Below are positions 1 to 64,000 of a DNA stretch of 64,000 bases, piece by piece. Below the pieces are notes generated by a model. The model had not been told where the DNA came from. It saw nothing but the letters and a program-made list of their open reading frames with translations, and ran no database searches. The position numbers and the translations under genes were made by a program. How positions within the stretch are numbered: the stretch's first letter is position 1; each line of letters starts with the position of its first letter. This DNA is from Bacteroidales bacterium (lineage in GTDB: Bacteria > Bacteroidota > Bacteroidia > Bacteroidales > NBLH01): contig JBNKJW010000181.1 in NCBI GenBank assembly GCA_050291445.1, positions 2,739-66,738 of the forward strand. The letters run 5' to 3'.

Positions 1-205
1 TGACAAATTGGTTTACAATTTTCTTTTCGCTAAGAATGTTGCAATGTAAATAAAATTCAAATTTACGAAGGTCATATCTATGCAAAAGCCTGGAGGTTAA
101 ATTAAAAACCACCCATCGGAAATTCCAAAGGGTGGCTCAATTCTATTTAACTAAAAATAATCAATCAAGCCCTTTTTTACTGTAGCAGACAAGATGATTA
201 TGTGA

Positions 206-553
206 TCACAACTCAAATTCAACAACTACACTCCATTCACTAAAGCCTTGATTATGAACAAGTAACGAAATATTTTTCATTTCTCCAGGTTGCAAACTTC
301 CAGGCCTTGTAGGGCCTAATTCAACTGCATTGGATAAATAAATTTCAATCCTGATATTAGAAATGATTTTGTTAGTGGTGTTTTCGATAAAACCAATAAA
401 AGAGCTGGTTGGAGCATGGTAACTCACTATTACATGAAGCCCGTCAATTTCCTGTTCGTAATTTTCATTAACCTTTAGTTGATCTCCTAATTCCTGAACA
501 TTTTCATCCAGATTATTTGGTATTAGCAAATCAGGTTTAACTTCTTTAAACAT
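206..553 (-). CDS. Hypothetical protein (FxLYD-like small beta domain)
   Basis: 115 aa ORF; the segment FIGFIENTT...IRIEIYLSNAVELGPT..GSLQPGE resembles FxLYD-type domains; no signal peptide visible. Confidence 0.5.
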   Translation of the reverse strand: MFKEVKPDLLIPNNLDENVQELGDQLKVNENYEQEIDGLHVIVSYHAPTSSFIGFIENTTNKIISNIRIEIYLSNAVELGPTRPGSLQPGEMKNISLLVHNQGFSEWSVVVEFEL

Positions 554-828
554 AGTATCAGTTTTTGTTCTTTAGTTTTTATACACAATAAAGTAGTATT
601 CCCCCTATAGCAACCTTTTATTTTTTATAATTTGTTTTAATACCTGGTAAAATTTGGTGACATAAACTGTTCTTTTATTTATAAACCAACTTTTTCATAA
701 TTTGGTTGCTTCTCAGCAAAACTCATTTGCCCTTATTTATTTATATTCCGAATTGAAGAGGGTTTACCCTACTTTAATTCAAACTTTATTGATAATATTT
801 TATATCATTGCATCAAAAAATTAATACT

Positions 829-1617
829 ATGTGCATCATCCTTTTCGCCTATAAAACTCATCCAAAATACAAACTCATCCTTGCCTCAAACAGGGACGAG
901 TTTTACAAGCGCCCCACAGAACCATTGGCGCAATGGGTTAATAATGAGGATATTATTGCAGGAAAAGACCAGCAAGATGGCGGAACATGGATGGGTGTAA
1001 CAAAAAATGGCAGGTTTTCGGCACTAACCAATTATCGCGATTTATCAAGAATTAAAGACAAAGCACCTTCAAGAGGTTTTTTGGTCAGTAATTTTCTTCA
1101 GGAAAGGGAAAGACCTGAAAAATACCTAAAAAAAACTCGAAAAAAAGCTCACTTGTACAATGATTTTAACTTGTTGGTTGGCGATAAAGATGACCTGTAC
1201 TATTTTTCGAATGTTAACAATGAAATAATTGAAATTGAGCCTGGCATTTATGGCCTTAGCAACCATTTATTAAACACACCCTGGCCCAAAGTACAAAAGG
1301 GTAAACAAAAGTTAGCAAACCTTATCAAAAAAGATGAAATTGATACAAATGCAATCCTGGAATTGTTAAGCGATACTTCTACCCCACCCGACTGCGAATT
1401 GCCCGATACCGGAGTTGACCTGGAATGGGAAAGGGCACTCTCCCCTATTTTCATAAAAACACCAAATTATGGAACAAGGGCTTCTTCTATTCTTTTAATT
1501 AGCCACAAAAATGAAATAACTTTTACTGAAAAATCCTTTATTCAAAAAAGGACTAATGAATTTGATAGTTCGATGATGACTTTTGCTTTCAACAGTCTTA
1601 TCAGGATAAGTACATGA
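829..1617 (+). CDS. NRDE/TANGO2 family protein
   Basis: MCII...LASNRDEFY N-terminus with N-terminal Cys, GGTW, YGTRASS motifs; true start is the ATG at 829, not 808. Confidence 0.9.
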   Translation: MCIILFAYKTHPKYKLILASNRDEFYKRPTEPLAQWVNNEDIIAGKDQQDGGTWMGVTKNGRFSALTNYRDLSRIKDKAPSRGFLVSNFLQERERPEKYLKKTRKKAHLYNDFNLLVGDKDDLYYFSNVNNEIIEIEPGIYGLSNHLLNTPWPKVQKGKQKLANLIKKDEIDTNAILELLSDTSTPPDCELPDTGVDLEWERALSPIFIKTPNYGTRASSILLISHKNEITFTEKSFIQKRTNEFDSSMMTFAFNSLIRIST

Positions 1618-1635
1618 TTATCAATCCAATAACCG

Positions 1636-2079
1636 TCATCCACCTCCATTAATTTTCACTTTTAACCAAAGCTGCTCCCATCTTTCCAACTTTTCGTCAG
1701 GTGCTAAAAGTTTTGGTGAGACAGTTGTTGAAGGAAGCATTTTTTCAGCTTCAATTAATAAATTAGCATTAACAGCACCTTTTAAAATATTATTTTCAAA
1801 TTGATAAACAACTGCTATAATATTGCCACAAACATCACAACATAAAAATTGGGCTTGTTCAGAGCCTTGTTTAATTATGGTAAAATCACCCTGATAACTA
1901 ACATTTAGTTGCCCTTTGGGATCTGATAAATAAGCCAGCTGATGTTGTACACAAAAATTACAATCACAAGCTCTTGGGCTATAGCTTTCCAATTTTTCAG
2001 GCAATTTCAACGAAAAAACAGCTTTTTTGCAGCTACATTTTCCCTGATAGTTGATCATTTGCATTGTATGTAAAGTCAA
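1636..2079 (-). CDS. GFA/CENP-V family zinc-binding protein
   Basis: GKCSC, CDCNFC, CDVCG cysteine pattern; start may be a few codons downstream. Confidence 0.8.
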   Translation of the reverse strand: MTLHTMQMINYQGKCSCKKAVFSLKLPEKLESYSPRACDCNFCVQHQLAYLSDPKGQLNVSYQGDFTIIKQGSEQAQFLCCDVCGNIIAVVYQFENNILKGAVNANLLIEAEKMLPSTTVSPKLLAPDEKLERWEQLWLKVKINGGG

Positions 2080-2718
2080 TTAAATTGAGGAACCTACAAA
2101 AACCATATTGGCAAACTCATCCTTTGAGTTCTTAACAGGAACCATTTTCCAGCTGGCTTTTTGACCAAAAATCTCATCATCAAACGAGACTATCTTAACA
2201 TCGTTTATTCCTTGCAGAATTTGTCCCTTATTTTCATCCGCGAACTTGCTAATCAAGCTGATTTTTTCTTTTTCATAATCCTGCACAAACCAGTTAGATG
2301 CATGTAAATTATGCCATTCAATGTTTCCTTTTGCATCGGTGATATAAACCTGCCTGTCGATGTAATTAAAAATATTGATGATTTTAACCAGCTGATCTTT
2401 TGTTGAATTAAGTACTTCATTTTGCATAAGAATTACGCTGCTTACTTTTCTTATTTTTCTGCCATAAAAAACAGTAGTAAACACTAGCAATGCCATCATC
2501 ACAACAAAGCTTACGGCAAAAATATTTCGCAACAGCTTTTGATGTTCAACCTCGTTATTGGTTAAATAATCAGACTGATCGTTTAACATGGAATCGATGT
2601 TGTTAGACAAGGACTGTTTTATTGAGTCATTTTGCTGATAATTAACACTTTGAGACAATGCATTGGTAGTTACTAAAACACTTAAAAAAAACAAAGTTAT
2701 TAAGACCCGATAATTCAT
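2080..2718 (-). CDS. Membrane protein with C-terminal PAS-like domain
   Basis: Signal peptide, one TM helix (IFAVSFVVMMALLVFTTVFY), then VYITDAKGNIEWHN PAS-like start; no kinase domain. Confidence 0.6.
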   Translation of the reverse strand: MNYRVLITLFFLSVLVTTNALSQSVNYQQNDSIKQSLSNNIDSMLNDQSDYLTNNEVEHQKLLRNIFAVSFVVMMALLVFTTVFYGRKIRKVSSVILMQNEVLNSTKDQLVKIINIFNYIDRQVYITDAKGNIEWHNLHASNWFVQDYEKEKISLISKFADENKGQILQGINDVKIVSFDDEIFGQKASWKMVPVKNSKDEFANMVFVGSSI

Positions 2719-2888
2719 ATAGCAATTATTTTTATTGAATAACCGGCAGTTTACACCCAGGCCATGTTTTCATACTGAAAGTCAATTTACGGTTGGTATA
2801 AACTACCACAGAATCAATTTATTTTTTCCGAAAGTAAGCTTATTTCAAGAATAAAGCAAAGAAAAGTTTACTTTTCAAGGAAATAGCA

Positions 2889-3422
2889 TTATTCCAGGGA
2901 AAATTCTCTAACGCGCTCTAATGAAATATGATCTCCCTCATCTTTTCCATAGTAGGCCTCATAAATAAGTCCATCCCTACCTACCAGAAAATCAGCAGGC
3001 ATGGTAATCAAACTCCCTTTAAAACTTAACGGAACGTAACCTTTAAAAAGTCCTTTCATTAAAGCAGGAAACCTGGCTATCATTCCTTTAAGCATGCCCA
3101 AAACTGATTTTTCAATGCCGTACTTTTTGTAATAAATATTTTTTTCATCAGCCAATATTGCAAACGGAGCTTTGTGCCTTTTTGTATGTTTGGTTAAGTG
3201 GTCAAGTGGCGAATCGAAAATTGCCACGATGGTAAAATCTTCGCCAAATTCGCTGAATTTATTCACTAGCTGGTTCACCCGCAGGTTACAGAACGGACAA
3301 GTAGCAAAACGAAAAAATGAAATCATATAGGGTTTTCCGTTTAGTGACTCGGTGGTAAAGTTAAAACCTTCAATGGATGGTAAATTAATAGTTAAAGCCT
3401 TATTGTTTTTCGTTATCCTCAT
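2889..3422 (-). CDS. Peroxiredoxin-like AhpC/TSA (redoxin) family protein
   Basis: FFRFATCPFCN CxxC motif, PADFLV, YYGKDEGDH. Confidence 0.8.
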   Translation of the reverse strand: MRITKNNKALTINLPSIEGFNFTTESLNGKPYMISFFRFATCPFCNLRVNQLVNKFSEFGEDFTIVAIFDSPLDHLTKHTKRHKAPFAILADEKNIYYKKYGIEKSVLGMLKGMIARFPALMKGLFKGYVPLSFKGSLITMPADFLVGRDGLIYEAYYGKDEGDHISLERVREFSLE

Positions 3423-3486
3423 TTCATTAAGATTTAATTTATACTAAGCCAGTATGGAACATTGCAAATCGGAATTCCATAATGGC

Positions 3487-3566
3487 TTTGTATATGCCGA
3501 TCGGCTGGCAGTTTTGGTTTGAGAGCTTGCGAAGCAAACCAAATACTAACAGCAGTTCGGTATAGA
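3487..3566 (+). repeat. ~80 bp dispersed intergenic repeat, copy 1
   Basis: tttgtatatgccgatcggctggcagttttggtttgagagcttgcgaagcaaacc is nearly the reverse complement of 16243-16295. Confidence 0.8.
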
Positions 3567-3691
3567 TTGCGCAAAACTATTTAACCTTAACAAAACAAAT
3601 TGTCACTTATATTACAATTATTTATATCAACTCACTTCATCTTCTAAAAAGAACTGATTAGGCGGTTGTTTACCAGTACATCGTACTTAAA

Positions 3692-3790
3692 GGCTGAAAA
3701 TCAATTTGTTCACCCCATCCGCCAGTTGGCGGAAGCAAATTGATTTTCTTAACACCCTTTAGGGCTGGGGTAATAAGGAAATCAATTTGC
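3692..3790. repeat. REP-like palindromic element
   Basis: gaaaatcaatttg...ccgccagttggcgg...caaattgattttc nested inverted repeats, followed by cccttt-agggctgggg. Confidence 0.55.
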
Positions 3791-3814
3791 TTTTTGTGGT
3801 AAACAACCGCACAT

Positions 3815-5044
3815 TCATAAAAAAAACAACGAACTATCACCATAACTTAAAAAGCGATAGTTATTCGCCAGGGCATAATTATAAACATCCTTCCACTTTT
3901 GGCCAATTACGGCAGCAATTAGCAGTAACAAGGTGCTTTGCGGCTGATGAAAATTGGTTACTAAACCATTAATAACTTTAAATTTATAACCCGGAACAAT
4001 AATAATACGTGTTGAAGCAGGTAAAATAGTTATTTGATTAATCTCCATATACCTTTTTATTGCCCCAAATGAGGTTTGTAAATCAATATCACCATTTTTC
4101 TCATAAACTTCCCACTGACTTATTAAAAATGGTTCAGGTTCTTTATTAATTAGCTTCACCCCTATCCAATATAGACTTTCTAGGGTTCTTACTGATGTGG
4201 TGCCAACAGAAATAACCCTTCCAGTATTTTTTAGAAGCTGATCCAACACCTCCATTTTAATTTCAAAGTGCTCTTCGTGCATTTCATGCCCTTCAATGGT
4301 ATTGCTTTTGACCGGGCGAAAAGTTCCCGCACTTACATGCAGAGTAACTTCCTGGGTTTTTATTCCTTTTTCGGTAAGGTTTTTAAAAACCTTTTCAGTA
4401 AAATGCAGGCCAGCTGTTGGGGCTGCAACCGATCCTTTTTGCTTGGCATAAACGGTCTGGTATCGGTCTTTATCAGCTTTTTCAGCCTTTCTGTTGAGGT
4501 AGGGCGGCAAAGGTGTTGAACCAGTGTTCTCAAGAATTTCACCAAAAGTCAAACCCCTTACAACAACCTCACTATCAAAAACTTGCCATTCAAAACTAAT
4601 AATTACAGCATTACCTGAAGCAGCTAATTTACTGGCCCTTAACTCATACTCAATGCCATTAATTTCAATAGTTTTACGCAAATATCCTTCTTTCCACTTT
4701 TTTAAATTTCCCACCAGGCATTTCCATTCGCACTGCCCTGTTGCCTGAAATGCTAAATTATAATCAGCAGGTTGGTAAGGTTCCAGGCAAAATATTTCAA
4801 TATTGGCACCGGTTTCCTTTTTAAAAGCCATTCGGGCCTGAATCACCTTTGCATTATTAAAAACCAATAAATCCTCCGAGTTTAGTAATTCTGGCAATTT
4901 CTTAAACGCAGTTGTTTTAATAGTATCATCTGCAAAATGCAATAAATTTGACTCGTCCCTTTTTTCTTTCGGATATTTTGCAATCCTTTCTTCAGGAAGA
5001 TTGTAGGTATAATCCTCAATTCTTATGCTTTTAAAATCTTTCAT
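3815..5044 (-). CDS. queA: S-adenosylmethionine:tRNA ribosyltransferase-isomerase
   Basis: LPEERIA, PLPPY, YQTVYA, GSVAAPTAGLHF, VGTTSVRTLE, TNFHQP, FLSYGD motifs. Confidence 0.97.
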   Translation of the reverse strand: MKDFKSIRIEDYTYNLPEERIAKYPKEKRDESNLLHFADDTIKTTAFKKLPELLNSEDLLVFNNAKVIQARMAFKKETGANIEIFCLEPYQPADYNLAFQATGQCEWKCLVGNLKKWKEGYLRKTIEINGIEYELRASKLAASGNAVIISFEWQVFDSEVVVRGLTFGEILENTGSTPLPPYLNRKAEKADKDRYQTVYAKQKGSVAAPTAGLHFTEKVFKNLTEKGIKTQEVTLHVSAGTFRPVKSNTIEGHEMHEEHFEIKMEVLDQLLKNTGRVISVGTTSVRTLESLYWIGVKLINKEPEPFLISQWEVYEKNGDIDLQTSFGAIKRYMEINQITILPASTRIIIVPGYKFKVINGLVTNFHQPQSTLLLLIAAVIGQKWKDVYNYALANNYRFLSYGDSSLFFL

Positions 5045-5052
5045 TGTGGCTG

Positions 5053-5098
5053 CAAAAATAAAAATATTTATTCATCAAGCCACTTTTGATTAACTTTG
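5053..5098. promoter_or_regulatory. Divergent Bacteroidota -7 promoter elements for queA (-) and the smr gene (+)
   Basis: TATTTTTG on - strand (5053-5060) and TAACTTTG on + strand (5091-5098) match TAnnTTTG. Confidence 0.65.
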
Positions 5099-5126
5099 CA
5101 TTCTAATAATCAAAATACAACAAAAA

Positions 5127-6179
5127 ATGAAATTCAACATAGGCGACAGAGTACGTTTTTTAAATGATGTAGGCGGTGGGAAAGTAGTAAAATACATTGA
5201 TAATGAAACAGTTGCAGTTTTAAATCAGGATGATTTTGAAATCCCTGTTTTAATGAGTGAACTAATCCTGGATCAGGCACCTGAATATGTCAGTTCAGGT
5301 AATTCAACAGCACAAAACACAGTTTCTCAAAGTGGAGGATCAACATCTGTTCAGCAAGAACCTGAAGATGACTATGTAAAAGAAGACGATACAATAGCTG
5401 TTTTTCTTGCATTTGTACCAAAAAATCAGAAAAACAAAGTGGATAGTGCTTTGACCTTGCATTTAATTAATGACAGCAACTACAAAGTATTTGCAAATGT
5501 GCTGTTGCAATATGGTGCTTATCATGTAAGCCACCCAAAATCGATACCTGCCAATTTAAAAATTGAACTTAAAACACTGGAGAAAGAAGAAATTAACGAT
5601 GTTGACTCTATTTCAGTACAGGTAATGTTTTATAAAAACGAACCACATGAGTTAAAACCAATTGTTAATAAAGAAATTAAAATCAACCCATTAAAGTTTT
5701 TTAAAGAAACTACTTATACCGAAAATGATTTCTTTGATGAAAAAGCTCATTTAATTACAATTATTGACGAAAATCAAGCTACTGAAGAAAAGTTCCCTGA
5801 AATTTCTGCTGAAGAGTTGAAAAAAGCAATACAAACCAAGGAGTTTGATAACAAAACATTAAATAAAAAACCAGCATCAAAATCATCGAAGCCATCAGAA
5901 ATAAGAGAAATTGATTTACACATACATGAACTACTGGATAAGCATGATGGCATGAGCCCTCAGGAAATACTTGATTATCAGATGGATTGTTTTAGAAAAG
6001 AAATGCAAAAAGCAATTGCAGATAAGTTTAAAAAAGTAGTTTTTATTCATGGAAAAGGAAATGGCTCGTTAAAATCAGAACTTCGTCGCGAACTAAAACA
6101 TAAATACAGAAAGCACCAGTTTCAGGATGCATCGTTCCAGCAATACGGTTTTGGCGCTACAATGGTGTATATAAAATAG
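5127..6179 (+). CDS. DUF2027/Smr (MutS2-like C-terminal) domain protein
   Basis: N-terminal GDRVRFLNDVGGG; C-terminal IDLH...VFIHGKGNG.L...DASF..YGFGAT Smr motif. Confidence 0.9.
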   Translation: MKFNIGDRVRFLNDVGGGKVVKYIDNETVAVLNQDDFEIPVLMSELILDQAPEYVSSGNSTAQNTVSQSGGSTSVQQEPEDDYVKEDDTIAVFLAFVPKNQKNKVDSALTLHLINDSNYKVFANVLLQYGAYHVSHPKSIPANLKIELKTLEKEEINDVDSISVQVMFYKNEPHELKPIVNKEIKINPLKFFKETTYTENDFFDEKAHLITIIDENQATEEKFPEISAEELKKAIQTKEFDNKTLNKKPASKSSKPSEIREIDLHIHELLDKHDGMSPQEILDYQMDCFRKEMQKAIADKFKKVVFIHGKGNGSLKSELRRELKHKYRKHQFQDASFQQYGFGATMVYIK

Positions 6180-6207
6180 CCATTGGTCAAAAACTTATGA
6201 AAAAACT

Positions 6208-6238
6208 AAAAGACTGCAATATTGCTGGTCTTTTTTTT
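6208..6238 (+). terminator. Rho-independent terminator
   Basis: aaaagac-tgcaatattgctg-gtc hairpin followed by T8, downstream of the smr gene. Confidence 0.7.
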
Positions 6239-6481
6239 GTTTATTTAGCATCGTAAATAAACGCCAGGTTATTTTTAACTTTCCACACACAGTGTTTTGG
6301 TATTAATTTTTTATTTGATTTTTTATCGTAGTGTAACAATCTAAGAATGTACAAGTTAGCTATTGATGTATAGAAGTTGTTTAAATCTGGAATTAATTCT
6401 ACAAAAACTTTTGGCTTGATCTGCCGTATAACAGGGTAAATTTTAATCTACTTAAATCACTAATTATTAAGAAATTAAATA

Positions 6482-9400
6482 ATGCTTAACTTTCGCAGAA
6501 AAAACACCGCTTTTTCCTTTTTAAGGAATATTCTACTTTTTTCATTGATTTTGGTTTCTTCAAGTGTACTAAAGGCACAAAACTGCACCGTAAACGCCGG
6601 TATACCGGCAACAATTTGCGACAATGAAACAATGCAGTTACAGGGAAACTCTACAGGGTTATTTACTACAACCGCAAGTTGGTCGCAAGTAGGCGGTCCT
6701 TCAGTAAGTATCGCAGATCCTAACAACTTAAACTCCACGGTTACTGGATATGCAAGTGGTCAAGCCTACACTTTCCGCATTTCAGCAACTTGCCAGGATG
6801 GCGTAAATGTGTATGATGAAGTCACCATTGATGTGAACCCAGTTACAGAAGCTAATGCAAGTGTAGATCAACAAAGTTGTCCTGGTACAGAAATTATTAC
6901 ATTAAATGGAAATAGTCCAGGAGTGAATGAAACAGGCCAATGGACAATCCAATCTAATGGAGGAAGTGTTGGAGGCTTAACAGCGTCAGATCCCAACTCT
7001 ACACTTAACCTGCCAGAAACAGATGCAGGAAACAGTATACTTAGATGGTCCATTAATCATTCTAATGGATGCTCTTCTTACGATGAAGTTTTAATAACAA
7101 ATTATGGCGGAGTATTACCAGTTTCAGCAGGAAATGATCAGACTTTAGGCAATTGTTATACCACAACACAATCCACCAACCTGTCTGGCTCTTATGCAGG
7201 AGATGGTTCAGGCGGTCAACAAGGTACCTGGAGCTTGGTATCTGGCCCCAATTACCCGACAATTGCTAATGCAAATAACAGAAATACAGCAGTTTCGAAC
7301 CTTGTAGAAGGGGTTTATGTATTTCGCTGGGAAGTAACTGGCCCCTGTGCAAGTGGTAGCGACGAGGTAACGATTACAGTTCCAGGTGCAACACAAGGTG
7401 TTACCAGTGCCGATGCCCCTAATCAAAGATTTTGCTATGGAGCAACCACAGCAATTCTTGAAGGCGCTATTCCACAATATGCAAATGAGGTAGGTACCTG
7501 GGTTCAGACAGGCGGTCCAGCTGCAATCATTACCAGCTCAAATAACGCTACCACCAGTGTAACTGGCCTGGATGGTAGTAGCACTTACGTTTTTTCTTAT
7601 ACAATAACCAACTCAAATACAGGCTGTTCAACTACCCATAATAATATTTATATAAGATACACAACAGCCCCTACTATTGATATAGGAGCAGACCAGGTAT
7701 TAGACTGTGGAGTCAATTCAGTAACTATTTCTCCATCAGTTACCGGAGGAACAAATACAAGGTATAAAATCATAAGTGGGCCTCTTACCTCTCCAGTATG
7801 GATTGGTGATAATAGTGCCAATGTGACTATCAATGGTCTTAATCAGGAAGGAACTTATACTATTCAATTTGAAAGATACAGTGTTGGCTCAGGTTGTTCA
7901 TCAGCTTTTGATGTAGTAAATGTTTCAGTTGCTGATGCCGCTACGGCATCAAATGCAGGTACTGACCAAAACCTTGCTTGTAATATAGTGGAAACAGATT
8001 TGGCTGGTAATGCTCCTTCGGAAGGAATAGGTACATGGTCGCAGGTAAGTGGTCCAAATACAGCTAATATTTATGATGTTTACGATCGTTCCTCACACAT
8101 TGACAACCTTATTGAAGGTCAGTATGTTTTCAGATGGGTAATTTCAGGCGGCAATAGTTGTTCGGTTGAGCAGGATGAAGTTATTGTAAATGTAGCCACC
8201 TCTAATCCAGCAGCGGCCGCAGGAAATGACCGAACAGTGTGTCACTCCACCGAAGTTATTCTGGAAGGAAACACCCCCAAAGAGGGTGCAGTAGGCGAAT
8301 GGTCGGTTACTCCAAATACAGGTGTTACCTTCTCAAATATAAATGACCCAAGTGCTTCGGTTTTTGGGATGCAGGCAAACACCGCTTACACATTCACCTG
8401 GACAATTACCAATCAGTGCCAGGTGGAAAGCGCTGATGTAGTTATTACTACAGGAAATATGGCAGGTCCCAGTCCGGCATTTGCTGGCCCCGACCAATGT
8501 GAAGCCACCGGCACCATCACTCTAAGTATGGATGGGAATTCCCCTCTTGTTGGTCAGGGATTATGGACAGTTTTAAGTGGACCAAACAGCCCTACAATTA
8601 CCGACAACACTTTGCCAACTACTAGTGTCACTGGAATGGTTGATGGTCATTACGAAATTGAATGGTCTATTAATGTTCCTGGATGTGTTTCAACAAGAGA
8701 TACCATTGTTGCATCCATAGTTTCAGCAGTAACACAATCAAATGCAGGGGCGGACAAAAGTATTTGTGGATCAGCCATTTCTTTATCTGTAAATGAGCCT
8801 GCATTGAACGAGACAGGCCATTGGGAACAGGTTCTAGGTAGCTCAGGTTATACAGTTTCTAATATAAATGATTACAATGTCACTTTTACAGATCTTTTGC
8901 CAGGAAGATACGAATTTGCCTGGGTAATTGAAAAAGGAGTTTGTCCTTCAAGTTCAGATACACTGGTCCTGACGGTGACCCAGCAACCAGATGTTTCAAT
9001 TACTGCCTCCGATTACGCCGTTTGTAGTGCAACAACTGCTACTTTGGCCGCAAACAACCCTAATTCGGGGACTGGTGTTTGGTCAGTTGTCGGACAATCA
9101 ACCAATCAACCAAATATTGCCTCTGTCAGCAGTCCTACAACAACCGTATCAAACTTAGCAACAGGAACTTACAATTTCAGATGGACGATAACTTCAGGTC
9201 CTGATTGTGCAGAAGAAATTGACGAAATTACTATACAAGTATCGGCTCCGGCAGTTGCCGATCCAAATCAGACATTATGTAACGTCACCGAAACCTTTTT
9301 GGAAGGAACCGAAGGTACAGATGGGGTTTGGTCGATATCAACTTCCAACACTGGAAATCCAATACCTTTAATATCTAACACAAGTGTACATACTGCCAAT

Positions 9401-12400
9401 GTTTCCGGAATGGGATTAGATGAAACCTATTGGTTCACTTACACAGTTCCTGCAATATATGGATGTTCTGAAACACAAGACAGCTTAACAGTGAGTACTT
9501 CACCCCATGGAACAGATCCGGATGCAGGGCCAGATCAGGAAATATGTACCAACGGGGGAAACAGCGTGACAATGGAAGCTAATGCACCAGATACAGGAAT
9601 TGGAAGCTGGAATCAATTAAGCGGTCCAAATTCCGCCAACATTGTAAATGCAGCCTCAAACATAACAGCAATTAACAATTTAATTGCTGGAATTTATGTT
9701 TTTGAATGGAACGTGGAATATGGAAATTGTGGCAATTACAGCGATATTGTGAGAATTACAGTCAACGATCCACCAACAACAGCAGATGCCGGCACCGATC
9801 AGGTAAATGCCTGCCAGTTTGATGCCCAGCTCTCTGGTAATTTACCTTCGGCAGGAATTGGTGTTTGGACATTGATCAGTGCTCCTACAGCAAGTGCAAC
9901 AACGGCAATTGTAATTGATAATCCAAATTTACCAAACTCTACCATCTCAAACATCACAGATTTAGGTGATTATGAATTTATGTGGACAACTACAAACGGC
10001 TCTGTATGCGCAGCAAGTATGGATAATGTCATTCTCACTTTTACAGCGGATCCTCCAACAGCACCAAATGCTGGATCAGATCAGGATTTATGCGATGCCA
10101 CAAGTTTTAAAATGGCAGGAAATAATCCGGCAATTGGCACAGGAACCTGGTCGCAAATTTCAGGACCAGGAGGAATCTTGATTACAAACCCTGATAGCTA
10201 CAATACAACAATAACAAACGTTTCGGCTGGAACATACGAATTTCAATGGGAAATAGTTCACGGAGGTTGTACTTTAACTGATAATGTAACTATCATCAAT
10301 AACACAACACCATCCGCTGCTGATGCTTCAGGAACCGACCCTGAGATATGTCAGTTTGATTCACCTCAATTGGTAGGAAGTGAACCATCTCCAGGAACCG
10401 GAGTTTGGTCGTTTGTATCAGGCCCAACAACACCAATAATTAGCACCCCGGTAAGCACTTTGTCAAATGTAACCGGAACATCAACAGGAACATACACCTT
10501 TAGATGGACAGTATCAAATGGTGCCTGTGCCAGCTCAAGCGATGATATTGCAGTAACCATAGTAAACAATCCTGTAACAAACATAACTGTGTCAGGGAAT
10601 ACGGTTTGTGATGGAGCAGATGCAACAGTGACAATTTCTTCTTCTGAAAATTTAATTAACTATGAATTATTCATTGGAGGCAACTCTGTGGCAACAGGAA
10701 CAGGTGATGGAGGAGACATTGATATTACTGTACCAGCATCAGAAATTAGTGTTGGACTAAATTACGTAGATATTACAGCAACAAATTCAACAGGGTGCGC
10801 AGTTAATCTGGATAATCAAGCCACAATTGCTGTGAATGCAACCCCTGTGCAAACAAATCCAGTTTCTAATGACGAAGTTTGCGAAAATTCAATAGCTACT
10901 ATCACTATTTCAACTTCTGTATCAGGAGTAAGATATGAAGCCTACTCTGGTGTAACCCTTGTTGGAACAGAAAATGGAAACGGAGGAGATCTGGATATTT
11001 CAATTCCAACAAACGGAAGTTGGGTTGGTTCAAATACAATTTCTTTAATTGCTACTAATACAACTACATCCTGTGTTTCAAATTTAAGTAACAATTCAAC
11101 AATAACGGTAAATGCTAATCCTCTGACAGACAGAATAGTATCGGGCAATACAGCTTGTTTAGGGCAAAATGGTACAGTAACTGTTGAGCTTTCAGAAACC
11201 GGTATCAACTACGAAGCATTTATTGGTGCAACTTCTGTAGGAACAGGCGCAGGAAATGGCGGAGATTTAAGCATTTCAATAAATGGTGGGGATTTTGTTT
11301 TAGGAAATAATACCATTGATCTGGTTGCTACAAATGCAACAAATTCATGCGCATTGCCTTTAACAAATCAGGCCACTGTAGAAGTTGTGAATCCCCCGCT
11401 GATTGACAGATCAGTTAATGGAAATACAGTTTGTCAAAATTCCGATGGTACTGTTACCATTTCAGCTTCAGAAACTGGAGTAACCTATGAATTATACATT
11501 GGCACAACACCTGTTGGAACCGGAATTGGAACTGGTAACGATTTACCAATCACAGTTGGCAGAAGTAATTTAAGTGTTGGAACAAATACAATTCATATTA
11601 CAGCAAGTAATACAGGGTGTACTGAGAGCTTAACAAATCAGGCAACCATTAATGTAAATGCAAATCCAATTGCTTCGCTAAGTATTAATGGAAGTGAGTT
11701 GTGTGATTTATTAAATGGCACAATAACCATAAACTCATCAGAAACGGGAATTGATTACGAAGCATTTATTAGTGGTACTTCAGTATCAACTGGTACTGGT
11801 GATGGGGCTGATTTAGTTTTGACTGTGTTAGCCTCAGATTTAAATATTGGAACAAACAACGTTCAGGTAGTTGCAACTAACTCAATTACCAACTGTTCTG
11901 CCAATATGATTACGACACCTATTATTTCTGTTAATTCTAATCCAAATTATACAGTACTCGCCAAAGGAAGCACTGTTTGTGATGAAGCAAATGCGAGCCT
12001 TACCATAGAATCATCAGAACCTGGAATTAATTACGAAGCATTTATAGGCGCAACTTCTATTGGAATGGCTACGGGAAACGGCAATGACTTGATAATGAAT
12101 GTTTTAGCAGATGATTTAATTGTAGGAAATAATATTGTTGATGTAATTGCAAGTACCTCAAACAACAGTTGTATTGGAGTATTGGATAACCAGGCAACCA
12201 TTTTTGTAAATTCAAATCCATTATCAGACCTTCAAATTGGAGATACCAAAATATGTAACGGAGATACAGCTTACATTACAATAAGTAATTCTGAACAGGA
12301 TATCAGTTATACACTATTTATTAATGATGATTTAGTTGGCAATGCTGATGGCAATGGCTCCACTTTAAAAATTGCAATACCATATAGTTTATATGAAGTA

Positions 12401-12775
12401 GGAACCAGCACTGTACTTGTTAGAGCAACTAATACAGTTAGTACTTGTACCATTGACATGGAAATTGAACCTGAATTAATAGTTGAACAGTGCCAGATAA
12501 TTGTTTACAATGGCTTTTCTCCAAACGATGACGGTATTAACGAGACATTTATTATTGAAGGTCTGATTAATTATCCAAATCACAAAGTGACAATTTTTAA
12601 TAGGTGGGGAAACAAAGTGTACGAAGCCTCACCCTATCTGAATGACTGGGATGGAACAAACATGTTTGGTGTAACAGTAGGAGGAAAAGACCTACCAGTA
12701 GGAACCTATTTTTACATAATAGAACCAGGCAATGGAGAAAAAGCTATCAAAGGTTATATTTACTTAAATCGATAA
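6482..12775 (+). CDS. Large repetitive surface protein with T9SS type-B (gliding-motility-associated) C-terminal sorting domain
   Basis: Signal peptide; ~15 PKD-like repeats (NAG.DQ..C...L.GN.P..G.W...SGP); ~7 repeats of a second type (VC....TITI..SE.GINYE); C-terminal YNGFSPNDDGINETF...IFNRWG..VY...WDG...LPVGTYFY. Confidence 0.92.
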   Translation: MLNFRRKNTAFSFLRNILLFSLILVSSSVLKAQNCTVNAGIPATICDNETMQLQGNSTGLFTTTASWSQVGGPSVSIADPNNLNSTVTGYASGQAYTFRISATCQDGVNVYDEVTIDVNPVTEANASVDQQSCPGTEIITLNGNSPGVNETGQWTIQSNGGSVGGLTASDPNSTLNLPETDAGNSILRWSINHSNGCSSYDEVLITNYGGVLPVSAGNDQTLGNCYTTTQSTNLSGSYAGDGSGGQQGTWSLVSGPNYPTIANANNRNTAVSNLVEGVYVFRWEVTGPCASGSDEVTITVPGATQGVTSADAPNQRFCYGATTAILEGAIPQYANEVGTWVQTGGPAAIITSSNNATTSVTGLDGSSTYVFSYTITNSNTGCSTTHNNIYIRYTTAPTIDIGADQVLDCGVNSVTISPSVTGGTNTRYKIISGPLTSPVWIGDNSANVTINGLNQEGTYTIQFERYSVGSGCSSAFDVVNVSVADAATASNAGTDQNLACNIVETDLAGNAPSEGIGTWSQVSGPNTANIYDVYDRSSHIDNLIEGQYVFRWVISGGNSCSVEQDEVIVNVATSNPAAAAGNDRTVCHSTEVILEGNTPKEGAVGEWSVTPNTGVTFSNINDPSASVFGMQANTAYTFTWTITNQCQVESADVVITTGNMAGPSPAFAGPDQCEATGTITLSMDGNSPLVGQGLWTVLSGPNSPTITDNTLPTTSVTGMVDGHYEIEWSINVPGCVSTRDTIVASIVSAVTQSNAGADKSICGSAISLSVNEPALNETGHWEQVLGSSGYTVSNINDYNVTFTDLLPGRYEFAWVIEKGVCPSSSDTLVLTVTQQPDVSITASDYAVCSATTATLAANNPNSGTGVWSVVGQSTNQPNIASVSSPTTTVSNLATGTYNFRWTITSGPDCAEEIDEITIQVSAPAVADPNQTLCNVTETFLEGTEGTDGVWSISTSNTGNPIPLISNTSVHTANVSGMGLDETYWFTYTVPAIYGCSETQDSLTVSTSPHGTDPDAGPDQEICTNGGNSVTMEANAPDTGIGSWNQLSGPNSANIVNAASNITAINNLIAGIYVFEWNVEYGNCGNYSDIVRITVNDPPTTADAGTDQVNACQFDAQLSGNLPSAGIGVWTLISAPTASATTAIVIDNPNLPNSTISNITDLGDYEFMWTTTNGSVCAASMDNVILTFTADPPTAPNAGSDQDLCDATSFKMAGNNPAIGTGTWSQISGPGGILITNPDSYNTTITNVSAGTYEFQWEIVHGGCTLTDNVTIINNTTPSAADASGTDPEICQFDSPQLVGSEPSPGTGVWSFVSGPTTPIISTPVSTLSNVTGTSTGTYTFRWTVSNGACASSSDDIAVTIVNNPVTNITVSGNTVCDGADATVTISSSENLINYELFIGGNSVATGTGDGGDIDITVPASEISVGLNYVDITATNSTGCAVNLDNQATIAVNATPVQTNPVSNDEVCENSIATITISTSVSGVRYEAYSGVTLVGTENGNGGDLDISIPTNGSWVGSNTISLIATNTTTSCVSNLSNNSTITVNANPLTDRIVSGNTACLGQNGTVTVELSETGINYEAFIGATSVGTGAGNGGDLSISINGGDFVLGNNTIDLVATNATNSCALPLTNQATVEVVNPPLIDRSVNGNTVCQNSDGTVTISASETGVTYELYIGTTPVGTGIGTGNDLPITVGRSNLSVGTNTIHITASNTGCTESLTNQATINVNANPIASLSINGSELCDLLNGTITINSSETGIDYEAFISGTSVSTGTGDGADLVLTVLASDLNIGTNNVQVVATNSITNCSANMITTPIISVNSNPNYTVLAKGSTVCDEANASLTIESSEPGINYEAFIGATSIGMATGNGNDLIMNVLADDLIVGNNIVDVIASTSNNSCIGVLDNQATIFVNSNPLSDLQIGDTKICNGDTAYITISNSEQDISYTLFINDDLVGNADGNGSTLKIAIPYSLYEVGTSTVLVRATNTVSTCTIDMEIEPELIVEQCQIIVYNGFSPNDDGINETFIIEGLINYPNHKVTIFNRWGNKVYEASPYLNDWDGTNMFGVTVGGKDLPVGTYFYIIEPGNGEKAIKGYIYLNR

Positions 12776-12800
12776 TTTATTCAATAAAAAACATAAATAA

Positions 12801-13730
12801 ATGAGGTCGCTAATCTTTATTCTAATTTTAAGTTGTATATCGTTAGTCTCTAGTGCTCAGCAAGATCCAATGTTTACACATTATGCTTTCAACACTCTTG
12901 CAATCAACCCGGCCTATGCCGGAACCAGAGACGCATTAACAATTACCGGGTTACATCGCTCGCAATGGGTGGCATTTAAGGGGGCACCAACAACTCAAAC
13001 CCTGACAGGACACTCTCCTGTTTTCAATGAAAATGTAGGAATTGGTCTTTCGGTATTAAATGATAAAATAGGACCAAGTAATACAACATCATTTTACCTT
13101 GATTTTTCGTATAAAATTAAAATCAACAAAAAAGCAAAGCTTTCATTTGGGTTAAAAGGCGGACTAAACCTAAAAAAAACTGACCTTACTTCATTAAATA
13201 CCTACGAACAAAACGATCCGCTATTTATGGAGGATATTAAAAGCGAGTTCTTGCCCAATTTTGGTTTTGGAATGTATTACTACACCGATAAATACTATGT
13301 TGGGCTATCTATTCCGAAATTGTTGGAAAACAATTTTACCGAAAACTCAGTATCAGGAAGTGTAGATTTAGCAAGTGAGAAAAAACATTATTTTCTAATC
13401 GGTGGAGCTGTTTTCTCTCTTTCTGAAAGTGTAACTTTAAAACCAACCATGTTTCTTAAAGTAACGAATGGTGCCCCAATTGAAGGCGATATCACAGCAA
13501 ATTTCATTTTTTATGACCGATTCTGGACAGGAGCAATGTTCAGAACAGGTGATGCTATTGGAATATTAGCAGGTTTAAATATTACCGAACAACTTGCAGT
13601 TGGTTACTCATTTGATTGGTCACTGGTGAACTCAACAGGTAAATACAATGCAGGTAGCCATGAAATTATGATAAGGTATGATTTCATTTTCAAAAAACAG
13701 AAGATGATTCGTTCACCCAGGTACTTCTAA
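12801..13730 (+). CDS. T9SS PorP/SprF family outer-membrane protein
   Basis: QQDPMFTHY..N.LAINPAYAG, RSQW, GAP.T, GSHEIMIRY, SPRYF terminus; adjacent to type-B cargo. Confidence 0.93.
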   Translation: MRSLIFILILSCISLVSSAQQDPMFTHYAFNTLAINPAYAGTRDALTITGLHRSQWVAFKGAPTTQTLTGHSPVFNENVGIGLSVLNDKIGPSNTTSFYLDFSYKIKINKKAKLSFGLKGGLNLKKTDLTSLNTYEQNDPLFMEDIKSEFLPNFGFGMYYYTDKYYVGLSIPKLLENNFTENSVSGSVDLASEKKHYFLIGGAVFSLSESVTLKPTMFLKVTNGAPIEGDITANFIFYDRFWTGAMFRTGDAIGILAGLNITEQLAVGYSFDWSLVNSTGKYNAGSHEIMIRYDFIFKKQKMIRSPRYF

Positions 13731-13826
13731 TTCATGAACCAACAAACCTTCCAGTGTGCGTAGCTTCTAGCAGTATTTAACTATCAGACAAAACAATATT
13801 GAATTGTAAATCAATAAAATAACCAA

Positions 13827-16028
13827 ATGAAAAATCAACGAATAATCCTTTTTTCACTAACCTTTATTTGTGTTTTTCAACTCTCAGCGCAGAAAAGAAC
13901 CCTAAAAAGAGGCGAAAATCTATATAAAACATATTCTTATTCAGAATCCATTAAAAAATACGAAGCTATAACAGATAAAACAATTGACATTTACAGAAAG
14001 CTTGCAGAGAGTTATTACAATATTGGTAAATTGAATAAGGCCGAGAATTATTGGAAAATTGTTGTTGAAAACGAATCAAGAACAGCTGATGATATTTACA
14101 GTTATGCTTCTGTACTCTCAATGAATAAAAGGTACGAGGAGTCGGAAAAGTGGATGCGGGAATTTAATAAAATAAATGCAAACGACACCCGAGGAAAGCT
14201 TTGGGCAAATAACAGTGGATTTTATGAAAAACTTCAACAAGATAAAGGCCGGTTTAAAATTGAAAGTTTAAATATAAATAGTAAACAGGAGGATTTTGGT
14301 ACGGCATACTACAAAGACAAAATTGTTTTTGCATCCACACGCCAACCACTTAAAATAGTAAAAAGAGAGTGGAACTGGAATGAACTTCCTTTTCTTGATA
14401 TTTATGTTGGTGAAGTAGATTCAAATTTACATCTTACCTCTTTTGAAAAATTTCATAAAAATATTAATAAAAAGTTTCATGAGGGACCTGCATCGTTCAG
14501 TGCCGATGGTAAATTTATGGCTTTTACAAGAAACAATTACGAAGGAAAAAGCAAAGAAGGAATTATTAAACTAAAATTGTTCACTGCTGAATACAAAAAT
14601 GATAAATGGCAAAAACCTGTTCCACTACACTTTAACAGCAGCGAATACTCTGTTGGCCATGCCAGTTTAACTCCAAACGCCGATACCATGTATTTTGCGT
14701 CTAATATGCCCGGAGGTTTTGGAGGAGTAGATATTTACCGAATTTTTAGAAAAGCTGATGGTAGCTGGACAGATCCTGAAAATCTGGGTGAAAAAATAAA
14801 TACCGAAGGCGATGAAATGTTTCCTTTTGTTCATCCTGATGGAATGCTGTTTTATTCCTCAAACGGCTTACTAGGATTAGGAGGTTTGGATGTGTTTATT
14901 GCACAAATCACCCCAACAGGTTTTGGTAAGCCAGAAAATATTGGAGTGCCCGTTAATAGCAGTTATGATGATTTTGCCTTTATTCTTGATAAGCAGCAAA
15001 GAAGTGGTTATTTCTCATCAAACCGTTTCGAAGGCGAAGGTGATGATGATATTTATCTTTTCAGATTGCTGAAACCTTTTAGGTTTGGCAAGCTCTTGCG
15101 TGGCAAAACAATGGATCAAGACAGTAATATCCTTGCCAATGTAAAAGTAAATCTATACAATGAAAAGGGTGAAATAATCGGAACCACAACAACTTCTGAA
15201 GATGGAAAATATGAATGGGAAATTGAACAGGATAAATACTATTCGCTTGATGGAAAAAAGAAACAATATACTGATGCCCATAATACTGCTGATAGTCACA
15301 CAGAAGAATACATTGTTTATGCGGATCTAATTTTAACAAAAATTCCAGAATTTTCGCTGTATTTTGTTGTTACTGACGCAAGATCAGATGTTCCGTTGAA
15401 AGATGTTAAAGTTACAATTACCAATTATATTGAAAATACTAGCGAAAAAATAATCACCAATGAAAATGGAGACTTTTTCCGCGAACTGAAAGGGAAAAAA
15501 TTAAACGATAGCCTGAGCTATGAATTTACACTTGAAAAAGACGGATACATTTCTGAAACACACAGCTGGCAAAAAGTTCTTTATAGGGAAGGACAATATA
15601 ATGTGCACGAAGATTTGGATTTCGCTCTGGATATTGTTGAAGAAGGAATGGACTTAGGTAAGATATTGAAGATCAAACCCATATATTTTGATTACAATAA
15701 GTCAAACATCCGCCCGGATGCAGCCATTGAGTTGGACAAGATTGTAAAAGTAATGAATGACAATCCAAACATGGTAATCGAATTGGGTTCTCATACCGAT
15801 TGCAGAGGAAGTAAGCGCTACAATATGTCTTTGTCCGACAGAAGGGCAAAATCATCTGCCCGATATATTAAAGTAAGAATAACAAATTCTGAAAGGATTT
15901 ACGGAAAAGGTTATGGCGAAAGCAAACTTATTAATCATTGCGAATGTGAAGGAGCCAAAAAGGTTCCCTGCACTGAAGAAGAACACCAGTTAAACCGACG
16001 AACCGAGTTTACTATTCTTAAAAAGTAG
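13827..16028 (+). CDS. PorE-like TPR/PD40/OmpA peptidoglycan-binding protein
   Basis: TPR N-terminus, PD40 repeats (YFASNMPGGFGGVDIY; FSSNR..G.GDDDIY), OmpA domain (IYFDYNKS, SHTDCRGS, LSDRRA, NRRTEF). Confidence 0.92.
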   Translation: MKNQRIILFSLTFICVFQLSAQKRTLKRGENLYKTYSYSESIKKYEAITDKTIDIYRKLAESYYNIGKLNKAENYWKIVVENESRTADDIYSYASVLSMNKRYEESEKWMREFNKINANDTRGKLWANNSGFYEKLQQDKGRFKIESLNINSKQEDFGTAYYKDKIVFASTRQPLKIVKREWNWNELPFLDIYVGEVDSNLHLTSFEKFHKNINKKFHEGPASFSADGKFMAFTRNNYEGKSKEGIIKLKLFTAEYKNDKWQKPVPLHFNSSEYSVGHASLTPNADTMYFASNMPGGFGGVDIYRIFRKADGSWTDPENLGEKINTEGDEMFPFVHPDGMLFYSSNGLLGLGGLDVFIAQITPTGFGKPENIGVPVNSSYDDFAFILDKQQRSGYFSSNRFEGEGDDDIYLFRLLKPFRFGKLLRGKTMDQDSNILANVKVNLYNEKGEIIGTTTTSEDGKYEWEIEQDKYYSLDGKKKQYTDAHNTADSHTEEYIVYADLILTKIPEFSLYFVVTDARSDVPLKDVKVTITNYIENTSEKIITNENGDFFRELKGKKLNDSLSYEFTLEKDGYISETHSWQKVLYREGQYNVHEDLDFALDIVEEGMDLGKILKIKPIYFDYNKSNIRPDAAIELDKIVKVMNDNPNMVIELGSHTDCRGSKRYNMSLSDRRAKSSARYIKVRITNSERIYGKGYGESKLINHCECEGAKKVPCTEEEHQLNRRTEFTILKK

Positions 16029-16219
16029 CACTTGAGTAACTATTGTAAATTAAAGCACTCATTATTCCATACATCTATCTCAATATAAGAGAATTAGCAA
16101 AAGTCTCATTTTGCCAAAAGCATAAACCTTGTTTGTTCTTTAAGCAACACAGCCATTTATACCGATTGTGAAACAAAATCGCAGATAAGCATCTATATCA
16201 ATCGCTTATCTGTTTTGTT

Positions 16220-16295
16220 TCTACATCGACATAATACCGGGAGGTTTGCTTCACAAGCTTGCAAACCAAAACTACCAGTCGATCGGCATATACAA
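16220..16295 (-). repeat. ~80 bp dispersed intergenic repeat, copy 2 (inverted relative to 3487-3566)
   Basis: Direct sequence comparison with 3487-3566. Confidence 0.8.
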
Positions 16296-16392
16296 ATATC
16301 AACTACATTCTTTTAAGATAATCAGCAAATCATTTTAACAATTATTAAAGTTTCGCTAATTTTAAACATTCGATTATTTCTTTAAAAAAATA

Positions 16393-16400
16393 TACATTTG
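16393..16400 (+). promoter_or_regulatory. -7 promoter element upstream of the kdn/kds operon
   Basis: TACATTTG(C) matches TAnnTTTG. Confidence 0.6.
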
Positions 16401-16528
16401 CGCAACATAAATTGTTATTTGTATTTTAGTGTATTTGTGTATTAAATGATAGTTGGGTTGAGCATTTATCAAATATACAAATCTTAAATATACCAAATTA
16501 CTAATTACTAATTTCTAAACAATACGCT

Positions 16529-17725
16529 ATGCCAGGAATGGAATTATTTGGTGCCGAAGAACGTAAAGAAGTCATGGACGTTCTTGAAACAGGAGCACTT
16601 TTTAGATACAATCATGATGAAATGCGTCAGGGTCATTGGAAAGCGAAAGATCTTGAAGCTGAAGTTAGAAAATTCACAGGAGCAAAATTTGCCCATGCGG
16701 TTTCAAGTGGCTCAACAGCAGTTGCTTGTGCATTGGCTGCAGCAGGTATTGGTCATGGCGATGAAGTTATCGTTCCTCCTTTTACATATATTGCTAGTAA
16801 TGAAGCAGTTCTATATGCAGGAGGACTTCCAGTATTTGCCGAAATAGATGAAAACCTTTGCATAAGTGCCGAAGGAATAAAAGCAGCAATTACCCCAAAA
16901 ACTAAAGCGGTTTTATTGGTACACATGTGTGGTGCTGCCGCCGATATGGATGCTATTATGAAAGTATGCGAAGAGCACAACCTGGTATTGATTGAAGATG
17001 CCGGACAAGCCTTAGGAGCTTTCTACAAAGGAAAATCAGTTGGTTTATTTGGAAAAACCGGGGCTTTCTCGTTTGATTTCTTTAAAATTACCACTTGTGG
17101 TGAAGGAGGTTTGTTTATAACAGATAGCGAAGAAAGGTATAAACTAGCAGACAGTTTTTCTGATCATGGTCATGATCATATTGGCAGTAATCGAGGAATG
17201 GAAAACCACCCTGTTTTAGGATTTAACTACAGAATTAGCGAATTGCATGCAGCAGTTGGTTTAGCTCAAATGCGAAAAATCAATAAAATACGCGATGCGA
17301 AAAAAGCAAACCAGCAATACATGAAAGAAAAACTTTCCGTGGTTGATGGTGTTACTTTCAGACCTGTTCCTGATCCAGAAGGAGATTCAGGTACTTTCCT
17401 AAATTTCTTTTTACCCACTACAGAATTAGCAGGAAAAGTTGTTGAAGAATTTGGCAAATCTGGTGTAGGAGGTTGTAATTATTGGTACACAAATATGTAT
17501 CATTTTATCAATCAATGGGATCATTTTAAAAACTTAAAATCATCTGCTCCATTGGCCATTCATCATTTTGGTGCACCACAGGATTACAATAAATTAGAAC
17601 TACCTAAATCACAAGAAGTTGTAGGTCGTTTAATTTCATTAGGTGTTCGCGCAACCTGGACCAAAGAGGAGATGGATGCATTAGCTGATAAGATGGTTAT
17701 TGCGATAAAAAAGGTGTTAAACTAA
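16529..17725 (+). CDS. kdnA: 8-amino-3,8-dideoxy-D-manno-octulosonate transaminase (DegT/DnrJ PLP family)
   Basis: MPG.ELFG.EE.KEV N-terminus, SFDFFKITTCGEGG, FSDHGHDHIG..RG.E.HP, PDPEGDS; closely resembles Shewanella KdnA; next to kdnB. Confidence 0.88.
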   Translation: MPGMELFGAEERKEVMDVLETGALFRYNHDEMRQGHWKAKDLEAEVRKFTGAKFAHAVSSGSTAVACALAAAGIGHGDEVIVPPFTYIASNEAVLYAGGLPVFAEIDENLCISAEGIKAAITPKTKAVLLVHMCGAAADMDAIMKVCEEHNLVLIEDAGQALGAFYKGKSVGLFGKTGAFSFDFFKITTCGEGGLFITDSEERYKLADSFSDHGHDHIGSNRGMENHPVLGFNYRISELHAAVGLAQMRKINKIRDAKKANQQYMKEKLSVVDGVTFRPVPDPEGDSGTFLNFFLPTTELAGKVVEEFGKSGVGGCNYWYTNMYHFINQWDHFKNLKSSAPLAIHHFGAPQDYNKLELPKSQEVVGRLISLGVRATWTKEEMDALADKMVIAIKKVLN

Positions 17726-17812
17726 CAAGTTAGAACTTAGAAATTGGTATATTAGAACTTAGCAAAAGTTTCTGAGTACAAATTTCTAGTTTCTAATTTC
17801 AAATTTCTGATA
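17726..17812. repeat. Intergenic heptamer (AGAAATT/AGAACTT) inverted array
   Basis: ttagaacttagaaattggtatattagaacttag ... tttctagtttctaatttcaaatttct. Confidence 0.7.
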
Positions 17813-17814
17813 AC

Positions 17815-18894
17815 GTGTTCAAAAACATTAAAAATATTGATAAAATCGTTTACGGAACAGGTAGTTTCGATCAGTTAGACGATATTATCGCCCCCAAAAG
17901 GGAAGAAAATGACAAGTTCTTTGTCTTTATAGTTGACGATTTTTTTCATGGGAAATACCTTGAAAAGCGGCTTCCTGTTTATAATGATGATGTAGTAAAA
18001 TTCATTTTTACTGGAAAAGACGAGCCCAAAACTGGGCAAATTGACGAATTAAGAGACGAAATCTTAAATTCAAAAGGCTTACCATCAGGAGTTGTTGGGA
18101 TTGGTGGCGGAGGAATTATGGACATTGCTAAAGCACTGTCGGTAATGTTTAAACAAGAAGGCTCATCTGAACTATACCAGGGGCTTAATCTTGCTAAAAA
18201 TCCCGGAATTTATCATGTTGGGATACCTACTATCTCAGGAACAGGTGCAGAATGTTCTACCACTGCTGTTTTAACTGGCCCAGAAAAAAAACTGGGAATT
18301 AAATGTGAATATACTCCTTTCGACCAAATTATTTTAGATCCAGAATTAACACTAACAGTTCCTACCAACCAATGGTTTTATACAGGTATGGATTGCTATA
18401 TTCATTGTGTTGAATCTTCAACAGGACGTTTGTACAACACCTTTAGCAAAGCCTATGGGAACACTGCAATGGACTTATGCAGAGACGTTTACCTGGGAGA
18501 AGAAAGTGGCCAAAATCTTGAAAATGCTGAAAAACTAATGGTTGCCTCGCTTTTTGGAGGCCTCAGCTTAAGCTATTCAGAAGTTGGGGTGTGTCATGCC
18601 CTATCGTATGGATTATCTTATGTGTTGGGAACAAGGCACGGAATAGGCAACTGCATAGCTTTTAATGTTTTGGAAGATTATTACCCCGAAGGAGTAAAAG
18701 AATTCCGTGAAATGATTCATAAACACCATATTGACTTGCCTGCCAACATGTCGAAAGACTGGACTGAAGAGCAAATCACTAAAATGGCCGAAATTTCATA
18801 CGCTTTAAGCCATATGTGGGATCATGCTTTAGGAAGCGACTGGAAGGATAAATTGACCTTAGATATGATTAAGGATTTGTTTAGGAGGATGTAA
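17815..18894 (+). CDS. kdnB: 3-deoxy-D-manno-octulosonate 8-oxidase (Fe-ADH family)
   Basis: GIGGGG..D, IPTISGTGAE, QWFYTGMDCYIHCVES, CHALSYGLSYVLG..HGIGNCIAF; resembles Shewanella KdnB; GTG start. Confidence 0.88.
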   Translation: MFKNIKNIDKIVYGTGSFDQLDDIIAPKREENDKFFVFIVDDFFHGKYLEKRLPVYNDDVVKFIFTGKDEPKTGQIDELRDEILNSKGLPSGVVGIGGGGIMDIAKALSVMFKQEGSSELYQGLNLAKNPGIYHVGIPTISGTGAECSTTAVLTGPEKKLGIKCEYTPFDQIILDPELTLTVPTNQWFYTGMDCYIHCVESSTGRLYNTFSKAYGNTAMDLCRDVYLGEESGQNLENAEKLMVASLFGGLSLSYSEVGVCHALSYGLSYVLGTRHGIGNCIAFNVLEDYYPEGVKEFREMIHKHHIDLPANMSKDWTEEQITKMAEISYALSHMWDHALGSDWKDKLTLDMIKDLFRRM

Positions 18895-19000
18895 AAATAA
18901 GAAATTGGAACTTAGAACCTTCTCACAACCGAAGGGAGTAAATTTGAACTTTGAGATTCAAACACCTAATTTCTAATTTCGAATAACTAATTTCTAAAAA
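18895..19000. repeat. Intergenic heptamer inverted array
   Basis: agaaattggaacttagaac ... ctaatttctaatttcgaataactaatttcta. Confidence 0.65.
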
Positions 19001-19002
19001 TA

Positions 19003-19836
19003 ATGAGCAAAAAAATAGTAAAAGTAGGCGATATAGAATGTGGGGCAGATCAATTATTTTTGATCTCAGGCCCTTGTGTGATTGAGGATGAATCAATAAT
19101 GATGAAGACGGCTGAATATTTAAAAAAAATATCCGAGAAATTAAATATTCCAACCATTTACAAAGCATCATTCACAAAGGACAATCGTAGTGATTTAAAA
19201 TACTACCACGGCCCTGGTCTGGAAGAAGGCCTGAAAATTTTGCAAAAGGTAAAAGAAACCTTTGGTTTTCCGTTACTATCTGATATTCATGACTATACAC
19301 AGGCTAAACCGGCTGCCGAGGTGTTGGATATCATCCAAATTCCGGCTTATTTATGCATGCAATCATCCATTGTTACCGAAACCGCAAAAACCGGAAAGGT
19401 TATCAATATTAAGCACGGGCAGTTTTTAGCTCCAGAAAACATGGCTAAACCGGCAAAAAAAGCTATGGATGCTGGTAATGATCAAATCTTACTGACCGAA
19501 AGAGGTTACACTTTTGGCTACAACGATTTAATTGTTGACCCCAGAAGCTTTTACGAAATGAGCAAAACAGGTTTTCCGGTAATTTTTGATGTAACCCATT
19601 CAATAAGAAAATACGGAATACCAAGTGCCGACCCAAGCGGAGGCGCCAGGGAATATTTGCCAGTTCTTTCAAGAGCAGGTGTGGCAGCAGGTGTCGATGG
19701 TATATTTATCGAAACCCATCCCGAACCTGAAAAAGCATTGTGCGATGCTGCCAGTCAGTTATGCACCACCGATTTAGAAGAATTTTTAAAACCAGTTATT
19801 GAATTTCACAACTTAGAAGTTAAATATAGAAAATAA
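19003..19836 (+). CDS. kdsA: 3-deoxy-8-phosphooctulonate (KDO8P) synthase, metal-dependent type, divergent
   Basis: GPCVIE, KASF.KDNRS, QIPAYL, GQFLAP, ERG..FGYNDL, DVTHS, FIETHP.P..ALCD. Confidence 0.85.
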   Translation: MSKKIVKVGDIECGADQLFLISGPCVIEDESIMMKTAEYLKKISEKLNIPTIYKASFTKDNRSDLKYYHGPGLEEGLKILQKVKETFGFPLLSDIHDYTQAKPAAEVLDIIQIPAYLCMQSSIVTETAKTGKVINIKHGQFLAPENMAKPAKKAMDAGNDQILLTERGYTFGYNDLIVDPRSFYEMSKTGFPVIFDVTHSIRKYGIPSADPSGGAREYLPVLSRAGVAAGVDGIFIETHPEPEKALCDAASQLCTTDLEEFLKPVIEFHNLEVKYRK

Positions 19837-19840
19837 AACT

Positions 19841-20845
19841 ATGGAATTGTATCTTGACAGTGCCGATTTTAATGAAATTGAAAAGGTATTTAAACTCGGT
19901 TTTTTAGATGGTTTAACCACCACTCCTACTTTCATGCACCGACATGGAGTAACTGATATTGATGCCTTAATTTTAAAATTGGCTGACATTGTTCCAGTGC
20001 TGCAAGTAGAAGCTTTAGGAAAAACTGCTGAGGAAATTTATGCAGAAGCCCACAGACTATTAAAAATGGGCTTGAAAAAAGAGAATTCAGTATTTAAAAT
20101 TCCAATTTCTTTGGAAGGTGTAAAAGCTTGTAAAATGCTTACAAGTGAGGGTATTATGGTAAATGTACACCTTGTTTATACCTTGCAACAAGCTTATATG
20201 GCAATGCATGCGGGTGCTACTTATGTTTGTCCGTTGGTTGGTCGTTTACAAGACCAGGGACACGATGCCCTTGCTTTGGTTGAGCAATGCGTAGATGCTG
20301 TAAATTACTATGGCTACGATACAAAAATAATGTTCTCATCGGTACGAAATGTAGAACATGTGCGCAATGCTATTAATGTAGGAGTTCACACTATTACTGT
20401 GCCTTACAAAATATTGCAACAAATGCCTGAAAATAATTTTACTGCACTTGGAACTGAGCAATTCTTTGAGCACACCCGCTTAATGACAGTGAAAGTAAAA
20501 GATGCTATGAGCAAAACCAACCCGGTTGTTCCAGCTGACACGACTGTTCAGGATGCTTTGGTAAAAATGTCGGAATACGGCTTTGGTTGCATTATTATTG
20601 CAAATGGTGGCGAGCAGGCCAAAGGTGTTTTCACCGATGGCGATTTAAGAAGGTTGTTGCAAAAAGGCGGAAAAGACATCCTACAAAAGAAAATGGCTGA
20701 TTTAGAGTACAATACACCACTTTCGGTAGATGCAAACGACCTGCTTTTTAAAGCAAATGAAATGTTTAAAACCCACAAAGTAGACAATTTAATGGTAACT
20801 GAAAATGGTAAACCTATTGGATTGTTGGATATTCAGGATTTGTAA
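19841..20845 (+). CDS. Transaldolase/fructose-6-P-aldolase-fold domain fused to a KdsD-like CBS pair
   Basis: aa 1-~212: LYLDSAD, DGLTTTPT, FKIP (Schiff-base Lys), GATYV.P.VGRL.D.G; aa ~216-334: CBS pair with GVFTDGDLRR. Confidence 0.85.
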   Translation: MELYLDSADFNEIEKVFKLGFLDGLTTTPTFMHRHGVTDIDALILKLADIVPVLQVEALGKTAEEIYAEAHRLLKMGLKKENSVFKIPISLEGVKACKMLTSEGIMVNVHLVYTLQQAYMAMHAGATYVCPLVGRLQDQGHDALALVEQCVDAVNYYGYDTKIMFSSVRNVEHVRNAINVGVHTITVPYKILQQMPENNFTALGTEQFFEHTRLMTVKVKDAMSKTNPVVPADTTVQDALVKMSEYGFGCIIIANGGEQAKGVFTDGDLRRLLQKGGKDILQKKMADLEYNTPLSVDANDLLFKANEMFKTHKVDNLMVTENGKPIGLLDIQDL

Positions 20846-20910
20846 GATTGAAATTTGAACTTAGAAATTAGATCATCTAAGTTCTAAGTTCAAATATACT
20901 AAGTTCTAAA
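20846..20910. repeat. Intergenic heptamer inverted array
   Basis: gaaatttgaacttagaaattaga...tctaagttctaagttcaaatatactaagttcta. Confidence 0.7.
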
Positions 20911-21612
20911 ATGAAAGAAATACAAGAATTATTTGAAAAGCAGGGGGGCGAGTTTATCTCATCCCCTTCTTTTATTCAGGAAAAATTAAAAACCATCAAA
21001 GCCTATATTTTTGATTGGGATGGTGTTTTTAACTCGGGTACAAAGGGTGAAAGCAAATCGAGCAATTATTCCGAAGTAGATGCTATGGGTACCAACATGC
21101 TCCGCCTGGGTTACTGGCTGGCCAACAACAGAGAACTTCCGGTAGTTTCAATAATCACCGGGGAAAACAACAAAATGGCCATCTATTTAGCTGAAAGAGA
21201 AAACTTTAACCATATTTACTTTAATTTTAAAAACAAAGCGGTTGCCTTTGAACATTTATTAAAAACTTTTAATCTAAAACCAGAAGAAGTAGCTTTTTGC
21301 TTTGATGACATCCTTGATTTTCCAATTACAAAAAAGTGTGGTTTGAAATTTATGGTGAGTAGAAAAGGTTCCCCTCTGTTTAATCAATATGTCATTGAAA
21401 AAGGCTATGCAGATTATATCACGGGTCAAACCGGAGGACAATTCGCCATTCGCGAAATTACTGAACTTATCCTGGGATTATTGGGTCAATACCACCCAGC
21501 ACTGGATGAAAGGAGCGCTTTTGGCCAAAATTACACCGATTATTTAGAACAACGGAATGCAGCTGATGTGAAAAAGTTTGTGTTTAAGAATGGTCAAATT
21601 GAGGGGATTTGA
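20911..21612 (+). CDS. HAD-superfamily phosphatase, KdsC/YrbI-like
   Basis: FDWDGVF DxD motif, IITG, FDDILD, GGQFAIRE..EL; operon context with kdsA. Confidence 0.8.
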   Translation: MKEIQELFEKQGGEFISSPSFIQEKLKTIKAYIFDWDGVFNSGTKGESKSSNYSEVDAMGTNMLRLGYWLANNRELPVVSIITGENNKMAIYLAERENFNHIYFNFKNKAVAFEHLLKTFNLKPEEVAFCFDDILDFPITKKCGLKFMVSRKGSPLFNQYVIEKGYADYITGQTGGQFAIREITELILGLLGQYHPALDERSAFGQNYTDYLEQRNAADVKKFVFKNGQIEGI

Positions 21613-21627
21613 TCTACTGCCATATTG

Positions 21628-22018
21628 CGAGTGTTGCTACAAGTTTCAAATTTCTGGTGGGAGTCATTTGATATTAGTTGTCGGTTATTTACAATAAAAA
21701 TAAGCACCTGATATTCAGCAACTTAAATCCAGTAAAAAAACACTAAACATGTAACTCATATCTGATATATCATTCTTGATATAATACCGATTTTACTTTC
21801 AAAATAGTCCAATTTCGGCAAAGCCTCATTCGACTATTTTCAAGTAGCAAAAAACTAATAATTATAATGCTAGCCAGAGGCACATCATCTACTTCATTAG
21901 CTTCAGCTCGAAGTATTCATATACATCTTCGCTTTGCTAAGTTTTCTCCCTTTGGTCGAAGATATCGCTTCGCTAAGTTGTAGCTAATGCACCTCTGACT
22001 TTTTCAGCAGGCCCTAAT
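21628..22018. mobile_element. Possible degenerate IS/MITE remnants
   Basis: IS-end-like gagtgttgc...gcaaagcctc, and agaggcaca...tgcacctctgactttttcagcaggccct with internal imperfect palindromes; no transposase ORF. Confidence 0.3.
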
Positions 22019-22185
22019 TAGCAAGTCATAATGACTTCCCAAATTGGAATACAAAGAGAACAATTAAAATTTAGATAAAAAAAGCAATCGTTAATAAATT
22101 ATAAAAAAGTAATATTGCAACTGACTGTAGCAGTATTTTTATATTTTTAGCCTTTTGTTAACAAACATAAACTGAATATTTTGAT

Positions 22186-23574
22186 ATGAAGCAAGTTTTG
22201 ATTTTTTGTCTGTCATTGATTTTATCCATTAATAGTTTTTCGCAAGGCTACGAAATACCAGTAAAGATAAACAATTTAAAGGATTCAATGATTTATTTTG
22301 GCAACCATTTTGGCAATGGTTTTTTTGTAAACGATAGTGCAAAACTTGATAATAACGGACAAGTTTTGTTTACTGGTGATGAGCCATTAAAGGGTGGAAT
22401 TTATTTTCTTTTCCTCCCAGGTGGTAAATATTTTGATTTCCTTATTGATAAACACCAAAAATTCAGCATACAATGTGATACCACAGACTTTTTAAATACT
22501 GTAAGTTTCAAAAATTCATTTCAAAACGAAAAGTTCTTCAACTATCAGAAATACCTAAATAAACAATATCAAACAATTAACCAGATAAAAGAAAAACAAA
22601 AAACCTATTTAACAAAATTAGACTCTTTAATGCAACTGGAGGATGAAGTACAGCTAATTCATAACAAAATATACCTACGCAAGGAGGAAATTATTTCCGA
22701 TCACCCGGATTCATTAATTTCGGTATTGATAAAAGCAGGCATCCCTATTATTCCACCACCGTCACCAAGAGATACAAGTGGCGCAATCATTGATTCAACC
22801 TTTGAATACAGGTATGTAAAAGCCCATTTTTTTGATAATATCGATTTTTCGGATGAGCGCTTGTTAAGAACGGCTATCCTTCAAAATAAAGTACTTGAAT
22901 ATTTAAACCGGATGGCACCACCAATGCTCGATTCAATTGCCAAAGAAGTTGATTATGTGGTTAAAAAAGCCTCCGCAAATCCCGAAGTATATAAATTTGT
23001 GCTTAATACCTTATTCAGGTTCTATAATAAAAGCAATATTATTAGTGATGAAAATATTTTTGTTTACATAGCAGAGAATTATTACCTGGCAGGTAAAACA
23101 CCATGGACTAATGAAGAATTTACAGAAAAATTAAAAAAAGATATTGCCGGAAGAAAACCGAACCTTATTGATGCAGTTGCCCCCGATTTTGCAATGAAAA
23201 ACGATAAAAACCAGGTAGTCAATTTACGAGATATTCAAAACAGGTATGTCATCTTGTATTTTTATGATGTTAAATGCGAAATTTGTAAACAAGTAAGCCC
23301 CGAATTAATGAATTTTTACCGAATTATTAAAGACCGTGGCGTTGATATAGTTGGTATTTACGTTGGCGAAGATAAAAATGCCTGGCTTAAGTACATTGAG
23401 GACAATAATTTAAAATGGACCAATGTTTGGGATCCTAAAAATGCATCAGGTTTTAGAGAGAACTATAAAATTGTAGGTACTCCGCAGTTGTTTTTACTGG
23501 ATGAAGACCAGAAAATTATTGCCAAAAGAATTACAGTGGAACAGTTGATGGGGTATTTCAATTCGGTTGATTAG
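22186..23574 (+). CDS. Secreted TlpA-like thioredoxin protein (DUF4369/DUF5106-type N-terminus)
   Basis: Signal peptide; HFFDNIDFSDERLLRT; C-terminal redoxin with CEIC and TPQLFLLD. Confidence 0.85.
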   Translation: MKQVLIFCLSLILSINSFSQGYEIPVKINNLKDSMIYFGNHFGNGFFVNDSAKLDNNGQVLFTGDEPLKGGIYFLFLPGGKYFDFLIDKHQKFSIQCDTTDFLNTVSFKNSFQNEKFFNYQKYLNKQYQTINQIKEKQKTYLTKLDSLMQLEDEVQLIHNKIYLRKEEIISDHPDSLISVLIKAGIPIIPPPSPRDTSGAIIDSTFEYRYVKAHFFDNIDFSDERLLRTAILQNKVLEYLNRMAPPMLDSIAKEVDYVVKKASANPEVYKFVLNTLFRFYNKSNIISDENIFVYIAENYYLAGKTPWTNEEFTEKLKKDIAGRKPNLIDAVAPDFAMKNDKNQVVNLRDIQNRYVILYFYDVKCEICKQVSPELMNFYRIIKDRGVDIVGIYVGEDKNAWLKYIEDNNLKWTNVWDPKNASGFRENYKIVGTPQLFLLDEDQKIIAKRITVEQLMGYFNSVD

Positions 23575-23632
23575 GTAGATTGAGAAGAATGAATAGAGAT
23601 TGAATAGAGATTGAATGGAGGTTGATGTGGAG

Positions 23633-24961
23633 ATGAAATTTAAAATAGCATTTTTACACTTGTTTATTTTGTTGTTTTTACCAGTGTCATCAATGGTGGC
23701 CCAGGGCTATAAAATTGATGTAAAAATAAAAGGTGCTGAAAACAAAGATGCTCATTTGGCGTTTTACATGGGCGATAAGCAATACATTACCCAAAATGTC
23801 AAGTTCAATAAATCAGGTGAGTTAACTTTTAAAGGGGAACAAAAACTGCCACCTGGTATTTATTTTATTGCAATTGATAACAACTACTTTAATATCTTAA
23901 TCAGAGATGAACAGGAATTTTCATTAAAAAGTGATACCACCAACATTGTTGGATTGATGAAAATTAAGGGCTCCAAAGAGAATGAGGTATTTTTCGATTA
24001 TCAAAAAAAATTACTTGCCAAGAAAAAAGTAATTGGTCAGCTGGAAGAAAAAATTAAAGTTCTTGAAAAAAATAACGATACGGTTCAAAATTATCAAAAT
24101 CAGATAGACCAACTTGTAGCAGAACTGGAACAGATAGCTGATGAAACTACAAAAAAGCATCCTGAAAGCTACATCGCCAAATTAATAGGTACAATGAGCA
24201 ACCAAAACATCGAGAATTTTAAGTTCGATGATAAGGACTTGCTCCGTACGCCCTTTTTTCACAACAGGGTGCGTTTATTCATTAAAAAAAGCATTGAAAA
24301 AAATGCCAATTATATCAATTACCAAACACAGCAACTTTTGTCATCAGTAAGGCACGAAGAAGCTAATTATCAATACATTGCAAATTATTTACTAAATTTC
24401 TACAATAGCTTTTATAAAATTGGCATGAACGAAGTATTTGTTTTTATTGCCGACAATTACTTTTTACCAGACAAAGCCACCTGGTTTAACCAAAAGCAGT
24501 TGGAAGAAATACAAAAACGAAGAGATTTTTTTGCACAAAGCCTTCCGGGAAAAGCTGCCCAGGATTTAACTTTAGAAAGCACAACTGGTGAGTTCTTTTC
24601 ATTGCACCAGGTAAAAGCCAACACCACCCTACTCTACTTTTGGTCAGCAGATTGTGGGCACTGTACAAAATCGACCAAAATACTGAAAAGTTACTACGAG
24701 CAGTTACGGGCAAAAAACATAGATGTATTCGCAGTAAATATTGACAAAGACAAAAAAAAGTGGCTAAAAAAAATAGAAGAAACCGAAGCAGAATGGATCA
24801 ACTGCTACGATCCGGACGAAACCTCAGGATTTAGGGAAAAATACTACGTATTTGGCAGCCCGCTGCTTTATGTCATCAACAACGAAAAAAACATTGTTGC
24901 CAAACTAAATGGCGAAGAAGCCATTGAAAAACTTTGTAAAGAACTGGTATTCAAACAATAA
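23633..24961 (+). CDS. Secreted TlpA-like thioredoxin protein, tandem paralog
   Basis: Same architecture; FWSADCGHC, SPLLYVI; likely start MKFKIAF at 23633. Confidence 0.85.
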   Translation: MKFKIAFLHLFILLFLPVSSMVAQGYKIDVKIKGAENKDAHLAFYMGDKQYITQNVKFNKSGELTFKGEQKLPPGIYFIAIDNNYFNILIRDEQEFSLKSDTTNIVGLMKIKGSKENEVFFDYQKKLLAKKKVIGQLEEKIKVLEKNNDTVQNYQNQIDQLVAELEQIADETTKKHPESYIAKLIGTMSNQNIENFKFDDKDLLRTPFFHNRVRLFIKKSIEKNANYINYQTQQLLSSVRHEEANYQYIANYLLNFYNSFYKIGMNEVFVFIADNYFLPDKATWFNQKQLEEIQKRRDFFAQSLPGKAAQDLTLESTTGEFFSLHQVKANTTLLYFWSADCGHCTKSTKILKSYYEQLRAKNIDVFAVNIDKDKKKWLKKIEETEAEWINCYDPDETSGFREKYYVFGSPLLYVINNEKNIVAKLNGEEAIEKLCKELVFKQ

Positions 24962-25054
24962 ACCACTTAAATATTCAACTTTACTAGCATCAAAGCAAAA
25001 AATCCTTTGGATAAGTTGGTGAATGAAGCTACCTTTACCCCTATTAGTAGATAG
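24962..25054 (+). pseudogene. Decayed C-terminus of a tyrosine recombinase/integrase
   Basis: Translates TT*IFNFTSIKAKNPLDKL, resembling the TTEIYTHV...KNPLD terminus of Xer/IntI-like integrases; lies directly upstream of the cassette array. Confidence 0.45.
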
Positions 25055-25093
25055 GTTGTTTGAAAAAATAATTTATCCCTAATAATGAAAAAA

Positions 25094-25145
25094 TAAACGA
25101 ATGTTTAGGAGAGAATGTTCGTTTTTACAAATGTTGCAGGCAATA
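25094..25145 (+). other. attI-like recombination site
   Basis: Inverted repeat aaacgaa...ttcgttt followed by tacaaat-GTTGCAGGC-aat (GTT at 25133), just before the first cassette ORF. Confidence 0.5.
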
Positions 25146-25158
25146 GATTTTAGATAAT

Positions 25159-25923
25159 ATGGAAAATAAAAGATACGAAAATACGAAAAAAGTATTTGAA
25201 GAAAATTTCGATGAGATAAAAATACTTGTTGAAAAATCTGAATATAAAAATACTGGAAAATCTCTTTTCCGATTTGCACAAAAAATAGACAAAATCTCAA
25301 TTGCTATTAACCAAGCAAATGATTTATATGTTGCAAGGATTTTATTGCGTAGTCTTTTGGAGCATGAAATTATTGCATATTATATTTGGGCAAGATACAT
25401 TGACGATAAAAACGATGAGTGCGGAACTCATTATTATGTCGATCATTTTGTATCGGAACACCTTAAAAGAGAAGGTTATAATTTAAGTATCGAAGGCATT
25501 GAAAAGGGAATTGAAAAAAATCAAAATAATGAAAACTTAAATAAAAAATTGCCATTTCTGAAAGAAGCAACAAAACAGGATTTTGAAAAAGTTTATAGGG
25601 AAGCAAATAAGTTCGACATTAGAAACATCGCAAAATATTTGAATAAGGAAATACCAGAGAGTGACCCTTTTGCGATAGTGAATAAAGAAGTGGTATTAGA
25701 TGCTTTAATAAAATATAATTTCTTATCTTCATACATACATGGTGGTGCAGTAGCAGAGCTGGAAATATTTGAACATCAAAATAATAATTTAAAGAATGAA
25801 TTAAAATCAGCTAAGAATTTTGGAATGATAGGTGCGCGATTTATTATGGAACAGTTGATTATGTTTTTAGCAGACGAACATCCTAAATATAAAGAATTAC
25901 TAAAACAAATTGTTTGTTTTTAA
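25159..25923 (+). CDS. DUF5677-like (HEPN-related) cassette protein
   Basis: ARILLRSLLE and KYNFLSSYIHG motifs; very AT-rich. Confidence 0.6.
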   Translation: MENKRYENTKKVFEENFDEIKILVEKSEYKNTGKSLFRFAQKIDKISIAINQANDLYVARILLRSLLEHEIIAYYIWARYIDDKNDECGTHYYVDHFVSEHLKREGYNLSIEGIEKGIEKNQNNENLNKKLPFLKEATKQDFEKVYREANKFDIRNIAKYLNKEIPESDPFAIVNKEVVLDALIKYNFLSSYIHGGAVAELEIFEHQNNNLKNELKSAKNFGMIGARFIMEQLIMFLADEHPKYKELLKQIVCF

Positions 25924-26077
25924 ATAGTAACCGTAAAATTCTGTATTGCAAATTATTCAATAACTAATCTTTTTCGTAAGTATAAATATAAATTACCAAA
26001 GATTTAAATTTAAGTATCTACCCTCAATTTATTTTATTAATATATTGTTATCAAGATACAACCAAACATTTTATGTC

Positions 26078-26752
26078 ATGTCACAGTTTTTAAAAGAAAT
26101 AGCTAAATCATTAAATCTAGTAATGAAATCACGATTTTATTATAATAATGATGACGTTATAATTAGGATACATGAAAAGAAATTATCTTCAGGACCTTTT
26201 GAAGATAGTGTAAATGTAATTGACAAAAATAATAAATATAAGCTTGACAACTACCGCCAAGGCGTCTTTTATAATCTTTTAGATAAGAATATTAGGAAAA
26301 ATTTAGAGGATGATAAATATATCTATCATTTATTAATAAGAATCGTTGCTGATATGCCACTTTTTCTTAAAAGAAAAGAGGAATTAGAATATTTTGACAT
26401 TTGTCAAAATCAAAATTCGATTAATTTTATTGAAAAAGATTTCAATATCTTTGACTGTGAGGTATTTCACCTCACATCTATTTCTGAAGAGAGAACAGTT
26501 AGATATGGTAAAGATGATATTTTTGATATTACAACTATAAATTCTTGGCATATAAAATATAATAAGGCGATAATTAAAAATGACTATCTACATTCACTCT
26601 TACCTGAAGCGGAAAAAAATGTCAGTCGAGAATCTACATATGGGCCAACTTGGATAGATAAAGAAACAAGAACATTCAAAAAAGACATCAAACAAACTAA
26701 AATATTGCATGAAAGTTTTTCGATGGAAAAATATCTTGCATATATAAATTAA
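26078..26752 (+). CDS. Hypothetical protein (cassette 1, second gene)
   Basis: 225-235 aa ORF, very AT-rich; likely ATG at 26078; no recognisable motif. Confidence 0.6.
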   Translation: MSQFLKEIAKSLNLVMKSRFYYNNDDVIIRIHEKKLSSGPFEDSVNVIDKNNKYKLDNYRQGVFYNLLDKNIRKNLEDDKYIYHLLIRIVADMPLFLKRKEELEYFDICQNQNSINFIEKDFNIFDCEVFHLTSISEERTVRYGKDDIFDITTINSWHIKYNKAIIKNDYLHSLLPEAEKNVSRESTYGPTWIDKETRTFKKDIKQTKILHESFSMEKYLAYIN

Positions 26753-26901
26753 TCTAGAATATAAAAAGGAACCTGCGGATAGTTTTAGTACAGTACAATA
26801 TTACTAGTTCGAGTGTCTTGCTAAAACTCTATGAATCTGAAACAGATAGAATAAAAGAAAAAGAACAAAATGTAATTTTATTTTTCGATAAAAGAGTAAC
26901 A

Positions 26902-27142
26902 GCCTGCAAAACATAGCTATAACATCATGCTGGCAATCAGCCAGTTTGAAAGTTCAGAACATTATAAAAACCCGCCAAATCTTTTGATTTATTCGCGGCC
27001 TTTTTAATTATTTTTGTGGTGCTCATGAATCTAAAGGTTGGTTTTATATATTTGAAGTTAAAACAAAATAAAAACATTTGGCTACTTGCAGCTTGGAAGT
27101 GCTTTGGTTAAAACCAGCACGCTGCATAGCTTGCCGTTGGCT
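26902..27142 (+). repeat. Long attC-like element 1
   Basis: Begins GCCTGCAAAAC, ends GTTGGCT; imperfect arms gctataacatcatgctgg / ccagcacgctgcatagc; core homologous to 27804-28020. Confidence 0.7.
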
Positions 27143-27172
27143 ATATTAAAAACTACAGTAAAACCCATAATT

Positions 27173-27799
27173 ATGAAAAAACTATTCTACTTTTTGACAT
27201 TATTAATTTTAACATCTTGTGGAAACTCAAATATTCCTGAGGATGTTAAGTATGAAATTACTAATGAAGAACCAAATAAAGCTTTGGGAAAAAACAATTT
27301 AGAAGTTCAACTAAACAAAAAAGTTGACGAAAAAATTTTGAAAGAAATTGCATTAGAATTGCGGAAAGACAGAACGCAATATGATAAACTTTGGATTTTT
27401 TATTATATACCGAAGATGACTGCAGGTATGGCTTGGGCAACCACACATTTTACACCTGAATTGAAAATTGAAATAATAGGTTCGACTGAATCACAGGACG
27501 CAGAAACATCTAATACAGAAGATGTTAAAGGAGAAATTATTGGAAAATGGAGAAGTGAAAAAAGTCTAATGGGTGCAACCTTATTTCTGTACAAGAACTC
27601 AGAAAATAAATTGATCATGAGAATTACTTTCAAAGACGGTGGTAAAACAGAAAGCGTAATAAAAGAATCTCTAAAAAATGGCAAGACACGTTATGATGAT
27701 GATAATGAACATGGTGAATACTATATCTTAGAAACCAATGGAAATTTAGGAATGTACGGTTCGGATGGGAAATTTGATGAAGCTGTTATAATTAAATAG
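27173..27799 (+). CDS. Hypothetical lipoprotein (cassette 2)
   Basis: True start MKKLFYFLTLLILTSC (lipobox) at 27173; the upstream ORF-track extension lies inside the repeat. Confidence 0.75.
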   Translation: MKKLFYFLTLLILTSCGNSNIPEDVKYEITNEEPNKALGKNNLEVQLNKKVDEKILKEIALELRKDRTQYDKLWIFYYIPKMTAGMAWATTHFTPELKIEIIGSTESQDAETSNTEDVKGEIIGKWRSEKSLMGATLFLYKNSENKLIMRITFKDGGKTESVIKESLKNGKTRYDDDNEHGEYYILETNGNLGMYGSDGKFDEAVIIK

Positions 27800-27803
27800 T
27801 AAC

Positions 27804-28020
27804 TATCGCCAACAAAACCTAAGACATTGTGTTGATTATCAGTAATTTTAAAAGCTCAAAGCATTGCGAAAACACCGCCAAATTAATAATTTACTCGCTA
27901 ACGCTCATGAAAAAGTTGGCTTCAAGATAAATGAAATTAGAAATAAAATTTAAAATCTGGCTACTTTCAGCTTGGAAGGGTTTTGGTTATCCAAGCCCGC
28001 TATTTAGCCTGTCATTGTGT
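27804..28020 (+). repeat. Long attC-like element 2
   Basis: Begins tatcGCCAAC; shares ccgccaaat, gctcatgaa, tggctact(t/g)cagcttggaag.g..ttggtta with element 1; ends (a)TTGTGT. Confidence 0.7.
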
Positions 28021-28032
28021 ACAATTTGAAAA

Positions 28033-28827
28033 ATGTCTGAAGAAAAAAAACCAAAAAAAGCGAACATTCGACTGGAAGCTGACGCAATTGTAAATGACTA
28101 TGTAGGAATTGTTCAAAATTCGTGTAATATGCTAGCTTTCATAACATCCAAACTTAAAGACATACCTTTTGAGGATATTCCCAGACCACCTGTTTTAGGT
28201 TATGTTGAATTTAATAAAATCAAATATGTCGGAGATAAAAAAATATATCTTGACATGTGGCTATTTAATCATGGAATAAATGACATAATAAAGGCTCTAA
28301 ATTTAAGTATGGCTCGAGCTAATTATTTAGCAGAAATGATGAACTTGAAAGGTAAAACGATAACAATTGAAGAGTATCAAAATTTTGAAAAAAGAATAAA
28401 TAAAAAATTCTTGAAAAAGGATTTGCCAGCACTAATAAGCCATACATCAGATCTTGTAAATAAACCATTAATTTATATTGACGAAATTATATCACTAAAC
28501 AACTCAAGAAAATGTTTAGAACATAGAGCAGGCATTGTAACTGAGATTGACACGAATTTAGAAGTTGATAATAATCAGTTCTTAGAAATTAAATGGATTG
28601 GAACACAATTGAGTGTTTTAAGAAATAGTAAGAAAATAGTAATTGAGAATTCAGGATTTAAGGTTAATAAGGGAGAAAGAATTGATTTTTCCAATCTAAA
28701 CCGAAAAAGGACCTATAATATCGGAGAAAGATTAAGAATAGACATGAAAACATTTTATGAAATGTCATACACTGGATATTTATTTGTCAAACATATAGCC
28801 GACAATTTCAATTTTGGAAACAAATAA
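28033..28827 (+). CDS. Hypothetical protein with HEPN-like Rx4H motif (cassette 3)
   Basis: LNNSRKCLEHRAGIV motif in a helical protein; followed by ACACAAC at 28835-28841. Confidence 0.6.
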   Translation: MSEEKKPKKANIRLEADAIVNDYVGIVQNSCNMLAFITSKLKDIPFEDIPRPPVLGYVEFNKIKYVGDKKIYLDMWLFNHGINDIIKALNLSMARANYLAEMMNLKGKTITIEEYQNFEKRINKKFLKKDLPALISHTSDLVNKPLIYIDEIISLNNSRKCLEHRAGIVTEIDTNLEVDNNQFLEIKWIGTQLSVLRNSKKIVIENSGFKVNKGERIDFSNLNRKRTYNIGERLRIDMKTFYEMSYTGYLFVKHIADNFNFGNK

Positions 28828-29028
28828 AAACTAAACACAACATTTAAGCATCGTTTTTGTTGAACGAAAATAAGCTTATAAATAAAGCATACCGTATATC
28901 TTGTGGAATCAATTTTTCAAGTCTTGAATTTCCTGAAAAACTGATTGTAAAGAAAATAACAGAAAAGCAATATTTTGAACTTTAAGTAGCTAAAGCTTCT
29001 ATGCTTTTAGGAGGTTTAGTTCAACAAG

Positions 29029-31125
29029 CTAATACGCCCCATAAAACTTCCTAACAAACCATTCAACAGTTAAAAAGAAAACAAGTAAAAAGAAGATCCA
29101 TTTTAGTTCTATCAAATCAACCAAATCAGTTATTGAATGCGAAACCGGCTTAATGGAGTCACTGTTTTTCAATTCTTCCAGAAGCTCATTCATTTGGTCA
29201 GGATAATACATCTTGCCATTCGACTGCATTGATAACTGACTCATTAATTGATGATTAGCTGTTAAATCCTGGTATTCGATATTTATAGGGATAACCCTGA
29301 CCTGCCCCGTTTTACTAAATTTTTTGCTTTCGAACGTGGTAGTAGCAACATACTGGTAACTTCCTTGTGGAAGCCTTCCAATGTTTAAATTATAGGCTTT
29401 TCCGGTTTTCGAAAAACTGTAATTGTATTTTTTATTATCAGCACTGGTCAACTCCAACAGCACTTCAGGCTCATTGGTTAACTCATAAGTCTGGTTATAA
29501 AATTCAGCCCTTAAAAAAATATCTTCATTTTCGTTAAAAATATTTTTATGGTAAACCATAAAACGCTCTTTTTTTATATCGAGTGCTAAAAATTGAACAA
29601 TTTTATTAATAAAAGCATCGAACTGTTCATGGTTTTCATGCAGCAAATAATCCTTAATTCGCCAACGCCAAATGCCTTCTCCAAACAAATAAGCATTTTT
29701 TGCTTTTCCGGTCAATAAGGTATTTTCAAACGCAAGCAAGGGTTTATTGGTTTTAATTCCCTTTATTTTTTGGGTTAGTAAAAATTCAAATTGTCCGCTT
29801 ACATTGTAGCTGCCAAAAAGCGATGACAAAGGAGGACAATCAGCAATCAATTCAGCAAATTTTTCATCCAGCTCAAAAAGTTTAAAACCAGGATTTATTT
29901 CCGGAATAACCTGCTCATTTAGTTGTTTTTTATTGGTAATAGAAATACCGGTAAGTAACTGGTTAAAAGCAATAACATTGGTTTGAGGACCAACAATAAA
30001 TAAAACCGGAATTTTATCCCTTGCCAATTGATCTGTAAGTTTTTGAACATTATAGGCGAAAGAAGGCAATTGATGAAATACAACCATCTGATAATCAGAA
30101 ACATTACCTTTAAACTGGTCAAAGGTGTAACTTTGAACAATAATGTTTTTGTTGCTGTTTAGTGCATTTTTAATAGCACCAACATCAGGGTGAACAGCAT
30201 GTGATAAAATAAGCACCTTTTTTTTATCATCAACAACATCAATAACAAATTGTTGACTATTATTTGCTTTTGAAAATTCGCCTTCTTTTGGTTCAGCTGT
30301 TAGCGTGTAGGACTGAAGGCCTTTATCAGTTGCCAAAACATCAAAATGTAACTGCTGAGAATAATCTTCGTTAGCAATGTTTACCAGCTGTTGAGCCACC
30401 ATCCTACCCTTATGAAAAACCTTTACATTCACTGCTTGATTTTTAAAACCAAATGAAGTAAGTGTTGCCTCAATCGGAAAATAATCCTGCAAAAATGCAA
30501 TCTGGTTCGAAAACACATTTTTTACAATAACATCATGTTTTTTGGCCGTATCGCCAAGTGCAATGGTATAAACAGGGAAAGCAAAGTCCTTGGCCGCATA
30601 AACCGGGTTTAACCCCCGATTATAAATACCATCTGATGCTATTACCATTGCACCGATGTTATAATTAATCAGCTTTTTTTCAATTTCATCAAATAATTCA
30701 GAAATGTTGGTTTCCTTTTCATCAAATTCAAAGCTCAAAGTATCACCCAGCTGTTCGCCAAATGAAAAATACCTGGTTTCGTACTCACTTGAAAGACTTT
30801 TGTAGAAATCATCAAACTGTTTAATGTACTCAACGGGTGTATCCGATCCCCTGTTCGTAACCAAACCTATCGACTCAGAATTATCCTGTGCAACAATGAT
30901 TATAGGTTCATCAAAGTAGCGCTGCAAATACTTAATTACAGGCGAAAGCAGCAAAAATGCCAGGCAAAAAAGCACCACAAATCTGGATGTCATTAAACTG
31001 TATTTCAGCCACTTACTCAGCTCCGAAAGCCTTTTATCGCGGTAATACAGGAAAAATGAAAGCCCCAGGGCAATAAATAAGGCTGGTAAAACCAGCCATA
31101 ATGAATATTTTGTAAAAAGTTCGAT
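29029..31125 (-). CDS. BatA-like membrane-anchored vWA domain protein
   Basis: DNSES and SDG MIDAS-like motifs, GIWRWR, C-terminal LTVEWFVRKFYG; the open frame extends 44 codons upstream of the ATG at 30993 to an ATC at 31125. Confidence 0.8.
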   Translation of the reverse strand: MELFTKYSLWLVLPALFIALGLSFFLYYRDKRLSELSKWLKYSLMTSRFVVLFCLAFLLLSPVIKYLQRYFDEPIIIVAQDNSESIGLVTNRGSDTPVEYIKQFDDFYKSLSSEYETRYFSFGEQLGDTLSFEFDEKETNISELFDEIEKKLINYNIGAMVIASDGIYNRGLNPVYAAKDFAFPVYTIALGDTAKKHDVIVKNVFSNQIAFLQDYFPIEATLTSFGFKNQAVNVKVFHKGRMVAQQLVNIANEDYSQQLHFDVLATDKGLQSYTLTAEPKEGEFSKANNSQQFVIDVVDDKKKVLILSHAVHPDVGAIKNALNSNKNIIVQSYTFDQFKGNVSDYQMVVFHQLPSFAYNVQKLTDQLARDKIPVLFIVGPQTNVIAFNQLLTGISITNKKQLNEQVIPEINPGFKLFELDEKFAELIADCPPLSSLFGSYNVSGQFEFLLTQKIKGIKTNKPLLAFENTLLTGKAKNAYLFGEGIWRWRIKDYLLHENHEQFDAFINKIVQFLALDIKKERFMVYHKNIFNENEDIFLRAEFYNQTYELTNEPEVLLELTSADNKKYNYSFSKTGKAYNLNIGRLPQGSYQYVATTTFESKKFSKTGQVRVIPINIEYQDLTANHQLMSQLSMQSNGKMYYPDQMNELLEELKNSDSIKPVSHSITDLVDLIELKWIFFLLVFFLTVEWFVRKFYGAY

Positions 31126-31200
31126 GTTTTAAATATTAGGTATAATACGTTTTATCAACGCTGTCAGGAGCTGTGCACACTGACAGGTTAACAAATGAAA

Positions 31201-32379
31201 TTAGCTTAAATTTTTTGGAAATGCTTCGTAATAATCCTGAATAAACTTGCCGTACCTGCGGGCTTGTCCCTGACCATTATAATATTTTGCAAAATTCACA
31301 AATTCCTTCCTCTTCAAATATTTAATCATTCTTGGACTAAAGAAATCAAAAAGTGCAAAAATGTGGTAACGGATATCTTTATTAAAATTCTCAAACATTT
31401 CTTGAACAGAGTTGTAACCTATTAATTTAGAATTACTTCCAAGAATCTGAGGCAATCCCATACTAATTGAAAGCAAGGCTTTTTCATCATCTAAAGAGCG
31501 TGCAAAATTAAGGGCTTCATATTCTTTATCCTGATCACCATGAAAATTCATCCATTCGCCATCCGGATCTTTACGGAATTTATGCCCTAACCAATTTTTA
31601 CTTGAAGCAAACTGAAAGTGCTGTTTGAATTTAGCCTGGTTATATTTTCCCCAATATTTATAAAACAAATGGTTTTCAAATCGAATTAAAGCTCTTCCAT
31701 CATCAATACCAACACCACCGCTCTCAACACTAAGAACAGCAACAGATGCAGCTAATTCAATGCCCAGTTTATTGCTTAAATGCGATAGCAGATTACCATA
31801 TTTGTTATAAGATTCGCGAACTATTTGATGAATTCTGTTTCCGGTAACATCCACTTTTTTATTCGGTTCTACGGGTACCTTAAGTAAAGTAAGATCCTCA
31901 TATAAAAATGTTTTGCCAGGTTTATCTGCCGATATCTCAATAAATTTTCCAAAAACGTAACCAAACGATTCTTTAAATTTTATTTTATACCAGCCATCAA
32001 TTTCATCAACAATAATTACCTTTTTATCCCTTGTTAAGCGCCCTAGTTTCTCAGAATCAAGGTTTGGCAAGCTTCTTATATTCAGTAAATTAGCATTAAC
32101 CTTACCTGATTTCAACAAAGGTTGAACAAATTTGGCAAATACAAATGCATTGTCATTATTATACTGTATTTCGAACCACTTTTCACCTATCCCAATAATC
32201 TCAACAATATCGTTTTTCTTCAGCTTTCCAACCACATCAGAATCGGTTGTTGCCTTCGATCTAATGTTTAATACATTAGCTATTATTTGCCCTTTCATCA
32301 ACAAAGGCTTTTCTTCAACAGGCATGCGTGTTGGGCCTGTCATTTTTTTCAATTTAGAAAGCATTTTAGCTTTTTTCAT
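31201..32379 (-). CDS. Two SH3b domains + N-acetylmuramidase (DUF3380-type) protein
   Basis: Two LNIRS.......G.L....V.I.....W..I repeats; VESGG, IRFENHLF, SISMGLPQILG.N, FAKYYNG. Confidence 0.8.
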   Translation of the reverse strand: MKKAKMLSKLKKMTGPTRMPVEEKPLLMKGQIIANVLNIRSKATTDSDVVGKLKKNDIVEIIGIGEKWFEIQYNNDNAFVFAKFVQPLLKSGKVNANLLNIRSLPNLDSEKLGRLTRDKKVIIVDEIDGWYKIKFKESFGYVFGKFIEISADKPGKTFLYEDLTLLKVPVEPNKKVDVTGNRIHQIVRESYNKYGNLLSHLSNKLGIELAASVAVLSVESGGVGIDDGRALIRFENHLFYKYWGKYNQAKFKQHFQFASSKNWLGHKFRKDPDGEWMNFHGDQDKEYEALNFARSLDDEKALLSISMGLPQILGSNSKLIGYNSVQEMFENFNKDIRYHIFALFDFFSPRMIKYLKRKEFVNFAKYYNGQGQARRYGKFIQDYYEAFPKNLS

Positions 32380-32675
32380 TTGCTATAGGTTTAAATGTTA
32401 AACTCTTGTAATAATACCTATAATTTTTATATAAAAGGCCTACTAATGCAGAAACCTTTTATAAATAAGGTACAAAATCCAAATTTGAAAGTAAAATACA
32501 AAAATTAACCTGTTCTGCTACCTAACGCCTACCAGTTTCAGGTGTATTTTGTATTATTTTTGAATGAAATACTAAGGTATAAAAATTTTGGAAATTAAAT
32601 ATAAGATCGTGAAAATTAGAACTTAGAAATAAAATATTCTAAGCTCTAATTGTAAGTTCACAAAGTATTGAGTTT

Positions 32676-33422
32676 TTAAATAAGCATTGCGCCAGTAACC
32701 TGAATTACTTGTCCACTAACATATGATGAAAGGTCTGAAGCCAGGAACAAGGCAGTATTAGCAACCTCTTCGGCACTACCGCCACGTTTCATTGGAATAC
32801 TTTGTTCCCATTCTTTTACAACCTTCTCTGGCAATGCACCAGTCATTTCGGTAATAATAAAACCTGGTGCAATAGCATTGCATCTAATGTTTCGAGAACC
32901 CAATTCTTTTGCAGTTGATTTAGTCAAACCAATCATACCCGCTTTTGAGGCAGAATAGTTTGCTTGTCCTGCGTTTCCACCAACACCAACTATAGAAGAC
33001 ATGTTAACAATAGAGCCTGATTTTTGCTTCATCATTGGTCCAATAATCGCTTTTGTTAGGTTAAAGGCTGATTTTAAATTTACATTTAATACCAAATCCC
33101 ACTGATCTTCAGTCATTCTCATTAATAAGGTATCCCTGGTAATACCAGCATTGTTAACTAAAATATCAACCTTCTCGAAGTCCTCAAGTATTTGCGTTAC
33201 AACCTCTTGCGAATTTTCGAAATTAGAAGCATCAGAGGCATAGCCTTTGCCTTTTACACCCAAATCAGCTAATTCCTTTTCCAAGGATTTAACATTATCG
33301 TCAATTGCCATATCAGTAAATGCCACATTAGCACCGTGTTTAGCAAAAGTTACAGCAACAGCACGACCGATTCCTCTGGCGGCACCGGTAATAATAGCGG
33401 TTTTTCCTTCTAGTAATTTCAT
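32676..33422 (-). CDS. fabG: 3-oxoacyl-ACP reductase
   Basis: ITGAARGIG, NNAGITRD.L, GNAGQANYSASKAG, APGFI.TEMT; start MKLLEGK at 33422. Confidence 0.95.
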   Translation of the reverse strand: MKLLEGKTAIITGAARGIGRAVAVTFAKHGANVAFTDMAIDDNVKSLEKELADLGVKGKGYASDASNFENSQEVVTQILEDFEKVDILVNNAGITRDTLLMRMTEDQWDLVLNVNLKSAFNLTKAIIGPMMKQKSGSIVNMSSIVGVGGNAGQANYSASKAGMIGLTKSTAKELGSRNIRCNAIAPGFIITEMTGALPEKVVKEWEQSIPMKRGGSAEEVANTALFLASDLSSYVSGQVIQVTGAMLI

Positions 33423-33778
33423 CCGTTTATTTTTTATTGTTTTTACTCGTCGAATGGAGACATCCACATTACCTGACTTCCACGCGACCCTTTGCTTTAA
33501 TTAATTAATCATCCCTGTGTGTGTCTTTTAAAGTCATGGATGGTTCATAGATTAAGTCTTTAATAATTTAATTCTTAAAATTTCCACAAAAGGGTGGAAG
33601 AGAACTTAAATAGTATTCGAGTTTATTCGAATAACAAAATTTTGTACCTATATAATTAATAGGAAAAACTTTTTTGTTTTCCGAGTACAAAAATAAGCCG
33701 ATTGACTTTATCTGCAAATCTAAATTTAGATACAAGGAATTTTAGCACGAAAATATTTTTACAATTTTTTTTGACGAA

Positions 33779-34514
33779 TTACAGAAGTAACATATTCGGT
33801 CGATCAACAAATACACAATTGTAAACTTTTGACATTTTGACATTCACTGTTACAAAAGTAAACACGGTTTTTCACCTAATTTATTCCATTTTTTATGTAT
33901 TTTTGTAAACAAAGAAAACTAAGCTTCACAAGTGTAGAGACAATCTTAGTTTTGTTCAATAAATCAGTTATTTACGTCAATATTATTAAGTATTACTTCA
34001 TCTATTGTTGATAAAATATCATGTTTACTTGATTTACATGTATACAAATGTAATTAATGTAACCATTTATTACTGAAAACCAGTAGTTTAGGATGAAATT
34101 AGCAAAGTATTACTCGAATTGTATAATACAGCTGTATTGAAACAACAAAAATTAGAGCATTAATCTACTGATTAATAGATATTTAATGATTTTATACTGA
34201 TTTGGTCCAATTAAAGCAGGCATTTAAGTAAACAAGCTTAAAAAACCGTCTTTAGTAAAGACATTATAGTTAAAACAGTGAAAAGAAAGCTTAAAAGGAG
34301 TGAAAATACCCTTAATTTAGAAATAGTTAGCTCTTTTTTGATCGATAGTTTCAGTAATGAGGAAAATATCTATAAATAGCAGTTACAGAAACATAAAATT
34401 ATACCCAAAAAGTACAAAATTAAGGGAAAATTAAATCTCAAAGAGGTTACAATTGTAAATCACATCTGTTTACAAAAGTTACAATTGTAAATTATTTATT
34501 TATTACATTTGTAA
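33779..34514. promoter_or_regulatory. Array of TTACAnnTGTAA-like palindromic sites (putative operators)
   Basis: Perfect copies at 34447, 34479, 34503; near copies at 33779, 33813, 33850, 33926, 34042, 34126, plus 34979 downstream of the gene. Confidence 0.65.
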
Positions 34515-34515
34515 C

Positions 34516-34965
34516 ATGCAAACATCCGAGATAAAAGACAGAATTTTACGAATTTTGACGAGTGAAAACTTATCCTCTTCAAAATTTGCTGAAATTGTGG
34601 GTGTGCAACGTTCCAGTATTTCCCATATTTTATCCGGACGTAATAAACCTAGCTTAGATTTTCTTCAAAAAATACTTTCTAACTTTCCTGCGATAAGTGC
34701 CGACTGGTTAATTATTGGAAAAGGAGAAATGCATAAAAACAGTAAACAAATAGAAATAGGTTTTGAAAATAAACAGGAAACCGGAACCACGCAAACTGTT
34801 TTGCCTAACCAGAAAATAGCAGAAGAAAATAAAGCTGATGAAAAAGTGGTATCACAAACTGTAGTTAAGGAAGTAAGAAAACGAAGCATACATAAAATAG
34901 TTGTTTTTTACGATGATAACACTTTTGAAGAAATGCTACCAAATAAATTGCTTACTGAAAAATAG
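34516..34965 (+). CDS. XRE-family helix-turn-helix regulator (Bacteroidota-type)
   Basis: LSSSKFAEIVGVQRSSISHILSGRNKPSLDF; C-terminal KIVVFYDDNTFEE. Confidence 0.9.
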   Translation: MQTSEIKDRILRILTSENLSSSKFAEIVGVQRSSISHILSGRNKPSLDFLQKILSNFPAISADWLIIGKGEMHKNSKQIEIGFENKQETGTTQTVLPNQKIAEENKADEKVVSQTVVKEVRKRSIHKIVVFYDDNTFEEMLPNKLLTEK

Positions 34966-35124
34966 TTTACATATTGCTGCACAATTGTAACTTTTGTGAT
35001 CAGAAGGTTACATAATTGATCCGATATAAATTGAGAGCATGATAGAAATTGAGGTTGTATTACAAATTAGCAGCTAACTATATATTTACACTCCAAAAGT
35101 TAGAAAATTTTATGTCCGCTACAG

Positions 35125-35645
35125 TTCCATATTTTTTCACTTAATGTACCTTAGGATAGAATATCAAATTCTTAGAGAGGTAAATTTCCTTACAAAATTC
35201 TGATCAAACTTTTCCAATGTTTACAAAAGAACACGTAGGTTGTAAAATTTTATCAACTCTTTAAAAATACCTTAACCCAAATTTTCTTGTTCGAAAAAGT
35301 AACAAGTTAAATAAATACAAAATTAAACATCCTCCAGATGTAATTTATTCCTAAAGCAATATAAACTTTGTTTGATATTTTTACTTGAAGATATTACCAA
35401 AAAATAAAAATACGCTACATACGAAATGATTGTGACTTGTAAACTGTTTTTTGAATAAAAGTTTTGATACACTAGAATTGTAACGAAACAAAATTTTGAA
35501 AATTGGCATACCAGAATTTTCACTTGCCAACAAATTTCGATAAAATTCACCCATTTTTAAGTTGCTGAGATTTCCATATTTTTTTACTTAATGTACCATA
35601 GGATAGAATATAAAAATCTCATAGAGTTAACTTTTGTTTACAAAA
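35125..35645 (+). repeat. ~73 bp imperfect direct repeat (35125-35197 and 35572-35645)
   Basis: ttccatattttt(t/c)acttaatgtacc(t/a)taggatagaatat(c/a)aa...ttacaaaa in both copies. Confidence 0.8.
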
Positions 35646-35714
35646 CGACAAAAAAGTCAGAAAATCTGCTATTTTCTAAAATTTATTTTAAAAGAATGGT
35701 TATCCCATATTTTA

Positions 35715-35722
35715 TATATTTG
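35715..35722 (+). promoter_or_regulatory. -7 promoter element for pyrD
   Basis: TATATTTG(C). Confidence 0.6.
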
Positions 35723-35745
35723 CACCCAAAATTAATTTAGAGAAA

Positions 35746-36789
35746 ATGTACAAATCAATTATCCGCCCTTTACTATTTAAATTTTCACCTGAAAAAATTC
35801 ACAACTTCACATTTCTTTGTTTTAGGATTGCAAGTTCAATACCCGGAGTTGGTTTTCTGACCAAAAAAATGTTTCAGATTAATCACCCTAAATTAGAGAG
35901 AGAACTTTTTGGAATAAAATTCCCTAACCCGGTAGGGCTGGCAGCTGGACTTGATAAAGAAGCACAGGCTTTTGACATGCTTGGTTATCTGGGTTTTGGC
36001 TTTGTAGAAATTGGCACCTTAACACCTGTTGGTCAACCTGGAAACCCCAAACCCAGGGCATTTCGACTAAAAAAAGACCAAGCACTCATTAACCGTATGG
36101 GCTTTAATAATCATGGCGTTGAAGCCGCTGTTAAAAAACTAAAAAAGAAAAAATCGAAGGTGATTATAGGCGGAAACATTGGAAAAAATAAAGTGACTCC
36201 AAATGAAGAAGCTATTAATGATTACAGTATTGGGTTTAAGACACTTTATCCGTATGTAGATTATTTTGCAATCAATATAAGTTCGCCTAACACGCCGAAT
36301 TTGAGGGAGTTACAAGACAAAGAACCGTTAAAAAATCTGCTAAATACCTTAAAAAATTTAAACCATGAAATGCCCAAACCCAAACCAATTCTGTTAAAAA
36401 TTGCCCCTGATTTAAGCAACGAGCAACTGGATGACATCATTGAAATAGTAAAGGAAACTGAAACCAGTGGAATTATTGCGACCAATACAACTATTAACCG
36501 CGAAGGTCTGAGCTATCCGAAAGAAGAAATAGAAAAAATAGGAGCCGGTGGTCTTAGTGGCAAACCGTTAACAGATCGTTCTACAGAAGTAATTCGATAC
36601 ATTGTTGAAAAAACCAATTCAAGCATTCCTGTAATTGGTGTGGGTGGTATTATGACAGCTGAGGATGCACTTGAAAAACTAGCGGCAGGTGCCTGTTTGG
36701 TTCAGCTTTACACCGGATTTATTTATGAAGGACCGGGATTGATAAAACAAATTAACAAAGAATTGATAAAAAATAGTGAGACTCGCTAA
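35746..36789 (+). CDS. pyrD: Quinone-dependent dihydroorotate dehydrogenase
   Basis: [44 protein letters not shown]. Confidence 0.97.
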
Positions 36790-36793
36790 TTTT

Positions 36794-36849
36794 GGACTTT
36801 GAGCACTTCGATAAGTGGTATGCTAAGCTTTTCGAAGTGCTCAATGTCC
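36794..36849. repeat. REP-like hairpin between convergent genes (possible bidirectional terminator)
   Basis: ggac-tt-tgagcacttcga...tcgaagtgctca-at-gtcc; similar to the motif at ~39345-39390. Confidence 0.7.
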
Positions 36850-36872
36850 GATATTGTTAAATTCTTGTCTGT

Positions 36873-39011
36873 TTAATCCTTTTTTGTAACCCTAAAATTC
36901 CAAATATCCTGCATTACAAAAACGGCTTCTTCCAAATAAGCATCTTTTTGCAAATCTTTTCGCCAGTTCTCAGCCGTCTTAATTTTTGTGGTATCACTAC
37001 CAAATTCTCTTAAATCTTCCTGCAGGCTAAAAGCTTTCAACTTCGTATCTGCTTCAAGCATTTTATTAAATTTCTCGGCCTCTTTATTTAACTTTTCCTG
37101 CTTTTCCCTGTACATTTCAAGATTAAGGCTGTATGTTGTAATATCCCCGTGTTTTTTTAATCGTAAAGAATTTTCTTTTACTTTATTAAACACCTCATTA
37201 TCAGCCACTCGCTTAGAACTATTAGCCTTTAAGTCAGTCATATTTTCAATGGGTAGCGGCCATTTTTGGTAGTCAGCCGGAGGTATCTCATCCCAGGGCA
37301 TTACATTTGTGAGTTCCCGCTCACCAATATCCATTGAACCATAAATATCTGGTAAAATTATGTCGGGAACAACACCTTTCAACTGCGTAGCACCACCATT
37401 TACACGATAGAACTTTTGAATGGTAATTCGTAAAGCGCCCAAAGGCTTAACATCTGAATATGAATCACTTACAACCTGATCCAAATCAATAATTCTTTGC
37501 ACAGTTCCTTTACCATAGGTACTAGGAGCACCAACAATAATTGCCCTGCCGTAATCCTGCATCGCGGCAGCTAAAATTTCTGATGCTGAAGCACTTAAGG
37601 TATTTACCATTACCACCAAATCACCATCGTATTGAATTCTTGAATCCCTGTCCTTTAAAATATACGGATCGCCAATACGTGATTTTACCTGAACAATAGG
37701 CCCATTTTTAATAAAAAAGCCCGCCATATCAACAACATCAGTCAAAGAACCTCCACCATTAAGCCTTAAATCAAGAATAATTCCGTCAACATCTTCGGCT
37801 TTTAATTTTTCGATTTCAATTTCAACATCCTCAGAACAACGCCTGCCATTTCTATTGTTGAAATCGACATAAAATGAGGGTAAATTTATATATCCATAGC
37901 GTTTAGACGAACCATCAACCTGAAGAATCGCTGATTTTGCATAAGTTTCCTCAATCACTACAATGTCTCGAATAATGGGAATAACAACAATGGAATTATC
38001 TGGTTTCTTGACAGTTAACCTTACTTCTGTTCCTTTTTTTCCACGAATTAGCTGCACGGCATCATCCAGGCGCATATCAACTATGCTAACCGGAGTACTG
38101 TCCCCTTGCGCTACTTTCAGAATTAAATCATTGGATTTTAATTCGCCCTGCTTCCACGAAGGACTTCCTGGTACAATCCTGGCCACTTTCACATAACCTT
38201 TTTGCTCGGTTAAAGTAGCACCAATTCCCTCTAATTGACCAGACATCCTGATATCAAAATTTTCCTTGTCCCTTGGTGGCATGTACTCAGAATGAGGATC
38301 ATAGCTACCAGTAAAAGCATTTAAATAGGTGGCTAACCTGTCATTTTCATTTAATTTATACAAGCGGTGGTATAAATCGTTGTAATCATTTTCAACATCG
38401 CCCCTGGCCTTCTCTTCCAATTCACTAAAATTCAATACTTTATAAGTTGTATCCTTGTCCTTAATGGCAGTTTCCTGAATAGTTAGTAAACGATCCAATT
38501 TGAGCATGGTTTGATATTTTAGTAGTTTTCGCCACCTTTCATATCTTTCTTTTTCATTTTTAGCGAAATCAAGCTTTTCAGCATCCGTCTCAAATTCCTC
38601 ATTTTTTTTGAAATCAAATGGATTTTTAAGCACTTGTTTGTAGATAGACTCAGTTTCTTTTATTCGCCCCTCTATCATTTCAACACTTAAGTCGAAAAAA
38701 TCGTAATTGGCTTGTTTAATTTCTTCTCCAAGAATGAAACGAAATTTTTCCAATTTTTTCAAGTCTTCTTTCAACAAATAGCGCTTACTATAATCTAAAC
38801 GTTCGATATATAGATCGTATACTTTCTCAGACATTTCCTTATCTAAGGCGTAATTTTCAAAATGACCTGCAGCAAGTGTTTGTGATAATGCCTGAAGCAA
38901 TATCTTCTCTCTTTTTCCACTGTTATATAAAGTAAAGGCGAATATGCCCAACAAAACTACTGGGAAAAAAACCGTTAAAATTTTCTTCTTCATCTTTATG
39001 ATTTTATGCAA
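36873..39011 (-). CDS. prc: Carboxy-terminal processing (tail-specific) protease, S41
   Basis: DPHSEY, LEGIGA, PDZ domain, DLRLNGGGSL, SASASEI, GKGTVQ, TQLKGVVPDI. Confidence 0.93.
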   Translation of the reverse strand: MHKIIKMKKKILTVFFPVVLLGIFAFTLYNSGKREKILLQALSQTLAAGHFENYALDKEMSEKVYDLYIERLDYSKRYLLKEDLKKLEKFRFILGEEIKQANYDFFDLSVEMIEGRIKETESIYKQVLKNPFDFKKNEEFETDAEKLDFAKNEKERYERWRKLLKYQTMLKLDRLLTIQETAIKDKDTTYKVLNFSELEEKARGDVENDYNDLYHRLYKLNENDRLATYLNAFTGSYDPHSEYMPPRDKENFDIRMSGQLEGIGATLTEQKGYVKVARIVPGSPSWKQGELKSNDLILKVAQGDSTPVSIVDMRLDDAVQLIRGKKGTEVRLTVKKPDNSIVVIPIIRDIVVIEETYAKSAILQVDGSSKRYGYINLPSFYVDFNNRNGRRCSEDVEIEIEKLKAEDVDGIILDLRLNGGGSLTDVVDMAGFFIKNGPIVQVKSRIGDPYILKDRDSRIQYDGDLVVMVNTLSASASEILAAAMQDYGRAIIVGAPSTYGKGTVQRIIDLDQVVSDSYSDVKPLGALRITIQKFYRVNGGATQLKGVVPDIILPDIYGSMDIGERELTNVMPWDEIPPADYQKWPLPIENMTDLKANSSKRVADNEVFNKVKENSLRLKKHGDITTYSLNLEMYREKQEKLNKEAEKFNKMLEADTKLKAFSLQEDLREFGSDTTKIKTAENWRKDLQKDAYLEEAVFVMQDIWNFRVTKKD

Positions 39012-39246
39012 TTAATAGCTCTAAAGAAAATACAGATAAATATCTAATTTTCAATATTTTAAGTTACCGAAACAGGATAATATATATTGTACTAAAACCC
39101 TTAATCTACTACAAAGTTAGCTGAAAATAATGTAAAAATCTTTTTCTTATCCAAATATTAAACTTTTTTAACCCTCAGTTTAGTGTTATTTTTGACAACT
39201 AATTTGTAAATAAGAATTGTATATTGGTGTATTTGTTATTTGCATA

Positions 39247-39540
39247 CTAGTGTTAAGTCAAATTTGATATTTCTGGTAATTAGCCAGGTGTTGTCACCTG
39301 ACAAGTGCACCAGGGGCTATATCAAAACTAACTTTTGGTCGCTGCATTTCGACAGGTGGTACACTGAGCCTGCCGAAGTGCTCAATGCCCGAGCTTCGGT
39401 TGCTGTACTTCGACAAGTTCAGTATACCACATGCCGAAGTACTCAATGACCATCACTTTTAAGACTTTTACCTATGGTGAGGGCTTCGCCGTTGATACAA
39501 CCCCTAATTACCAGAATAATCAAATTTGACTTGGCACTAG
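39247..39540. mobile_element. MITE with ~35 bp terminal inverted repeats and CTAG ends, containing a nested element
   Basis: ctagtgttaagtcaaatttgatatttctggtaattag ... ctaattaccagaataatcaaatttgacttggcactag. Confidence 0.85.
39312..39505. mobile_element. Nested MITE-like element carrying REP-like hairpins
   Basis: TIR aggggctatatcaa / ttgatacaacccct; internal ttcgacag..ctgagcctgccgaagtgctcaatg and ttcgacaag..gccgaagtactcaatg. Confidence 0.7.
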
Positions 39541-39589
39541 GCGATTACAGTTGCTACCTACAAAAATGCAATACCCCAATATGCTAATA

Positions 39590-39853
39590 ACCTGAGTTCG
39601 ACATAAAATAATTGCACAGTTTAGGTTAATTTATAGTAGAAATTGGCCTAAATTTTTGAAGAACTATCGGGATAATTCAATAAATTTGGGGCGATTTATG
39701 CGAAAATTAACTAAATTTAAAAAGAAAAGCCATAATCATACCATCTCTGCACTGAAAATTTCTTAAAATAACCCGTTATTATTTCAAAATTTTCAGTGCA
39801 GATCTAGCATAATTATGACTTTCTGTGCTCATTATTTTACATCGAACTCAGGT
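39590..39853. mobile_element. MITE (264 bp) with 5-bp TAATA target-site duplication
   Basis: TIR acctgagttcgacataaaataat / attattttacatcgaactcaggt; TAATA at 39585-39589 and 39854-39858; internal palindrome 39746-39802. Confidence 0.85.
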
Positions 39854-39878
39854 TAATAAACCAATTTCAAATTTTGTT

Positions 39879-40364
39879 ATGAAATCAATATCATTTGATT
39901 CAATTGTTCCGGAAAATGCAAAAATTTTAATTTTAGGAACTATGCCTGGAGTTAAATCACTGGAGGAGCACCAATATTATGCACATGAACGAAATGCCTT
40001 TTGGCCAGTGATGTTTGCAATCTTTGAAAGTAATTTTTTAACCGAATATTCAAGTAGAATTTCGCTACTGAAAAAAAATAAAGTTGCCCTTTGGGACACT
40101 TTAAAACTTTGCTACCGGGAGGGAAGTCTTGATTCAAATATAAAAGATGCAGAACCCAACGAAATTAACAAGCTCCTTGCCCAAAACCCATCAGTAAAAC
40201 ATGTGTTTTTTAATGGGAAAAGTGCCGAAAAATACTACAATAAATTTCATTCGAGAATCGAAGGAATCACTTACCATTCAATGCCTTCAACCAGTCCGGC
40301 TAATGCCAGGCTAAAGTTTGAGGATAAATTGAATGTATGGAAGATAGTAAAGGAACTGCTTTAA
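39879..40364 (+). CDS. DNA-deoxyinosine glycosylase (UDG superfamily)
   Basis: ILILGTMPG..SL...QYYAH.RNAFW, LWD, GSLDS, FFNG, MPSTSPANA; true start ATG 39879. Confidence 0.88.
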   Translation: MKSISFDSIVPENAKILILGTMPGVKSLEEHQYYAHERNAFWPVMFAIFESNFLTEYSSRISLLKKNKVALWDTLKLCYREGSLDSNIKDAEPNEINKLLAQNPSVKHVFFNGKSAEKYYNKFHSRIEGITYHSMPSTSPANARLKFEDKLNVWKIVKELL

Positions 40365-40912
40365 ATATGCAATTCTCAGGAGGTGTTTTTAAGTTAAAAT
40401 ACCAGATATTACAAACTAATAATTATTGACAATTATAGTACAAAAGTATAAATAAATAATCAATAATAAACTTTTTTATATGATATTTTACAAAAATAAA
40501 TAAAACATTGAAAAAAGTACAAACCAAATAGAGTATTAATAATCAAAGAGTTACAACTTCAACACAAAAACTGACTCTAATACAGTTTTCAATTTCAACC
40601 TTATTTGGTGATAATATCCAAACCAATGGAAGAAAATCTCTAAAATTCCAAAAAACCAAAAAGCTGGAAGGTTAAAATGTTTATAAAACAGCTAATAACA
40701 CTTGAAAAAATCACCCCCATTAGGATCATGACTAAATTCCTATAATTCTCGCTTTTTTAAACAAAAATTTCGAAAAATGATTTTCGAACCACCATTCCAA
40801 CTGAATTACAGAAAAACCAACAATCTCAAAATCAGTACATTAAACAAACAAACCAACTTCATACTATTGTTAAAGTAAAACGAAGTAACTATCTTTGTAA
40901 AAAAACAAAAAA

Positions 40913-41134
40913 ATGGTATATACGATAAAAATAGACGACAGTTCAAAACAAGCTCAAAGCATCATAAACCTTTTGAATACTTTGGCCAAAGATTATGATT
41001 TTTTAAAGATTTTTGAAGAAGAAGATTATGGTTTATCACCAGAGCAGGAGGCAGAGTTGGATAGGCGTTATGAGCTCTTCCTAAAAAATCCGGAAAAAGG
41101 AAAATCATGGGAAGAAGTGAAAGCCAATCTTTAA
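40913..41134 (+). CDS. Putative addiction-module antitoxin
   Basis: LSPEQEAELDRR......GKSWEEVK motif; upstream of a ParE-like gene; TATCTTTG promoter at 40890. Confidence 0.8.
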   Translation: MVYTIKIDDSSKQAQSIINLLNTLAKDYDFLKIFEEEDYGLSPEQEAELDRRYELFLKNPEKGKSWEEVKANL

Positions 41135-41138
41135 CCAC

Positions 41139-41562
41139 ATGGAAAAAAAGAACAAAAACGAATTAATAATCTCTGAACTTGCAGAAAAAGCTCTTAAAGA
41201 AGCTAAAGATTATTATCAATCAAAACGTGATGGACTTGGTGATGAACTCATTGAAGAAGTTGAATTAACCCTTAGCAACATTGTTTCTAACCCGAAGCAA
41301 TACCCAATAGTTAAAAGGGATATAAGAAAAGGATTAGTTGATTGATTCCCATTTGTTATCTATTTTGTATTTAAAAACTGCATTGTTAATATTTTACCAA
41401 AATTCCATACTAGTGTCATGTCAAAGCTAATTTGTCAGGTGACAACACCTGACAAGTGCACCAGCCAGGTGTTGTCACCTGGCTAATTACCAGAAATATC
41501 AAATTTGACATGACACTAGCAGAAATCCAAAAATTTGGGAAAAAAGAAATAAAACAATTTAA
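41139..41562 (+). pseudogene. RelE/ParE-family toxin pseudogene (nonsense codon + MITE insertion)
   Basis: AEKALKEAKDYY....GLG..L..EV...L..I..NP.QYP; TGA at 41343; frame continues FPFVIYF...FHT|SRNPKIWEKR once the 41410-41519 insert is removed. Confidence 0.85.
41410..41519. mobile_element. Short MITE (same family as 39247-39540) inserted at CTAG
   Basis: ctagtgtcatgtcaaa...tttgacatgacactag; shares caggtgttgtcacctg and ctaattaccagaaatatcaaatttgac. Confidence 0.88.
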
Positions 41563-41704
41563 AGCGACCACAGTAAGAAGCGTAAAGAAATGTACCTCAG
41601 ATAATTAAATATTGCCCTCACAAGCACCTTATTTTCTTAAACCGCCAAACATCATAAGGTACTGACAATCAATAAATTAAATAAAAAAAGACTCGCTGTA
41701 AAGT

Positions 41705-42781
41705 CTACTTAATTTTAGACAAAAATAATTTACTAAACTTATCCAATTCATGTTCTAAATTGGGCGTAAAAATTCCTTTTCCAATGTTATTTTGTAGCTC
41801 TTTCCATGTCCAAAATTTGCCTTCGTCAATTTCTTCGGGCTGAACAATTATGTCGCCATTCTTTCTGGCAAAAAATACATGTGTCAACTCTTGTTCAATT
41901 TCACTTTCCCACACGTACTTTGTGATGTATTCAAACTGTAGGTTTTTTAGGCCTACCTCCTCCTCTACTTCACGTTTTAAGCCAGTTTCAAGGTCTTCGC
42001 CAAAGGCAATATGTCCGCCTACTGCAGTATCCCATTTTCCTGGCTGGATTTTTTTACTTGTTGACCGTTTTTGTAAAAACAAGCGCTTTTTCTCATCGTA
42101 AATATGCACATGAACCACAGGATGTAACAACTTGCTCCCATTGTGGCAAACTGATCGGGGCGCTTTGCCAATTACCCTTCCATCCTCCTCTACTAAAGGA
42201 AACCACTCCTCGCTAGCATACTTACTGGTTTTCAACTTATTACGCACTAATTCATAAACAAAATAAACTCCAAAAAGAAGGTAAAAAAGGCCCCCACTTA
42301 TGAACGCCCAGGCTTCTTTGCTCATAAAGTAAGCCGAATAAACTATCAACACAACATGCACCAGAAACAGCCAAAACATTACTTTAAGGCTTCGGGTAAA
42401 ATTTTGCATAGCAGCATCGTTAATTTCTATGCCTTTCATGTATCGTTGACTCATTTTTAATACAATATTTTGCTTTGAAAACGCTGAAATGCCAATTAAA
42501 GCACAAAAAATCAGCTCAAGTAACGCTGGTTTTAACAGAAAAAAGATATCATTTTCCAATAAAATAGAAACCCCACCCAGGATAACCAATAGTAAAGTAT
42601 CGCCAATTACAAACTTATCAATCCTCTTCTCTTTCAGGTAAATAACAACAAGCTCAACCAGACCAAACCCAATGGCAAACAGGATTCCAATCTCGGTTCC
42701 GAGGAAACTATCAACAATAATAAATACGATTAACGGCAAAAAGCCGGGAAGTAATTTTTTAAGTAAATCAGCTTTGTTCAT
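41705..42781 (-). CDS. IspZ/YciB-like membrane domain fused to an Idi-like NUDIX hydrolase
   Basis: LPLIVF, ~6 TM helices, FFLLKP, EAWAF; then LHPVVHVHI, LQKRS..K.IQPGKWDTAVGGH...GE......REVEEEVG. Confidence 0.82.
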   Translation of the reverse strand: MNKADLLKKLLPGFLPLIVFIIVDSFLGTEIGILFAIGFGLVELVVIYLKEKRIDKFVIGDTLLLVILGGVSILLENDIFFLLKPALLELIFCALIGISAFSKQNIVLKMSQRYMKGIEINDAAMQNFTRSLKVMFWLFLVHVVLIVYSAYFMSKEAWAFISGGLFYLLFGVYFVYELVRNKLKTSKYASEEWFPLVEEDGRVIGKAPRSVCHNGSKLLHPVVHVHIYDEKKRLFLQKRSTSKKIQPGKWDTAVGGHIAFGEDLETGLKREVEEEVGLKNLQFEYITKYVWESEIEQELTHVFFARKNGDIIVQPEEIDEGKFWTWKELQNNIGKGIFTPNLEHELDKFSKLFLSKIK

Positions 42782-42989
42782 TGATAGATAGATATTAGAT
42801 TTGAGATATTAGAAAATAGACATTACTGATATCAAAAAATTGAAAAGGCAAAGGTAATTGTTATTTAGAAACTGTAAACACCTCCAAAAAATTACTTTTC
42901 CAACTCTATTAACTACCTGAAAGTTAGTTTTTAGGGCTTTTTTTGGTATTTTTGCGTAAAGTTTAGTTGCAAAATATCATAAGATAAAA

Positions 42990-43958
42990 ATGGAAGGAAA
43001 AGATATACGAATTGTCTTTATGGGTACACCCGGTTTTGCTGTTGAAACGCTAAAAGCTTTGGTAGAAGCCGAATACAATGTGGTTGGCGTGATAACAGCA
43101 ACAGACAAACCCGCAGGAAGAGGACGAAAAATTCAGGAATCAGAAGTAAAAAAATATGCTGTAGAAAAAGGCTTAAAAGTGCTTCAACCCGAAAAACTAA
43201 AAGCCCCAGACTTCATCGAGGAACTAAAATCATTAAAAGCTGATTTACAAATAGTTGTGGCATTTAGAATGTTGCCCGAAATAGTGTGGCAAATGCCCAG
43301 AATAGGGACTTTCAACCTTCATGCATCACTCCTGCCCCAATACCGAGGTGCTGCCCCCATTAATTGGGCAGTAATAAATGGTGAAACAAGCACCGGGGTG
43401 ACCACTTTTTTAATTGATAAAGAAATTGACACCGGAAAAATTCTGTTACAAAAAGAAATCGAAATTTCAACAACGGACTCTGCCGGAAATCTACATGACA
43501 AAATGATGGTTGTTGGAGCAGAATTAGTAAAGGAAACGGTTGAATTGCTTTCTTCTGGCGATTTTAAGGCAAAACCACAGGAAAATTTGGTTAAAAAGAC
43601 AGAAGAATTAAAACCGGCTCCAAAAATCTTTAAAGAAGATTGCAAAATTGACTGGACTAAAGATGGCCTGCAAATATACAATTTCATTCGGGGGCTGAGT
43701 CCATTTCCCTCCGCATGGACCTATCTTGTCAATAAAGAAACAGGCAAAAAACTCAATTTAAAGGTGTTTGAAACAGAATTTAAGACCGAAGCACACAATA
43801 ACCCGCCAGGCAGCCTTAAAACGGATAAAAACAACATTTTTGTTGCAGTAAAAGGAGGTTTTTTATCATTAAAAGTATTGCAAGTAGAAGGAAAAAAAAG
43901 ATTAAAAGCAGAAGATTTGCTAAGAGGGTATTCGTTTGATAATCAGTGGGTAGAGTGA
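42990..43958 (+). CDS. fmt: Methionyl-tRNA formyltransferase
   Basis: IVFMGTP.FA, DKPAGRG, NLHASLLPQYRGAAPI, DTG; TATTTTTG promoter at 42947. Confidence 0.97.
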   Translation: MEGKDIRIVFMGTPGFAVETLKALVEAEYNVVGVITATDKPAGRGRKIQESEVKKYAVEKGLKVLQPEKLKAPDFIEELKSLKADLQIVVAFRMLPEIVWQMPRIGTFNLHASLLPQYRGAAPINWAVINGETSTGVTTFLIDKEIDTGKILLQKEIEISTTDSAGNLHDKMMVVGAELVKETVELLSSGDFKAKPQENLVKKTEELKPAPKIFKEDCKIDWTKDGLQIYNFIRGLSPFPSAWTYLVNKETGKKLNLKVFETEFKTEAHNNPPGSLKTDKNNIFVAVKGGFLSLKVLQVEGKKRLKAEDLLRGYSFDNQWVE

Positions 43959-43959
43959 T

Positions 43960-44147
43960 GGAAGTGGCAGTGGAAAGTGGGCAGTGGGCAGTAGGCAGTG
44001 AGCAGTAACAAAAAACAAGTAGCTAGAAACCAGTAACCAGTAACCAGTAACCAGAAACAAGTAACCAGAAACCAGTAACCAGTAACAAGAAACCAGAAAC
44101 CAGTAACAAGAAACCAGTAACCAGAAACCAGAAACAAGTAACCAGAA
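43960..44147 (+). repeat. Tandem degenerate heptamer array (GGCAGTG then AAC(C/A)AG(T/A))
   Basis: Roughly 17 consecutive accagta/accagaa/acaagta units ending immediately before the cdd ATG. Confidence 0.9.
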
Positions 44148-44148
44148 T

Positions 44149-44637
44149 ATGATAAAAAAAACTATAACAACTACACTGACTGAATATGATTCAGTAAATG
44201 AACTGGATAAGATTGATCAGCAATTGGTTGAAGAGTGCAAGAAAGCAACAAAAAATGCTTATGCGCCTTACTCTAATTTTCATGTTGGGGCGGCTGTTTT
44301 GCTTGAAAATAATGAAATTATAAAAGGAAACAACCAGGAAAATGCTGCTTATCCTTCGGGTTTGTGTGCCGAAAGAGTGGCGCTATTTTATGCCAACTCA
44401 AAATTTCCTGATAAAAAAGTGAAAACCATTGCTATTTCGGCAAAATCGAAAGGAAAATTCACAAAATCACCTGTAGGCCCTTGTGGTTCTTGCAGACAGG
44501 TGATTCTTGAAACGGAAAACAGGTTTAAAAGTCCGATAAAAATCATTTTGTACAGCGAAGAAAAAATACAAGTAGTTGAAGATGCAAGTAGCTTATTACC
44601 AATCAGTTTTACGGAAGATTTTCTGAAAAGCACTTAG
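44149..44637 (+). CDS. cdd: Cytidine deaminase
   Basis: AYAPYSNFHVGAA, NQENAAYPSGLCAER, PCGSCRQ. Confidence 0.95.
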   Translation: MIKKTITTTLTEYDSVNELDKIDQQLVEECKKATKNAYAPYSNFHVGAAVLLENNEIIKGNNQENAAYPSGLCAERVALFYANSKFPDKKVKTIAISAKSKGKFTKSPVGPCGSCRQVILETENRFKSPIKIILYSEEKIQVVEDASSLLPISFTEDFLKST

Positions 44638-44777
44638 CAGTTAGCACTTAGAAAATAGAACCTTGAACTTTGAAACTCAATGTAATTGTATATTGGTCTA
44701 CTTGTGCATTAGTATATTAAAAAAATCACCTGCTTACTCAGAAATATACCAATTCACTATGTTCTAATATACTAATT

Positions 44778-45452
44778 TCAAATTTCTGATTCAAAAAACT
44801 TCCAAAGTGCATCCTCCGGCACATCTGCAATAAACTTTACAAGCTCTTTTTTAACTGGATGTTCAAATTCTAAATACCTGGCATGCAAATGGATACCTCC
44901 ATCCTTGTTTGACCTTGGGAAACCGTATTTCATATCACCCCTAATTTTGCACCCAATTGCCCCTAATTGCGCCCTAATTTGATGGTGTCTTCCGGTATGC
45001 AACTCAATTTCCAATAAAAAGTACTTATCTGATGATTTTAACAATTGATAAGTCAGTTTAGCCTCTTTGCTCCCACCCTCCTGACTATCAGAAACATATG
45101 ACTTATTTTGTTTTTCGTTTTTCTTCAGGAAATGGGTAATTGTATCAGTTTTCTTAGGTGGTGCTTTATCCACAACTGCCCAATACTTTTTAATGACTTT
45201 TTTCTCCTGAAACAACTTATTCATGCGCGCAAGGGCTTTAGAAGTACGTGCAAGGATAACCAGTCCACTTGTTGGTCTGTCAAGCCGGTGTACAAGCCCT
45301 AAAAATACCTCGCCAGGCTTGTTGTATTTTTCTTTAATGTAGGCCTTTACCTTGTCTATTAAGCTCTCATCGCCTGTTTTGTCGCCTTGCACCAGTTCCG
45401 AGCAGGCTTTATTGACAATGATTAGGTGGTTATCTTCGTAAACTATTTTCAT
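44778..45452 (-). CDS. RluA-family RNA pseudouridine synthase
   Basis: IVYEDNHLIIVNK, HRLDRPTSG, TGRHHQIR, GDMKYG, LHA; start MKIVYED at 45452. Confidence 0.93.
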   Translation of the reverse strand: MKIVYEDNHLIIVNKACSELVQGDKTGDESLIDKVKAYIKEKYNKPGEVFLGLVHRLDRPTSGLVILARTSKALARMNKLFQEKKVIKKYWAVVDKAPPKKTDTITHFLKKNEKQNKSYVSDSQEGGSKEAKLTYQLLKSSDKYFLLEIELHTGRHHQIRAQLGAIGCKIRGDMKYGFPRSNKDGGIHLHARYLEFEHPVKKELVKFIADVPEDALWKFFESEI

Positions 45453-45469
45453 AATTTTTCTAGCATACT

Positions 45470-46042
45470 GACAAGTCAAGACTTGTCCGATCTTCAATTA
45501 TTAAACCTATCTTCATCCCATCTGGCAGGATTATCTGAAATATATTTATATATCCTTTGAAATGATACTTCATCCCTTACGATATGATCGTGAAACGACC
45601 TATGCCACTTAAAATCCTTATTTCCCGCCAAATGAATCTTATTTGATGATGTGGTTTGGAATGCTCCCATTAATTCCGAAATGGATTTAATTTTTATTCT
45701 TTCATGCACGGACAGGTCGCGACCTGTCCCTTCGGAATCATTTATTTCACATAGAATATGCAAATGATTGGGCATCACTTTATAATTATGCATAATCAAA
45801 TAGGGATATCTTTCTACCAACCATTTTATTTGCTTATCTACAATTTCCCCATATTCGTTTAGATACATTTGGCTATTTTCAACTTTCCCAAAATGATGTA
45901 TCATATTTTTACAGCACAGTGTCAAAAAATATTTAGCATTGGATGAATAATCAAAATTGGGTTTACGATTTCGTTTGCGTTTCTTCATTTTAAATGAATA
46001 TTATCCCAACAAGGCTACAGTTACAGGCAGGTCGTGACCTGC
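45470..46042. repeat. Three REP palindromes associated with the RAYT
   Basis: gacaagtcaagacttgtc (45470-45487), ggacaggtcgcgacctgtcc (45710-45729, inside the ORF), gcaggtcgtgacctgc (46027-46042). Confidence 0.8.
45494..45988 (-). mobile_element. REP-associated tyrosine transposase (RAYT, IS200-like Y1 HUH)
   Basis: R...FDYS....YFLT.C, VMPNHLH (HUH), WHRSFHDHIVR, YI.DNP..W. Confidence 0.9.
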
Positions 46043-46045
46043 ACC

Positions 46046-48175
46046 CTATGCATCCTTCATTGATAACTGAATACGCTTTCGGGAAACATCAACTTCTAAC
46101 ACCTTGACCATTACATGCTGGTGCAATGACACTACATCAGCCGGATTGCTCACATACTCGTTTTTCAGGTGTGAAATATGCACCAGACCGTCTTGTTTTA
46201 CACCAATATCTACAAAAGCACCAAAATTAGTGATATTGGTAACAATTCCAGGAACCACCATTCCTGGCCTAACATCCTCAATGCTTCGTATGTTTGGATC
46301 AAACTCAAAAATTTTTATTTTGGTACGAGGATCGCGCCCCGGTTTTTCCAATTCATCAACAATATCCTTTAAAGTAGGGATACCAACCTTATCATCAACA
46401 TATTTTTCTAAGCGGACTCTCTTTTTTAGTTCTTTTTCCTGCATCAGCTCCTTTACCGATTTACCTAAATCTTTGGCTATTTTTTCAACCACCTTGTATG
46501 ATTCGGGGTGTACTGCGCTGTTATCCAAAGGATTATCGGCGTTTGAAATACGCAAAAAACCGGCAGCTTGCTCAAAAGCCTTGGCTCCCATCCGTTTCAC
46601 CTCTTTCAGCTGTTTTCTTGATTTAAAAGCACCGTTTTCAGCCCGGTAATCAACAATATTTTGAGCCAATTGAGGCCCTAAACCCGAAACGTAGGTCAGC
46701 AATTGCTTACTGGATGTATTTAAATCAACCCCAACAGAGTTTACGCAGCTTTCCACCACAGTATCCAAACTGGTTTGCAGCTTGTTTTGGTCTACATCGT
46801 GCTGGTATTGCCCCACTCCTATCGATTTGGGGTCAATTTTCACCAACTCGGCCAATGGATCCATCAACCTTCGGCCAATTGAAACCGCACCACGAACCGT
46901 AACATCATATTCAGGAAACTCTTCCCTGGCCACTGCCGAAGCCGAATAAATAGAAGCTCCTGCTTCGCTAACCACAAATACCAACACATCGCGGTCGAAT
47001 TTCACCACTCGCTTAATAAAGGTTTCCGTTTCGCGCCCAGCAGTTCCATTTCCTATGGCAATAGCGTCAATTTGATAAGACTGAACCAGTTGAGAAATCT
47101 TTTTCGAGGCCATTTTGGTTTCCGATTGTGGCGGATGTGGATAAATGGTTTCATTATGTAGCAAATTTCCTTGTGCATCAAGGCATACAACCTTACAACC
47201 CGTTCTGAAACCAGGATCAATTGCCAGCACACGTTTTTGACCAAGCGGTGAGCCTAAAAGCAACTGCCTAAGATTTTTAGCAAATACATTAATCGCCTCA
47301 TTATCAGCCTTTTCTTTAATCAAATTACGGTATTCGGTTTCAATAGAAGGTTTTAACAAACGCGAATAGGAATCTGTAATTGCCATAGAAATTTGCTCAG
47401 AACATCCATTATTGGCATGAATGTACTGCCTTTCCAGACGATATAACGCTTCCTCCTTATCCGGGGCAATATCGAGCTTTAAAAAGCCCTCTTTTTCGCC
47501 CCTGTACATAGCCAACACCCGATGCGAAGGGCTTTTATGCAAGGGTTCATTCCATTCGAAATAATCGCGGTATTTAGCTCCATCCTCCTCTTTTCCTTTC
47601 ACCATGCTGCTATGGATAATCGCTTCTTTGTCAAACAATCGCCTTATTGCATCCCTGGATTTCTGGCTTTCATTTACGTACTCAGCAATAATGTCCCTGG
47701 CCCCTTGCAAGGCCTCATCTGCCGAATCAACTTCATCATTCAAAAACTCTTCGGCTTTTAAATCAATATCAATATTTTTTTCTTGAAGGATAACTTTTGC
47801 CAGAGGTTCGAGTCCCTTTTCTTTTGCTTTTACAGCACGTGTTTTTCGCTTTTGCTTATAAGGTAAGTATAAGTCTTCGAGCTCGTTAAGTGTTTTTGCT
47901 GCCACTAACTGCGCTTTCAACTCATCGGTCATCTTTTCAGCTTTTTCAATAGCTGCTATTATGGTTTCGCGCCTTTGGTCAATTTCCAGTAGTTTTTCAT
48001 AACTTTTCTTTATATCGCCAATCTGCACTTCATCCAGTTGCCCGGTCATTTCTTTTCTATAGCGACTGATAAACGGAATGGTTGCCCCTTCGCTTAACAA
48101 AGTTAAAGTATTAATTACCTGGCGTTTTTGCAGGCTTAATTCTTTGGATATTAGATCAAAATATTTTTCTTCCAT
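46046..48175 (-). CDS. tex: Tex family RNA-binding transcriptional accessory protein
   Basis: GATIPFISRYRKE, DPGFRTGCK, EAGASIYSAS, KIDPKSIGVGQYQHD, C-terminal S1 domain; TATCTTTG promoter at 48389-48396 (-). Confidence 0.96.
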   Translation of the reverse strand: MEEKYFDLISKELSLQKRQVINTLTLLSEGATIPFISRYRKEMTGQLDEVQIGDIKKSYEKLLEIDQRRETIIAAIEKAEKMTDELKAQLVAAKTLNELEDLYLPYKQKRKTRAVKAKEKGLEPLAKVILQEKNIDIDLKAEEFLNDEVDSADEALQGARDIIAEYVNESQKSRDAIRRLFDKEAIIHSSMVKGKEEDGAKYRDYFEWNEPLHKSPSHRVLAMYRGEKEGFLKLDIAPDKEEALYRLERQYIHANNGCSEQISMAITDSYSRLLKPSIETEYRNLIKEKADNEAINVFAKNLRQLLLGSPLGQKRVLAIDPGFRTGCKVVCLDAQGNLLHNETIYPHPPQSETKMASKKISQLVQSYQIDAIAIGNGTAGRETETFIKRVVKFDRDVLVFVVSEAGASIYSASAVAREEFPEYDVTVRGAVSIGRRLMDPLAELVKIDPKSIGVGQYQHDVDQNKLQTSLDTVVESCVNSVGVDLNTSSKQLLTYVSGLGPQLAQNIVDYRAENGAFKSRKQLKEVKRMGAKAFEQAAGFLRISNADNPLDNSAVHPESYKVVEKIAKDLGKSVKELMQEKELKKRVRLEKYVDDKVGIPTLKDIVDELEKPGRDPRTKIKIFEFDPNIRSIEDVRPGMVVPGIVTNITNFGAFVDIGVKQDGLVHISHLKNEYVSNPADVVSLHQHVMVKVLEVDVSRKRIQLSMKDA

Positions 48176-48505
48176 TTACAACATGTTGAGAAATTAGAAA
48201 TTGGAAATTAGAACTTAGTTTGTGGCCTTGGTCACTTGTTTGTGCCAGCTGGTTTTGGGTTGCGGCCAGTTGAATGCTCAGGCCTGACCTCAACCATTTT
48301 TCATTTATTTAAACTTTGATCCTTATTCTTGCTTTTTCTTAGTTCTAATTTCAAATACACTAATTTCGAATTTCTAATATTAGGGTTGCAAAGATACTCA
48401 ATTCAGGAATATCTTTGGTTTGGTGTTTCAAAATACAGTTAAAAAATTATCAACAAAGTTAAAACACAAAAAAATTTTGTATCTTCGGTAGTAAAACTAC
48501 AAACA

Positions 48506-50977
48506 GTGCCAATAATGGATGCATCCAAAGATAATATGGATTTACTTGAACAACTGGAGCATTATAAAAAGCGTAATCAAAAAATAAAAAAGAAGCTAAA
48601 GTCGCTTGAAAGTATCCTTAAAGAATCGGCTATAGCCATAATTATTGGAAATAAAAAAGGCGAAATAATTGAAGCCAATAAAAAGGCACTAAAACTTTCC
48701 AAATATACACATAAAGAAATCAGAAAATTAGAAGTTTCGAAGCTGCTTTACAGGAATAACATTCCTGAAAGTTTTTCGAGGAAAGAGCTGAATGAACCAT
48801 CTGATGAATTCGCAAGCGAACAAATATTATTGAGGAAGGACGGTAAAAAACTGTTTGTTTCTGTAAAAACCAAACTCTTACCGGATAATAATTACCAACT
48901 AGTAATTAACGATATTAATAAAAGAAAAAAAGCCGAACTACGACTTATTGAAAGTGAACAAAGATACCGCTTGCTTGCAGAAAACATTCATGATGTGGTC
49001 TGGACTGCCACAAAATGGCTGAAAATTAAATATATCAGTTCGTCCATTACAAAAATAACTGGCTACAGTCCTGATGCATATAGTGTAAAACCCTTGCATG
49101 AATTGGTGACACCAATATCCTACCAGCTAATTAGAGAAACATTTCGACAAGAAACGGAAATGCTAAAAACAGGAACAATAGCCTCATCAAAACATAGCAC
49201 GACACTGGAAATAAAGCTTGTAAGCAAAAATTTAAATAACCTTTGGGTTGAACTAACTGCTACGATAGTTCATAATCAGTTTAACGAGGTTATTGGCTTT
49301 CAAGGAGTTTTAAGAAACATTGATAAAGAAAAGAAGGCCCGCGAAATTTTAGCAAAAAGGGAACAGCGTTATGATTTTGCCATAAAAAACACAGAATCAG
49401 GAGTATGGGAGCTAGATGCAGATTTAACAGGTATCAAAATTGATGACAACCTACTGCATCTACTTGGTTACGATAGCAATGAAATTAAACCCCAGCTAAA
49501 TGAATGGATTAACCTAACGGAAAAAAAAGACAGAATTACTGCAATTGATGTATTGCAAGACTTGCTTGATGGCAAAAAAGTAACCATGAGTTATGAGTGC
49601 AGAAGGATTCATAAATCAGGAAAAACATTATGGTTCAGTGATTACGTAGAAGCCATTCCAGACAAAGAGGGCGATATAATTGGATTGATTGGAACCTCGA
49701 AAAACATTACCAGAGAAAAAATAAATGAAGAAAAAAAGTACCGCTATTACGCTGGACTTCAAATACTTACAGACTCGGCATTTCATTTATTAAAACTCCC
49801 CAACCTGGAAGGTATTTGTGATTATGCAGGGAAAATTCTGCTGCAAAATATTCCAAACAGTATTCTTATCTTCACGAATATTGATTCAAAATCAAAGCAC
49901 ACAAAGCCTAATAGATTTTATGGTATTAATGAACCCAAATTACACCAACTATTTGAAAATATAGATTTCACACCGTACGAAAGCTCAGTTCTATTGCCGC
50001 AAAAAGAATATAGTTTACTGGATAAAAAAACCTTAATAGAATATAATGGAGGTTTTCCCGCCTTTGTCAACAATATCTTCCCTAAAGAAGAAGCAGATAA
50101 AATAGTCAAAAACTTTGCTTTTGAGAAATTACATATAATTGGTTTTGCACCTCAAGGAGATTTAACAGGCAGTCTTTTAATTATATCCAGGGAAGATACA
50201 GAAATTAAAAACAAAGAATTTATTGAAGCCTTCATCAACCTTGTGTCTATTATAATTAACCGAAAAAATATTGAAGACGAACTGAAAAACATAAACAAAA
50301 CCAAAGACAAATTCTTTTCAATAATTTCGCATGATTTAAAAAACCCGTTTAGTACATTCATAGGTTTTTCGGGGTTAATAATGCAAAACATTGATACCAT
50401 TTCCAAAGAAAAAATCCTGGACTTCACAAAACTAATACATGATGGCGCAGTGCATAGTTATGATATGATGCAAAATTTATTTGATTGGGTAACTGCGCAA
50501 AAAGGGGCTATTGTACCCAAGAAAAACGAAATTGATCTGCCTGGACTAATCAACTCAATTATAAAACTATTTTCGAGCGAAGCCAGCAAGAAAAACATCG
50601 ATTTGAAGCTTAAAAAGAGTACTGAGCTTAAATTTTTATCCGACATAGATGTGTTGAATACCATTCTACGTAATCTTGTCTCTAATGCGCTAAAATTTAC
50701 AGAAAAAAACGGCAGAATTGAAATCCATTATTTTAAAACCGAAGACTTACTGCAATTTAATGTTGAAGATAATGGTATTGGAATTCCGGAAGAAAAGCAG
50801 GCAATAATTTTTGATGCCAATAGATATGAGTCAACACGAGGAACTAGTGATGAGAAAGGTACAGGCCTTGGGCTTTCACTTTGTAAAGAGTTTATTCATA
50901 TACTTGGTGGAAAAATATGGGTAACCAGCAAAGAAGGAAAAGGCTCCTGTTTTTCCTTTAGCATACCATTGCAATAA
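48506..50977 (+). CDS. Cytoplasmic multi-PAS sensor histidine kinase
   Basis: Three PAS-like segments, FSIISHDLKNP H-box, NLVSNALKF, DNGIG, GTGLGL; no TM helix, no adjacent response regulator. Confidence 0.9.
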   Translation: MPIMDASKDNMDLLEQLEHYKKRNQKIKKKLKSLESILKESAIAIIIGNKKGEIIEANKKALKLSKYTHKEIRKLEVSKLLYRNNIPESFSRKELNEPSDEFASEQILLRKDGKKLFVSVKTKLLPDNNYQLVINDINKRKKAELRLIESEQRYRLLAENIHDVVWTATKWLKIKYISSSITKITGYSPDAYSVKPLHELVTPISYQLIRETFRQETEMLKTGTIASSKHSTTLEIKLVSKNLNNLWVELTATIVHNQFNEVIGFQGVLRNIDKEKKAREILAKREQRYDFAIKNTESGVWELDADLTGIKIDDNLLHLLGYDSNEIKPQLNEWINLTEKKDRITAIDVLQDLLDGKKVTMSYECRRIHKSGKTLWFSDYVEAIPDKEGDIIGLIGTSKNITREKINEEKKYRYYAGLQILTDSAFHLLKLPNLEGICDYAGKILLQNIPNSILIFTNIDSKSKHTKPNRFYGINEPKLHQLFENIDFTPYESSVLLPQKEYSLLDKKTLIEYNGGFPAFVNNIFPKEEADKIVKNFAFEKLHIIGFAPQGDLTGSLLIISREDTEIKNKEFIEAFINLVSIIINRKNIEDELKNINKTKDKFFSIISHDLKNPFSTFIGFSGLIMQNIDTISKEKILDFTKLIHDGAVHSYDMMQNLFDWVTAQKGAIVPKKNEIDLPGLINSIIKLFSSEASKKNIDLKLKKSTELKFLSDIDVLNTILRNLVSNALKFTEKNGRIEIHYFKTEDLLQFNVEDNGIGIPEEKQAIIFDANRYESTRGTSDEKGTGLGLSLCKEFIHILGGKIWVTSKEGKGSCFSFSIPLQ

Positions 50978-50996
50978 TACCTTTTCCGCGAAAAAT

Positions 50997-51623
50997 TTAC
51001 TCTAAACGGTAAATCTCCATAATATTCTTTAATATTTTCTGGAAATCTATTTTCAAATCGACCAGCTCACCTGTATTGATATCAAACACCCATCCATGCA
51101 CACGCAAAACATTCTTTTTTATTGCCTTTTGTACGCTCGCAGTTTTAATAATATTGACGCACTGTTCCTGCACATTTAACTCAACCAGCCTATCGTAGCG
51201 ATGATTAGTATCTTTAATTTCATTCAGCTCTTTTCTGTGTAACCGATAAACATCACGTATATTCCTTAACCAAGGATTTAAGACCCCTAAATCGGAATGC
51301 TCCATAGCAGCTTTTACTCCACCACATTGGTAATGCCCACAAACAATGATGTGTTTTACTTTAAGGATCCTAACAGCATAGGTGAGCACTGATTTTACAT
51401 TAAAGTCGATATTGGGTACCATGTTGGCAATATTTCTGTGAACAAACACTTCGCCTGGTTTCACCCCCATCATTGCTTCTGCTGTCACCCGGCTATCAGA
51501 GCATCCAATATAAAGATAATCAGGATCTTGACCCAATGAAAGCTTTTTAAAATAATCTTTATCCTGCTTCAATTGTTCCTGACTCCAGTCTTTGTTGTTT
51601 TTAAATATTTGTTTTATTTCCAT
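50997..51623 (-). CDS. can: Beta-class carbonic anhydrase
   Basis: IGCSDSRV, FVHRNIAN, CGHYQCGG. Confidence 0.93.
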   Translation of the reverse strand: MEIKQIFKNNKDWSQEQLKQDKDYFKKLSLGQDPDYLYIGCSDSRVTAEAMMGVKPGEVFVHRNIANMVPNIDFNVKSVLTYAVRILKVKHIIVCGHYQCGGVKAAMEHSDLGVLNPWLRNIRDVYRLHRKELNEIKDTNHRYDRLVELNVQEQCVNIIKTASVQKAIKKNVLRVHGWVFDINTGELVDLKIDFQKILKNIMEIYRLE

Positions 51624-51825
51624 ATTTGTAGGAGATTAAGGTTGAGACTAAGGTTTAGGTTGTCCACCCTAGATTTACTTCCTCAAAATCAAGCCATTAA
51701 AGACCGACAACTAACATAAAACCGAAACCAAGATCAAATTTCTTTGATAAAGTTTAAAAAAGACACTTTGAGATCTCACATTTGTCAGATGCTCAAAGGT
51801 CTTCTCAATCTTCTTTTGCTCTATT

Positions 51826-53475
51826 CTACAAACCAAGTACTTCTACTCCTTGTTCAAAAACAATATCACGTGGAATACCCGCATCAGAAATTTTATCTAA
51901 ATCAGCCTGCAAAACATTATCAATAACAGCTTTTTCTTTAACAAGATTAACTACTCCTTCATAATCACCATCTCCCTGCAATTTAAGAATAAGCTCAGAC
52001 ATTGCATTCATGGCCTCCTGCATTTTTTCAAAATTAACCGTGTAGGTTCCATCTTCGTTTTGAACAAAGGCCTCTTTTTCTTTAAAATAGTTGTAACGAA
52101 TAAGGTTTGCTTTACCATGTGCACTTGCCCCACCAAACCTTACAGAGCGAAAAATACCAGCCATAAAAGTTACGTAGTTATCCATTAAATCAACATCCAG
52201 TTCGCCCATTTCCTTTAGTTTTGTAACCATATACAGGCCCAAAATATCCGCTTTGCCCTCTTCAAGTGCCGAATAAGTCTCTTTTAAAGCCTCTCTTACG
52301 GTTCCTTTCCCATCCAGTGTGTTTTTGATACCTAAACCATGTGCAACTTCATGAAACATGGTGTTTTCAAAGAACGAATTGAATTTAACATGTTTCCTCT
52401 GCTCTTTGGTAATAACAACTTCAGAAATTGGCACCAAAATTTTATCAAATTTGGCCTGCATCGCATTTTTTAGCTGCAAACGGCGGCTTCCTTTCTGTGC
52501 TTGTACCTTTTCATCATTTGGCAGGTTAATGGCAATGGTTTTACTCCCCGAATTACAATCGCCTGCGTAAAATATTACATCATACGCATTCAAATCAGAG
52601 TTTGAGCCTGGTTTTTCTGCTTTGTATTTGTCCTCAACAGGTAAACCTTCCTGTAAAGCAGGCAAAAGTGCAGCATATTTGGCTAACTTTTCGCTCCATT
52701 CTTTGTCTTTGACCAAAATATAGGCCTCGTGGGCAGCTTTGTAACCATAAAGAGCATCTTCGTAATTTTCTATGGGCCCAATTACAATGTCCAAACCATT
52801 GTTTTTCATATCCATCCAGGCCATGTCACTTTCAAAGTATTCGTTAGTTAATAGTGCATCTGCTCTAAGTTCAAGATATTTTTTTAGGCCCTCATCTTCT
52901 GCAAATTCAGCCGCTTTTTTTAATAATCCTGCCACTTTTGTGTATTGTTCTTTGAAAAATTCAGAATAAGGGATGCTTTTTAATTTTCCCTCATCATCCC
53001 TTCTAATCATTGTATAAAGGCTTGCTTTATCCTCCGCTTCAAAGGCCTTAAATTCCTCTTCTGTCATATCAACCGGATAAAAATTAGCCCCTTTGGGTTT
53101 TTCACCAAACGATTTTATAAAAGGCTCGTTGTTTTTTAATCTTTCCCAGGGACCGTAATTTATCTCAACAAACTGTTTTGTTGCCTCATCTTTTGCACTA
53201 TCTAAAACAATTTGCTTATCACCAAAAGCCTGTATCCAAAATAATTCATTCATTATTTCAGCAGCTTCAAACAAAATTGGCAACATCTGTTTTTCTTTTT
53301 CAGTTAACTTTGATAAATCAGTCGTAAGTTTAAATTTTGCAAATTCGTTCACTTTTTTTTCCATTTCCGTCATTTCAGGTTCATCGGTTTGCTTCTTTTC
53401 TTCAGTTTGGTTACAGCTATATGCACTTAGTGTAACAATTACTCCAATAAAAAGTAAAAAACGTGTCATTTTCAT
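51826..53475 (-). CDS. Lipoprotein Zn-dependent peptidase, M49/DPP III-like (HEXXH)
   Basis: AYSC lipobox, INYGPWERL, IGPIENYED, AINLPND, FHEVAHGLG, LEEGKAD; likely start at 53475. Confidence 0.85.
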   Translation of the reverse strand: MKMTRFLLFIGVIVTLSAYSCNQTEEKKQTDEPEMTEMEKKVNEFAKFKLTTDLSKLTEKEKQMLPILFEAAEIMNELFWIQAFGDKQIVLDSAKDEATKQFVEINYGPWERLKNNEPFIKSFGEKPKGANFYPVDMTEEEFKAFEAEDKASLYTMIRRDDEGKLKSIPYSEFFKEQYTKVAGLLKKAAEFAEDEGLKKYLELRADALLTNEYFESDMAWMDMKNNGLDIVIGPIENYEDALYGYKAAHEAYILVKDKEWSEKLAKYAALLPALQEGLPVEDKYKAEKPGSNSDLNAYDVIFYAGDCNSGSKTIAINLPNDEKVQAQKGSRRLQLKNAMQAKFDKILVPISEVVITKEQRKHVKFNSFFENTMFHEVAHGLGIKNTLDGKGTVREALKETYSALEEGKADILGLYMVTKLKEMGELDVDLMDNYVTFMAGIFRSVRFGGASAHGKANLIRYNYFKEKEAFVQNEDGTYTVNFEKMQEAMNAMSELILKLQGDGDYEGVVNLVKEKAVIDNVLQADLDKISDAGIPRDIVFEQGVEVLGL

Positions 53476-53709
53476 AATATTTGTTTTTAAGTATGTAGTT
53501 ATTTGTTTAAGTCGGAAGCCCAAAACTGAAGGACAGAAGCAAGAAATAAGTATTTGTCTTTGCAGTTTGTAAAACTTTCCACTTTACAAATTTATTTTTT
53601 TCTGACTAAAAAAGGAATTTTTATACTTTTGATACCAGAAATTAGAACTTAGAAATTTGAAATTAATATATACAAAGTTCTAAGTTCTAATCGACTAATT
53701 TCTAGAATA

Positions 53710-54993
53710 ATGAAATCAAATATCCCTCTGGCAGAGCGCCTTCGCCCCCAAAAATTGGAAGATTATATTGGTCAGGAACATTTAGTTGGAGAAAAGGGCA
53801 TCCTCTCAACTATCTTAGAATCAGGCAATTTGCCCTCGATTGTATTTTGGGGCCCACCCGGTGTTGGCAAAACCACACTTGCCAAACTGATTGCTATTGA
53901 ATTAAACCGTCCAATCTACACCCTGAGTGCCGTACATTCTGGCGTAAAAGATGTGCGCGAAGCCATTGAAAAAGCTAAAAAGCAACAATTTTTCAACACT
54001 CCAAACCCCATTTTATTTATAGATGAAATCCACCGCTTTAGTAAATCGCAACAAGATTCGCTTTTAGCAGCTGTAGAGCAAGGAATTATCACCCTGATAG
54101 GTGCTACTACCGAAAACCCGTCTTTTGAGGTTATATCGCCTCTTTTGTCGCGCTGCCAGGTGTATATTTTAAATTCCATGGATGAAAAAAACATGGAGAA
54201 ACTGGTAAAACAAGCTTTAGAAAAAGATATTGAACTTAAAGAAAAAAATGTAAAAATTGAGGAAACTGATGCCCTTTTCCGCTTTGCTGGTGGCGATGCC
54301 AGGAAGTTGCTCAACATTGTTGAACTATTGGCAAATACCAACACGGGCAAAGAAGAAATAACAATCAACAACAAACTGGTAACTGAAAGGTTACAGGAAA
54401 ACATGGCTTTTTATGACAAAGGCGGCGAAATGCACTATGATGTGATTTCGGCATTTATCAAATCAGTAAGGGGAAGCGATCCGAATGCAGCTGTTTATTA
54501 CTTGGCAAGGATGCTGGATGCCGGCGAAGATATCAAATTTATTGCCCGTAGGTTGATAATTTTGGCATCAGAAGATATTGGGCTGGCAAACCCAAACGCC
54601 TTACTTCTTGCCAACAACTGTTTTCAGGCCATCAATGTAATTGGCATGCCCGAGGCTCGTATAATCCTCTCACAAGCAACTATTTACCTGGCCAATTCAC
54701 CTAAAAGCAATTCGGCCTACATGGCCATTAATGAGGCCTTGTCGTTTGTTAAAGAAACTGGTAATTTACCTGTTCCACTCCATCTAAGAAATGCGCCAAC
54801 TAAACTGATGAAAAAAATGGGCTACGGGGCTGATTATCAATATTCGCACAATGGTGCAGGTAATTTTGTGAAACAGGAGTTTTTACCAGAAAAAATTTCA
54901 GGCAGGTTGTTTTATGAGCCGGGAAAAAATGGGGCGGAAGAAAAATCGAGGGAGTTCCTAAAGAAGAGATGGCAAGATAAATATGGGTACTAG
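53710..54993 (+). CDS. rarA: Replication-associated recombination protein A
   Basis: PLAERLRP, GPPGVGKTT, FIDEIHRF, GATTENP, SAFIKS.RGSD, VPLHLRNAPT. Confidence 0.96.
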   Translation: MKSNIPLAERLRPQKLEDYIGQEHLVGEKGILSTILESGNLPSIVFWGPPGVGKTTLAKLIAIELNRPIYTLSAVHSGVKDVREAIEKAKKQQFFNTPNPILFIDEIHRFSKSQQDSLLAAVEQGIITLIGATTENPSFEVISPLLSRCQVYILNSMDEKNMEKLVKQALEKDIELKEKNVKIEETDALFRFAGGDARKLLNIVELLANTNTGKEEITINNKLVTERLQENMAFYDKGGEMHYDVISAFIKSVRGSDPNAAVYYLARMLDAGEDIKFIARRLIILASEDIGLANPNALLLANNCFQAINVIGMPEARIILSQATIYLANSPKSNSAYMAINEALSFVKETGNLPVPLHLRNAPTKLMKKMGYGADYQYSHNGAGNFVKQEFLPEKISGRLFYEPGKNGAEEKSREFLKKRWQDKYGY

Positions 54994-55063
54994 AAATTGG
55001 AAATTGGAAATTAGAAATTAGAACCTGGAAAATAACTAAGTCCTAATTTCTAATAACCTGAGT
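54991..55063. repeat. Heptamer inverted array between convergent genes
   Basis: tagaaattggaaattggaaattagaaattagaac...ctaagtcctaatttctaa. Confidence 0.75.
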
Positions 55064-55064
55064 T

Positions 55065-57881
55065 CTATTTTTCTTCAGGTTTCAAAACCACCTTCGCATA
55101 ATGCTTTGGGTTAAAATAGCTTTTAGCCGCTTTCTGCATATCTTTTTTAGTTATTGCCTTAATAATTGCTTTGTAGTCATCAAAAGACAATAATTCATCA
55201 CCATTAAAAGTACGACCTTTAATGTAGCCTAACCAGAAGTTATTTTCTTTTACCTGGGTTTCTCTTTCATTAATGAAAGTTTCTTTTGCTTTTTCAATAT
55301 CAGTATCAGTTGGGCCATTATCAACCATCTTCTTCATCTCTCCTAAAACAGTTTTTACCATTTTATCAATATTGGCAGGAGCACAACCCCATGTAATATT
55401 GATATCGTATTCTGCTTTTGGAAGTTTATCAACACTGATTGAAGATCTAACACCATATGTACCACCCTGCTCTTCACGAAGTGCTTCACGCAGTTTAATC
55501 GACAATGTTTTCATTAACAATTTAGCAGTCAAATAGTTTTTATCGTTCCATTTCATTGTTCCGTTAAAAACCATGGCAACGCTACTTTTGTCCTCTTTGC
55601 CCTTAAAAACAGTTTCTTCAGTAAGACCTTTGGGGAAATCAATTTTACGCTCTACCCAACTTCTTTTTGCTGTAGAAGCAGGAAGTCCACCAAGATAGGT
55701 TTCGAGCATTGGGGTGATTTTAGCAACATCAATGTTCCCTACAATCACAAAAGTGTAATTATTAGCCGTTTTAAAAGCTTTTTCGTACACTTTATAAACA
55801 TCATCAACAGTTAAGGCCTTTAACGCCTCTACCGGAGGAAAAATAAATGCCCGTGGGCTGTTTGAGGAGGTTACTTTTACCAGCTTGTCATAAAAAGCCA
55901 TCTCAGGGCTGGCACTCATAAATTTAATCTGGTTCTCCATGCCCGACACAAATGTTTGGAAGGCTTTTTCGTCTTTTCTTGCTTTGGTAAAGTATTGATA
56001 GTTCAGTTGTAAAAGCGTTTCAAAATCTTTTGGTGAAGAACTACCAGAAAGGCCCTGCTCTAAATCGCCCATCGTTAATCTTAATTTAGCAGTATTGCCA
56101 GCCAGTTTTTTAGTAAGGGCTGTATTGTCGAAATTACCAAACCCACTTTGATTAATTACCTGCCCCATGTAGCTTGCTGCAATAAGCTCATTATCAGAAT
56201 AAACCGAAGTACCTCCTGGAGCAAATGCAGTAAATAAAATTTCATCGTTTTTAAAATCAGTGGGTTTTAAAATTACTTTCACGTTATTAGCAAACGTCAA
56301 TTCAGTAATTCCAAATTTATCAACCGACTGTTTTGAAACTACTTTACCAGCTTTTGGTTTTTCTGCCATTAAAGGCTCATCAGTAGACTCATCAACATAG
56401 GCTTCGTATTTTTTAGTTTTTGAAGCTTTTACAATGTCTAATAGCTCTTTTTCAGTAGGTATTTTTATGCCATCAGCTTCTTTTACCAGCACTAAAAGTG
56501 CCATATTTTTATCAGTAATCCATTTTTTTGCAAGTGCATTTATTTCTTCCAAAGTAATTTCCGGAACAAACTCTTTCACATATGCATTTTCCTTTTTTAC
56601 GCCTGGAATAGGTTCCTTTTCAAGGAAATTACTCACATACTCTCTGGCAAGGTTTCGCGATTCAATTTTATCAGCTTCATTGGCCATTTTTTCGTAGCGG
56701 GCCAAAATACTTTTCCTCTCCCTTTCAAGTTCCGATTGTGTAAAACCGAAACGCTTAACCTTTTCGTTTTCAGCAAGTAAAATCTCCAACGACTCATTTA
56801 TTTTATTTTCTTTAGGTACCGCAAATGAAGTGTAAGAAGACTTGGAGCGCCCTAAAAAGCCGCCATAACTAGATGATGCAAACAAAAAAGGTGCATCAGG
56901 TTTTTGCGAAATCTCTCTAATCCTTGCGCCAAGCATACCACTATATAATTGAGCTTTAATGCTATTTTTATAAGACTCAACAGTAGTTGGATCTGAATTA
57001 GGGTGTTTAATGAACATCTGGATGACTGTATAGGTATTTTCTTTATCCGATGCAACGCATACAAGTGGCTCCTTGTTATCAGGTATATCATACTCTTTTT
57101 TCTCACGTGGTTTTTTAAGCCCGGAAATTTTATCAAAATGAGAAATAATTTTCTTCTCCACTTCAGCCACATCAACATCTCCAACTACTACAACCGCCAT
57201 TAAATCAGGTCGGTACCAGTCTTTGTAAAAATCACGAAGTAACTGTGGTTTACACTTTTCAACAATTTCTTTCTTTCCAATAGGAAGTCTTTCAGCATAT
57301 CTTGATCCCTTTAATAAAACAGGAAAATATTTCTGGCGCATTCTTTCATTTGCACCAAGACCTAACCTCCATTCTTCAATGATAACACCACGTTCTTTTT
57401 CAATTTCTTCATCTTCGAGTGTTACATTATGTGCCCAATCTTCAAGAACCAATAATCCTTTGTTAAATAACTCAGGTTTGTCTGTTGGTAACTGAAGCAT
57501 ATATACTGTTTCATCAAATGAAGTGTAGGCATTCAGGTGCTGACCAAATTTAACGCCTGACTTTTCCAGAAAATCAATTAATTCACTTTTTTTAAAGTGT
57601 TTGGTACCATTAAAACACATGTGCTCCATAAAGTGAGCAAGCCCAAGCTGATCATCATTTTCCTGCATCGACCCGGCATTAAGTACCAGTCGCAATTCAG
57701 CTCTGTTTTCAGGTTTTTGGTTCTTTTTGATGTAGTACGTCATCCCATTTTTTAGTTTACCGATTTTTAGATCAGGATCAACAGGGATTTTAGAGTTTGG
57801 TGCAGTTTTTTGGGCAGTTGCCAAAAAACCAGTCAATATCAACATAGATACTGTTGATAAAACAATGTTCTTAAAATTCAT
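55065..57881 (-). CDS. M16 family zinc protease (PqqL-like)
   Basis: GLAHFMEHMCFNGT (HXXEH), NAYTSFDETVY, ERGVIIEEWR, LREEQGGTY; start MNFKNIV at 57881. Confidence 0.93.
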   Translation of the reverse strand: MNFKNIVLSTVSMLILTGFLATAQKTAPNSKIPVDPDLKIGKLKNGMTYYIKKNQKPENRAELRLVLNAGSMQENDDQLGLAHFMEHMCFNGTKHFKKSELIDFLEKSGVKFGQHLNAYTSFDETVYMLQLPTDKPELFNKGLLVLEDWAHNVTLEDEEIEKERGVIIEEWRLGLGANERMRQKYFPVLLKGSRYAERLPIGKKEIVEKCKPQLLRDFYKDWYRPDLMAVVVVGDVDVAEVEKKIISHFDKISGLKKPREKKEYDIPDNKEPLVCVASDKENTYTVIQMFIKHPNSDPTTVESYKNSIKAQLYSGMLGARIREISQKPDAPFLFASSSYGGFLGRSKSSYTSFAVPKENKINESLEILLAENEKVKRFGFTQSELERERKSILARYEKMANEADKIESRNLAREYVSNFLEKEPIPGVKKENAYVKEFVPEITLEEINALAKKWITDKNMALLVLVKEADGIKIPTEKELLDIVKASKTKKYEAYVDESTDEPLMAEKPKAGKVVSKQSVDKFGITELTFANNVKVILKPTDFKNDEILFTAFAPGGTSVYSDNELIAASYMGQVINQSGFGNFDNTALTKKLAGNTAKLRLTMGDLEQGLSGSSSPKDFETLLQLNYQYFTKARKDEKAFQTFVSGMENQIKFMSASPEMAFYDKLVKVTSSNSPRAFIFPPVEALKALTVDDVYKVYEKAFKTANNYTFVIVGNIDVAKITPMLETYLGGLPASTAKRSWVERKIDFPKGLTEETVFKGKEDKSSVAMVFNGTMKWNDKNYLTAKLLMKTLSIKLREALREEQGGTYGVRSSISVDKLPKAEYDINITWGCAPANIDKMVKTVLGEMKKMVDNGPTDTDIEKAKETFINERETQVKENNFWLGYIKGRTFNGDELLSFDDYKAIIKAITKKDMQKAAKSYFNPKHYAKVVLKPEEK

Positions 57882-58077
57882 AAAAATTAAATTTAGTTTA
57901 GTTTGCTCAAAAATAGTTGTATAAAATTTAGTAAACAAGGAAATTCGTCATAGTTTTTACACTGAAAACGTATAGACTTGTAAATCAACAATAAAATACA
58001 AAATGATGCATATGAAACACTAACAACGGAGGGATGCGAATGTAGATTGAAAATTAAAGATACAGGTAATAAAAAGC

Positions 58078-58104
58078 AAAAGGCAGGTAAAAAAACCTGC
58101 CTTT
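58078..58104 (-). terminator. Rho-independent terminator
   Basis: aaaggcaggt-aaaaaa-acctgccttt hairpin with T-rich tail on the - strand. Confidence 0.7.
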
Positions 58105-58132
58105 GTATTCGTTAAACTAAATTAATTACCGT

Positions 58133-58456
58133 TTACTTCTCCTCAAAATTCGGATTTTCCATCAGTTCCATTCCACAATCAGGGTTCTTGCATTCACCTG
58201 GTTTGTCAGAACCACTTCCTTTACACCTATTAGGACAGGTATATTTATCAGTAGTATTGACAGCAAGTTCATTGCTTTCCGATTCAGTGGAAGCTAAACT
58301 ATCTGGTTGTTCCAATTCAATTTTATCCATTTTTTCTTCCAGTTCGGTAATGGTCGAATCAGTTTCAGATGATTCTGATTCATCATTACTACAAGATGAA
58401 AATGACAAAAAAGCAAGAAAAGCCAATCCGGCAAAAATGTAATTTAATTTTTTCAT
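58133..58456 (-). CDS. Lipoprotein with C-terminal heavy-metal-binding-like domain
   Basis: FSSC lipobox; YTCPNRC...PGEC...CGMEL. Confidence 0.75.
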   Translation of the reverse strand: MKKLNYIFAGLAFLAFLSFSSCSNDESESSETDSTITELEEKMDKIELEQPDSLASTESESNELAVNTTDKYTCPNRCKGSGSDKPGECKNPDCGMELMENPNFEEK

Positions 58457-58468
58457 TTTCTACTTAAT

Positions 58469-58699
58469 TTATTCTCCTTCTGTTTCAGTTTCTGCTTCAA
58501 CCTCAGTAGAATCTGGAGTTTCAGACATTGTTGAGTCTGGCATTTCCTCTTCTTCAGGAGTTACTTCTGGTTCTGTAACTACTTCTTCAGTTACAACTGA
58601 ATCCTCAGTAGTTTCTTCATCATTTGCTCCGCCACAGGCATAAAAAGCTGTAAAACTAACTGTTGCTAATGCTACTAATAATAATTTAAATCTTTTCAT
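58469..58699 (-). CDS. Small acidic lipoprotein
   Basis: FYAC lipobox followed by a Glu/Thr/Pro-rich low-complexity tail. Confidence 0.7.
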   Translation of the reverse strand: MKRFKLLLVALATVSFTAFYACGGANDEETTEDSVVTEEVVTEPEVTPEEEEMPDSTMSETPDSTEVEAETETEGE

Positions 58700-58858
58700 T
58701 TGAAATATTATTTAAGGTTAATAAGTGATGGCAAATTTAATACTTTTTAGAAAAAACAAGCTTTTTTTAACAAAAATCATCAAAAAAAATTAAAAAAAAG
58801 CCATTTTTTGTCATTATTGAACAGTTTTGTTAACACAAAATCAAGGACAAAACGCTCA

Positions 58859-60886
58859 TTATATCTTAAAATCTACAATTAAACCACCCGAAATCCAACG
58901 ACCAGGTAAAAATACGTTTTCGAGGTTCTGGTTTTTCACATCAAAGAGGTTTTTTGCCTGTAAATAGAAATTTAGCTGCTTTAATTTATAGTTAAGTTTC
59001 AAATCGACTAAATAAAGTGGTTCGTAGGCTGTTGGTTCTCCCCATGCACTGCTTTCAAAAAAATAGGGGGTGTAATTTCCGTTGCGGTATTGAAAATTAA
59101 ATTGCCAGTTGGCCGTTAATCCTTTGATTATGTTATGATTAAGCGTAAGAGTAGCATTGTGTCGTAAATAATCAAGCACATATCTCGAAAACATTTCCTT
59201 ACTGCTTAAATCCATGTCAAGATAGGTGTAATTCAGTAAAATAAAATTAATTGGAAATTTTTCATTAAAAGTGTTTCTCAAATTTATTTTAGCCAAAAAA
59301 TCTACACCGATTGTATTAATAGAGGTTAAATTCTGGCTTTTCCAGTTATCTGTAGCATCCTGGCGCACCCAATCAATAATATTTTCACCCTTGCGATAAA
59401 AAACAGAAGATTGTACCACAAAAACGTTGTTAAAATATTTTCCACCAAGCTCAAAACTGATAGCCTTTTCGGCCTTTAAATCAGGATTGCCTTCGCTCCC
59501 GCCACCATTGTAATAAAGTTCGGTATAAGAAGGTACCCTGCCCGACCAGTTTGCCGATGCAATTAACTTTGCATTTTGATTAAGATTAAAACTCAAATCA
59601 GCCCCAGGATAAATATTCCAGTCGAACATGGTATTATAGTTTGTTAATAGGTGGATGGAGGCATTGAATTTACCTAACTTAAACTGCTCTTCTAACGACA
59701 AATTCAGGTTTTGCCGGGTTTTGCCATTGGTGAATTTAGTGCTGTCAACACCAGGTATATCCTGCGCATTATCAAGCTCTTCACCCAGAACATTACTTAA
59801 AATAGCTTCGGTATTCCAATCAGCCCCGAAACCTAATTGACCATTCCCGGTTGCTAACCAACCAGTTACATCAGCCCCATAAACATTGGTCACGTGATAA
59901 TTATGGTTGGTATACCAGCTTGCTGGCTCGTACCTGAACAATTCAAAACGATCAAAATTCCTTCGCCAGTAAATGGATGGATTAATTTTTATGCTACTGG
60001 AAGAAAAGAACTTCACATTAGCCATCCAGGTTTTGTTTTGCTCGTATTGGTTGGGAAAAACAGGTGTGTAAAAATTAAATGCACCAAAAGATTTGTCTAA
60101 AAAACCAGCCTGCATTTGTATTTGGCCAGCTTTTGTAAGGAGTTTACCCTTGTAAAACAGGTTTAGGATGTCAAAATCGGTGTTCTTTACATAACCATCC
60201 GATACTTTTTTAGATATGGAGAAGTAATTTTTGAAGTTTTTTGTAGTAAGGTTTACTGCAAGGTTACCAGCAAATAAACCATGCTCTCCTGCCAATGCCC
60301 CTGCCCGAATCCGGTTTTCGTCATCATTGCCGGTAATAAAATTAACCGCCCCACTAAAAGCATTGTTTCCATACAGACTGGATGAGGCACCACGGAGCAG
60401 CTCAATACGCTCAATATCAATCAAATCCACAGGCAAGTTCATTTGAAAGTGGCCAGTTTGCGGGTCGGTCATTTTCACCCCGTTTATTAACACCACATTT
60501 TGCTCAAAAGAGCCACCACGGATGTTTAAATCAGTCTGAACACCATATACCCCTCTTTCACGCAAATCAACATTCAGTACCGATTTTAACGCATCCTGCA
60601 CGCTTGTCAGCGGAGCTTCAGAAATCTCCTCTCCCGACACCATGTTAATTACCCTGGCAGCATCAACAAATGAAACAGGTGTTTTATAGGCACTTACCGT
60701 AACATCTTGTATTTTAATGGTATCCGTCTGAGCAACAGTATTAAACGCGTGAAGGAGAAAATACCCTGCTGAAAGTACTGCAATTTTAATGGTCTTCCCT
60801 AGCGAAAGAAATGCTGAGTTCGATTTTCTTGACCATTTTGAAAAGGTCATTTTCTTTTTAAAGTTTTGATTCAAAAGTTTTTTCAT
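58859..60886 (-). CDS. TonB-dependent receptor (BtuB-like)
   Basis: Plug motifs IRGGSFEQ, IERIELLRG..SSLYG; C-terminal KNLFD...LPGR; TATATTTG promoter at 60922-60929 (-). Confidence 0.9.
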   Translation of the reverse strand: MKKLLNQNFKKKMTFSKWSRKSNSAFLSLGKTIKIAVLSAGYFLLHAFNTVAQTDTIKIQDVTVSAYKTPVSFVDAARVINMVSGEEISEAPLTSVQDALKSVLNVDLRERGVYGVQTDLNIRGGSFEQNVVLINGVKMTDPQTGHFQMNLPVDLIDIERIELLRGASSSLYGNNAFSGAVNFITGNDDENRIRAGALAGEHGLFAGNLAVNLTTKNFKNYFSISKKVSDGYVKNTDFDILNLFYKGKLLTKAGQIQMQAGFLDKSFGAFNFYTPVFPNQYEQNKTWMANVKFFSSSSIKINPSIYWRRNFDRFELFRYEPASWYTNHNYHVTNVYGADVTGWLATGNGQLGFGADWNTEAILSNVLGEELDNAQDIPGVDSTKFTNGKTRQNLNLSLEEQFKLGKFNASIHLLTNYNTMFDWNIYPGADLSFNLNQNAKLIASANWSGRVPSYTELYYNGGGSEGNPDLKAEKAISFELGGKYFNNVFVVQSSVFYRKGENIIDWVRQDATDNWKSQNLTSINTIGVDFLAKINLRNTFNEKFPINFILLNYTYLDMDLSSKEMFSRYVLDYLRHNATLTLNHNIIKGLTANWQFNFQYRNGNYTPYFFESSAWGEPTAYEPLYLVDLKLNYKLKQLNFYLQAKNLFDVKNQNLENVFLPGRWISGGLIVDFKI

Positions 60887-61119
60887 TTTTTAAATTTTTA
60901 ATAATTCGTTTTTTGAAGCGGCAAATATAATAGAACAATTGCTTCTGCCACAAAACATGTTATAAAACACGGGCCTTTAAAGTCACAAAAACCACTGATT
61001 ATAAGCAAATTAACAAAGAGTGTTAAAATTAATTTAACGAAATAATCTTTTGATTGTTTTAAATATGAGATTATTATCTATTTTTACGCCCTGATTGAGC
61101 AGACACATTCCAAAAAAAA

Positions 61120-62076
61120 ATGAAAGAACTGAGTATAGGTATTGATATTGGGGGCACCAACACAAAAATAGGCCTAGTTGATAAAGACGGAACCTTTTGG
61201 GCCGAAAACAATATCCCTACAGCAAAATACCTTGAAATTGATGATTATGTTGAGGCACTGACAAAAGCTATTAATGAAAGTTTGAGTTCAGTTACCGAAA
61301 ATTACACATTAAAGGGTATTGGAATTGGAGCACCAAATGGAAATTATTACACTGGTTCTATTGAATTTGCGCCAAACCTTAACTGGGAAGGAAAAATACC
61401 TCTGGCTGAGCTACTTAACAAAAATTTCAACATTCCTGTTTCATTAACAAATGATGCCAATGCAGCAGCCATGGGCGAAATGATTTATGGGGCCGCAAAA
61501 GGCCTTAAAAATTTCATCATGATAACGCTGGGTACTGGTTTAGGAAGCGGAATTGTTGTGGATGGCAAATTGGTTTATGGACATGATGGTTTTGCAGGTG
61601 AAGTAGGCCACACCATTTACGATCCGGAAGGAAGAGAGTGTGGTTGTGGGAGAAAAGGATGCCTTGAAACCTATGCTTCGGCCACTGGAATAAAAAAAAC
61701 GGCCTTAGAATTATTGAATAAATCGACTGAAAAAAGCCTTTTAAGTGAATTACCAGAAGAAGAAATCAGCTCAAAAGCAATTTACGAAGCTGCTGCTAAA
61801 GGTGATAAATTAGCGCTTGAATGCTTTAACTATACCGCAAAAATATTAGGGCTAAAACTAGCAGATTCCATTGCTTTCACAAGCCCTGAAGCTATATTTT
61901 TATTTGGTGGGTTAGCTCTTTCGGGTGACTACATCCTTAAACCTACTAAAAAATACATGGAAGATAATTTACTAAAAATATTTAAGAACAAAGTCAGGCT
62001 TGAAATTTCGGGCCTGATGGGCAAAAATGCTGCCGTTTTAGGCGCTGCTGCCCTAATTTGGAATGAGTTGGACTAA
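61120..62076 (+). CDS. ROK family sugar kinase (glucokinase-like)
   Basis: GIDIGGT, NDANAAAMGE, TLGTGLGSG, GEVGH, CGCGRKGCLE. Confidence 0.93.
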   Translation: MKELSIGIDIGGTNTKIGLVDKDGTFWAENNIPTAKYLEIDDYVEALTKAINESLSSVTENYTLKGIGIGAPNGNYYTGSIEFAPNLNWEGKIPLAELLNKNFNIPVSLTNDANAAAMGEMIYGAAKGLKNFIMITLGTGLGSGIVVDGKLVYGHDGFAGEVGHTIYDPEGRECGCGRKGCLETYASATGIKKTALELLNKSTEKSLLSELPEEEISSKAIYEAAAKGDKLALECFNYTAKILGLKLADSIAFTSPEAIFLFGGLALSGDYILKPTKKYMEDNLLKIFKNKVRLEISGLMGKNAAVLGAAALIWNELD

Positions 62077-62109
62077 TTTTTAGTTTAACTTTTAGAATTA
62101 ATTACGCCC

Positions 62110-62147
62110 TGCGCTGAAAGTTTAGACTCTTTCAGCGCATTTTTTTT
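62110..62147 (+). terminator. Rho-independent terminator
   Basis: tgcgctgaaag-loop-ctttcagcgca followed by T8. Confidence 0.85.
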
Positions 62148-62278
62148 GGTTAAGGTTGAACCCGGTAATCAGTAATCGGGTATTCATACCGAATGGTTAT
62201 CATGTTAGGAAATTAAAATTCCCTAACATGCTAATCCTTCAGCATTATACCATAACCTTTCTTATTCTCTTGATAGCG

Positions 62279-62439
62279 GTTTGGTATCAGTGACTGAAAT
62301 TACTAAGCGCAAAATGCAATTTAGATATTTGTCTGAAAAATAGCTTTATCTAAACCATAAAAGAAACCCAAGGGTTATGTTAAAAACTTCAAAGAACTTG
62401 AAGTATATAAGAAATCACGCGAAATAGCTAATACCAAAC
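62279..62439. mobile_element. Possible MITE remnant
   Basis: Inverted ends gtttggtatcag / ctaataccaaac; nearby palindrome catgttagg...cctaacatg (~62201-62230). Confidence 0.35.
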
Positions 62440-62579
62440 ACTGAACACTAAATACTCAATACCGAATACCACTAATTTGTCAAAATTCACATTACCCTGC
62501 TAATTTAGCTTCTGCTCATACCACTTTTCAGACTTTTTTTGTGTATATTTACAAAGATGTTTAACTAAAGAAGCAAACT

Positions 62580-63170
62580 ATGTTTTCAGATTTTCCAGCA
62601 TGGTGGGAGGCATTAAGCACCCTTGCTAAAATATATTGGATAGTAGCTTTCCCTGCAACTCTTCTATTTTTAATTCAGTTGGTAATGACCTTTATTGGTG
62701 GAGATGGAGATCATGATTACGATGATTTTGATCATGATGGTGATTTTGATGGTGACAGTGGAGGTCTTCATATTTTTACTTTTAAAAACCTGATAGCCTT
62801 TTTCACCCTGTTTGCCTGGAGTGGGTTAGCCTGCATTGAAGGAGGGTTTAGTCTTGCCATTATCTTAGTTGTTTCTGTTGTATGCGGAACACTGATGATG
62901 TTCATCATGGCCAGTTTGTTTTACTACATCAGTAAATTCTCGCACAGCGGCACTTTAGTTATGAAAAATGCCATTGGTAATTCTGGTGATGTTTACCTTA
63001 GTATACCTGCAAAAAAAGCAGGAATGGGTAAAGTACAAGTAAAAGTTCAGGGAGCACTAAGAACATTAAATGCAATGACCGAAGATACTGAAATTATTAA
63101 AACAGGATCTTTAATTGAAGTAACTGATATTATTGGAGAAAACATCCTTTTAGTTAAAAGAATGAGATAA
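62580..63170 (+). CDS. NfeD-like membrane protein
   Basis: Three TM helices with an acidic GD/DH-rich loop; VYLSIP....GKVQV.VQG.LR...A OB-fold; upstream of SPFH genes. Confidence 0.85.
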   Translation: MFSDFPAWWEALSTLAKIYWIVAFPATLLFLIQLVMTFIGGDGDHDYDDFDHDGDFDGDSGGLHIFTFKNLIAFFTLFAWSGLACIEGGFSLAIILVVSVVCGTLMMFIMASLFYYISKFSHSGTLVMKNAIGNSGDVYLSIPAKKAGMGKVQVKVQGALRTLNAMTEDTEIIKTGSLIEVTDIIGENILLVKRMR

Positions 63171-63212
63171 ACCATCAATTAAAAACAAACCCTGAATAAC
63201 AAAACTCTGGCA

Positions 63213-63764
63213 ATGGGACGATTTTATTTATTAGCGGCTGTTTTGGTACTAATAGCACTAATCATTGCTTTTTCTTTTATTGTAAGCTCTTATAAAAAGT
63301 GCCCTCCCGGACATGTGTTAATTATCAATAATAATAAACCAGACAGCTTTGGCAACCTAAATAAAATTATTTTTTCAGGGGGTGCGTTTGTCTGGCCTTT
63401 TGTTGGTAGCTACCAACTATTTAGCCTGGCTCCAATAGCCATAAATTTAAATGAAAAGCTTCTAACAAAAAGTTCGGAAAAAGTAAAACTTGAGTTAAAA
63501 ACGAACATTGGTATTTCATCTAGTGAAACTGTTTTAAAAAACGCAATTGATCGGTTTTCAGGTCTTAGTATTTCACAAATAAAACAAATAGCCCAAGACG
63601 TTATTTTGGGGCAGATGAGAAAAGTAACAGCTAGCACCAATAGTAATGAAATTGAAAAATTAATTGATTTTAGTAACACACTTTCAAAAGAGATTGAAGG
63701 AGATTTAATGGAAATAGGCTTAAAACTAATTAACTTAGATGTAAAAAAAATTGAAATTACATAA
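63213..63764 (+). CDS. Short SPFH (flotillin-like) protein lacking the coiled-coil tail
   Basis: TM helix, YKKCP, GGAFVWP, ILGQMR, IGLKLINLDV, then stop. Confidence 0.8.
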   Translation: MGRFYLLAAVLVLIALIIAFSFIVSSYKKCPPGHVLIINNNKPDSFGNLNKIIFSGGAFVWPFVGSYQLFSLAPIAINLNEKLLTKSSEKVKLELKTNIGISSSETVLKNAIDRFSGLSISQIKQIAQDVILGQMRKVTASTNSNEIEKLIDFSNTLSKEIEGDLMEIGLKLINLDVKKIEIT

Positions 63765-63813
63765 ATTTCTAGCTAATAATCATTTATAAATTTAAACCAA
63801 AGGAGATTAAATT

Positions 63814-64000
63814 ATGGGTCAATATGTAGTAATAGCAGTAGCCATAGCTATTCTGTTTTTATTTATTTTAATCTACTCATTATTAAAGCGTTACAGACGG
63901 TGTCCTGCCGACCACATCCTGGTTATCTATGGTAAAGTATCAGGAAAAGGAAGAGCTGCGAGAACCGTACATGGTGGGGCAGCTTTTATCTGGCCAATTA
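63814..64000 (+). CDS. Flotillin family protein (partial, runs off window)
   Basis: MGQYVVIAVAIAILFLFILIYSLLKRYRRCPADHILVIYGKV...HGGAAFIWPI. Confidence 0.85.
   Translation, partial: MGQYVVIAVAIAILFLFILIYSLLKRYRRCPADHILVIYGKVSGKGRAARTVHGGAAFIWPI

What the first reader, a model, noticed from the sequence alone, without database searches (positions are those of the whole stretch)
19841..20845. Transaldolase-fold + CBS fusion occupying the KdsD slot of a Kdo operon: candidate non-homologous arabinose-5-phosphate-supplying enzyme
Seen: the gene sits 4 nt after kdsA and before a KdsC-like phosphatase. Its C-terminal CBS pair (GVFTDGDLRR) is of the KdsD type, but the N-terminal domain is a small transaldolase/FSA barrel rather than SIS. 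The Schiff-base Lys (FKIP), Asp6 and GRL Arg are kept, while several canonical residues differ: TTNP->TTTP, NVTL->NVHL, SPF/APY->CPL. Established: KdsD (SIS+CBS) makes A5P for KdsA, and E. coli FSA can make or cleave A5P from glycolaldehyde + G3P. Inference: this is a domain-swapped replacement that supplies the aldose phosphate for KdsA by aldol/transaldol chemistry, which would be an undescribed entry to Kdo synthesis.
Basis: partly seen in the sequence, partly recalled or inferred. Interest (0 to 1): 0.88.

Follow-up and report, generated by a model that had tools for sequence, protein, structure and literature searches.

The report
Transaldolase-fold stand-in for KdsD
In many Bacteroidota the enzyme that normally makes arabinose-5-phosphate for the cell-envelope sugar Kdo is missing, and a re-tooled transaldolase-type gene sits in its place, which points to an undescribed enzyme for an essential step.

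Summary
Window 19841-20845 (+) encodes a 334-aa protein with a short transaldolase/FSA barrel and a KdsD-type CBS pair. It starts 4 nt after the genome's only kdsA and lies upstream of a KdsC-like phosphatase. Clear KdnA and KdnB orthologues lie upstream.

The genome has no SIS-type arabinose-5-phosphate isomerase. It does have a separate, canonical transaldolase.

The family keeps the Schiff-base Lys86, Asp6, Glu57 and the phosphate site. It invariably replaces three pocket residues: Thr110 to His, Ser130 to Cys and Phe132 to Leu (the "HCL" signature).

- **Complementary distribution.** Of 201 genomes of the same class, 39 carry the fusion and 119 an SIS isomerase. Only 1 has both. Mixed families and genera are complementary.
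- **Neighbourhood.** kdsA lies directly upstream in 61 of 72 genome loci.
- **Divergent relatives.** HCL proteins that are far more divergent, some without CBS, also sit beside kdsA in metagenome and IMG/VR contigs.

Best reading: a non-homologous replacement of KdsD that supplies arabinose-5-phosphate. The chemistry is untested. It could be an aldol reaction, a C2 epimerisation or an isomerisation. I found no paper describing this enzyme.

The parts
16529..17725 (+). KdnA-like PLP aminotransferase (8-amino-3,8-dideoxy-manno-octulosonate transaminase orthologue)
   Evidence: Pfam DegT_DnrJ_EryC1, 275.8 bits. Best solved relative is 5k8b, 453 bits, E 9.5e-135, over residues 1-382.
17815..18894 (+). 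KdnB-like Fe-ADH family enzyme (3-deoxy-manno-octulosonate 8-oxidase orthologue)
   Evidence: Pfam Fe-ADH. Best solved relative is 5k8c, 429.9 bits, E 6.8e-128, full length.
19003..19836 (+). kdsA, KDO8P synthase; the only one found in the genome
   Evidence: TIGR01362, 335.5 bits against a cut-off of 314. The other three DAHP_synth_1 hits in the genome score as DAHP synthases.
19841..20482 (+). TAL/FSA-fold barrel of the 'HCL' type (residues 1-214): Asp6, Thr28, Glu57, Lys86, Asn108, His110, Cys130, Leu132, Arg135, Ser167, Arg169
   Evidence: Pfam TAL_FSA, 140.6 bits. TIGR00875 scores 166.5 bits, below its 245.95 cut-off. These residues are invariant or near-invariant in 192 distinct sequences. 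AF2 model pLDDT is 90.2. Foldseek gives a target-normalised TM of 0.90-0.92 to 1vpx.
20096..20098 (+). codon of Lys86, the predicted Schiff-base lysine
   Evidence: Aligns with Lys86 of the T. acidophilum transaldolase 3s0c. Present in 191 of 192 sequences; the remaining one has a gap.
20168..20170 (+). codon of His110, which replaces the Thr conserved in transaldolases
   Evidence: Thr in 1vpx, 3r8r and 3s0c. His in 192 of 192 sequences. Also invariant in the 11 short HCL proteins.
20228..20236 (+). codons Cys130-Pro131-Leu132, which replace Ser-Pro-Phe of transaldolases
   Evidence: Cys in 192 of 192 and Leu in 192 of 192 sequences.
20483..20845 (+). CBS pair of the KdsD/KpsF type (residues 215-334) plus the stop codon
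   Evidence: TIGR00393 positions 153-267, 73.4 bits; PRK10892 KdsD, 55.7 bits. Solved relatives are the CBS domains of arabinose-5-phosphate isomerases 4o9k, 3fna and 3k2v. A congener-type KdsD finds this stretch as its best hit in the whole genome (E 1e-10) and nothing for its SIS half.
20911..21612 (+). KdsC-like HAD phosphatase (233 aa)
   Evidence: Best NCBIfam families are KdsC PRK09484 (77 bits, cut-off 208) and TIGR01670 (58.3 bits). Found directly downstream of the fusion in 60 of 73 loci with enough flank.

Best explanation
The gene encodes the organism's supplier of D-arabinose-5-phosphate (A5P) for KdsA. It is a non-homologous replacement of the SIS-type isomerase KdsD. The catalytic SIS domain of a KdsD-like protein has been exchanged for a diverged short transaldolase barrel, and the KdsD-type CBS pair has been kept.

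Inferred mechanism. The barrel keeps the Schiff-base lysine (Lys86), Asp6, Glu57 and the phosphate site (Arg135, Ser167, Arg169). It re-tools the donor pocket and proton relay with His110, Cys130 and Leu132. I think it binds an aldopentose-5-phosphate through its C1 aldehyde. The spacing from carbonyl to phosphate is then the same as from C2 to C6 in fructose-6-phosphate. The enzyme would work on the C2-C3 unit through the enamine, as E. coli FSA does when it makes or cleaves A5P. The input could be glyceraldehyde-3-phosphate plus a glycolaldehyde unit. Alternatively it could be ribose-5-phosphate, re-formed as its C2 epimer without free glycolaldehyde. KdsA then pulls the A5P into Kdo8P. KdsC-like, KdsB and WaaA complete the path, and KdnB and KdnA divert part of it to Kdo8N.

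Shown: domain anatomy, the residue pattern, operon position, absence of an SIS isomerase, and complementary distribution. Inferred: the product and the chemistry.

I put the function-level claim (A5P supply by any chemistry) at about 0.78. The confidence given here is for function plus Schiff-base C2-C3 chemistry.
For: **Own genome** (94% complete)
- No SIS-type isomerase was found. TIGR00393 matches only CBS parts. SIS hits are GlmS, a GlmS-like 853-aa ORF and GmhA.
- There is a single kdsA, the one next door.
- KdsB-like and WaaA-like genes lie elsewhere in the genome (tblastn).
- A separate canonical transaldolase with TTNP/NCTL/SPF is present.

**Complementary distribution**
- Class sample of 201 genomes: 39 carry the fusion and 119 an SIS isomerase; both occur in 1 (G608) and neither in 44. 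Families f93, f86 and f118 are split exactly.
- Same-order sample of 41 genomes: 13 carry the fusion, and 1 of them has a weak SIS-only hit (G405). 22 of the 28 others have an isomerase. 4 of the 5 tested genomes with neither also lack kdsA.
- Genus g41: G195 and G267 carry the fusion and have no KdsD. G183 and G347 have KdsD and no fusion.
- The complete genome behind L060 carries the fusion, has no SIS isomerase and has no KdnB.

**Neighbourhood in 80 genome loci**
- kdsA lies upstream within 1.5 kb on the same strand in 61 of 72 loci.
- A KdsC-like gene lies downstream in 60 of 73 loci.
- KdsB is present in 40 and WaaA-like in 23 of 80 loci.
- In G065, kdsD itself sits directly after kdsA.

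**Divergent HCL proteins** (TAL domain 33-48% identical to the window's)
- kdsA lies upstream in 29 of 35 metagenome loci with enough flank. 20 of 44 complete ORFs have no CBS.
- 7 of 8 IMG/VR loci have kdsA or a kdsA-like hit next door.

**Residues and tree**
- His110, Cys130 and Leu132 are invariant in 192 sequences.
- The fusion barrels separate from plain transaldolases at one 100/100 branch.

**Precedent** (passages read with 'find')
- FsaA cleaves and forms A5P, with Km 0.65 mM (PMC6900487).
- TalB F178Y forms both A5P and R5P from glycolaldehyde plus G3P (PMC9947464).
- The changed positions are the FSA donor pocket and the catalytic-water triad (PMC13259622).
Against: - No activity was measured, and nothing shows the product is A5P.
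- Two fusion-bearing MAGs also show an SIS hit: G608 (full KdsD, 311.8 bits; 88% complete, 670 contigs) and G405 (119 bits, SIS-only; 82% complete, 1230 contigs).
- 44 of 201 class genomes have neither enzyme. G419 and G379 have neither, and G419 still has kdsA. So absence of a recognisable KdsD does not by itself identify the substitute.
- 5 of 80 loci, and G371, have the fusion without kdsA or a KdsC-like gene nearby.
- Free glycolaldehyde is not a known abundant metabolite (my knowledge), and no conserved neighbour could supply it. After the Kdo genes, the next most common neighbour occurs in 12 of 80 loci.
- The enzyme lacks the Tyr that gives FSA its aldolase character.
- Genomes in the samples are related, so the counts overstate independence.
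Confidence: 0.52

Rival explanations
1. Same role, different chemistry. The barrel has become a true aldose-ketose isomerase that converts ribulose-5-phosphate to A5P through an enediol. Glu57, His110 and perhaps Cys130 would shuttle the proton, and Lys86 would polarise the carbonyl rather than form a Schiff base. This would be a convergent copy of the KdsD reaction.
For: - Gene displacement usually preserves the reaction (general knowledge), and no extra substrate-supplying gene is conserved in the operon.
- The new invariant His and Cys are typical proton-transfer residues of sugar-phosphate isomerases (recalled, not tested).
- All the comparative evidence for A5P supply applies equally here.
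Against: - Every residue tied to Schiff-base aldol chemistry stays invariant: Lys86, Asp6, Glu57 and Asn108.
- A ketopentose bound at C2 would sit one carbon short of the conserved phosphate site, compared with fructose-6-phosphate (inference from the FSA and TAL substrates).
- I know of no isomerase in the TAL/FSA family, and none turned up.
Confidence: 0.22
2. The protein does not make A5P. It has another sugar-phosphate task tied to the Kdo pathway, such as draining or buffering A5P, making an octulose phosphate, or a Kdo8N-specific step. A5P would then come from an unrecognised enzyme.
For: - Transaldolases accept pentose phosphates as acceptors (general knowledge; the octulose review PMC5854111 was seen only in the listing).
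- KdnA and KdnB accompany the gene in 40 of 58 loci with enough upstream flank.
- 44 of 201 genomes lack both enzymes, so other routes or Kdo-less envelopes exist.
Against: - The fusion occurs in genomes with no KdnB (G439, a complete genome, and G443).
- It replaces KdsD almost one for one, including within genera.
- It carries the KdsD-type CBS pair.
- 4 of 5 tested genomes with neither enzyme also lack kdsA.
- An A5P-consuming enzyme in genomes with no known A5P source is hard to rationalise.
Confidence: 0.18
3. It is an ordinary transaldolase of the pentose-phosphate pathway that happens to carry a regulatory CBS pair.
For: The Pfam TAL_FSA match and fold are clear. Public annotations call it a transaldolase or TalC/MipB aldolase.
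Against: - The same genomes carry a separate canonical transaldolase.
- It scores below the TIGR00875 cut-off.
- Four canonical pocket residues are replaced, three of them invariantly.
- It is separated from plain transaldolases by a long 100/100 branch.
- It is linked to kdsA and is complementary to KdsD.
Confidence: 0.03

Closest known systems
KdsD / GutQ / KpsF arabinose-5-phosphate isomerases (SIS + CBS pair, TIGR00393)
   Same: It sits in the same place in the Kdo gene order; kdsA-kdsD is seen in G065. It has a homologous C-terminal CBS pair and a similar length, and its distribution is complementary. The presumed product is the same.
   Different: It has no SIS domain. The catalytic domain is a (beta/alpha)8 transaldolase barrel, so it is not a family member.
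[quoted passage not shown]
   Same: Same fold and the same Schiff-base lysine family (66 bits). FsaA reversibly forms and cleaves A5P from glycolaldehyde plus G3P (PMC6900487; PMC9947464).
   Different: At the four pocket positions FSA has Gln59, Thr109, Ala129 and Tyr131, while this protein has Glu57, His110, Cys130 and Leu132. The FSA numbering is from PMC13259622. The position-by-position equivalence is by motif and partly recalled. FSA has no CBS pair and no known link to Kdo genes.
Short (subfamily-4 type) transaldolases: T. maritima 1vpx, B. subtilis 3r8r, T. acidophilum 3s0c
   Same: These are the closest sequences and structures: 114-136 bits, 32-36% identity and target-normalised TM of 0.89-0.92. 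Asp6, Glu, Lys86, Asn108, Arg135, Ser167 and Arg169 are kept.
   Different: Asn28 becomes Thr, Thr110 becomes His, Ser130 becomes Cys and Phe132 becomes Leu. A CBS pair is added. The genomic context is Kdo, not the pentose-phosphate pathway.
SIS-only arabinose-5-phosphate isomerases of about 200 aa without CBS. I recall this type as described for Bacteroides fragilis; no paper was read.
   Same: They are another variant solution for the same step within the same order. 13 of 28 fusion-less relatives carry one.
   Different: They keep the SIS fold and lose the CBS pair, which is the opposite of what happened here.
Shewanella oneidensis KdnB / KdnA (Kdo8N pathway; 5k8c, 5k8b)
   Same: The two genes upstream are close orthologues (430 and 453 bits). 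They travel with the cluster in 40 of 58 loci with enough upstream flank.
   Different: They act after Kdo is made. The fusion also occurs without KdnB, so it is not part of that branch.

Membership tests
Transaldolase/FSA superfamily (Pfam PF00923) | Domain match above the gathering score | tested here: met
   140.6 bits against a cut-off of 27, residues 3-212.
Transaldolase/FSA superfamily (Pfam PF00923) | (beta/alpha)8 barrel like the short decameric transaldolases | tested here: met
   AF2 model pLDDT 90.2. Foldseek to 1vpx: E 2.7e-22, target-normalised TM 0.90, rmsd 1.8 A over 212 columns. The oligomeric state was not tested.
Transaldolase/FSA superfamily (Pfam PF00923) | Schiff-base lysine plus Asp6 and the Glu/Gln of the proton relay | tested here: met
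   Lys86, Asp6 and Glu57 align with those of 1vpx and 3s0c. Each is present in 191 of 192 sequences.
Functional short transaldolase / FSA (NCBIfam TIGR00875 equivalog) | Score above the curated cut-off | tested here: not met
   166.5 bits against a cut-off of 245.95. The genome's other TAL scores 259 bits.
Functional short transaldolase / FSA (NCBIfam TIGR00875 equivalog) | Canonical pocket: Asn28, Thr110 (catalytic-water triad), Ser/Ala130, Phe/Tyr132 | tested here: not met
   The protein has Thr28, His110, Cys130 and Leu132. Among representatives of 200 aa or more from the best 150, the pattern NTSF occurs in 71, while THCL or NHCL occurs in 29.
Functional short transaldolase / FSA (NCBIfam TIGR00875 equivalog) | Transaldolase or F6P-aldolase activity | not testable with these tools
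   Needs an enzyme assay.
KdsD/GutQ/KpsF arabinose-5-phosphate isomerase (TIGR00393) | N-terminal SIS catalytic domain | tested here: not met
   No SIS match in Pfam or NCBIfam. TIGR00393 matches only positions 153-267.
KdsD/GutQ/KpsF arabinose-5-phosphate isomerase (TIGR00393) | C-terminal CBS pair of the KpsF type | tested here: met
   73.4 bits to the KpsF C-terminus. PDB hits 4o9k, 3fna and 3k2v. It is the best hit in the whole genome for a KdsD CBS pair.
KdsD/GutQ/KpsF arabinose-5-phosphate isomerase (TIGR00393) | Produces A5P for KdsA (function, not homology) | not testable with these tools
   Only indirect support: operon position and complementary distribution.
Kdo8N branch (KdnB oxidase, KdnA transaminase), for the two upstream genes | Full-length close similarity to the solved Shewanella enzymes | tested here: met
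   5k8c: 429.9 bits over 2-359. 5k8b: 453 bits over 1-382. Activity and the presence of Kdo8N in the LPS were not tested.

The most novel reading that the evidence does not exclude
The 'HCL' transaldolase clade is an ancient, widespread and so far unrecognised enzyme family. It makes A5P directly from ribose-5-phosphate, by a lysine-enamine retro-aldol/aldol or a deprotonation/reprotonation at C2. In other words, it is a pentose-phosphate 2-epimerase built on the transaldolase fold. This would give a KdsD-independent entry to Kdo that needs neither ribulose-5-phosphate isomerisation nor free glycolaldehyde. It occurs fused to a KdsD-derived CBS pair in Bacteroidota, and as a stand-alone enzyme beside kdsA in other lineages and on putative viral contigs.
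Probability: 0.2. Interest if true: 0.9.

Novelty: new variant of a known kind. Interest (0 to 1): 0.8.

Why it matters
Kdo is essential for the outer membrane of most Gram-negative bacteria, and KdsD is treated as the only route to its precursor A5P.

- **A pathway hole.** About a fifth of a balanced sample of this class lack any SIS isomerase and carry this gene instead (39 of 201 genomes, 18 of 122 genera). Pathway reconstructions therefore have a hole there, and the gene is mis-annotated as transaldolase.
- **New chemistry for the fold.** If confirmed, this would be a new case of non-homologous isofunctional enzymes in an essential pathway. It would also be a new natural activity for the transaldolase/FSA scaffold, which is much used in biocatalysis for A5P and related sugars.
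- **The CBS pair.** It hints that the CBS pair of KdsD has a function worth keeping when the catalytic domain is swapped.
- **Kdo8N.** It extends the Kdo8N genes kdnA and kdnB to Bacteroidota.
- **Testability.** The prediction can be tested directly with an existing E. coli auxotroph.

Tried and rejected
- **Ordinary transaldolase.** Rejected, because a canonical paralogue is present in the same genomes and the pocket is changed.
- **Kdo8N-specific role.** Rejected, because the fusion occurs in genomes with no KdnB.
- **A second kdsA or a hidden kdsD in the genome.** Not found. The three other DAHP_synth_1 hits are DAHP synthases, and the SIS hits are GlmS, a GlmS-like ORF and GmhA.
- **tblastn sensitivity.** tblastn with a congener-type KdsD and default filters found nothing at all, not even the CBS pair, so that run was too insensitive. 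Repeated with filters off, it found only CBS parts.
- **N28T as a hallmark.** Rejected. The wider clade has N or T at position 28.
- **Literature.** Searches found no paper on a transaldolase-CBS protein in Kdo synthesis. Only the held library was searched. Papers in subscription journals may say more, for example the original KdnA/KdnB work and the Bacteroides SIS-only isomerase work, which I only recall. Supplements were not opened.
- **Structure.** The structure model and Foldseek only confirm the fold. The tools give no coordinates, so pocket geometry was not measured.
- **Not done.** A whole-genome test for the divergent HCL group, which is known only from metagenome contigs. Taxonomy of the short HCL proteins is also missing, because the listing of cluster members was off.
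Full report
**What is there.** The ORF at 19841-20845 (+) encodes 334 aa and starts 4 nt after the stop of the upstream gene. Pfam finds a TAL_FSA domain at residues 3-212 (140.6 bits) and two CBS stretches. NCBIfam matches the N-terminal part to the short transaldolase/FSA model TIGR00875, but below its cut-off (166.5 against 245.95 bits). It matches the C-terminal residues 215-329 to positions 153-267 of the KpsF/GutQ isomerase model (73.4 bits). No SIS domain is found.

The neighbours on the same strand are:
- a KdnA orthologue (453 bits to 5k8b);
- a KdnB orthologue (430 bits to 5k8c);
- KdsA (TIGR01362, 335.5 bits against a cut-off of 314);
- the fusion;
- a KdsC-like HAD phosphatase (best family KdsC, below cut-off).

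**The barrel.** The nearest solved proteins are short transaldolases: T. maritima 1vpx (136 bits), B. subtilis 3r8r and T. acidophilum 3s0c. E. coli FSA is more distant, at about 66 bits. An AlphaFold model built on 31 sequences has a mean pLDDT of 90.2, with one weak stretch at residues 131-140. It superposes on 1vpx with a target-normalised TM of 0.90-0.92.

The alignments place Asp6, Glu57, Lys86, Asn108, Arg135, Ser167 and Arg169 on the catalytic and phosphate-binding residues of transaldolases. Four pocket residues differ: Asn28 to Thr, Thr110 to His, Ser130 to Cys and Phe132 to Leu.

In 192 distinct family members, His110, Cys130 and Leu132 are present in 192 of 192. Lys86, Asp6, Glu57 and Thr28 are each present in 191 of 192, the remaining one being a gap.

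A recent FSA paper, read as passages, places the equivalent FSA residues as follows. Asn28 and Ala129 lie in the donor pocket. Thr109 and Tyr131, with Gln59, hold the catalytic water (PMC13259622). So the changes hit exactly the donor-recognition and proton-relay positions.

The genome's other transaldolase (contig C282) has the canonical TTNP, NCTL and SPF motifs and passes the TIGR00875 cut-off.

In a tree of 25 fusion barrels and 15 plain Bacteroidota transaldolases, the two groups are separated by one long branch with 100/100 support. The fusion rows were the window, every fourth of the 80 loci, and four G-handle genomes. The plain rows were 14 from the phylum sample plus the genome's own. 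All other rows were left out.

**Is KdsD really missing?** In the window's genome (6.9 Mb, 307 contigs, 94% complete):
- TIGR00393 matches only CBS portions, plus a 27-bit piece inside a GlmS-like ORF.
- The Pfam SIS model finds only GlmS, that 853-aa GlmS-like ORF, and GmhA (279.5 bits to the GmhA model).
- A KdsD taken from a fusion-less member of the phylum sample (G183) finds the fusion's CBS pair as its best hit in the genome (E 1e-10). It finds nothing for its SIS half.
- The window's kdsA is the only one. The three other DAHP_synth_1 hits score as DAHP synthases.
- KdsB-like and WaaA-like genes lie on other contigs (tblastn).

So the Kdo pathway is present, and every step is accounted for except A5P formation.

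**Neighbourhoods.** Eighty loci from species-representative genomes carry proteins 68-96% identical to the fusion. By record title they come from Bacteroidales/Lentimicrobiaceae, Chitinophagaceae, Flavipsychrobacter, Cyclobacteriaceae, Flammeovirgaceae and others. A few titles from other phyla are probably mis-binned contigs.
- kdsA lies on the same strand within 1.5 kb upstream in 61 of 72 loci with enough flank. The median gap is 75 nt.
- A KdsC-like gene lies downstream in 60 of 73 loci.
- KdnA and KdnB are present in 40 of 58 loci.
- 75 of 80 loci have kdsA or the phosphatase; 5 have neither.
- Unsupervised clustering adds KdsB in 40 loci (285 bits, above cut-off) and a WaaA-like transferase in 23 loci.
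- The next most frequent neighbour occurs in only 12 of 80 loci. No extra conserved gene could therefore feed an unusual substrate.
- In G065, a fusion-less genome of the same family as the fusion-bearing G125, kdsD itself lies directly after kdsA. This justifies the phrase 'KdsD slot'.

**Complementary distribution.** In an evenly drawn sample of the class (201 genomes):
- 39 carry the fusion (E <= 1e-60), in 18 of 122 genera.
- 119 carry an SIS isomerase (TIGR00393, E <= 1e-25). Of these, 112 are above the cut-off, 2 are just below it, and 5 are SIS-only proteins of about 200 aa.
- Only G608 has both. It is an 88%-complete MAG in 670 contigs.
- 38 have the fusion only and 118 have an isomerase only. 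Two of the 118 are flagged unpublished (G524, G596).
- 44 have neither.
- Families with both states are split cleanly. In f93 the fusion is in G451 and G588, and the isomerase in G493, G529 and G560. In f86 the fusion is in G525, and the isomerase in G444, G489 and G556. In f118 the fusion is in G546, G576 and G605, and the isomerase in G476 and G514.

In the same-order sample (41 genomes):
- All 12 genomes of the window's genus, plus G436, carry the fusion.
- Of these 13, only G405 shows a weak SIS-only hit (119 bits). It is 82% complete and in 1230 contigs.
- 22 of the 28 others have an isomerase.
- Of the 6 with neither, 5 were tested, and 4 of those lack kdsA as well.

In the phylum sample, genus g41 contains G195 and G267 with the fusion and no SIS hit. 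It also contains G183 and G347 with full KdsD (315-333 bits) and no fusion. G379 has neither.

Among five genomes reached through loci, all lack an SIS isomerase. Two of them lack KdnB (G439 and G443; G439 is the genome behind L060, whose record title says complete genome). Three have KdnB elsewhere. One of these, G442, appears to be the same genome as G311, because the coordinates are identical.

Altogether I examined 60 fusion-bearing genomes, and 2 of them show an SIS-type hit. Relatives are not independent, but the pattern recurs in at least 13 families.

**A wider clade.** A profile-free search of 1.84 billion representatives with the barrel alone found 61 proteins at E <= 1e-30. Among the 150 best, I aligned those of 200 aa or more and read the four pocket residues:
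- The canonical pattern Asn-Thr-Ser-Phe occurs in 71 proteins.
- The pattern (Thr or Asn)-His-Cys-Leu occurs in 29. Of these, 12 are long and 17 are short.
- Seven long HCL representatives were scanned, and all are TAL+CBS fusions.
- The short ones are complete stand-alone proteins of about 210-230 aa. They are 35-54% identical to the first of them. Asp, Glu, Lys, Asn, His, Cys, Leu, Ser and Arg are invariant among them.

An alignment of 11 short HCL proteins pulled 80 metagenome loci.
- 51 of these have barrels only 33-48% identical to the window's. In that group a bona fide kdsA lies upstream on the same strand within 1.2 kb in 29 of 35 loci with enough flank. One such kdsA, in L139, scores 339 bits against a cut-off of 314.
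- 36 of the 51 have a kdsA hit somewhere in the locus.
- Of 44 complete ORFs, 24 are 300 aa or longer and 20 are 250 aa or shorter.
- 77 of 79 ORFs of 140 aa or more carry both HCL motifs.
- Their other neighbours are a cytidylyltransferase, an SDR, GalE and methyltransferases, which points to glycan clusters.

Eight IMG/VR contigs show the same pairing. Five have kdsA directly upstream, and two have a weaker kdsA-like hit directly downstream. I did not check that these contigs are viral.

So the link to kdsA is older and wider than the CBS fusion. This is independent support for a function in A5P supply.

**Mechanism.** The following points are established by others, read as passages.
- E. 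coli FsaA cleaves A5P into glycolaldehyde plus G3P, with Km 0.65 mM and kcat 3.6 per second. The reaction is reversible (PMC6900487).
- FsaA makes A5P from these two compounds in vitro and in vivo.
- The transaldolase variant TalB F178Y makes both A5P and R5P from them (PMC9947464).

The scaffold can therefore act on the C2-C3 bond of pentose phosphates, and its stereocontrol at C2 is not absolute.

My inference runs as follows. The Schiff-base set and the phosphate site are strictly kept. An aldopentose-5-phosphate bound through C1 has the same carbonyl-to-phosphate spacing as F6P bound through C2. The residue that contacts the C1 hydroxymethyl of ketose donors is changed (Ser130 to Cys). For these reasons the enzyme most likely works on A5P through a lysine enamine. 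His110 would take over a proton-transfer role that Tyr131 plays in FSA.

The net reaction cannot be decided here. It could be glycolaldehyde plus G3P to A5P, R5P to A5P, or an enediol isomerisation of Ru5P that re-uses Glu, His and Lys. The lack of any conserved glycolaldehyde-supplying neighbour favours a common pentose phosphate as the input.

**Known or new.** Public names for the family are only 'transaldolase family protein', 'TalC/MipB family fructose-6-phosphate aldolase' or 'CBS domain-containing protein'. Seven full-text searches found no description of such an enzyme. The held library lacks most subscription-journal papers.

I rate this as a new variant of known kinds: a transaldolase-fold enzyme doing the job of KdsD. 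The evidence is strong but wholly comparative, and the chemistry is open.

Noticed in passing
window 16529-18894: Close orthologues of Shewanella KdnA and KdnB (453 and 430 bits to 5k8b and 5k8c) lie in a Bacteroidota Kdo operon. They recur in 40 of 58 related loci with enough upstream flank. This suggests that Kdo8N, known to me only from Shewanella LPS, is also made by many Bacteroidota.
   Followed up: partly
P0130, P0136, P0181: These are TAL+CBS proteins of 334-339 aa in which the Schiff-base Lys and most pocket residues are replaced (Arg, Ser or Arg at position 86). They look like catalytically dead relatives of the fusion. Their context and role are unknown.
   Followed up: no
L199-L206 (IMG/VR contigs): HCL-type transaldolase-like genes sit next to kdsA on 5 of 8 contigs from the viral collection. 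Two more have a weak kdsA-like hit next door. I did not check whether these contigs are really viral.
   Followed up: partly
L009 (G000:C107:37282-40662; ORF 37897-40455, minus strand): An 853-aa ORF has a GlmS-like glutamine-amidotransferase N-terminus, a long middle part and an SIS domain (65 bits). It lies on the same contig as the ordinary 615-aa GlmS and is not a KdsD-type protein. Its function was not examined.
   Followed up: no
G608, G405, G419, G379: These genomes are exceptions to the either-or pattern. G608 has both the fusion and a full KdsD. G405 has the fusion and a weak SIS-only hit. G419 has kdsA but neither enzyme. G379 has neither enzyme. All but G379 are fragmented assemblies. 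Contamination, gaps or a third route were not resolved.
   Followed up: partly
class sample; G417, G420, G431, G438: 44 of 201 genomes of the class have neither enzyme. Four of five such genomes tested in the same order also lack kdsA, so Kdo-free envelopes may be common in parts of this class.
   Followed up: partly
window 6482-16028: A 2097-aa ORF (6482-12775) is followed by a 309-aa ORF and a 733-aa ORF. The C-terminus of the 733-aa ORF looks OmpA-like by eye. The region 8001-10000 has a raised G+C of 0.43. None of this was analysed.
   Followed up: no
window 22186-24961: Two tandem ORFs of 462 and 448 aa have signal-peptide-like starts and a C-terminal CxxC motif, so they are thioredoxin-like by eye. 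They lie directly after the Kdo cluster and are not conserved next to the fusion in the 80 loci.
   Followed up: no

Follow-up and report, generated by a model that had tools for sequence, protein, structure and literature searches.

A small, decaying gene-cassette array in a Bacteroidota genome as the probable remnant of a chromosomal integron

The window (the whole 64,000-nucleotide stretch of Bacteroidales DNA that was analysed) contains three cassettes between 25133 and 29025, with four plus-strand open reading frames (ORFs) of unassigned function and two homologous elements between the cassettes. The GC content of the region is 28.8%, compared with 35.0% for the genome. An initial annotation had described three units of co-oriented, AT-rich ORFs, each opened by a GTT-type core and closed by its own reverse complement, with two homologous elements between them. 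We found every core string that it listed in place, and the orientation and composition of the ORFs as well as the homology of the elements (241 and 217 nt) were borne out. Cassettes 1 and 2 open with GTT and cassette 3 with ATT. The features along the locus are as follows.

24992 to 25054, plus strand: probable remnant of a recombinase gene (last ~20 codons, from local alignment), reading KAKNPLDKLVNEATFTPISR up to the stop
25095 to 25135, plus strand: attI-like site, a hairpin AAACGAA..TTCGTTT (25095-25124) followed by TACAAAT/GTT (25126-25135)
25133 to 26910, plus strand: cassette 1, opening with GTTGCAGGC and closing with GCCTGCAAa, 8/9 complementary
25159 to 25923, plus strand: cassette 1 ORF, 254 aa, weak match to DUF5677 (Pfam)
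26078 to 26752, plus strand: cassette 1 ORF, 224 aa, no family
26902 to 27142, plus strand: attC-like element e1, 241 nt including both cores, inner core AAC mutated to AAA
27136 to 27813, plus strand: cassette 2, opening with GTTGGCTATATT and closing with AACTATCGCCAAC
27173 to 27799, plus strand: cassette 2 ORF, 208 aa, N-terminus MKKLFYFLTLLILTSC
27804 to 28020, plus strand: attC-like element e2, 217 nt, outer core ATT instead of GTT
28014 to 28841, plus strand: cassette 3, opening with aTTGTGT and closing with ACACAAC 8 nt past the stop codon
28033 to 28827, plus strand: cassette 3 ORF, 264 aa, no family
28842 to 29025, plus strand: segment after cassette 3, without an ORF, ending in inner core GTTTAGTTCAAC, its own attC missing

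PADLOC and NCBIfam gave no matches for the ORFs of cassettes 1, 2 and 3, nor did Pfam for those of cassettes 2 and 3. The N-terminus of the cassette 2 product reads as a lipoprotein signal, with a lipobox read directly off the sequence. At the ends of cassette 1, GTTGCAGGC at 25133 is matched by GCCTGCAAA(AC) at 26902. Because the inner core of e1 has mutated from AAC to AAA, this is a match of 8/9 and not one with a 2-nt insertion; the insertion was considered and rejected, since the core mutation is evident from subfamily copies and from a contig of public run X1, in which another copy of the element reads ..CTAAC/ACATAGC. For cassette 2, GTTGGCTATATT at 27136 agrees with the reverse complement of AACTATCGCCAAC at 27801-27813 in 11/13 positions, and for cassette 3 the agreement between ATTGTGT at 28014 and ACACAAC at 28835 is only 6/7. 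The segment at 28842-29025 had been taken for a decayed copy of the element, a proposal that we reject: it aligns with positions ~2680-2830 of contig C13 of the closest relative (G008), where ..GTTTAGTTCAAC is followed by an element, and elements at G000:C76:17691 and in L062 have this inner core in front of them too. Three nucleotides separate the end of the array from the stop codon of a convergent 654-aa gene. Small and lying in a Bacteroidota genome, the array fits the suggested description as decaying: the integrase is absent, an inner core has changed from AAC to AAA, an outer core from GTT to ATT, and the final attC is missing.

Both elements were recovered with our own family profiles, which give two sites in an array whose integrase is absent (nhmmer E values for the 5' and 3' modules, respectively: 9.8e-17 and 9.8e-24 for e1, 2.6e-13 and 8.9e-19 for e2). 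They are homologous to each other (78 nt ungapped at 73%) and alignable along their entire length, and e1 is 90% identical to a copy on contig C21. The repeat family to which they belong is restricted to the genus, is 173-255 nt long (23 full copies), and occurs singly or in pairs on at least 15 contigs. Each copy has a variable nnnnAAC before its start, after which the 5' module comes, and GTTnnnn at its end, the 3' module always terminating in ..TAGCnnnnCGTT. Internal modules are conserved far better than the ends, and terminal inverted similarity is imperfect. Classical attC sites measure ~55-141 nt, a range outside which the two sites of the window lie. Elsewhere in the order, attC lengths of 71 nt and ~125-129 nt were found in relatives of other families, and the 217-241 nt sites of the window, with their family, are a genus-specific long derivative.

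Next, we examined whether complementarity is specific to individual cassettes. Among adjacent element pairs of the window's own genome, three of four attained flank-complementarity scores of 7, 8 and 12, whereas a score of at least 7 was reached by 5 of 338 non-cognate pairings. The remaining cognate pair, on contig C76, scored 4 and has no complementarity. A match of at least 9 nt to the reverse complement of the flank was present 450-1230 nt upstream in 11 of 24 elements, compared with 2 of 24 in the downstream control (32 elements were examined, and 8 without a locatable AAC were left out). Compared with the controls, the GTT-side flank agrees at a much higher rate with the reverse complement of the AAC-side flank of the following element, and the inverse cores (..AAC and GTT..) have variable parts that are complementary within one cassette. 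Judged from the sequences, such cassette-specific complementarity is the signature of an integron-type crossover at G/TT. The initial annotation had counted occurrence of the repeat without single-gene spacing or end complementarity against a cassette array; copies elsewhere were found to possess both.

Predicted minimum-energy folds paired the termini in 8 of 11 circle forms versus 2 of 11 array forms, and R pairing is present in the elements. A local, conserved hairpin in the 3' module (GGCT x AGCC), which competes with terminal pairing in the folds, is Watson-Crick in 69/84 cells, with 12 G.T and no A.C. Other stems have some G.T and few A.C, favouring the top (mRNA) strand. The candidate L-box (AGCT x AGCY) is Watson-Crick in 60/84 cells with 14 A.C and 2 G.T, favouring the bottom strand; two of the 23 elements were dropped from this count. 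In Rfam 15, which includes no attC family, the window had no match at the gathering score and only two weak ones at E<=1, both within ORFs.

The attI-like site upstream of cassette 1 is homologous to sites on G000 contigs C15, C21 and C22 (0/300 shuffles equalled the score), and its similarity to C286 was not significant (51/300 shuffles). The region is also homologous to recombinase-proximal sites of relatives; in G010:C116 and G003:C571, ..ATACAAAT/GTT lies ~100 nt past the recombinase stop codon. An attI next to the recombinase gene is seen in relatives, and the window keeps the homologous site with the gene itself gone. A short similarity at 24992-25054 suggests, with moderate confidence, that this is probably the end of the array-linked tyrosine recombinase gene. 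Aligned with the 3' end of the coding sequence of the G003:C571 recombinase, it scored 38, which none of 300 shuffles reached (their maximum was 33), and 18 consecutive nt, AAAAAATCCTTTGGATAA, are identical; an exact run of 13 nt is shared with G010 (reached by 7/300 shuffles). No recombinase remnant longer than ~20 codons was found by tblastn.

Presence of the array is variable. Between the same two genes, the closest relative has 146 bp versus 4.09 kb in the window, with flank homology starting again at ~29029. The ORFs are accordingly not fixed among relatives, a point on which the initial annotation had staked its reading, as the 4.09-kb block is absent at the syntenic site. Public runs X1, X2 and X4 were available not as raw reads but as assembled contigs, in which circles and excision joints are not visible. 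In X4, contigs from a strain with ~96% identity follow the window as far as the first GTT (25135/25136) and then run on into two different sequences, and an X2 contig departs from e1 at 27138, immediately past GTT. The polymorphism sits exactly at the attI-like GTT.

A linked tyrosine recombinase, as the initial annotation had envisaged, was found in congeners and across the order, where the gene is followed by a same-strand TACAAAT/GTT-type attI and then by tiled cassette arrays. All seven recombinase loci examined in the genus face a contig end 0.05-1.6 kb downstream, and two of these contigs stop exactly at ..GTT. Where more than 1 kb was available downstream, the ends of the first cassette were complementary over 9-10 nt in three of four loci: GTTAGCATTA/TAATGCTAAC in G010 (10/10), GTTATGGGTA/TACCCATAAC in G008 (10/10), and tTTGGCGGTA/TACCGCCAAC in G011 (9/10), the last starting with TTT, not GTT. 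In G040 the recombinase is followed by 24 tiled cassettes with a near-identical 71-nt attC between most of them, and tiled arrays also lie downstream of it in G018, G046, G093 and G136. Among the top 30 recombinase loci, the contig ends within 839 nt downstream in 16, seven of which stop 0-3 nt past GTT. The recombinase adjoins arrays in co-orientation in at least eight loci of different families.

This recombinase aligns with residues 14-180 and 247-319 of IntI4, and the 66 IntI4 residues in between correspond to 23 of its own. It scored 200-243 bits against NF040815 (XerA-like; cut-off 220), with five of eight tested proteins passing, and 179-238 bits against TIGR02249 (cut-off 265), with none of the eight passing and model positions ~180-238 skipped. 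Its best structure matches were PDB 4a8e (137-152 bits) and 5hxy (127-130 bits), and its N-terminus is extended by an unannotated stretch of ~55-100 aa, exceeding 300 aa in some members. By these sequence comparisons the array-linked recombinase is XerA/IntI-like, without the IntI-specific additional domain around patch III. Separate ~300-aa Xer-type genes are also present in array-bearing genomes, indicating that the array-linked gene is an extra paralogue. The window's own genome has no member of this recombinase clade (best identity 38% or less); therefore the recombinase link rests on relatives, and the array is presumably frozen and decaying. An IntI above the TIGR02249 cut-off was found neither in this genome nor in 12 genomes of the genus or five array-bearing genomes (one complete, on a single contig); of 201 genomes sampled across the order, 3 had one.

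These features resemble those of sedentary chromosomal integrons such as the Vibrio cholerae superintegron with its VCR attC sites, which likewise have tandem, co-oriented, mostly single-ORF cassettes of unassigned function, lineage-specific and mutually similar attC sites, inverse cores with cassette-specific complementarity, and a GTT-ending attI beside a tyrosine recombinase. In contrast to them, the Bacteroidota recombinase is without the IntI-specific insertion, scores below the IntI cut-off and shares the orientation of the cassettes, the attC sites of the window are 217-241 nt long, and the window's own copy has no integrase. Integrase and cassettes run in the same direction in the reverse integrons of Spirochaetota (Treponema) as well, whose typical IntIs are described as 'generally in reverse orientation' in the text available of the Ghaly 2022 preprint; theirs, however, is an IntI with the additional domain. 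CALIN and SALIN, clusters of attC or single attC without an integron integrase, are thought to be degraded integrons, according to the portion consulted of PMC9024848. Like them, the window combines cassettes and at least two attC-type sites with the lack of a nearby integrase. CALINs are defined by the attC covariance model of IntegronFinder, and the sites of the window were called instead from our own family profiles; the default attC size limit of that program is 200 nt, which these sites may exceed.

Cumulatively, we consider it very likely (a probability of about 0.85) that 24992-29025 is what is left of a Bacteroidota-type chromosomal integron after deletion of its integrase. By analogy with integrons, a circular cassette would carry one attC, whose single-stranded ends nnnnAAC ... 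GTTnnnn would pair. A tyrosine recombinase would then exchange strands at G/TT with attI (TACAAAT/GTT) or a second attC as partner, so that each arrayed attC would be left with the TTnnnn of the next cassette.

We weighed this reading against four others. The array could be a classical CALIN. A canonical IntI, encoded at another place, lost or absent from the assembly, would then be what moves the cassettes, and the Xer-like neighbour would be a bystander. The cores seem to agree with RYYYAAC/GTTRRRY, the integron core consensus, a few genomes of the order do have a canonical IntI, and the assembly is 94% complete in 307 contigs. Moreover, the passages at hand of the Ghaly 2022 preprint and PMC8138268 describe the IntI-specific domain as a requirement of integron recombination. 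We nevertheless regard this explanation as unlikely, given that IntI is missing from the array-bearing and genus genomes, that the Xer-like gene lies beside arrays in families that differ, and that the conserved site ends in GTT, where contigs break. The long elements might instead be mainly structured RNA or regulatory modules (a terminator, processing site or small RNA) with a recombination role that is secondary or lost. The conserved 3' hairpin, the stem substitutions favouring the mRNA strand and the better conservation of internal modules all fit such a role. However, no Rfam family matched at either threshold, no T-run follows the hairpin, and both the cassette-specific flank complementarity and the indel behaviour would go unexplained. 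We therefore hold it to be quite improbable as the main account, though an RNA function can coexist with the integron reading.

The dispersal of the family as single or paired copies and the imperfect terminal inverted similarity recall a MITE- or REP-like repeat inserting between genes, to which the flank complementarity would be incidental. Integrons, too, are known to have single attC sites scattered about, according to the abstract of preprint 10.1101/2022.09.11.507474. The conserved terminal inverted repeats with target-site duplication that characterize MITEs are lacking here, the sequences flanking an element lack conservation and are not direct repeats of each other, and the variable ends match the far end of the neighbouring element, not each other, making this origin very improbable. 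Finally, the Xer-like nature of the recombinase might suggest pdif-like modules, on which housekeeping XerC/XerD act by double-strand recombination at short Xer sites. Such modules have 28-bp sites in alternating orientation, whereas the sites considered here are 71-255 nt long with covarying distal ends, and the array-linked gene is additional to the ~300-aa Xer-type genes; we give this possibility hardly any weight.

The working definition of integrons relies on the IntI-specific domain and on attC models whose training set was mostly proteobacterial. XerA acts in chromosome dimer resolution at dif. Archaeal XerA and an 'integron-like' subgroup of tyrosine recombinases (Smyshlyaev et al. 2021, PMC8138268) come close to the array-linked recombinase, whose best sequence matches are 4a8e, 5hxy and NF040815, and in the sections accessible of that paper no link of insertion-less members to cassette arrays was found. 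Surveys report almost no integrons in Bacteroidetes, only In0 elements and one complete case in Salinibacter, as far as the available text of PMC9024848 goes, and our literature search found no description of such a non-classical Bacteroidota integron. The odds seem to us evenly balanced that there is a large, mostly unrecognised Bacteroidota integron lineage with a co-oriented XerA-like integrase without the IntI-specific domain and attC sites of 71 to ~255 nt. If so, hairpin-type cassette recombination would not be bound to the IntI insertion, and surveys that demand the IntI domain or set an upper limit on attC length would count too few integrons across a whole phylum. Were the Xer-like recombinase the integrase, the structural requirement for recognition of folded attC would be reopened, and a large mobile pool of accessory genes in marine and sediment Bacteroidota would have been overlooked. 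With one query at E<=1e-40, the recombinase family was matched in 97 of the 201 genomes sampled in the order. Weaker matches (~35% identity, ~300 aa) are probably ordinary Xer genes, and the family is also present in records from other orders.

The window locus carries four open reading frames and two attC-like elements between flanking genes, laid out as follows.

22186-23574 and 23615-24961: tandem pair of TlpA-like thiol-disulfide oxidoreductase genes, left flank of the array
25159-25923, plus strand: ORF of 254 aa, weak match to DUF5677 (Pfam; 28.7 bits, cut-off 27.1)
26078-26752, plus strand: ORF of 224 aa, no Pfam, NCBIfam or PADLOC family
27173-27799, plus strand: ORF of 208 aa, lipoprotein-type N-terminus as read from the sequence, no Pfam, NCBIfam or PADLOC family
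28033-28827, plus strand: ORF of 264 aa, no Pfam, NCBIfam or PADLOC family
29029-30993: convergent gene of 654 aa, right flank of the array

The initial annotation described co-oriented, AT-rich ORFs separated by two homologous intergenic elements. Its quoted strings all lie where it placed them, the four ORFs are all on the plus strand, the array region has a GC content of 28.8% against 35.0% for the genome, and alignment confirmed the homology of 26902-27142 (e1) and 27804-28020 (e2). PADLOC and NCBIfam searches of the cassette proteins returned no family, and Pfam returned the weak DUF5677 match alone. Within their own genome these proteins have no paralogues, except for a 63-aa stretch on contig C70 that is 43% identical to the ORF of cassette 2. 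The thioredoxin-fold pair at 22186-24961, which adjoins the array, is kept in 12 of 12 genomes of the genus; its members are lipoprotein-like paralogues with DUF4369 and AhpC-TSA/Thioredoxin_8 domains. Further right, the product of 31201-32379 on the minus strand is 392 aa long and combines an N-acetylmuramidase domain (PF11860) with two SH3_3 domains.

The two elements belong to a repeat family of the genus. BLAST of e1 recovered further copies in its own genome and in 5 of the 11 other genomes of the genus, a search that the initial annotation had proposed, and none in 29 genomes of other families; Rfam gave no match at the elements. Two profiles, one for the 68-nt 5' module and one for the 102-nt 3' module, each found 19 places in the 6.94-Mb, 307-contig assembly, many of them close to contig ends. 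The 23 distinct full copies from this genome and congener loci form four length classes (about 177, 205, 227 and 252 nt), set apart by insertions in a central hairpin (GCCAAAT..ATTTGGC). Without exception, the 3' module ends in ..TAGCnnnnCGTT, followed by sequence unrelated between copies, and unrelated sequence with a terminal AAC stands ahead of the 5' module. When a wider contig collection was scanned by pattern, 18 stretches were obtained, 7 of which were confirmed by the profiles (four from 'Bacteroidales bacterium' MAGs, two from 'Bacteroidota bacterium' MAGs and one 504-nt contig labelled otherwise); the other 11 were discarded as chance hits that the profiles did not confirm. The end of contig C6 (5645-5726) and the start of C79 (57-141) share the same 3'-module sequence, so the assembly was probably broken inside an element there. 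On three other contigs of this genome, 5' and 3' modules lie 9-15 kb apart on one strand (C230:36577(-)/21950(-); C85:1704/10834; C194:12893/26159), a spacing that may reflect long cassettes, split elements or diverged sites in between.

We then compared cassette ends in two ways. In one test, the 17 nt from each GTT were scored against the 21 nt surrounding each 5' start, reverse-complemented, the cognate partner being the next element downstream within 5 kb. The four cognate pairs scored 4, 7, 8 and 12, and a score of at least 7 was reached by 5 of 338 non-cognate pairs. The other test drew on 32 distinct 5' modules, in 24 of which the AAC could be located. A reverse complement of the flank (at least 9 nt) was present 450-1230 nt upstream in 11 of these 24, against 2 of 24 for an equal downstream stretch. 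Examples of complementary ends are GTTGTAAGTT...AACTTACAAC on C126 and aTTGTAGCC...GGCTACAAc on C74. A circular cassette with self-complementary attC ends that recombines at G|TT would yield the arrangement seen; this mechanism is established for integrons, and we infer it here. A whole-genome scan for unanchored, exact 10-nt GTT../..AAC pairs yielded 2851 where shuffled sequence had 2042; for tandem pairs the figures were 182 and 84. These counts were dropped because such a scan is noisy and uninformative in AT-rich DNA, and anchored or tiled pairs alone were therefore used as evidence.

The ends of the long sites can form, in order, the R pairing, about 4 unpaired nucleotides per side, a box pairing AGCT with AGCY and a further imperfect stem. 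Counted over 21 of 23 elements (two with aberrant 3' ends were dropped), the box has 60 Watson-Crick cells of 84, with 14 A.C and 2 G.T, so that the bottom strand should favour it. Inside the 3' module, a rival local hairpin is kept at least as well; it contains G.T and no A.C, which favours the top strand. After in silico fusion of each element to the start of its own cassette, 8 of 11 minimum-energy structures had paired termini, against 2 of 11 for the array form. RNAalifold on 10 short-form copies gave local hairpins alone on either strand.

The window's own genome is devoid of IntI: its 17 matches to the integron integrase model TIGR02249 are partial, and none exceeds the cut-off. The best of them, a tyrosine recombinase on contig C25 that is IS91-associated and 8 kb from an element, was rejected as the integrase because an IS91-type Y2 transposase follows and no cassette start is adjacent. 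There (10358-12375), the gene for a 269-aa tyrosine recombinase runs into the beginning of the IS91-family transposase gene (Y2_Tnp and Zn_Tnp_IS91), and genes of the same sizes, 269 and 403 aa, occur in congener G008 (C43, 869-2886). In congeners, one other recombinase clade recurs (368-649 aa; seven loci examined, one a 119-aa fragment). All seven loci face a contig end 0.05-1.6 kb away, and two of the contigs stop exactly at ..GTT. About 100 nt past the recombinase stop codon, ..ATATACAAAT|GTT is found in G010 and G003. The linked tyrosine recombinase that the initial annotation proposed to look for is present in congeners, and at three of the four loci with more than 1 kb downstream the ends of the first cassette are complementary over 9-10 nt (10/10 in G010, 10/10 in G008, and 9/10 in G011, whose cassette starts with TTT). 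In G008, a member of the window's element family comes after this recombinase-proximal cassette.

Across the order, the G003 protein had matches at E<=1e-40 in 97 of 201 sampled genomes; the weaker of these matches (about 35% identity, about 300 aa) are probably ordinary Xer genes. Among the 30 best loci, 16 run into a contig end no more than 839 nt past the stop codon (15 of them within 334 nt), 8 have one within 1.5 kb upstream, and seven contigs end 0-3 nt after GTT. Of 16 loci with longer downstream sequence, five have tiled arrays that begin immediately after the gene and share its strand; by the exact-match criterion, the remaining 11 have no tiled array. In G040, a complete single-contig genome, 24 cassettes occupy 18 kb and are mostly parted by a near-identical 71-nt attC. 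In G018, G046, G093 and G136, attC sites of about 123-129 nt form one shared family, of which the window's genus has members too. From one tiled cassette to the next, the variable core letters change in concert (GCACAAC/GTTGTGC, CGCTAAC/GTTAGCG, TTACAAC/GTTGTAA and others), a pattern that speaks for selection on pairing. Three attC sites of about 125-127 nt are interspersed in the G040 array (L163, 1353-19509, recombinase first), and a 314-nt ORF-less cassette starting GTTGTGCCC appears in it nine times. On G018:C7, two recombinases of the linked clade stand in tandem ahead of one array (oriented locus L173, 31-1083 and 1265-2380).

A canonical IntI is missing from all five array-bearing genomes, and in the order as a whole 3 of 201 genomes have one above the TIGR02249 cut-off (G137:C40:38301-39242; G035:C35:13112-13864; G175:C95:2689-3195); G137 also carries the Xer-like clade (C29:52888-53682). 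On the XerA-like model NF040815, the linked recombinases scored 200-243 bits (cut-off 220; 5 of 8 tested pass), and on TIGR02249 179-238 bits (cut-off 265; 0 of 8). XerA structures match them better than IntI4 does. At the position of the IntI-specific domain, treated as defining for integrons in the Ghaly 2022 preprint, they have 23 residues against 66 in IntI4, and their N-terminal extension has no Pfam family. Public records for homologues from Carboxylicivirga, Winogradskyella, Algibacter and others read 'site-specific tyrosine recombinase/integron integrase' or 'XerD'. In the published surveys consulted, Bacteroidota integrons are marginal (e.g. PMC9024848). In main-text passages of the open-access literature (including PMC9024848, PMC8618304, PMC8138268, 10.1101/2022.02.06.479319 and 10.1101/2024.07.02.601686) we found no description of such arrays, or of such a recombinase as an integrase; supplements may list Bacteroidota CALINs.

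The window itself has an attI-like site, TACAAAT|GTT (25126-25135), which together with about 50-145 nt before it is homologous to sites on contigs C15, C21 and C22, at scores that none of 300 shuffles attained; for a fourth candidate, on C286, the similarity is not significant (51 of 300). Window positions 24992-25054 resemble the 3'-terminal codons of the recombinase gene in G003 (score 38, where the null maximum is 33). We read the site as an integrase-deleted platform; the gene remnant is short, and confidence in it is moderate. The window is linked to the recombinase through homology of sites, not through adjacency in its own genome. The attI-like sites at C15:22566 and C22:36253, diverged upstream, lead into nearly the same cassette start, GTTGCAG[G/A]CAAGTAGAAAGAAATTATTTTTAG.., 150-250 nt before contig ends, and the first 11 nt of that start are identical to those of window cassette 1.

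That the array is decaying, as first proposed, agrees with five features: the genome has no integrase, the inner core of e1 is AAA, the outer core of e2 is ATT, cassette 1 contains two ORFs, and the last unit (28842-29025) lacks an ORF and closes with inner core GTTTAGTTCAAC, 3 nt from the neighbouring gene's stop codon, with no attC behind. Another family copy, on an assembled contig of public run X1, which may be the source sample, reads ..CTAAC|ACATAGC and so shows that the e1 inner core is an AAC mutated to AAA.

Comparison with relatives for cassette gain or loss, as the initial annotation advised, revealed a variable locus. In G008, the closest relative compared, whose flanks are about 75% identical in nucleotide sequence, 146 bp separate the two genes that border the array, against 4.09 kb in the window; in other congeners the gap is estimated at 23-860 bp. 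Assembled Logan contigs from public runs were also aligned to the window, leaving out salt-marsh run X5 (small word share). Two X4 contigs from a strain about 96% identical match the window as far as the end of TACAAATGTT (25135 and 25136) and from there carry two different sequences. These alternative continuations show a platform that, as read from the contigs, would have been active in the recent past of the lineage. An X2 contig departs from e1 at 27138, again directly after GTT. Gaps in window cover in X3 and X4, and 'joints' between e1 and e2, were set aside, as they derive from other repeat copies. Recombination at the window and at the relatives' arrays is something we infer from sequence.

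A conserved non-coding segment, ..GCATACC.TATAT.TTGTGGAATCAA..AAGTCTTGAATT.., recurs before inner core GTTTAGTTCAAC in the window (28842-29025), in G008:C13 (L088, about 2600-2830) and on contig C76 of the window's genome (about 15800-16130), and may represent a cassette without a gene or the gene of a small RNA. A hairpin-rich stretch (..AGTTTTGGTTTG..CAAACCAA..) precedes it in C76 and G008:C13.
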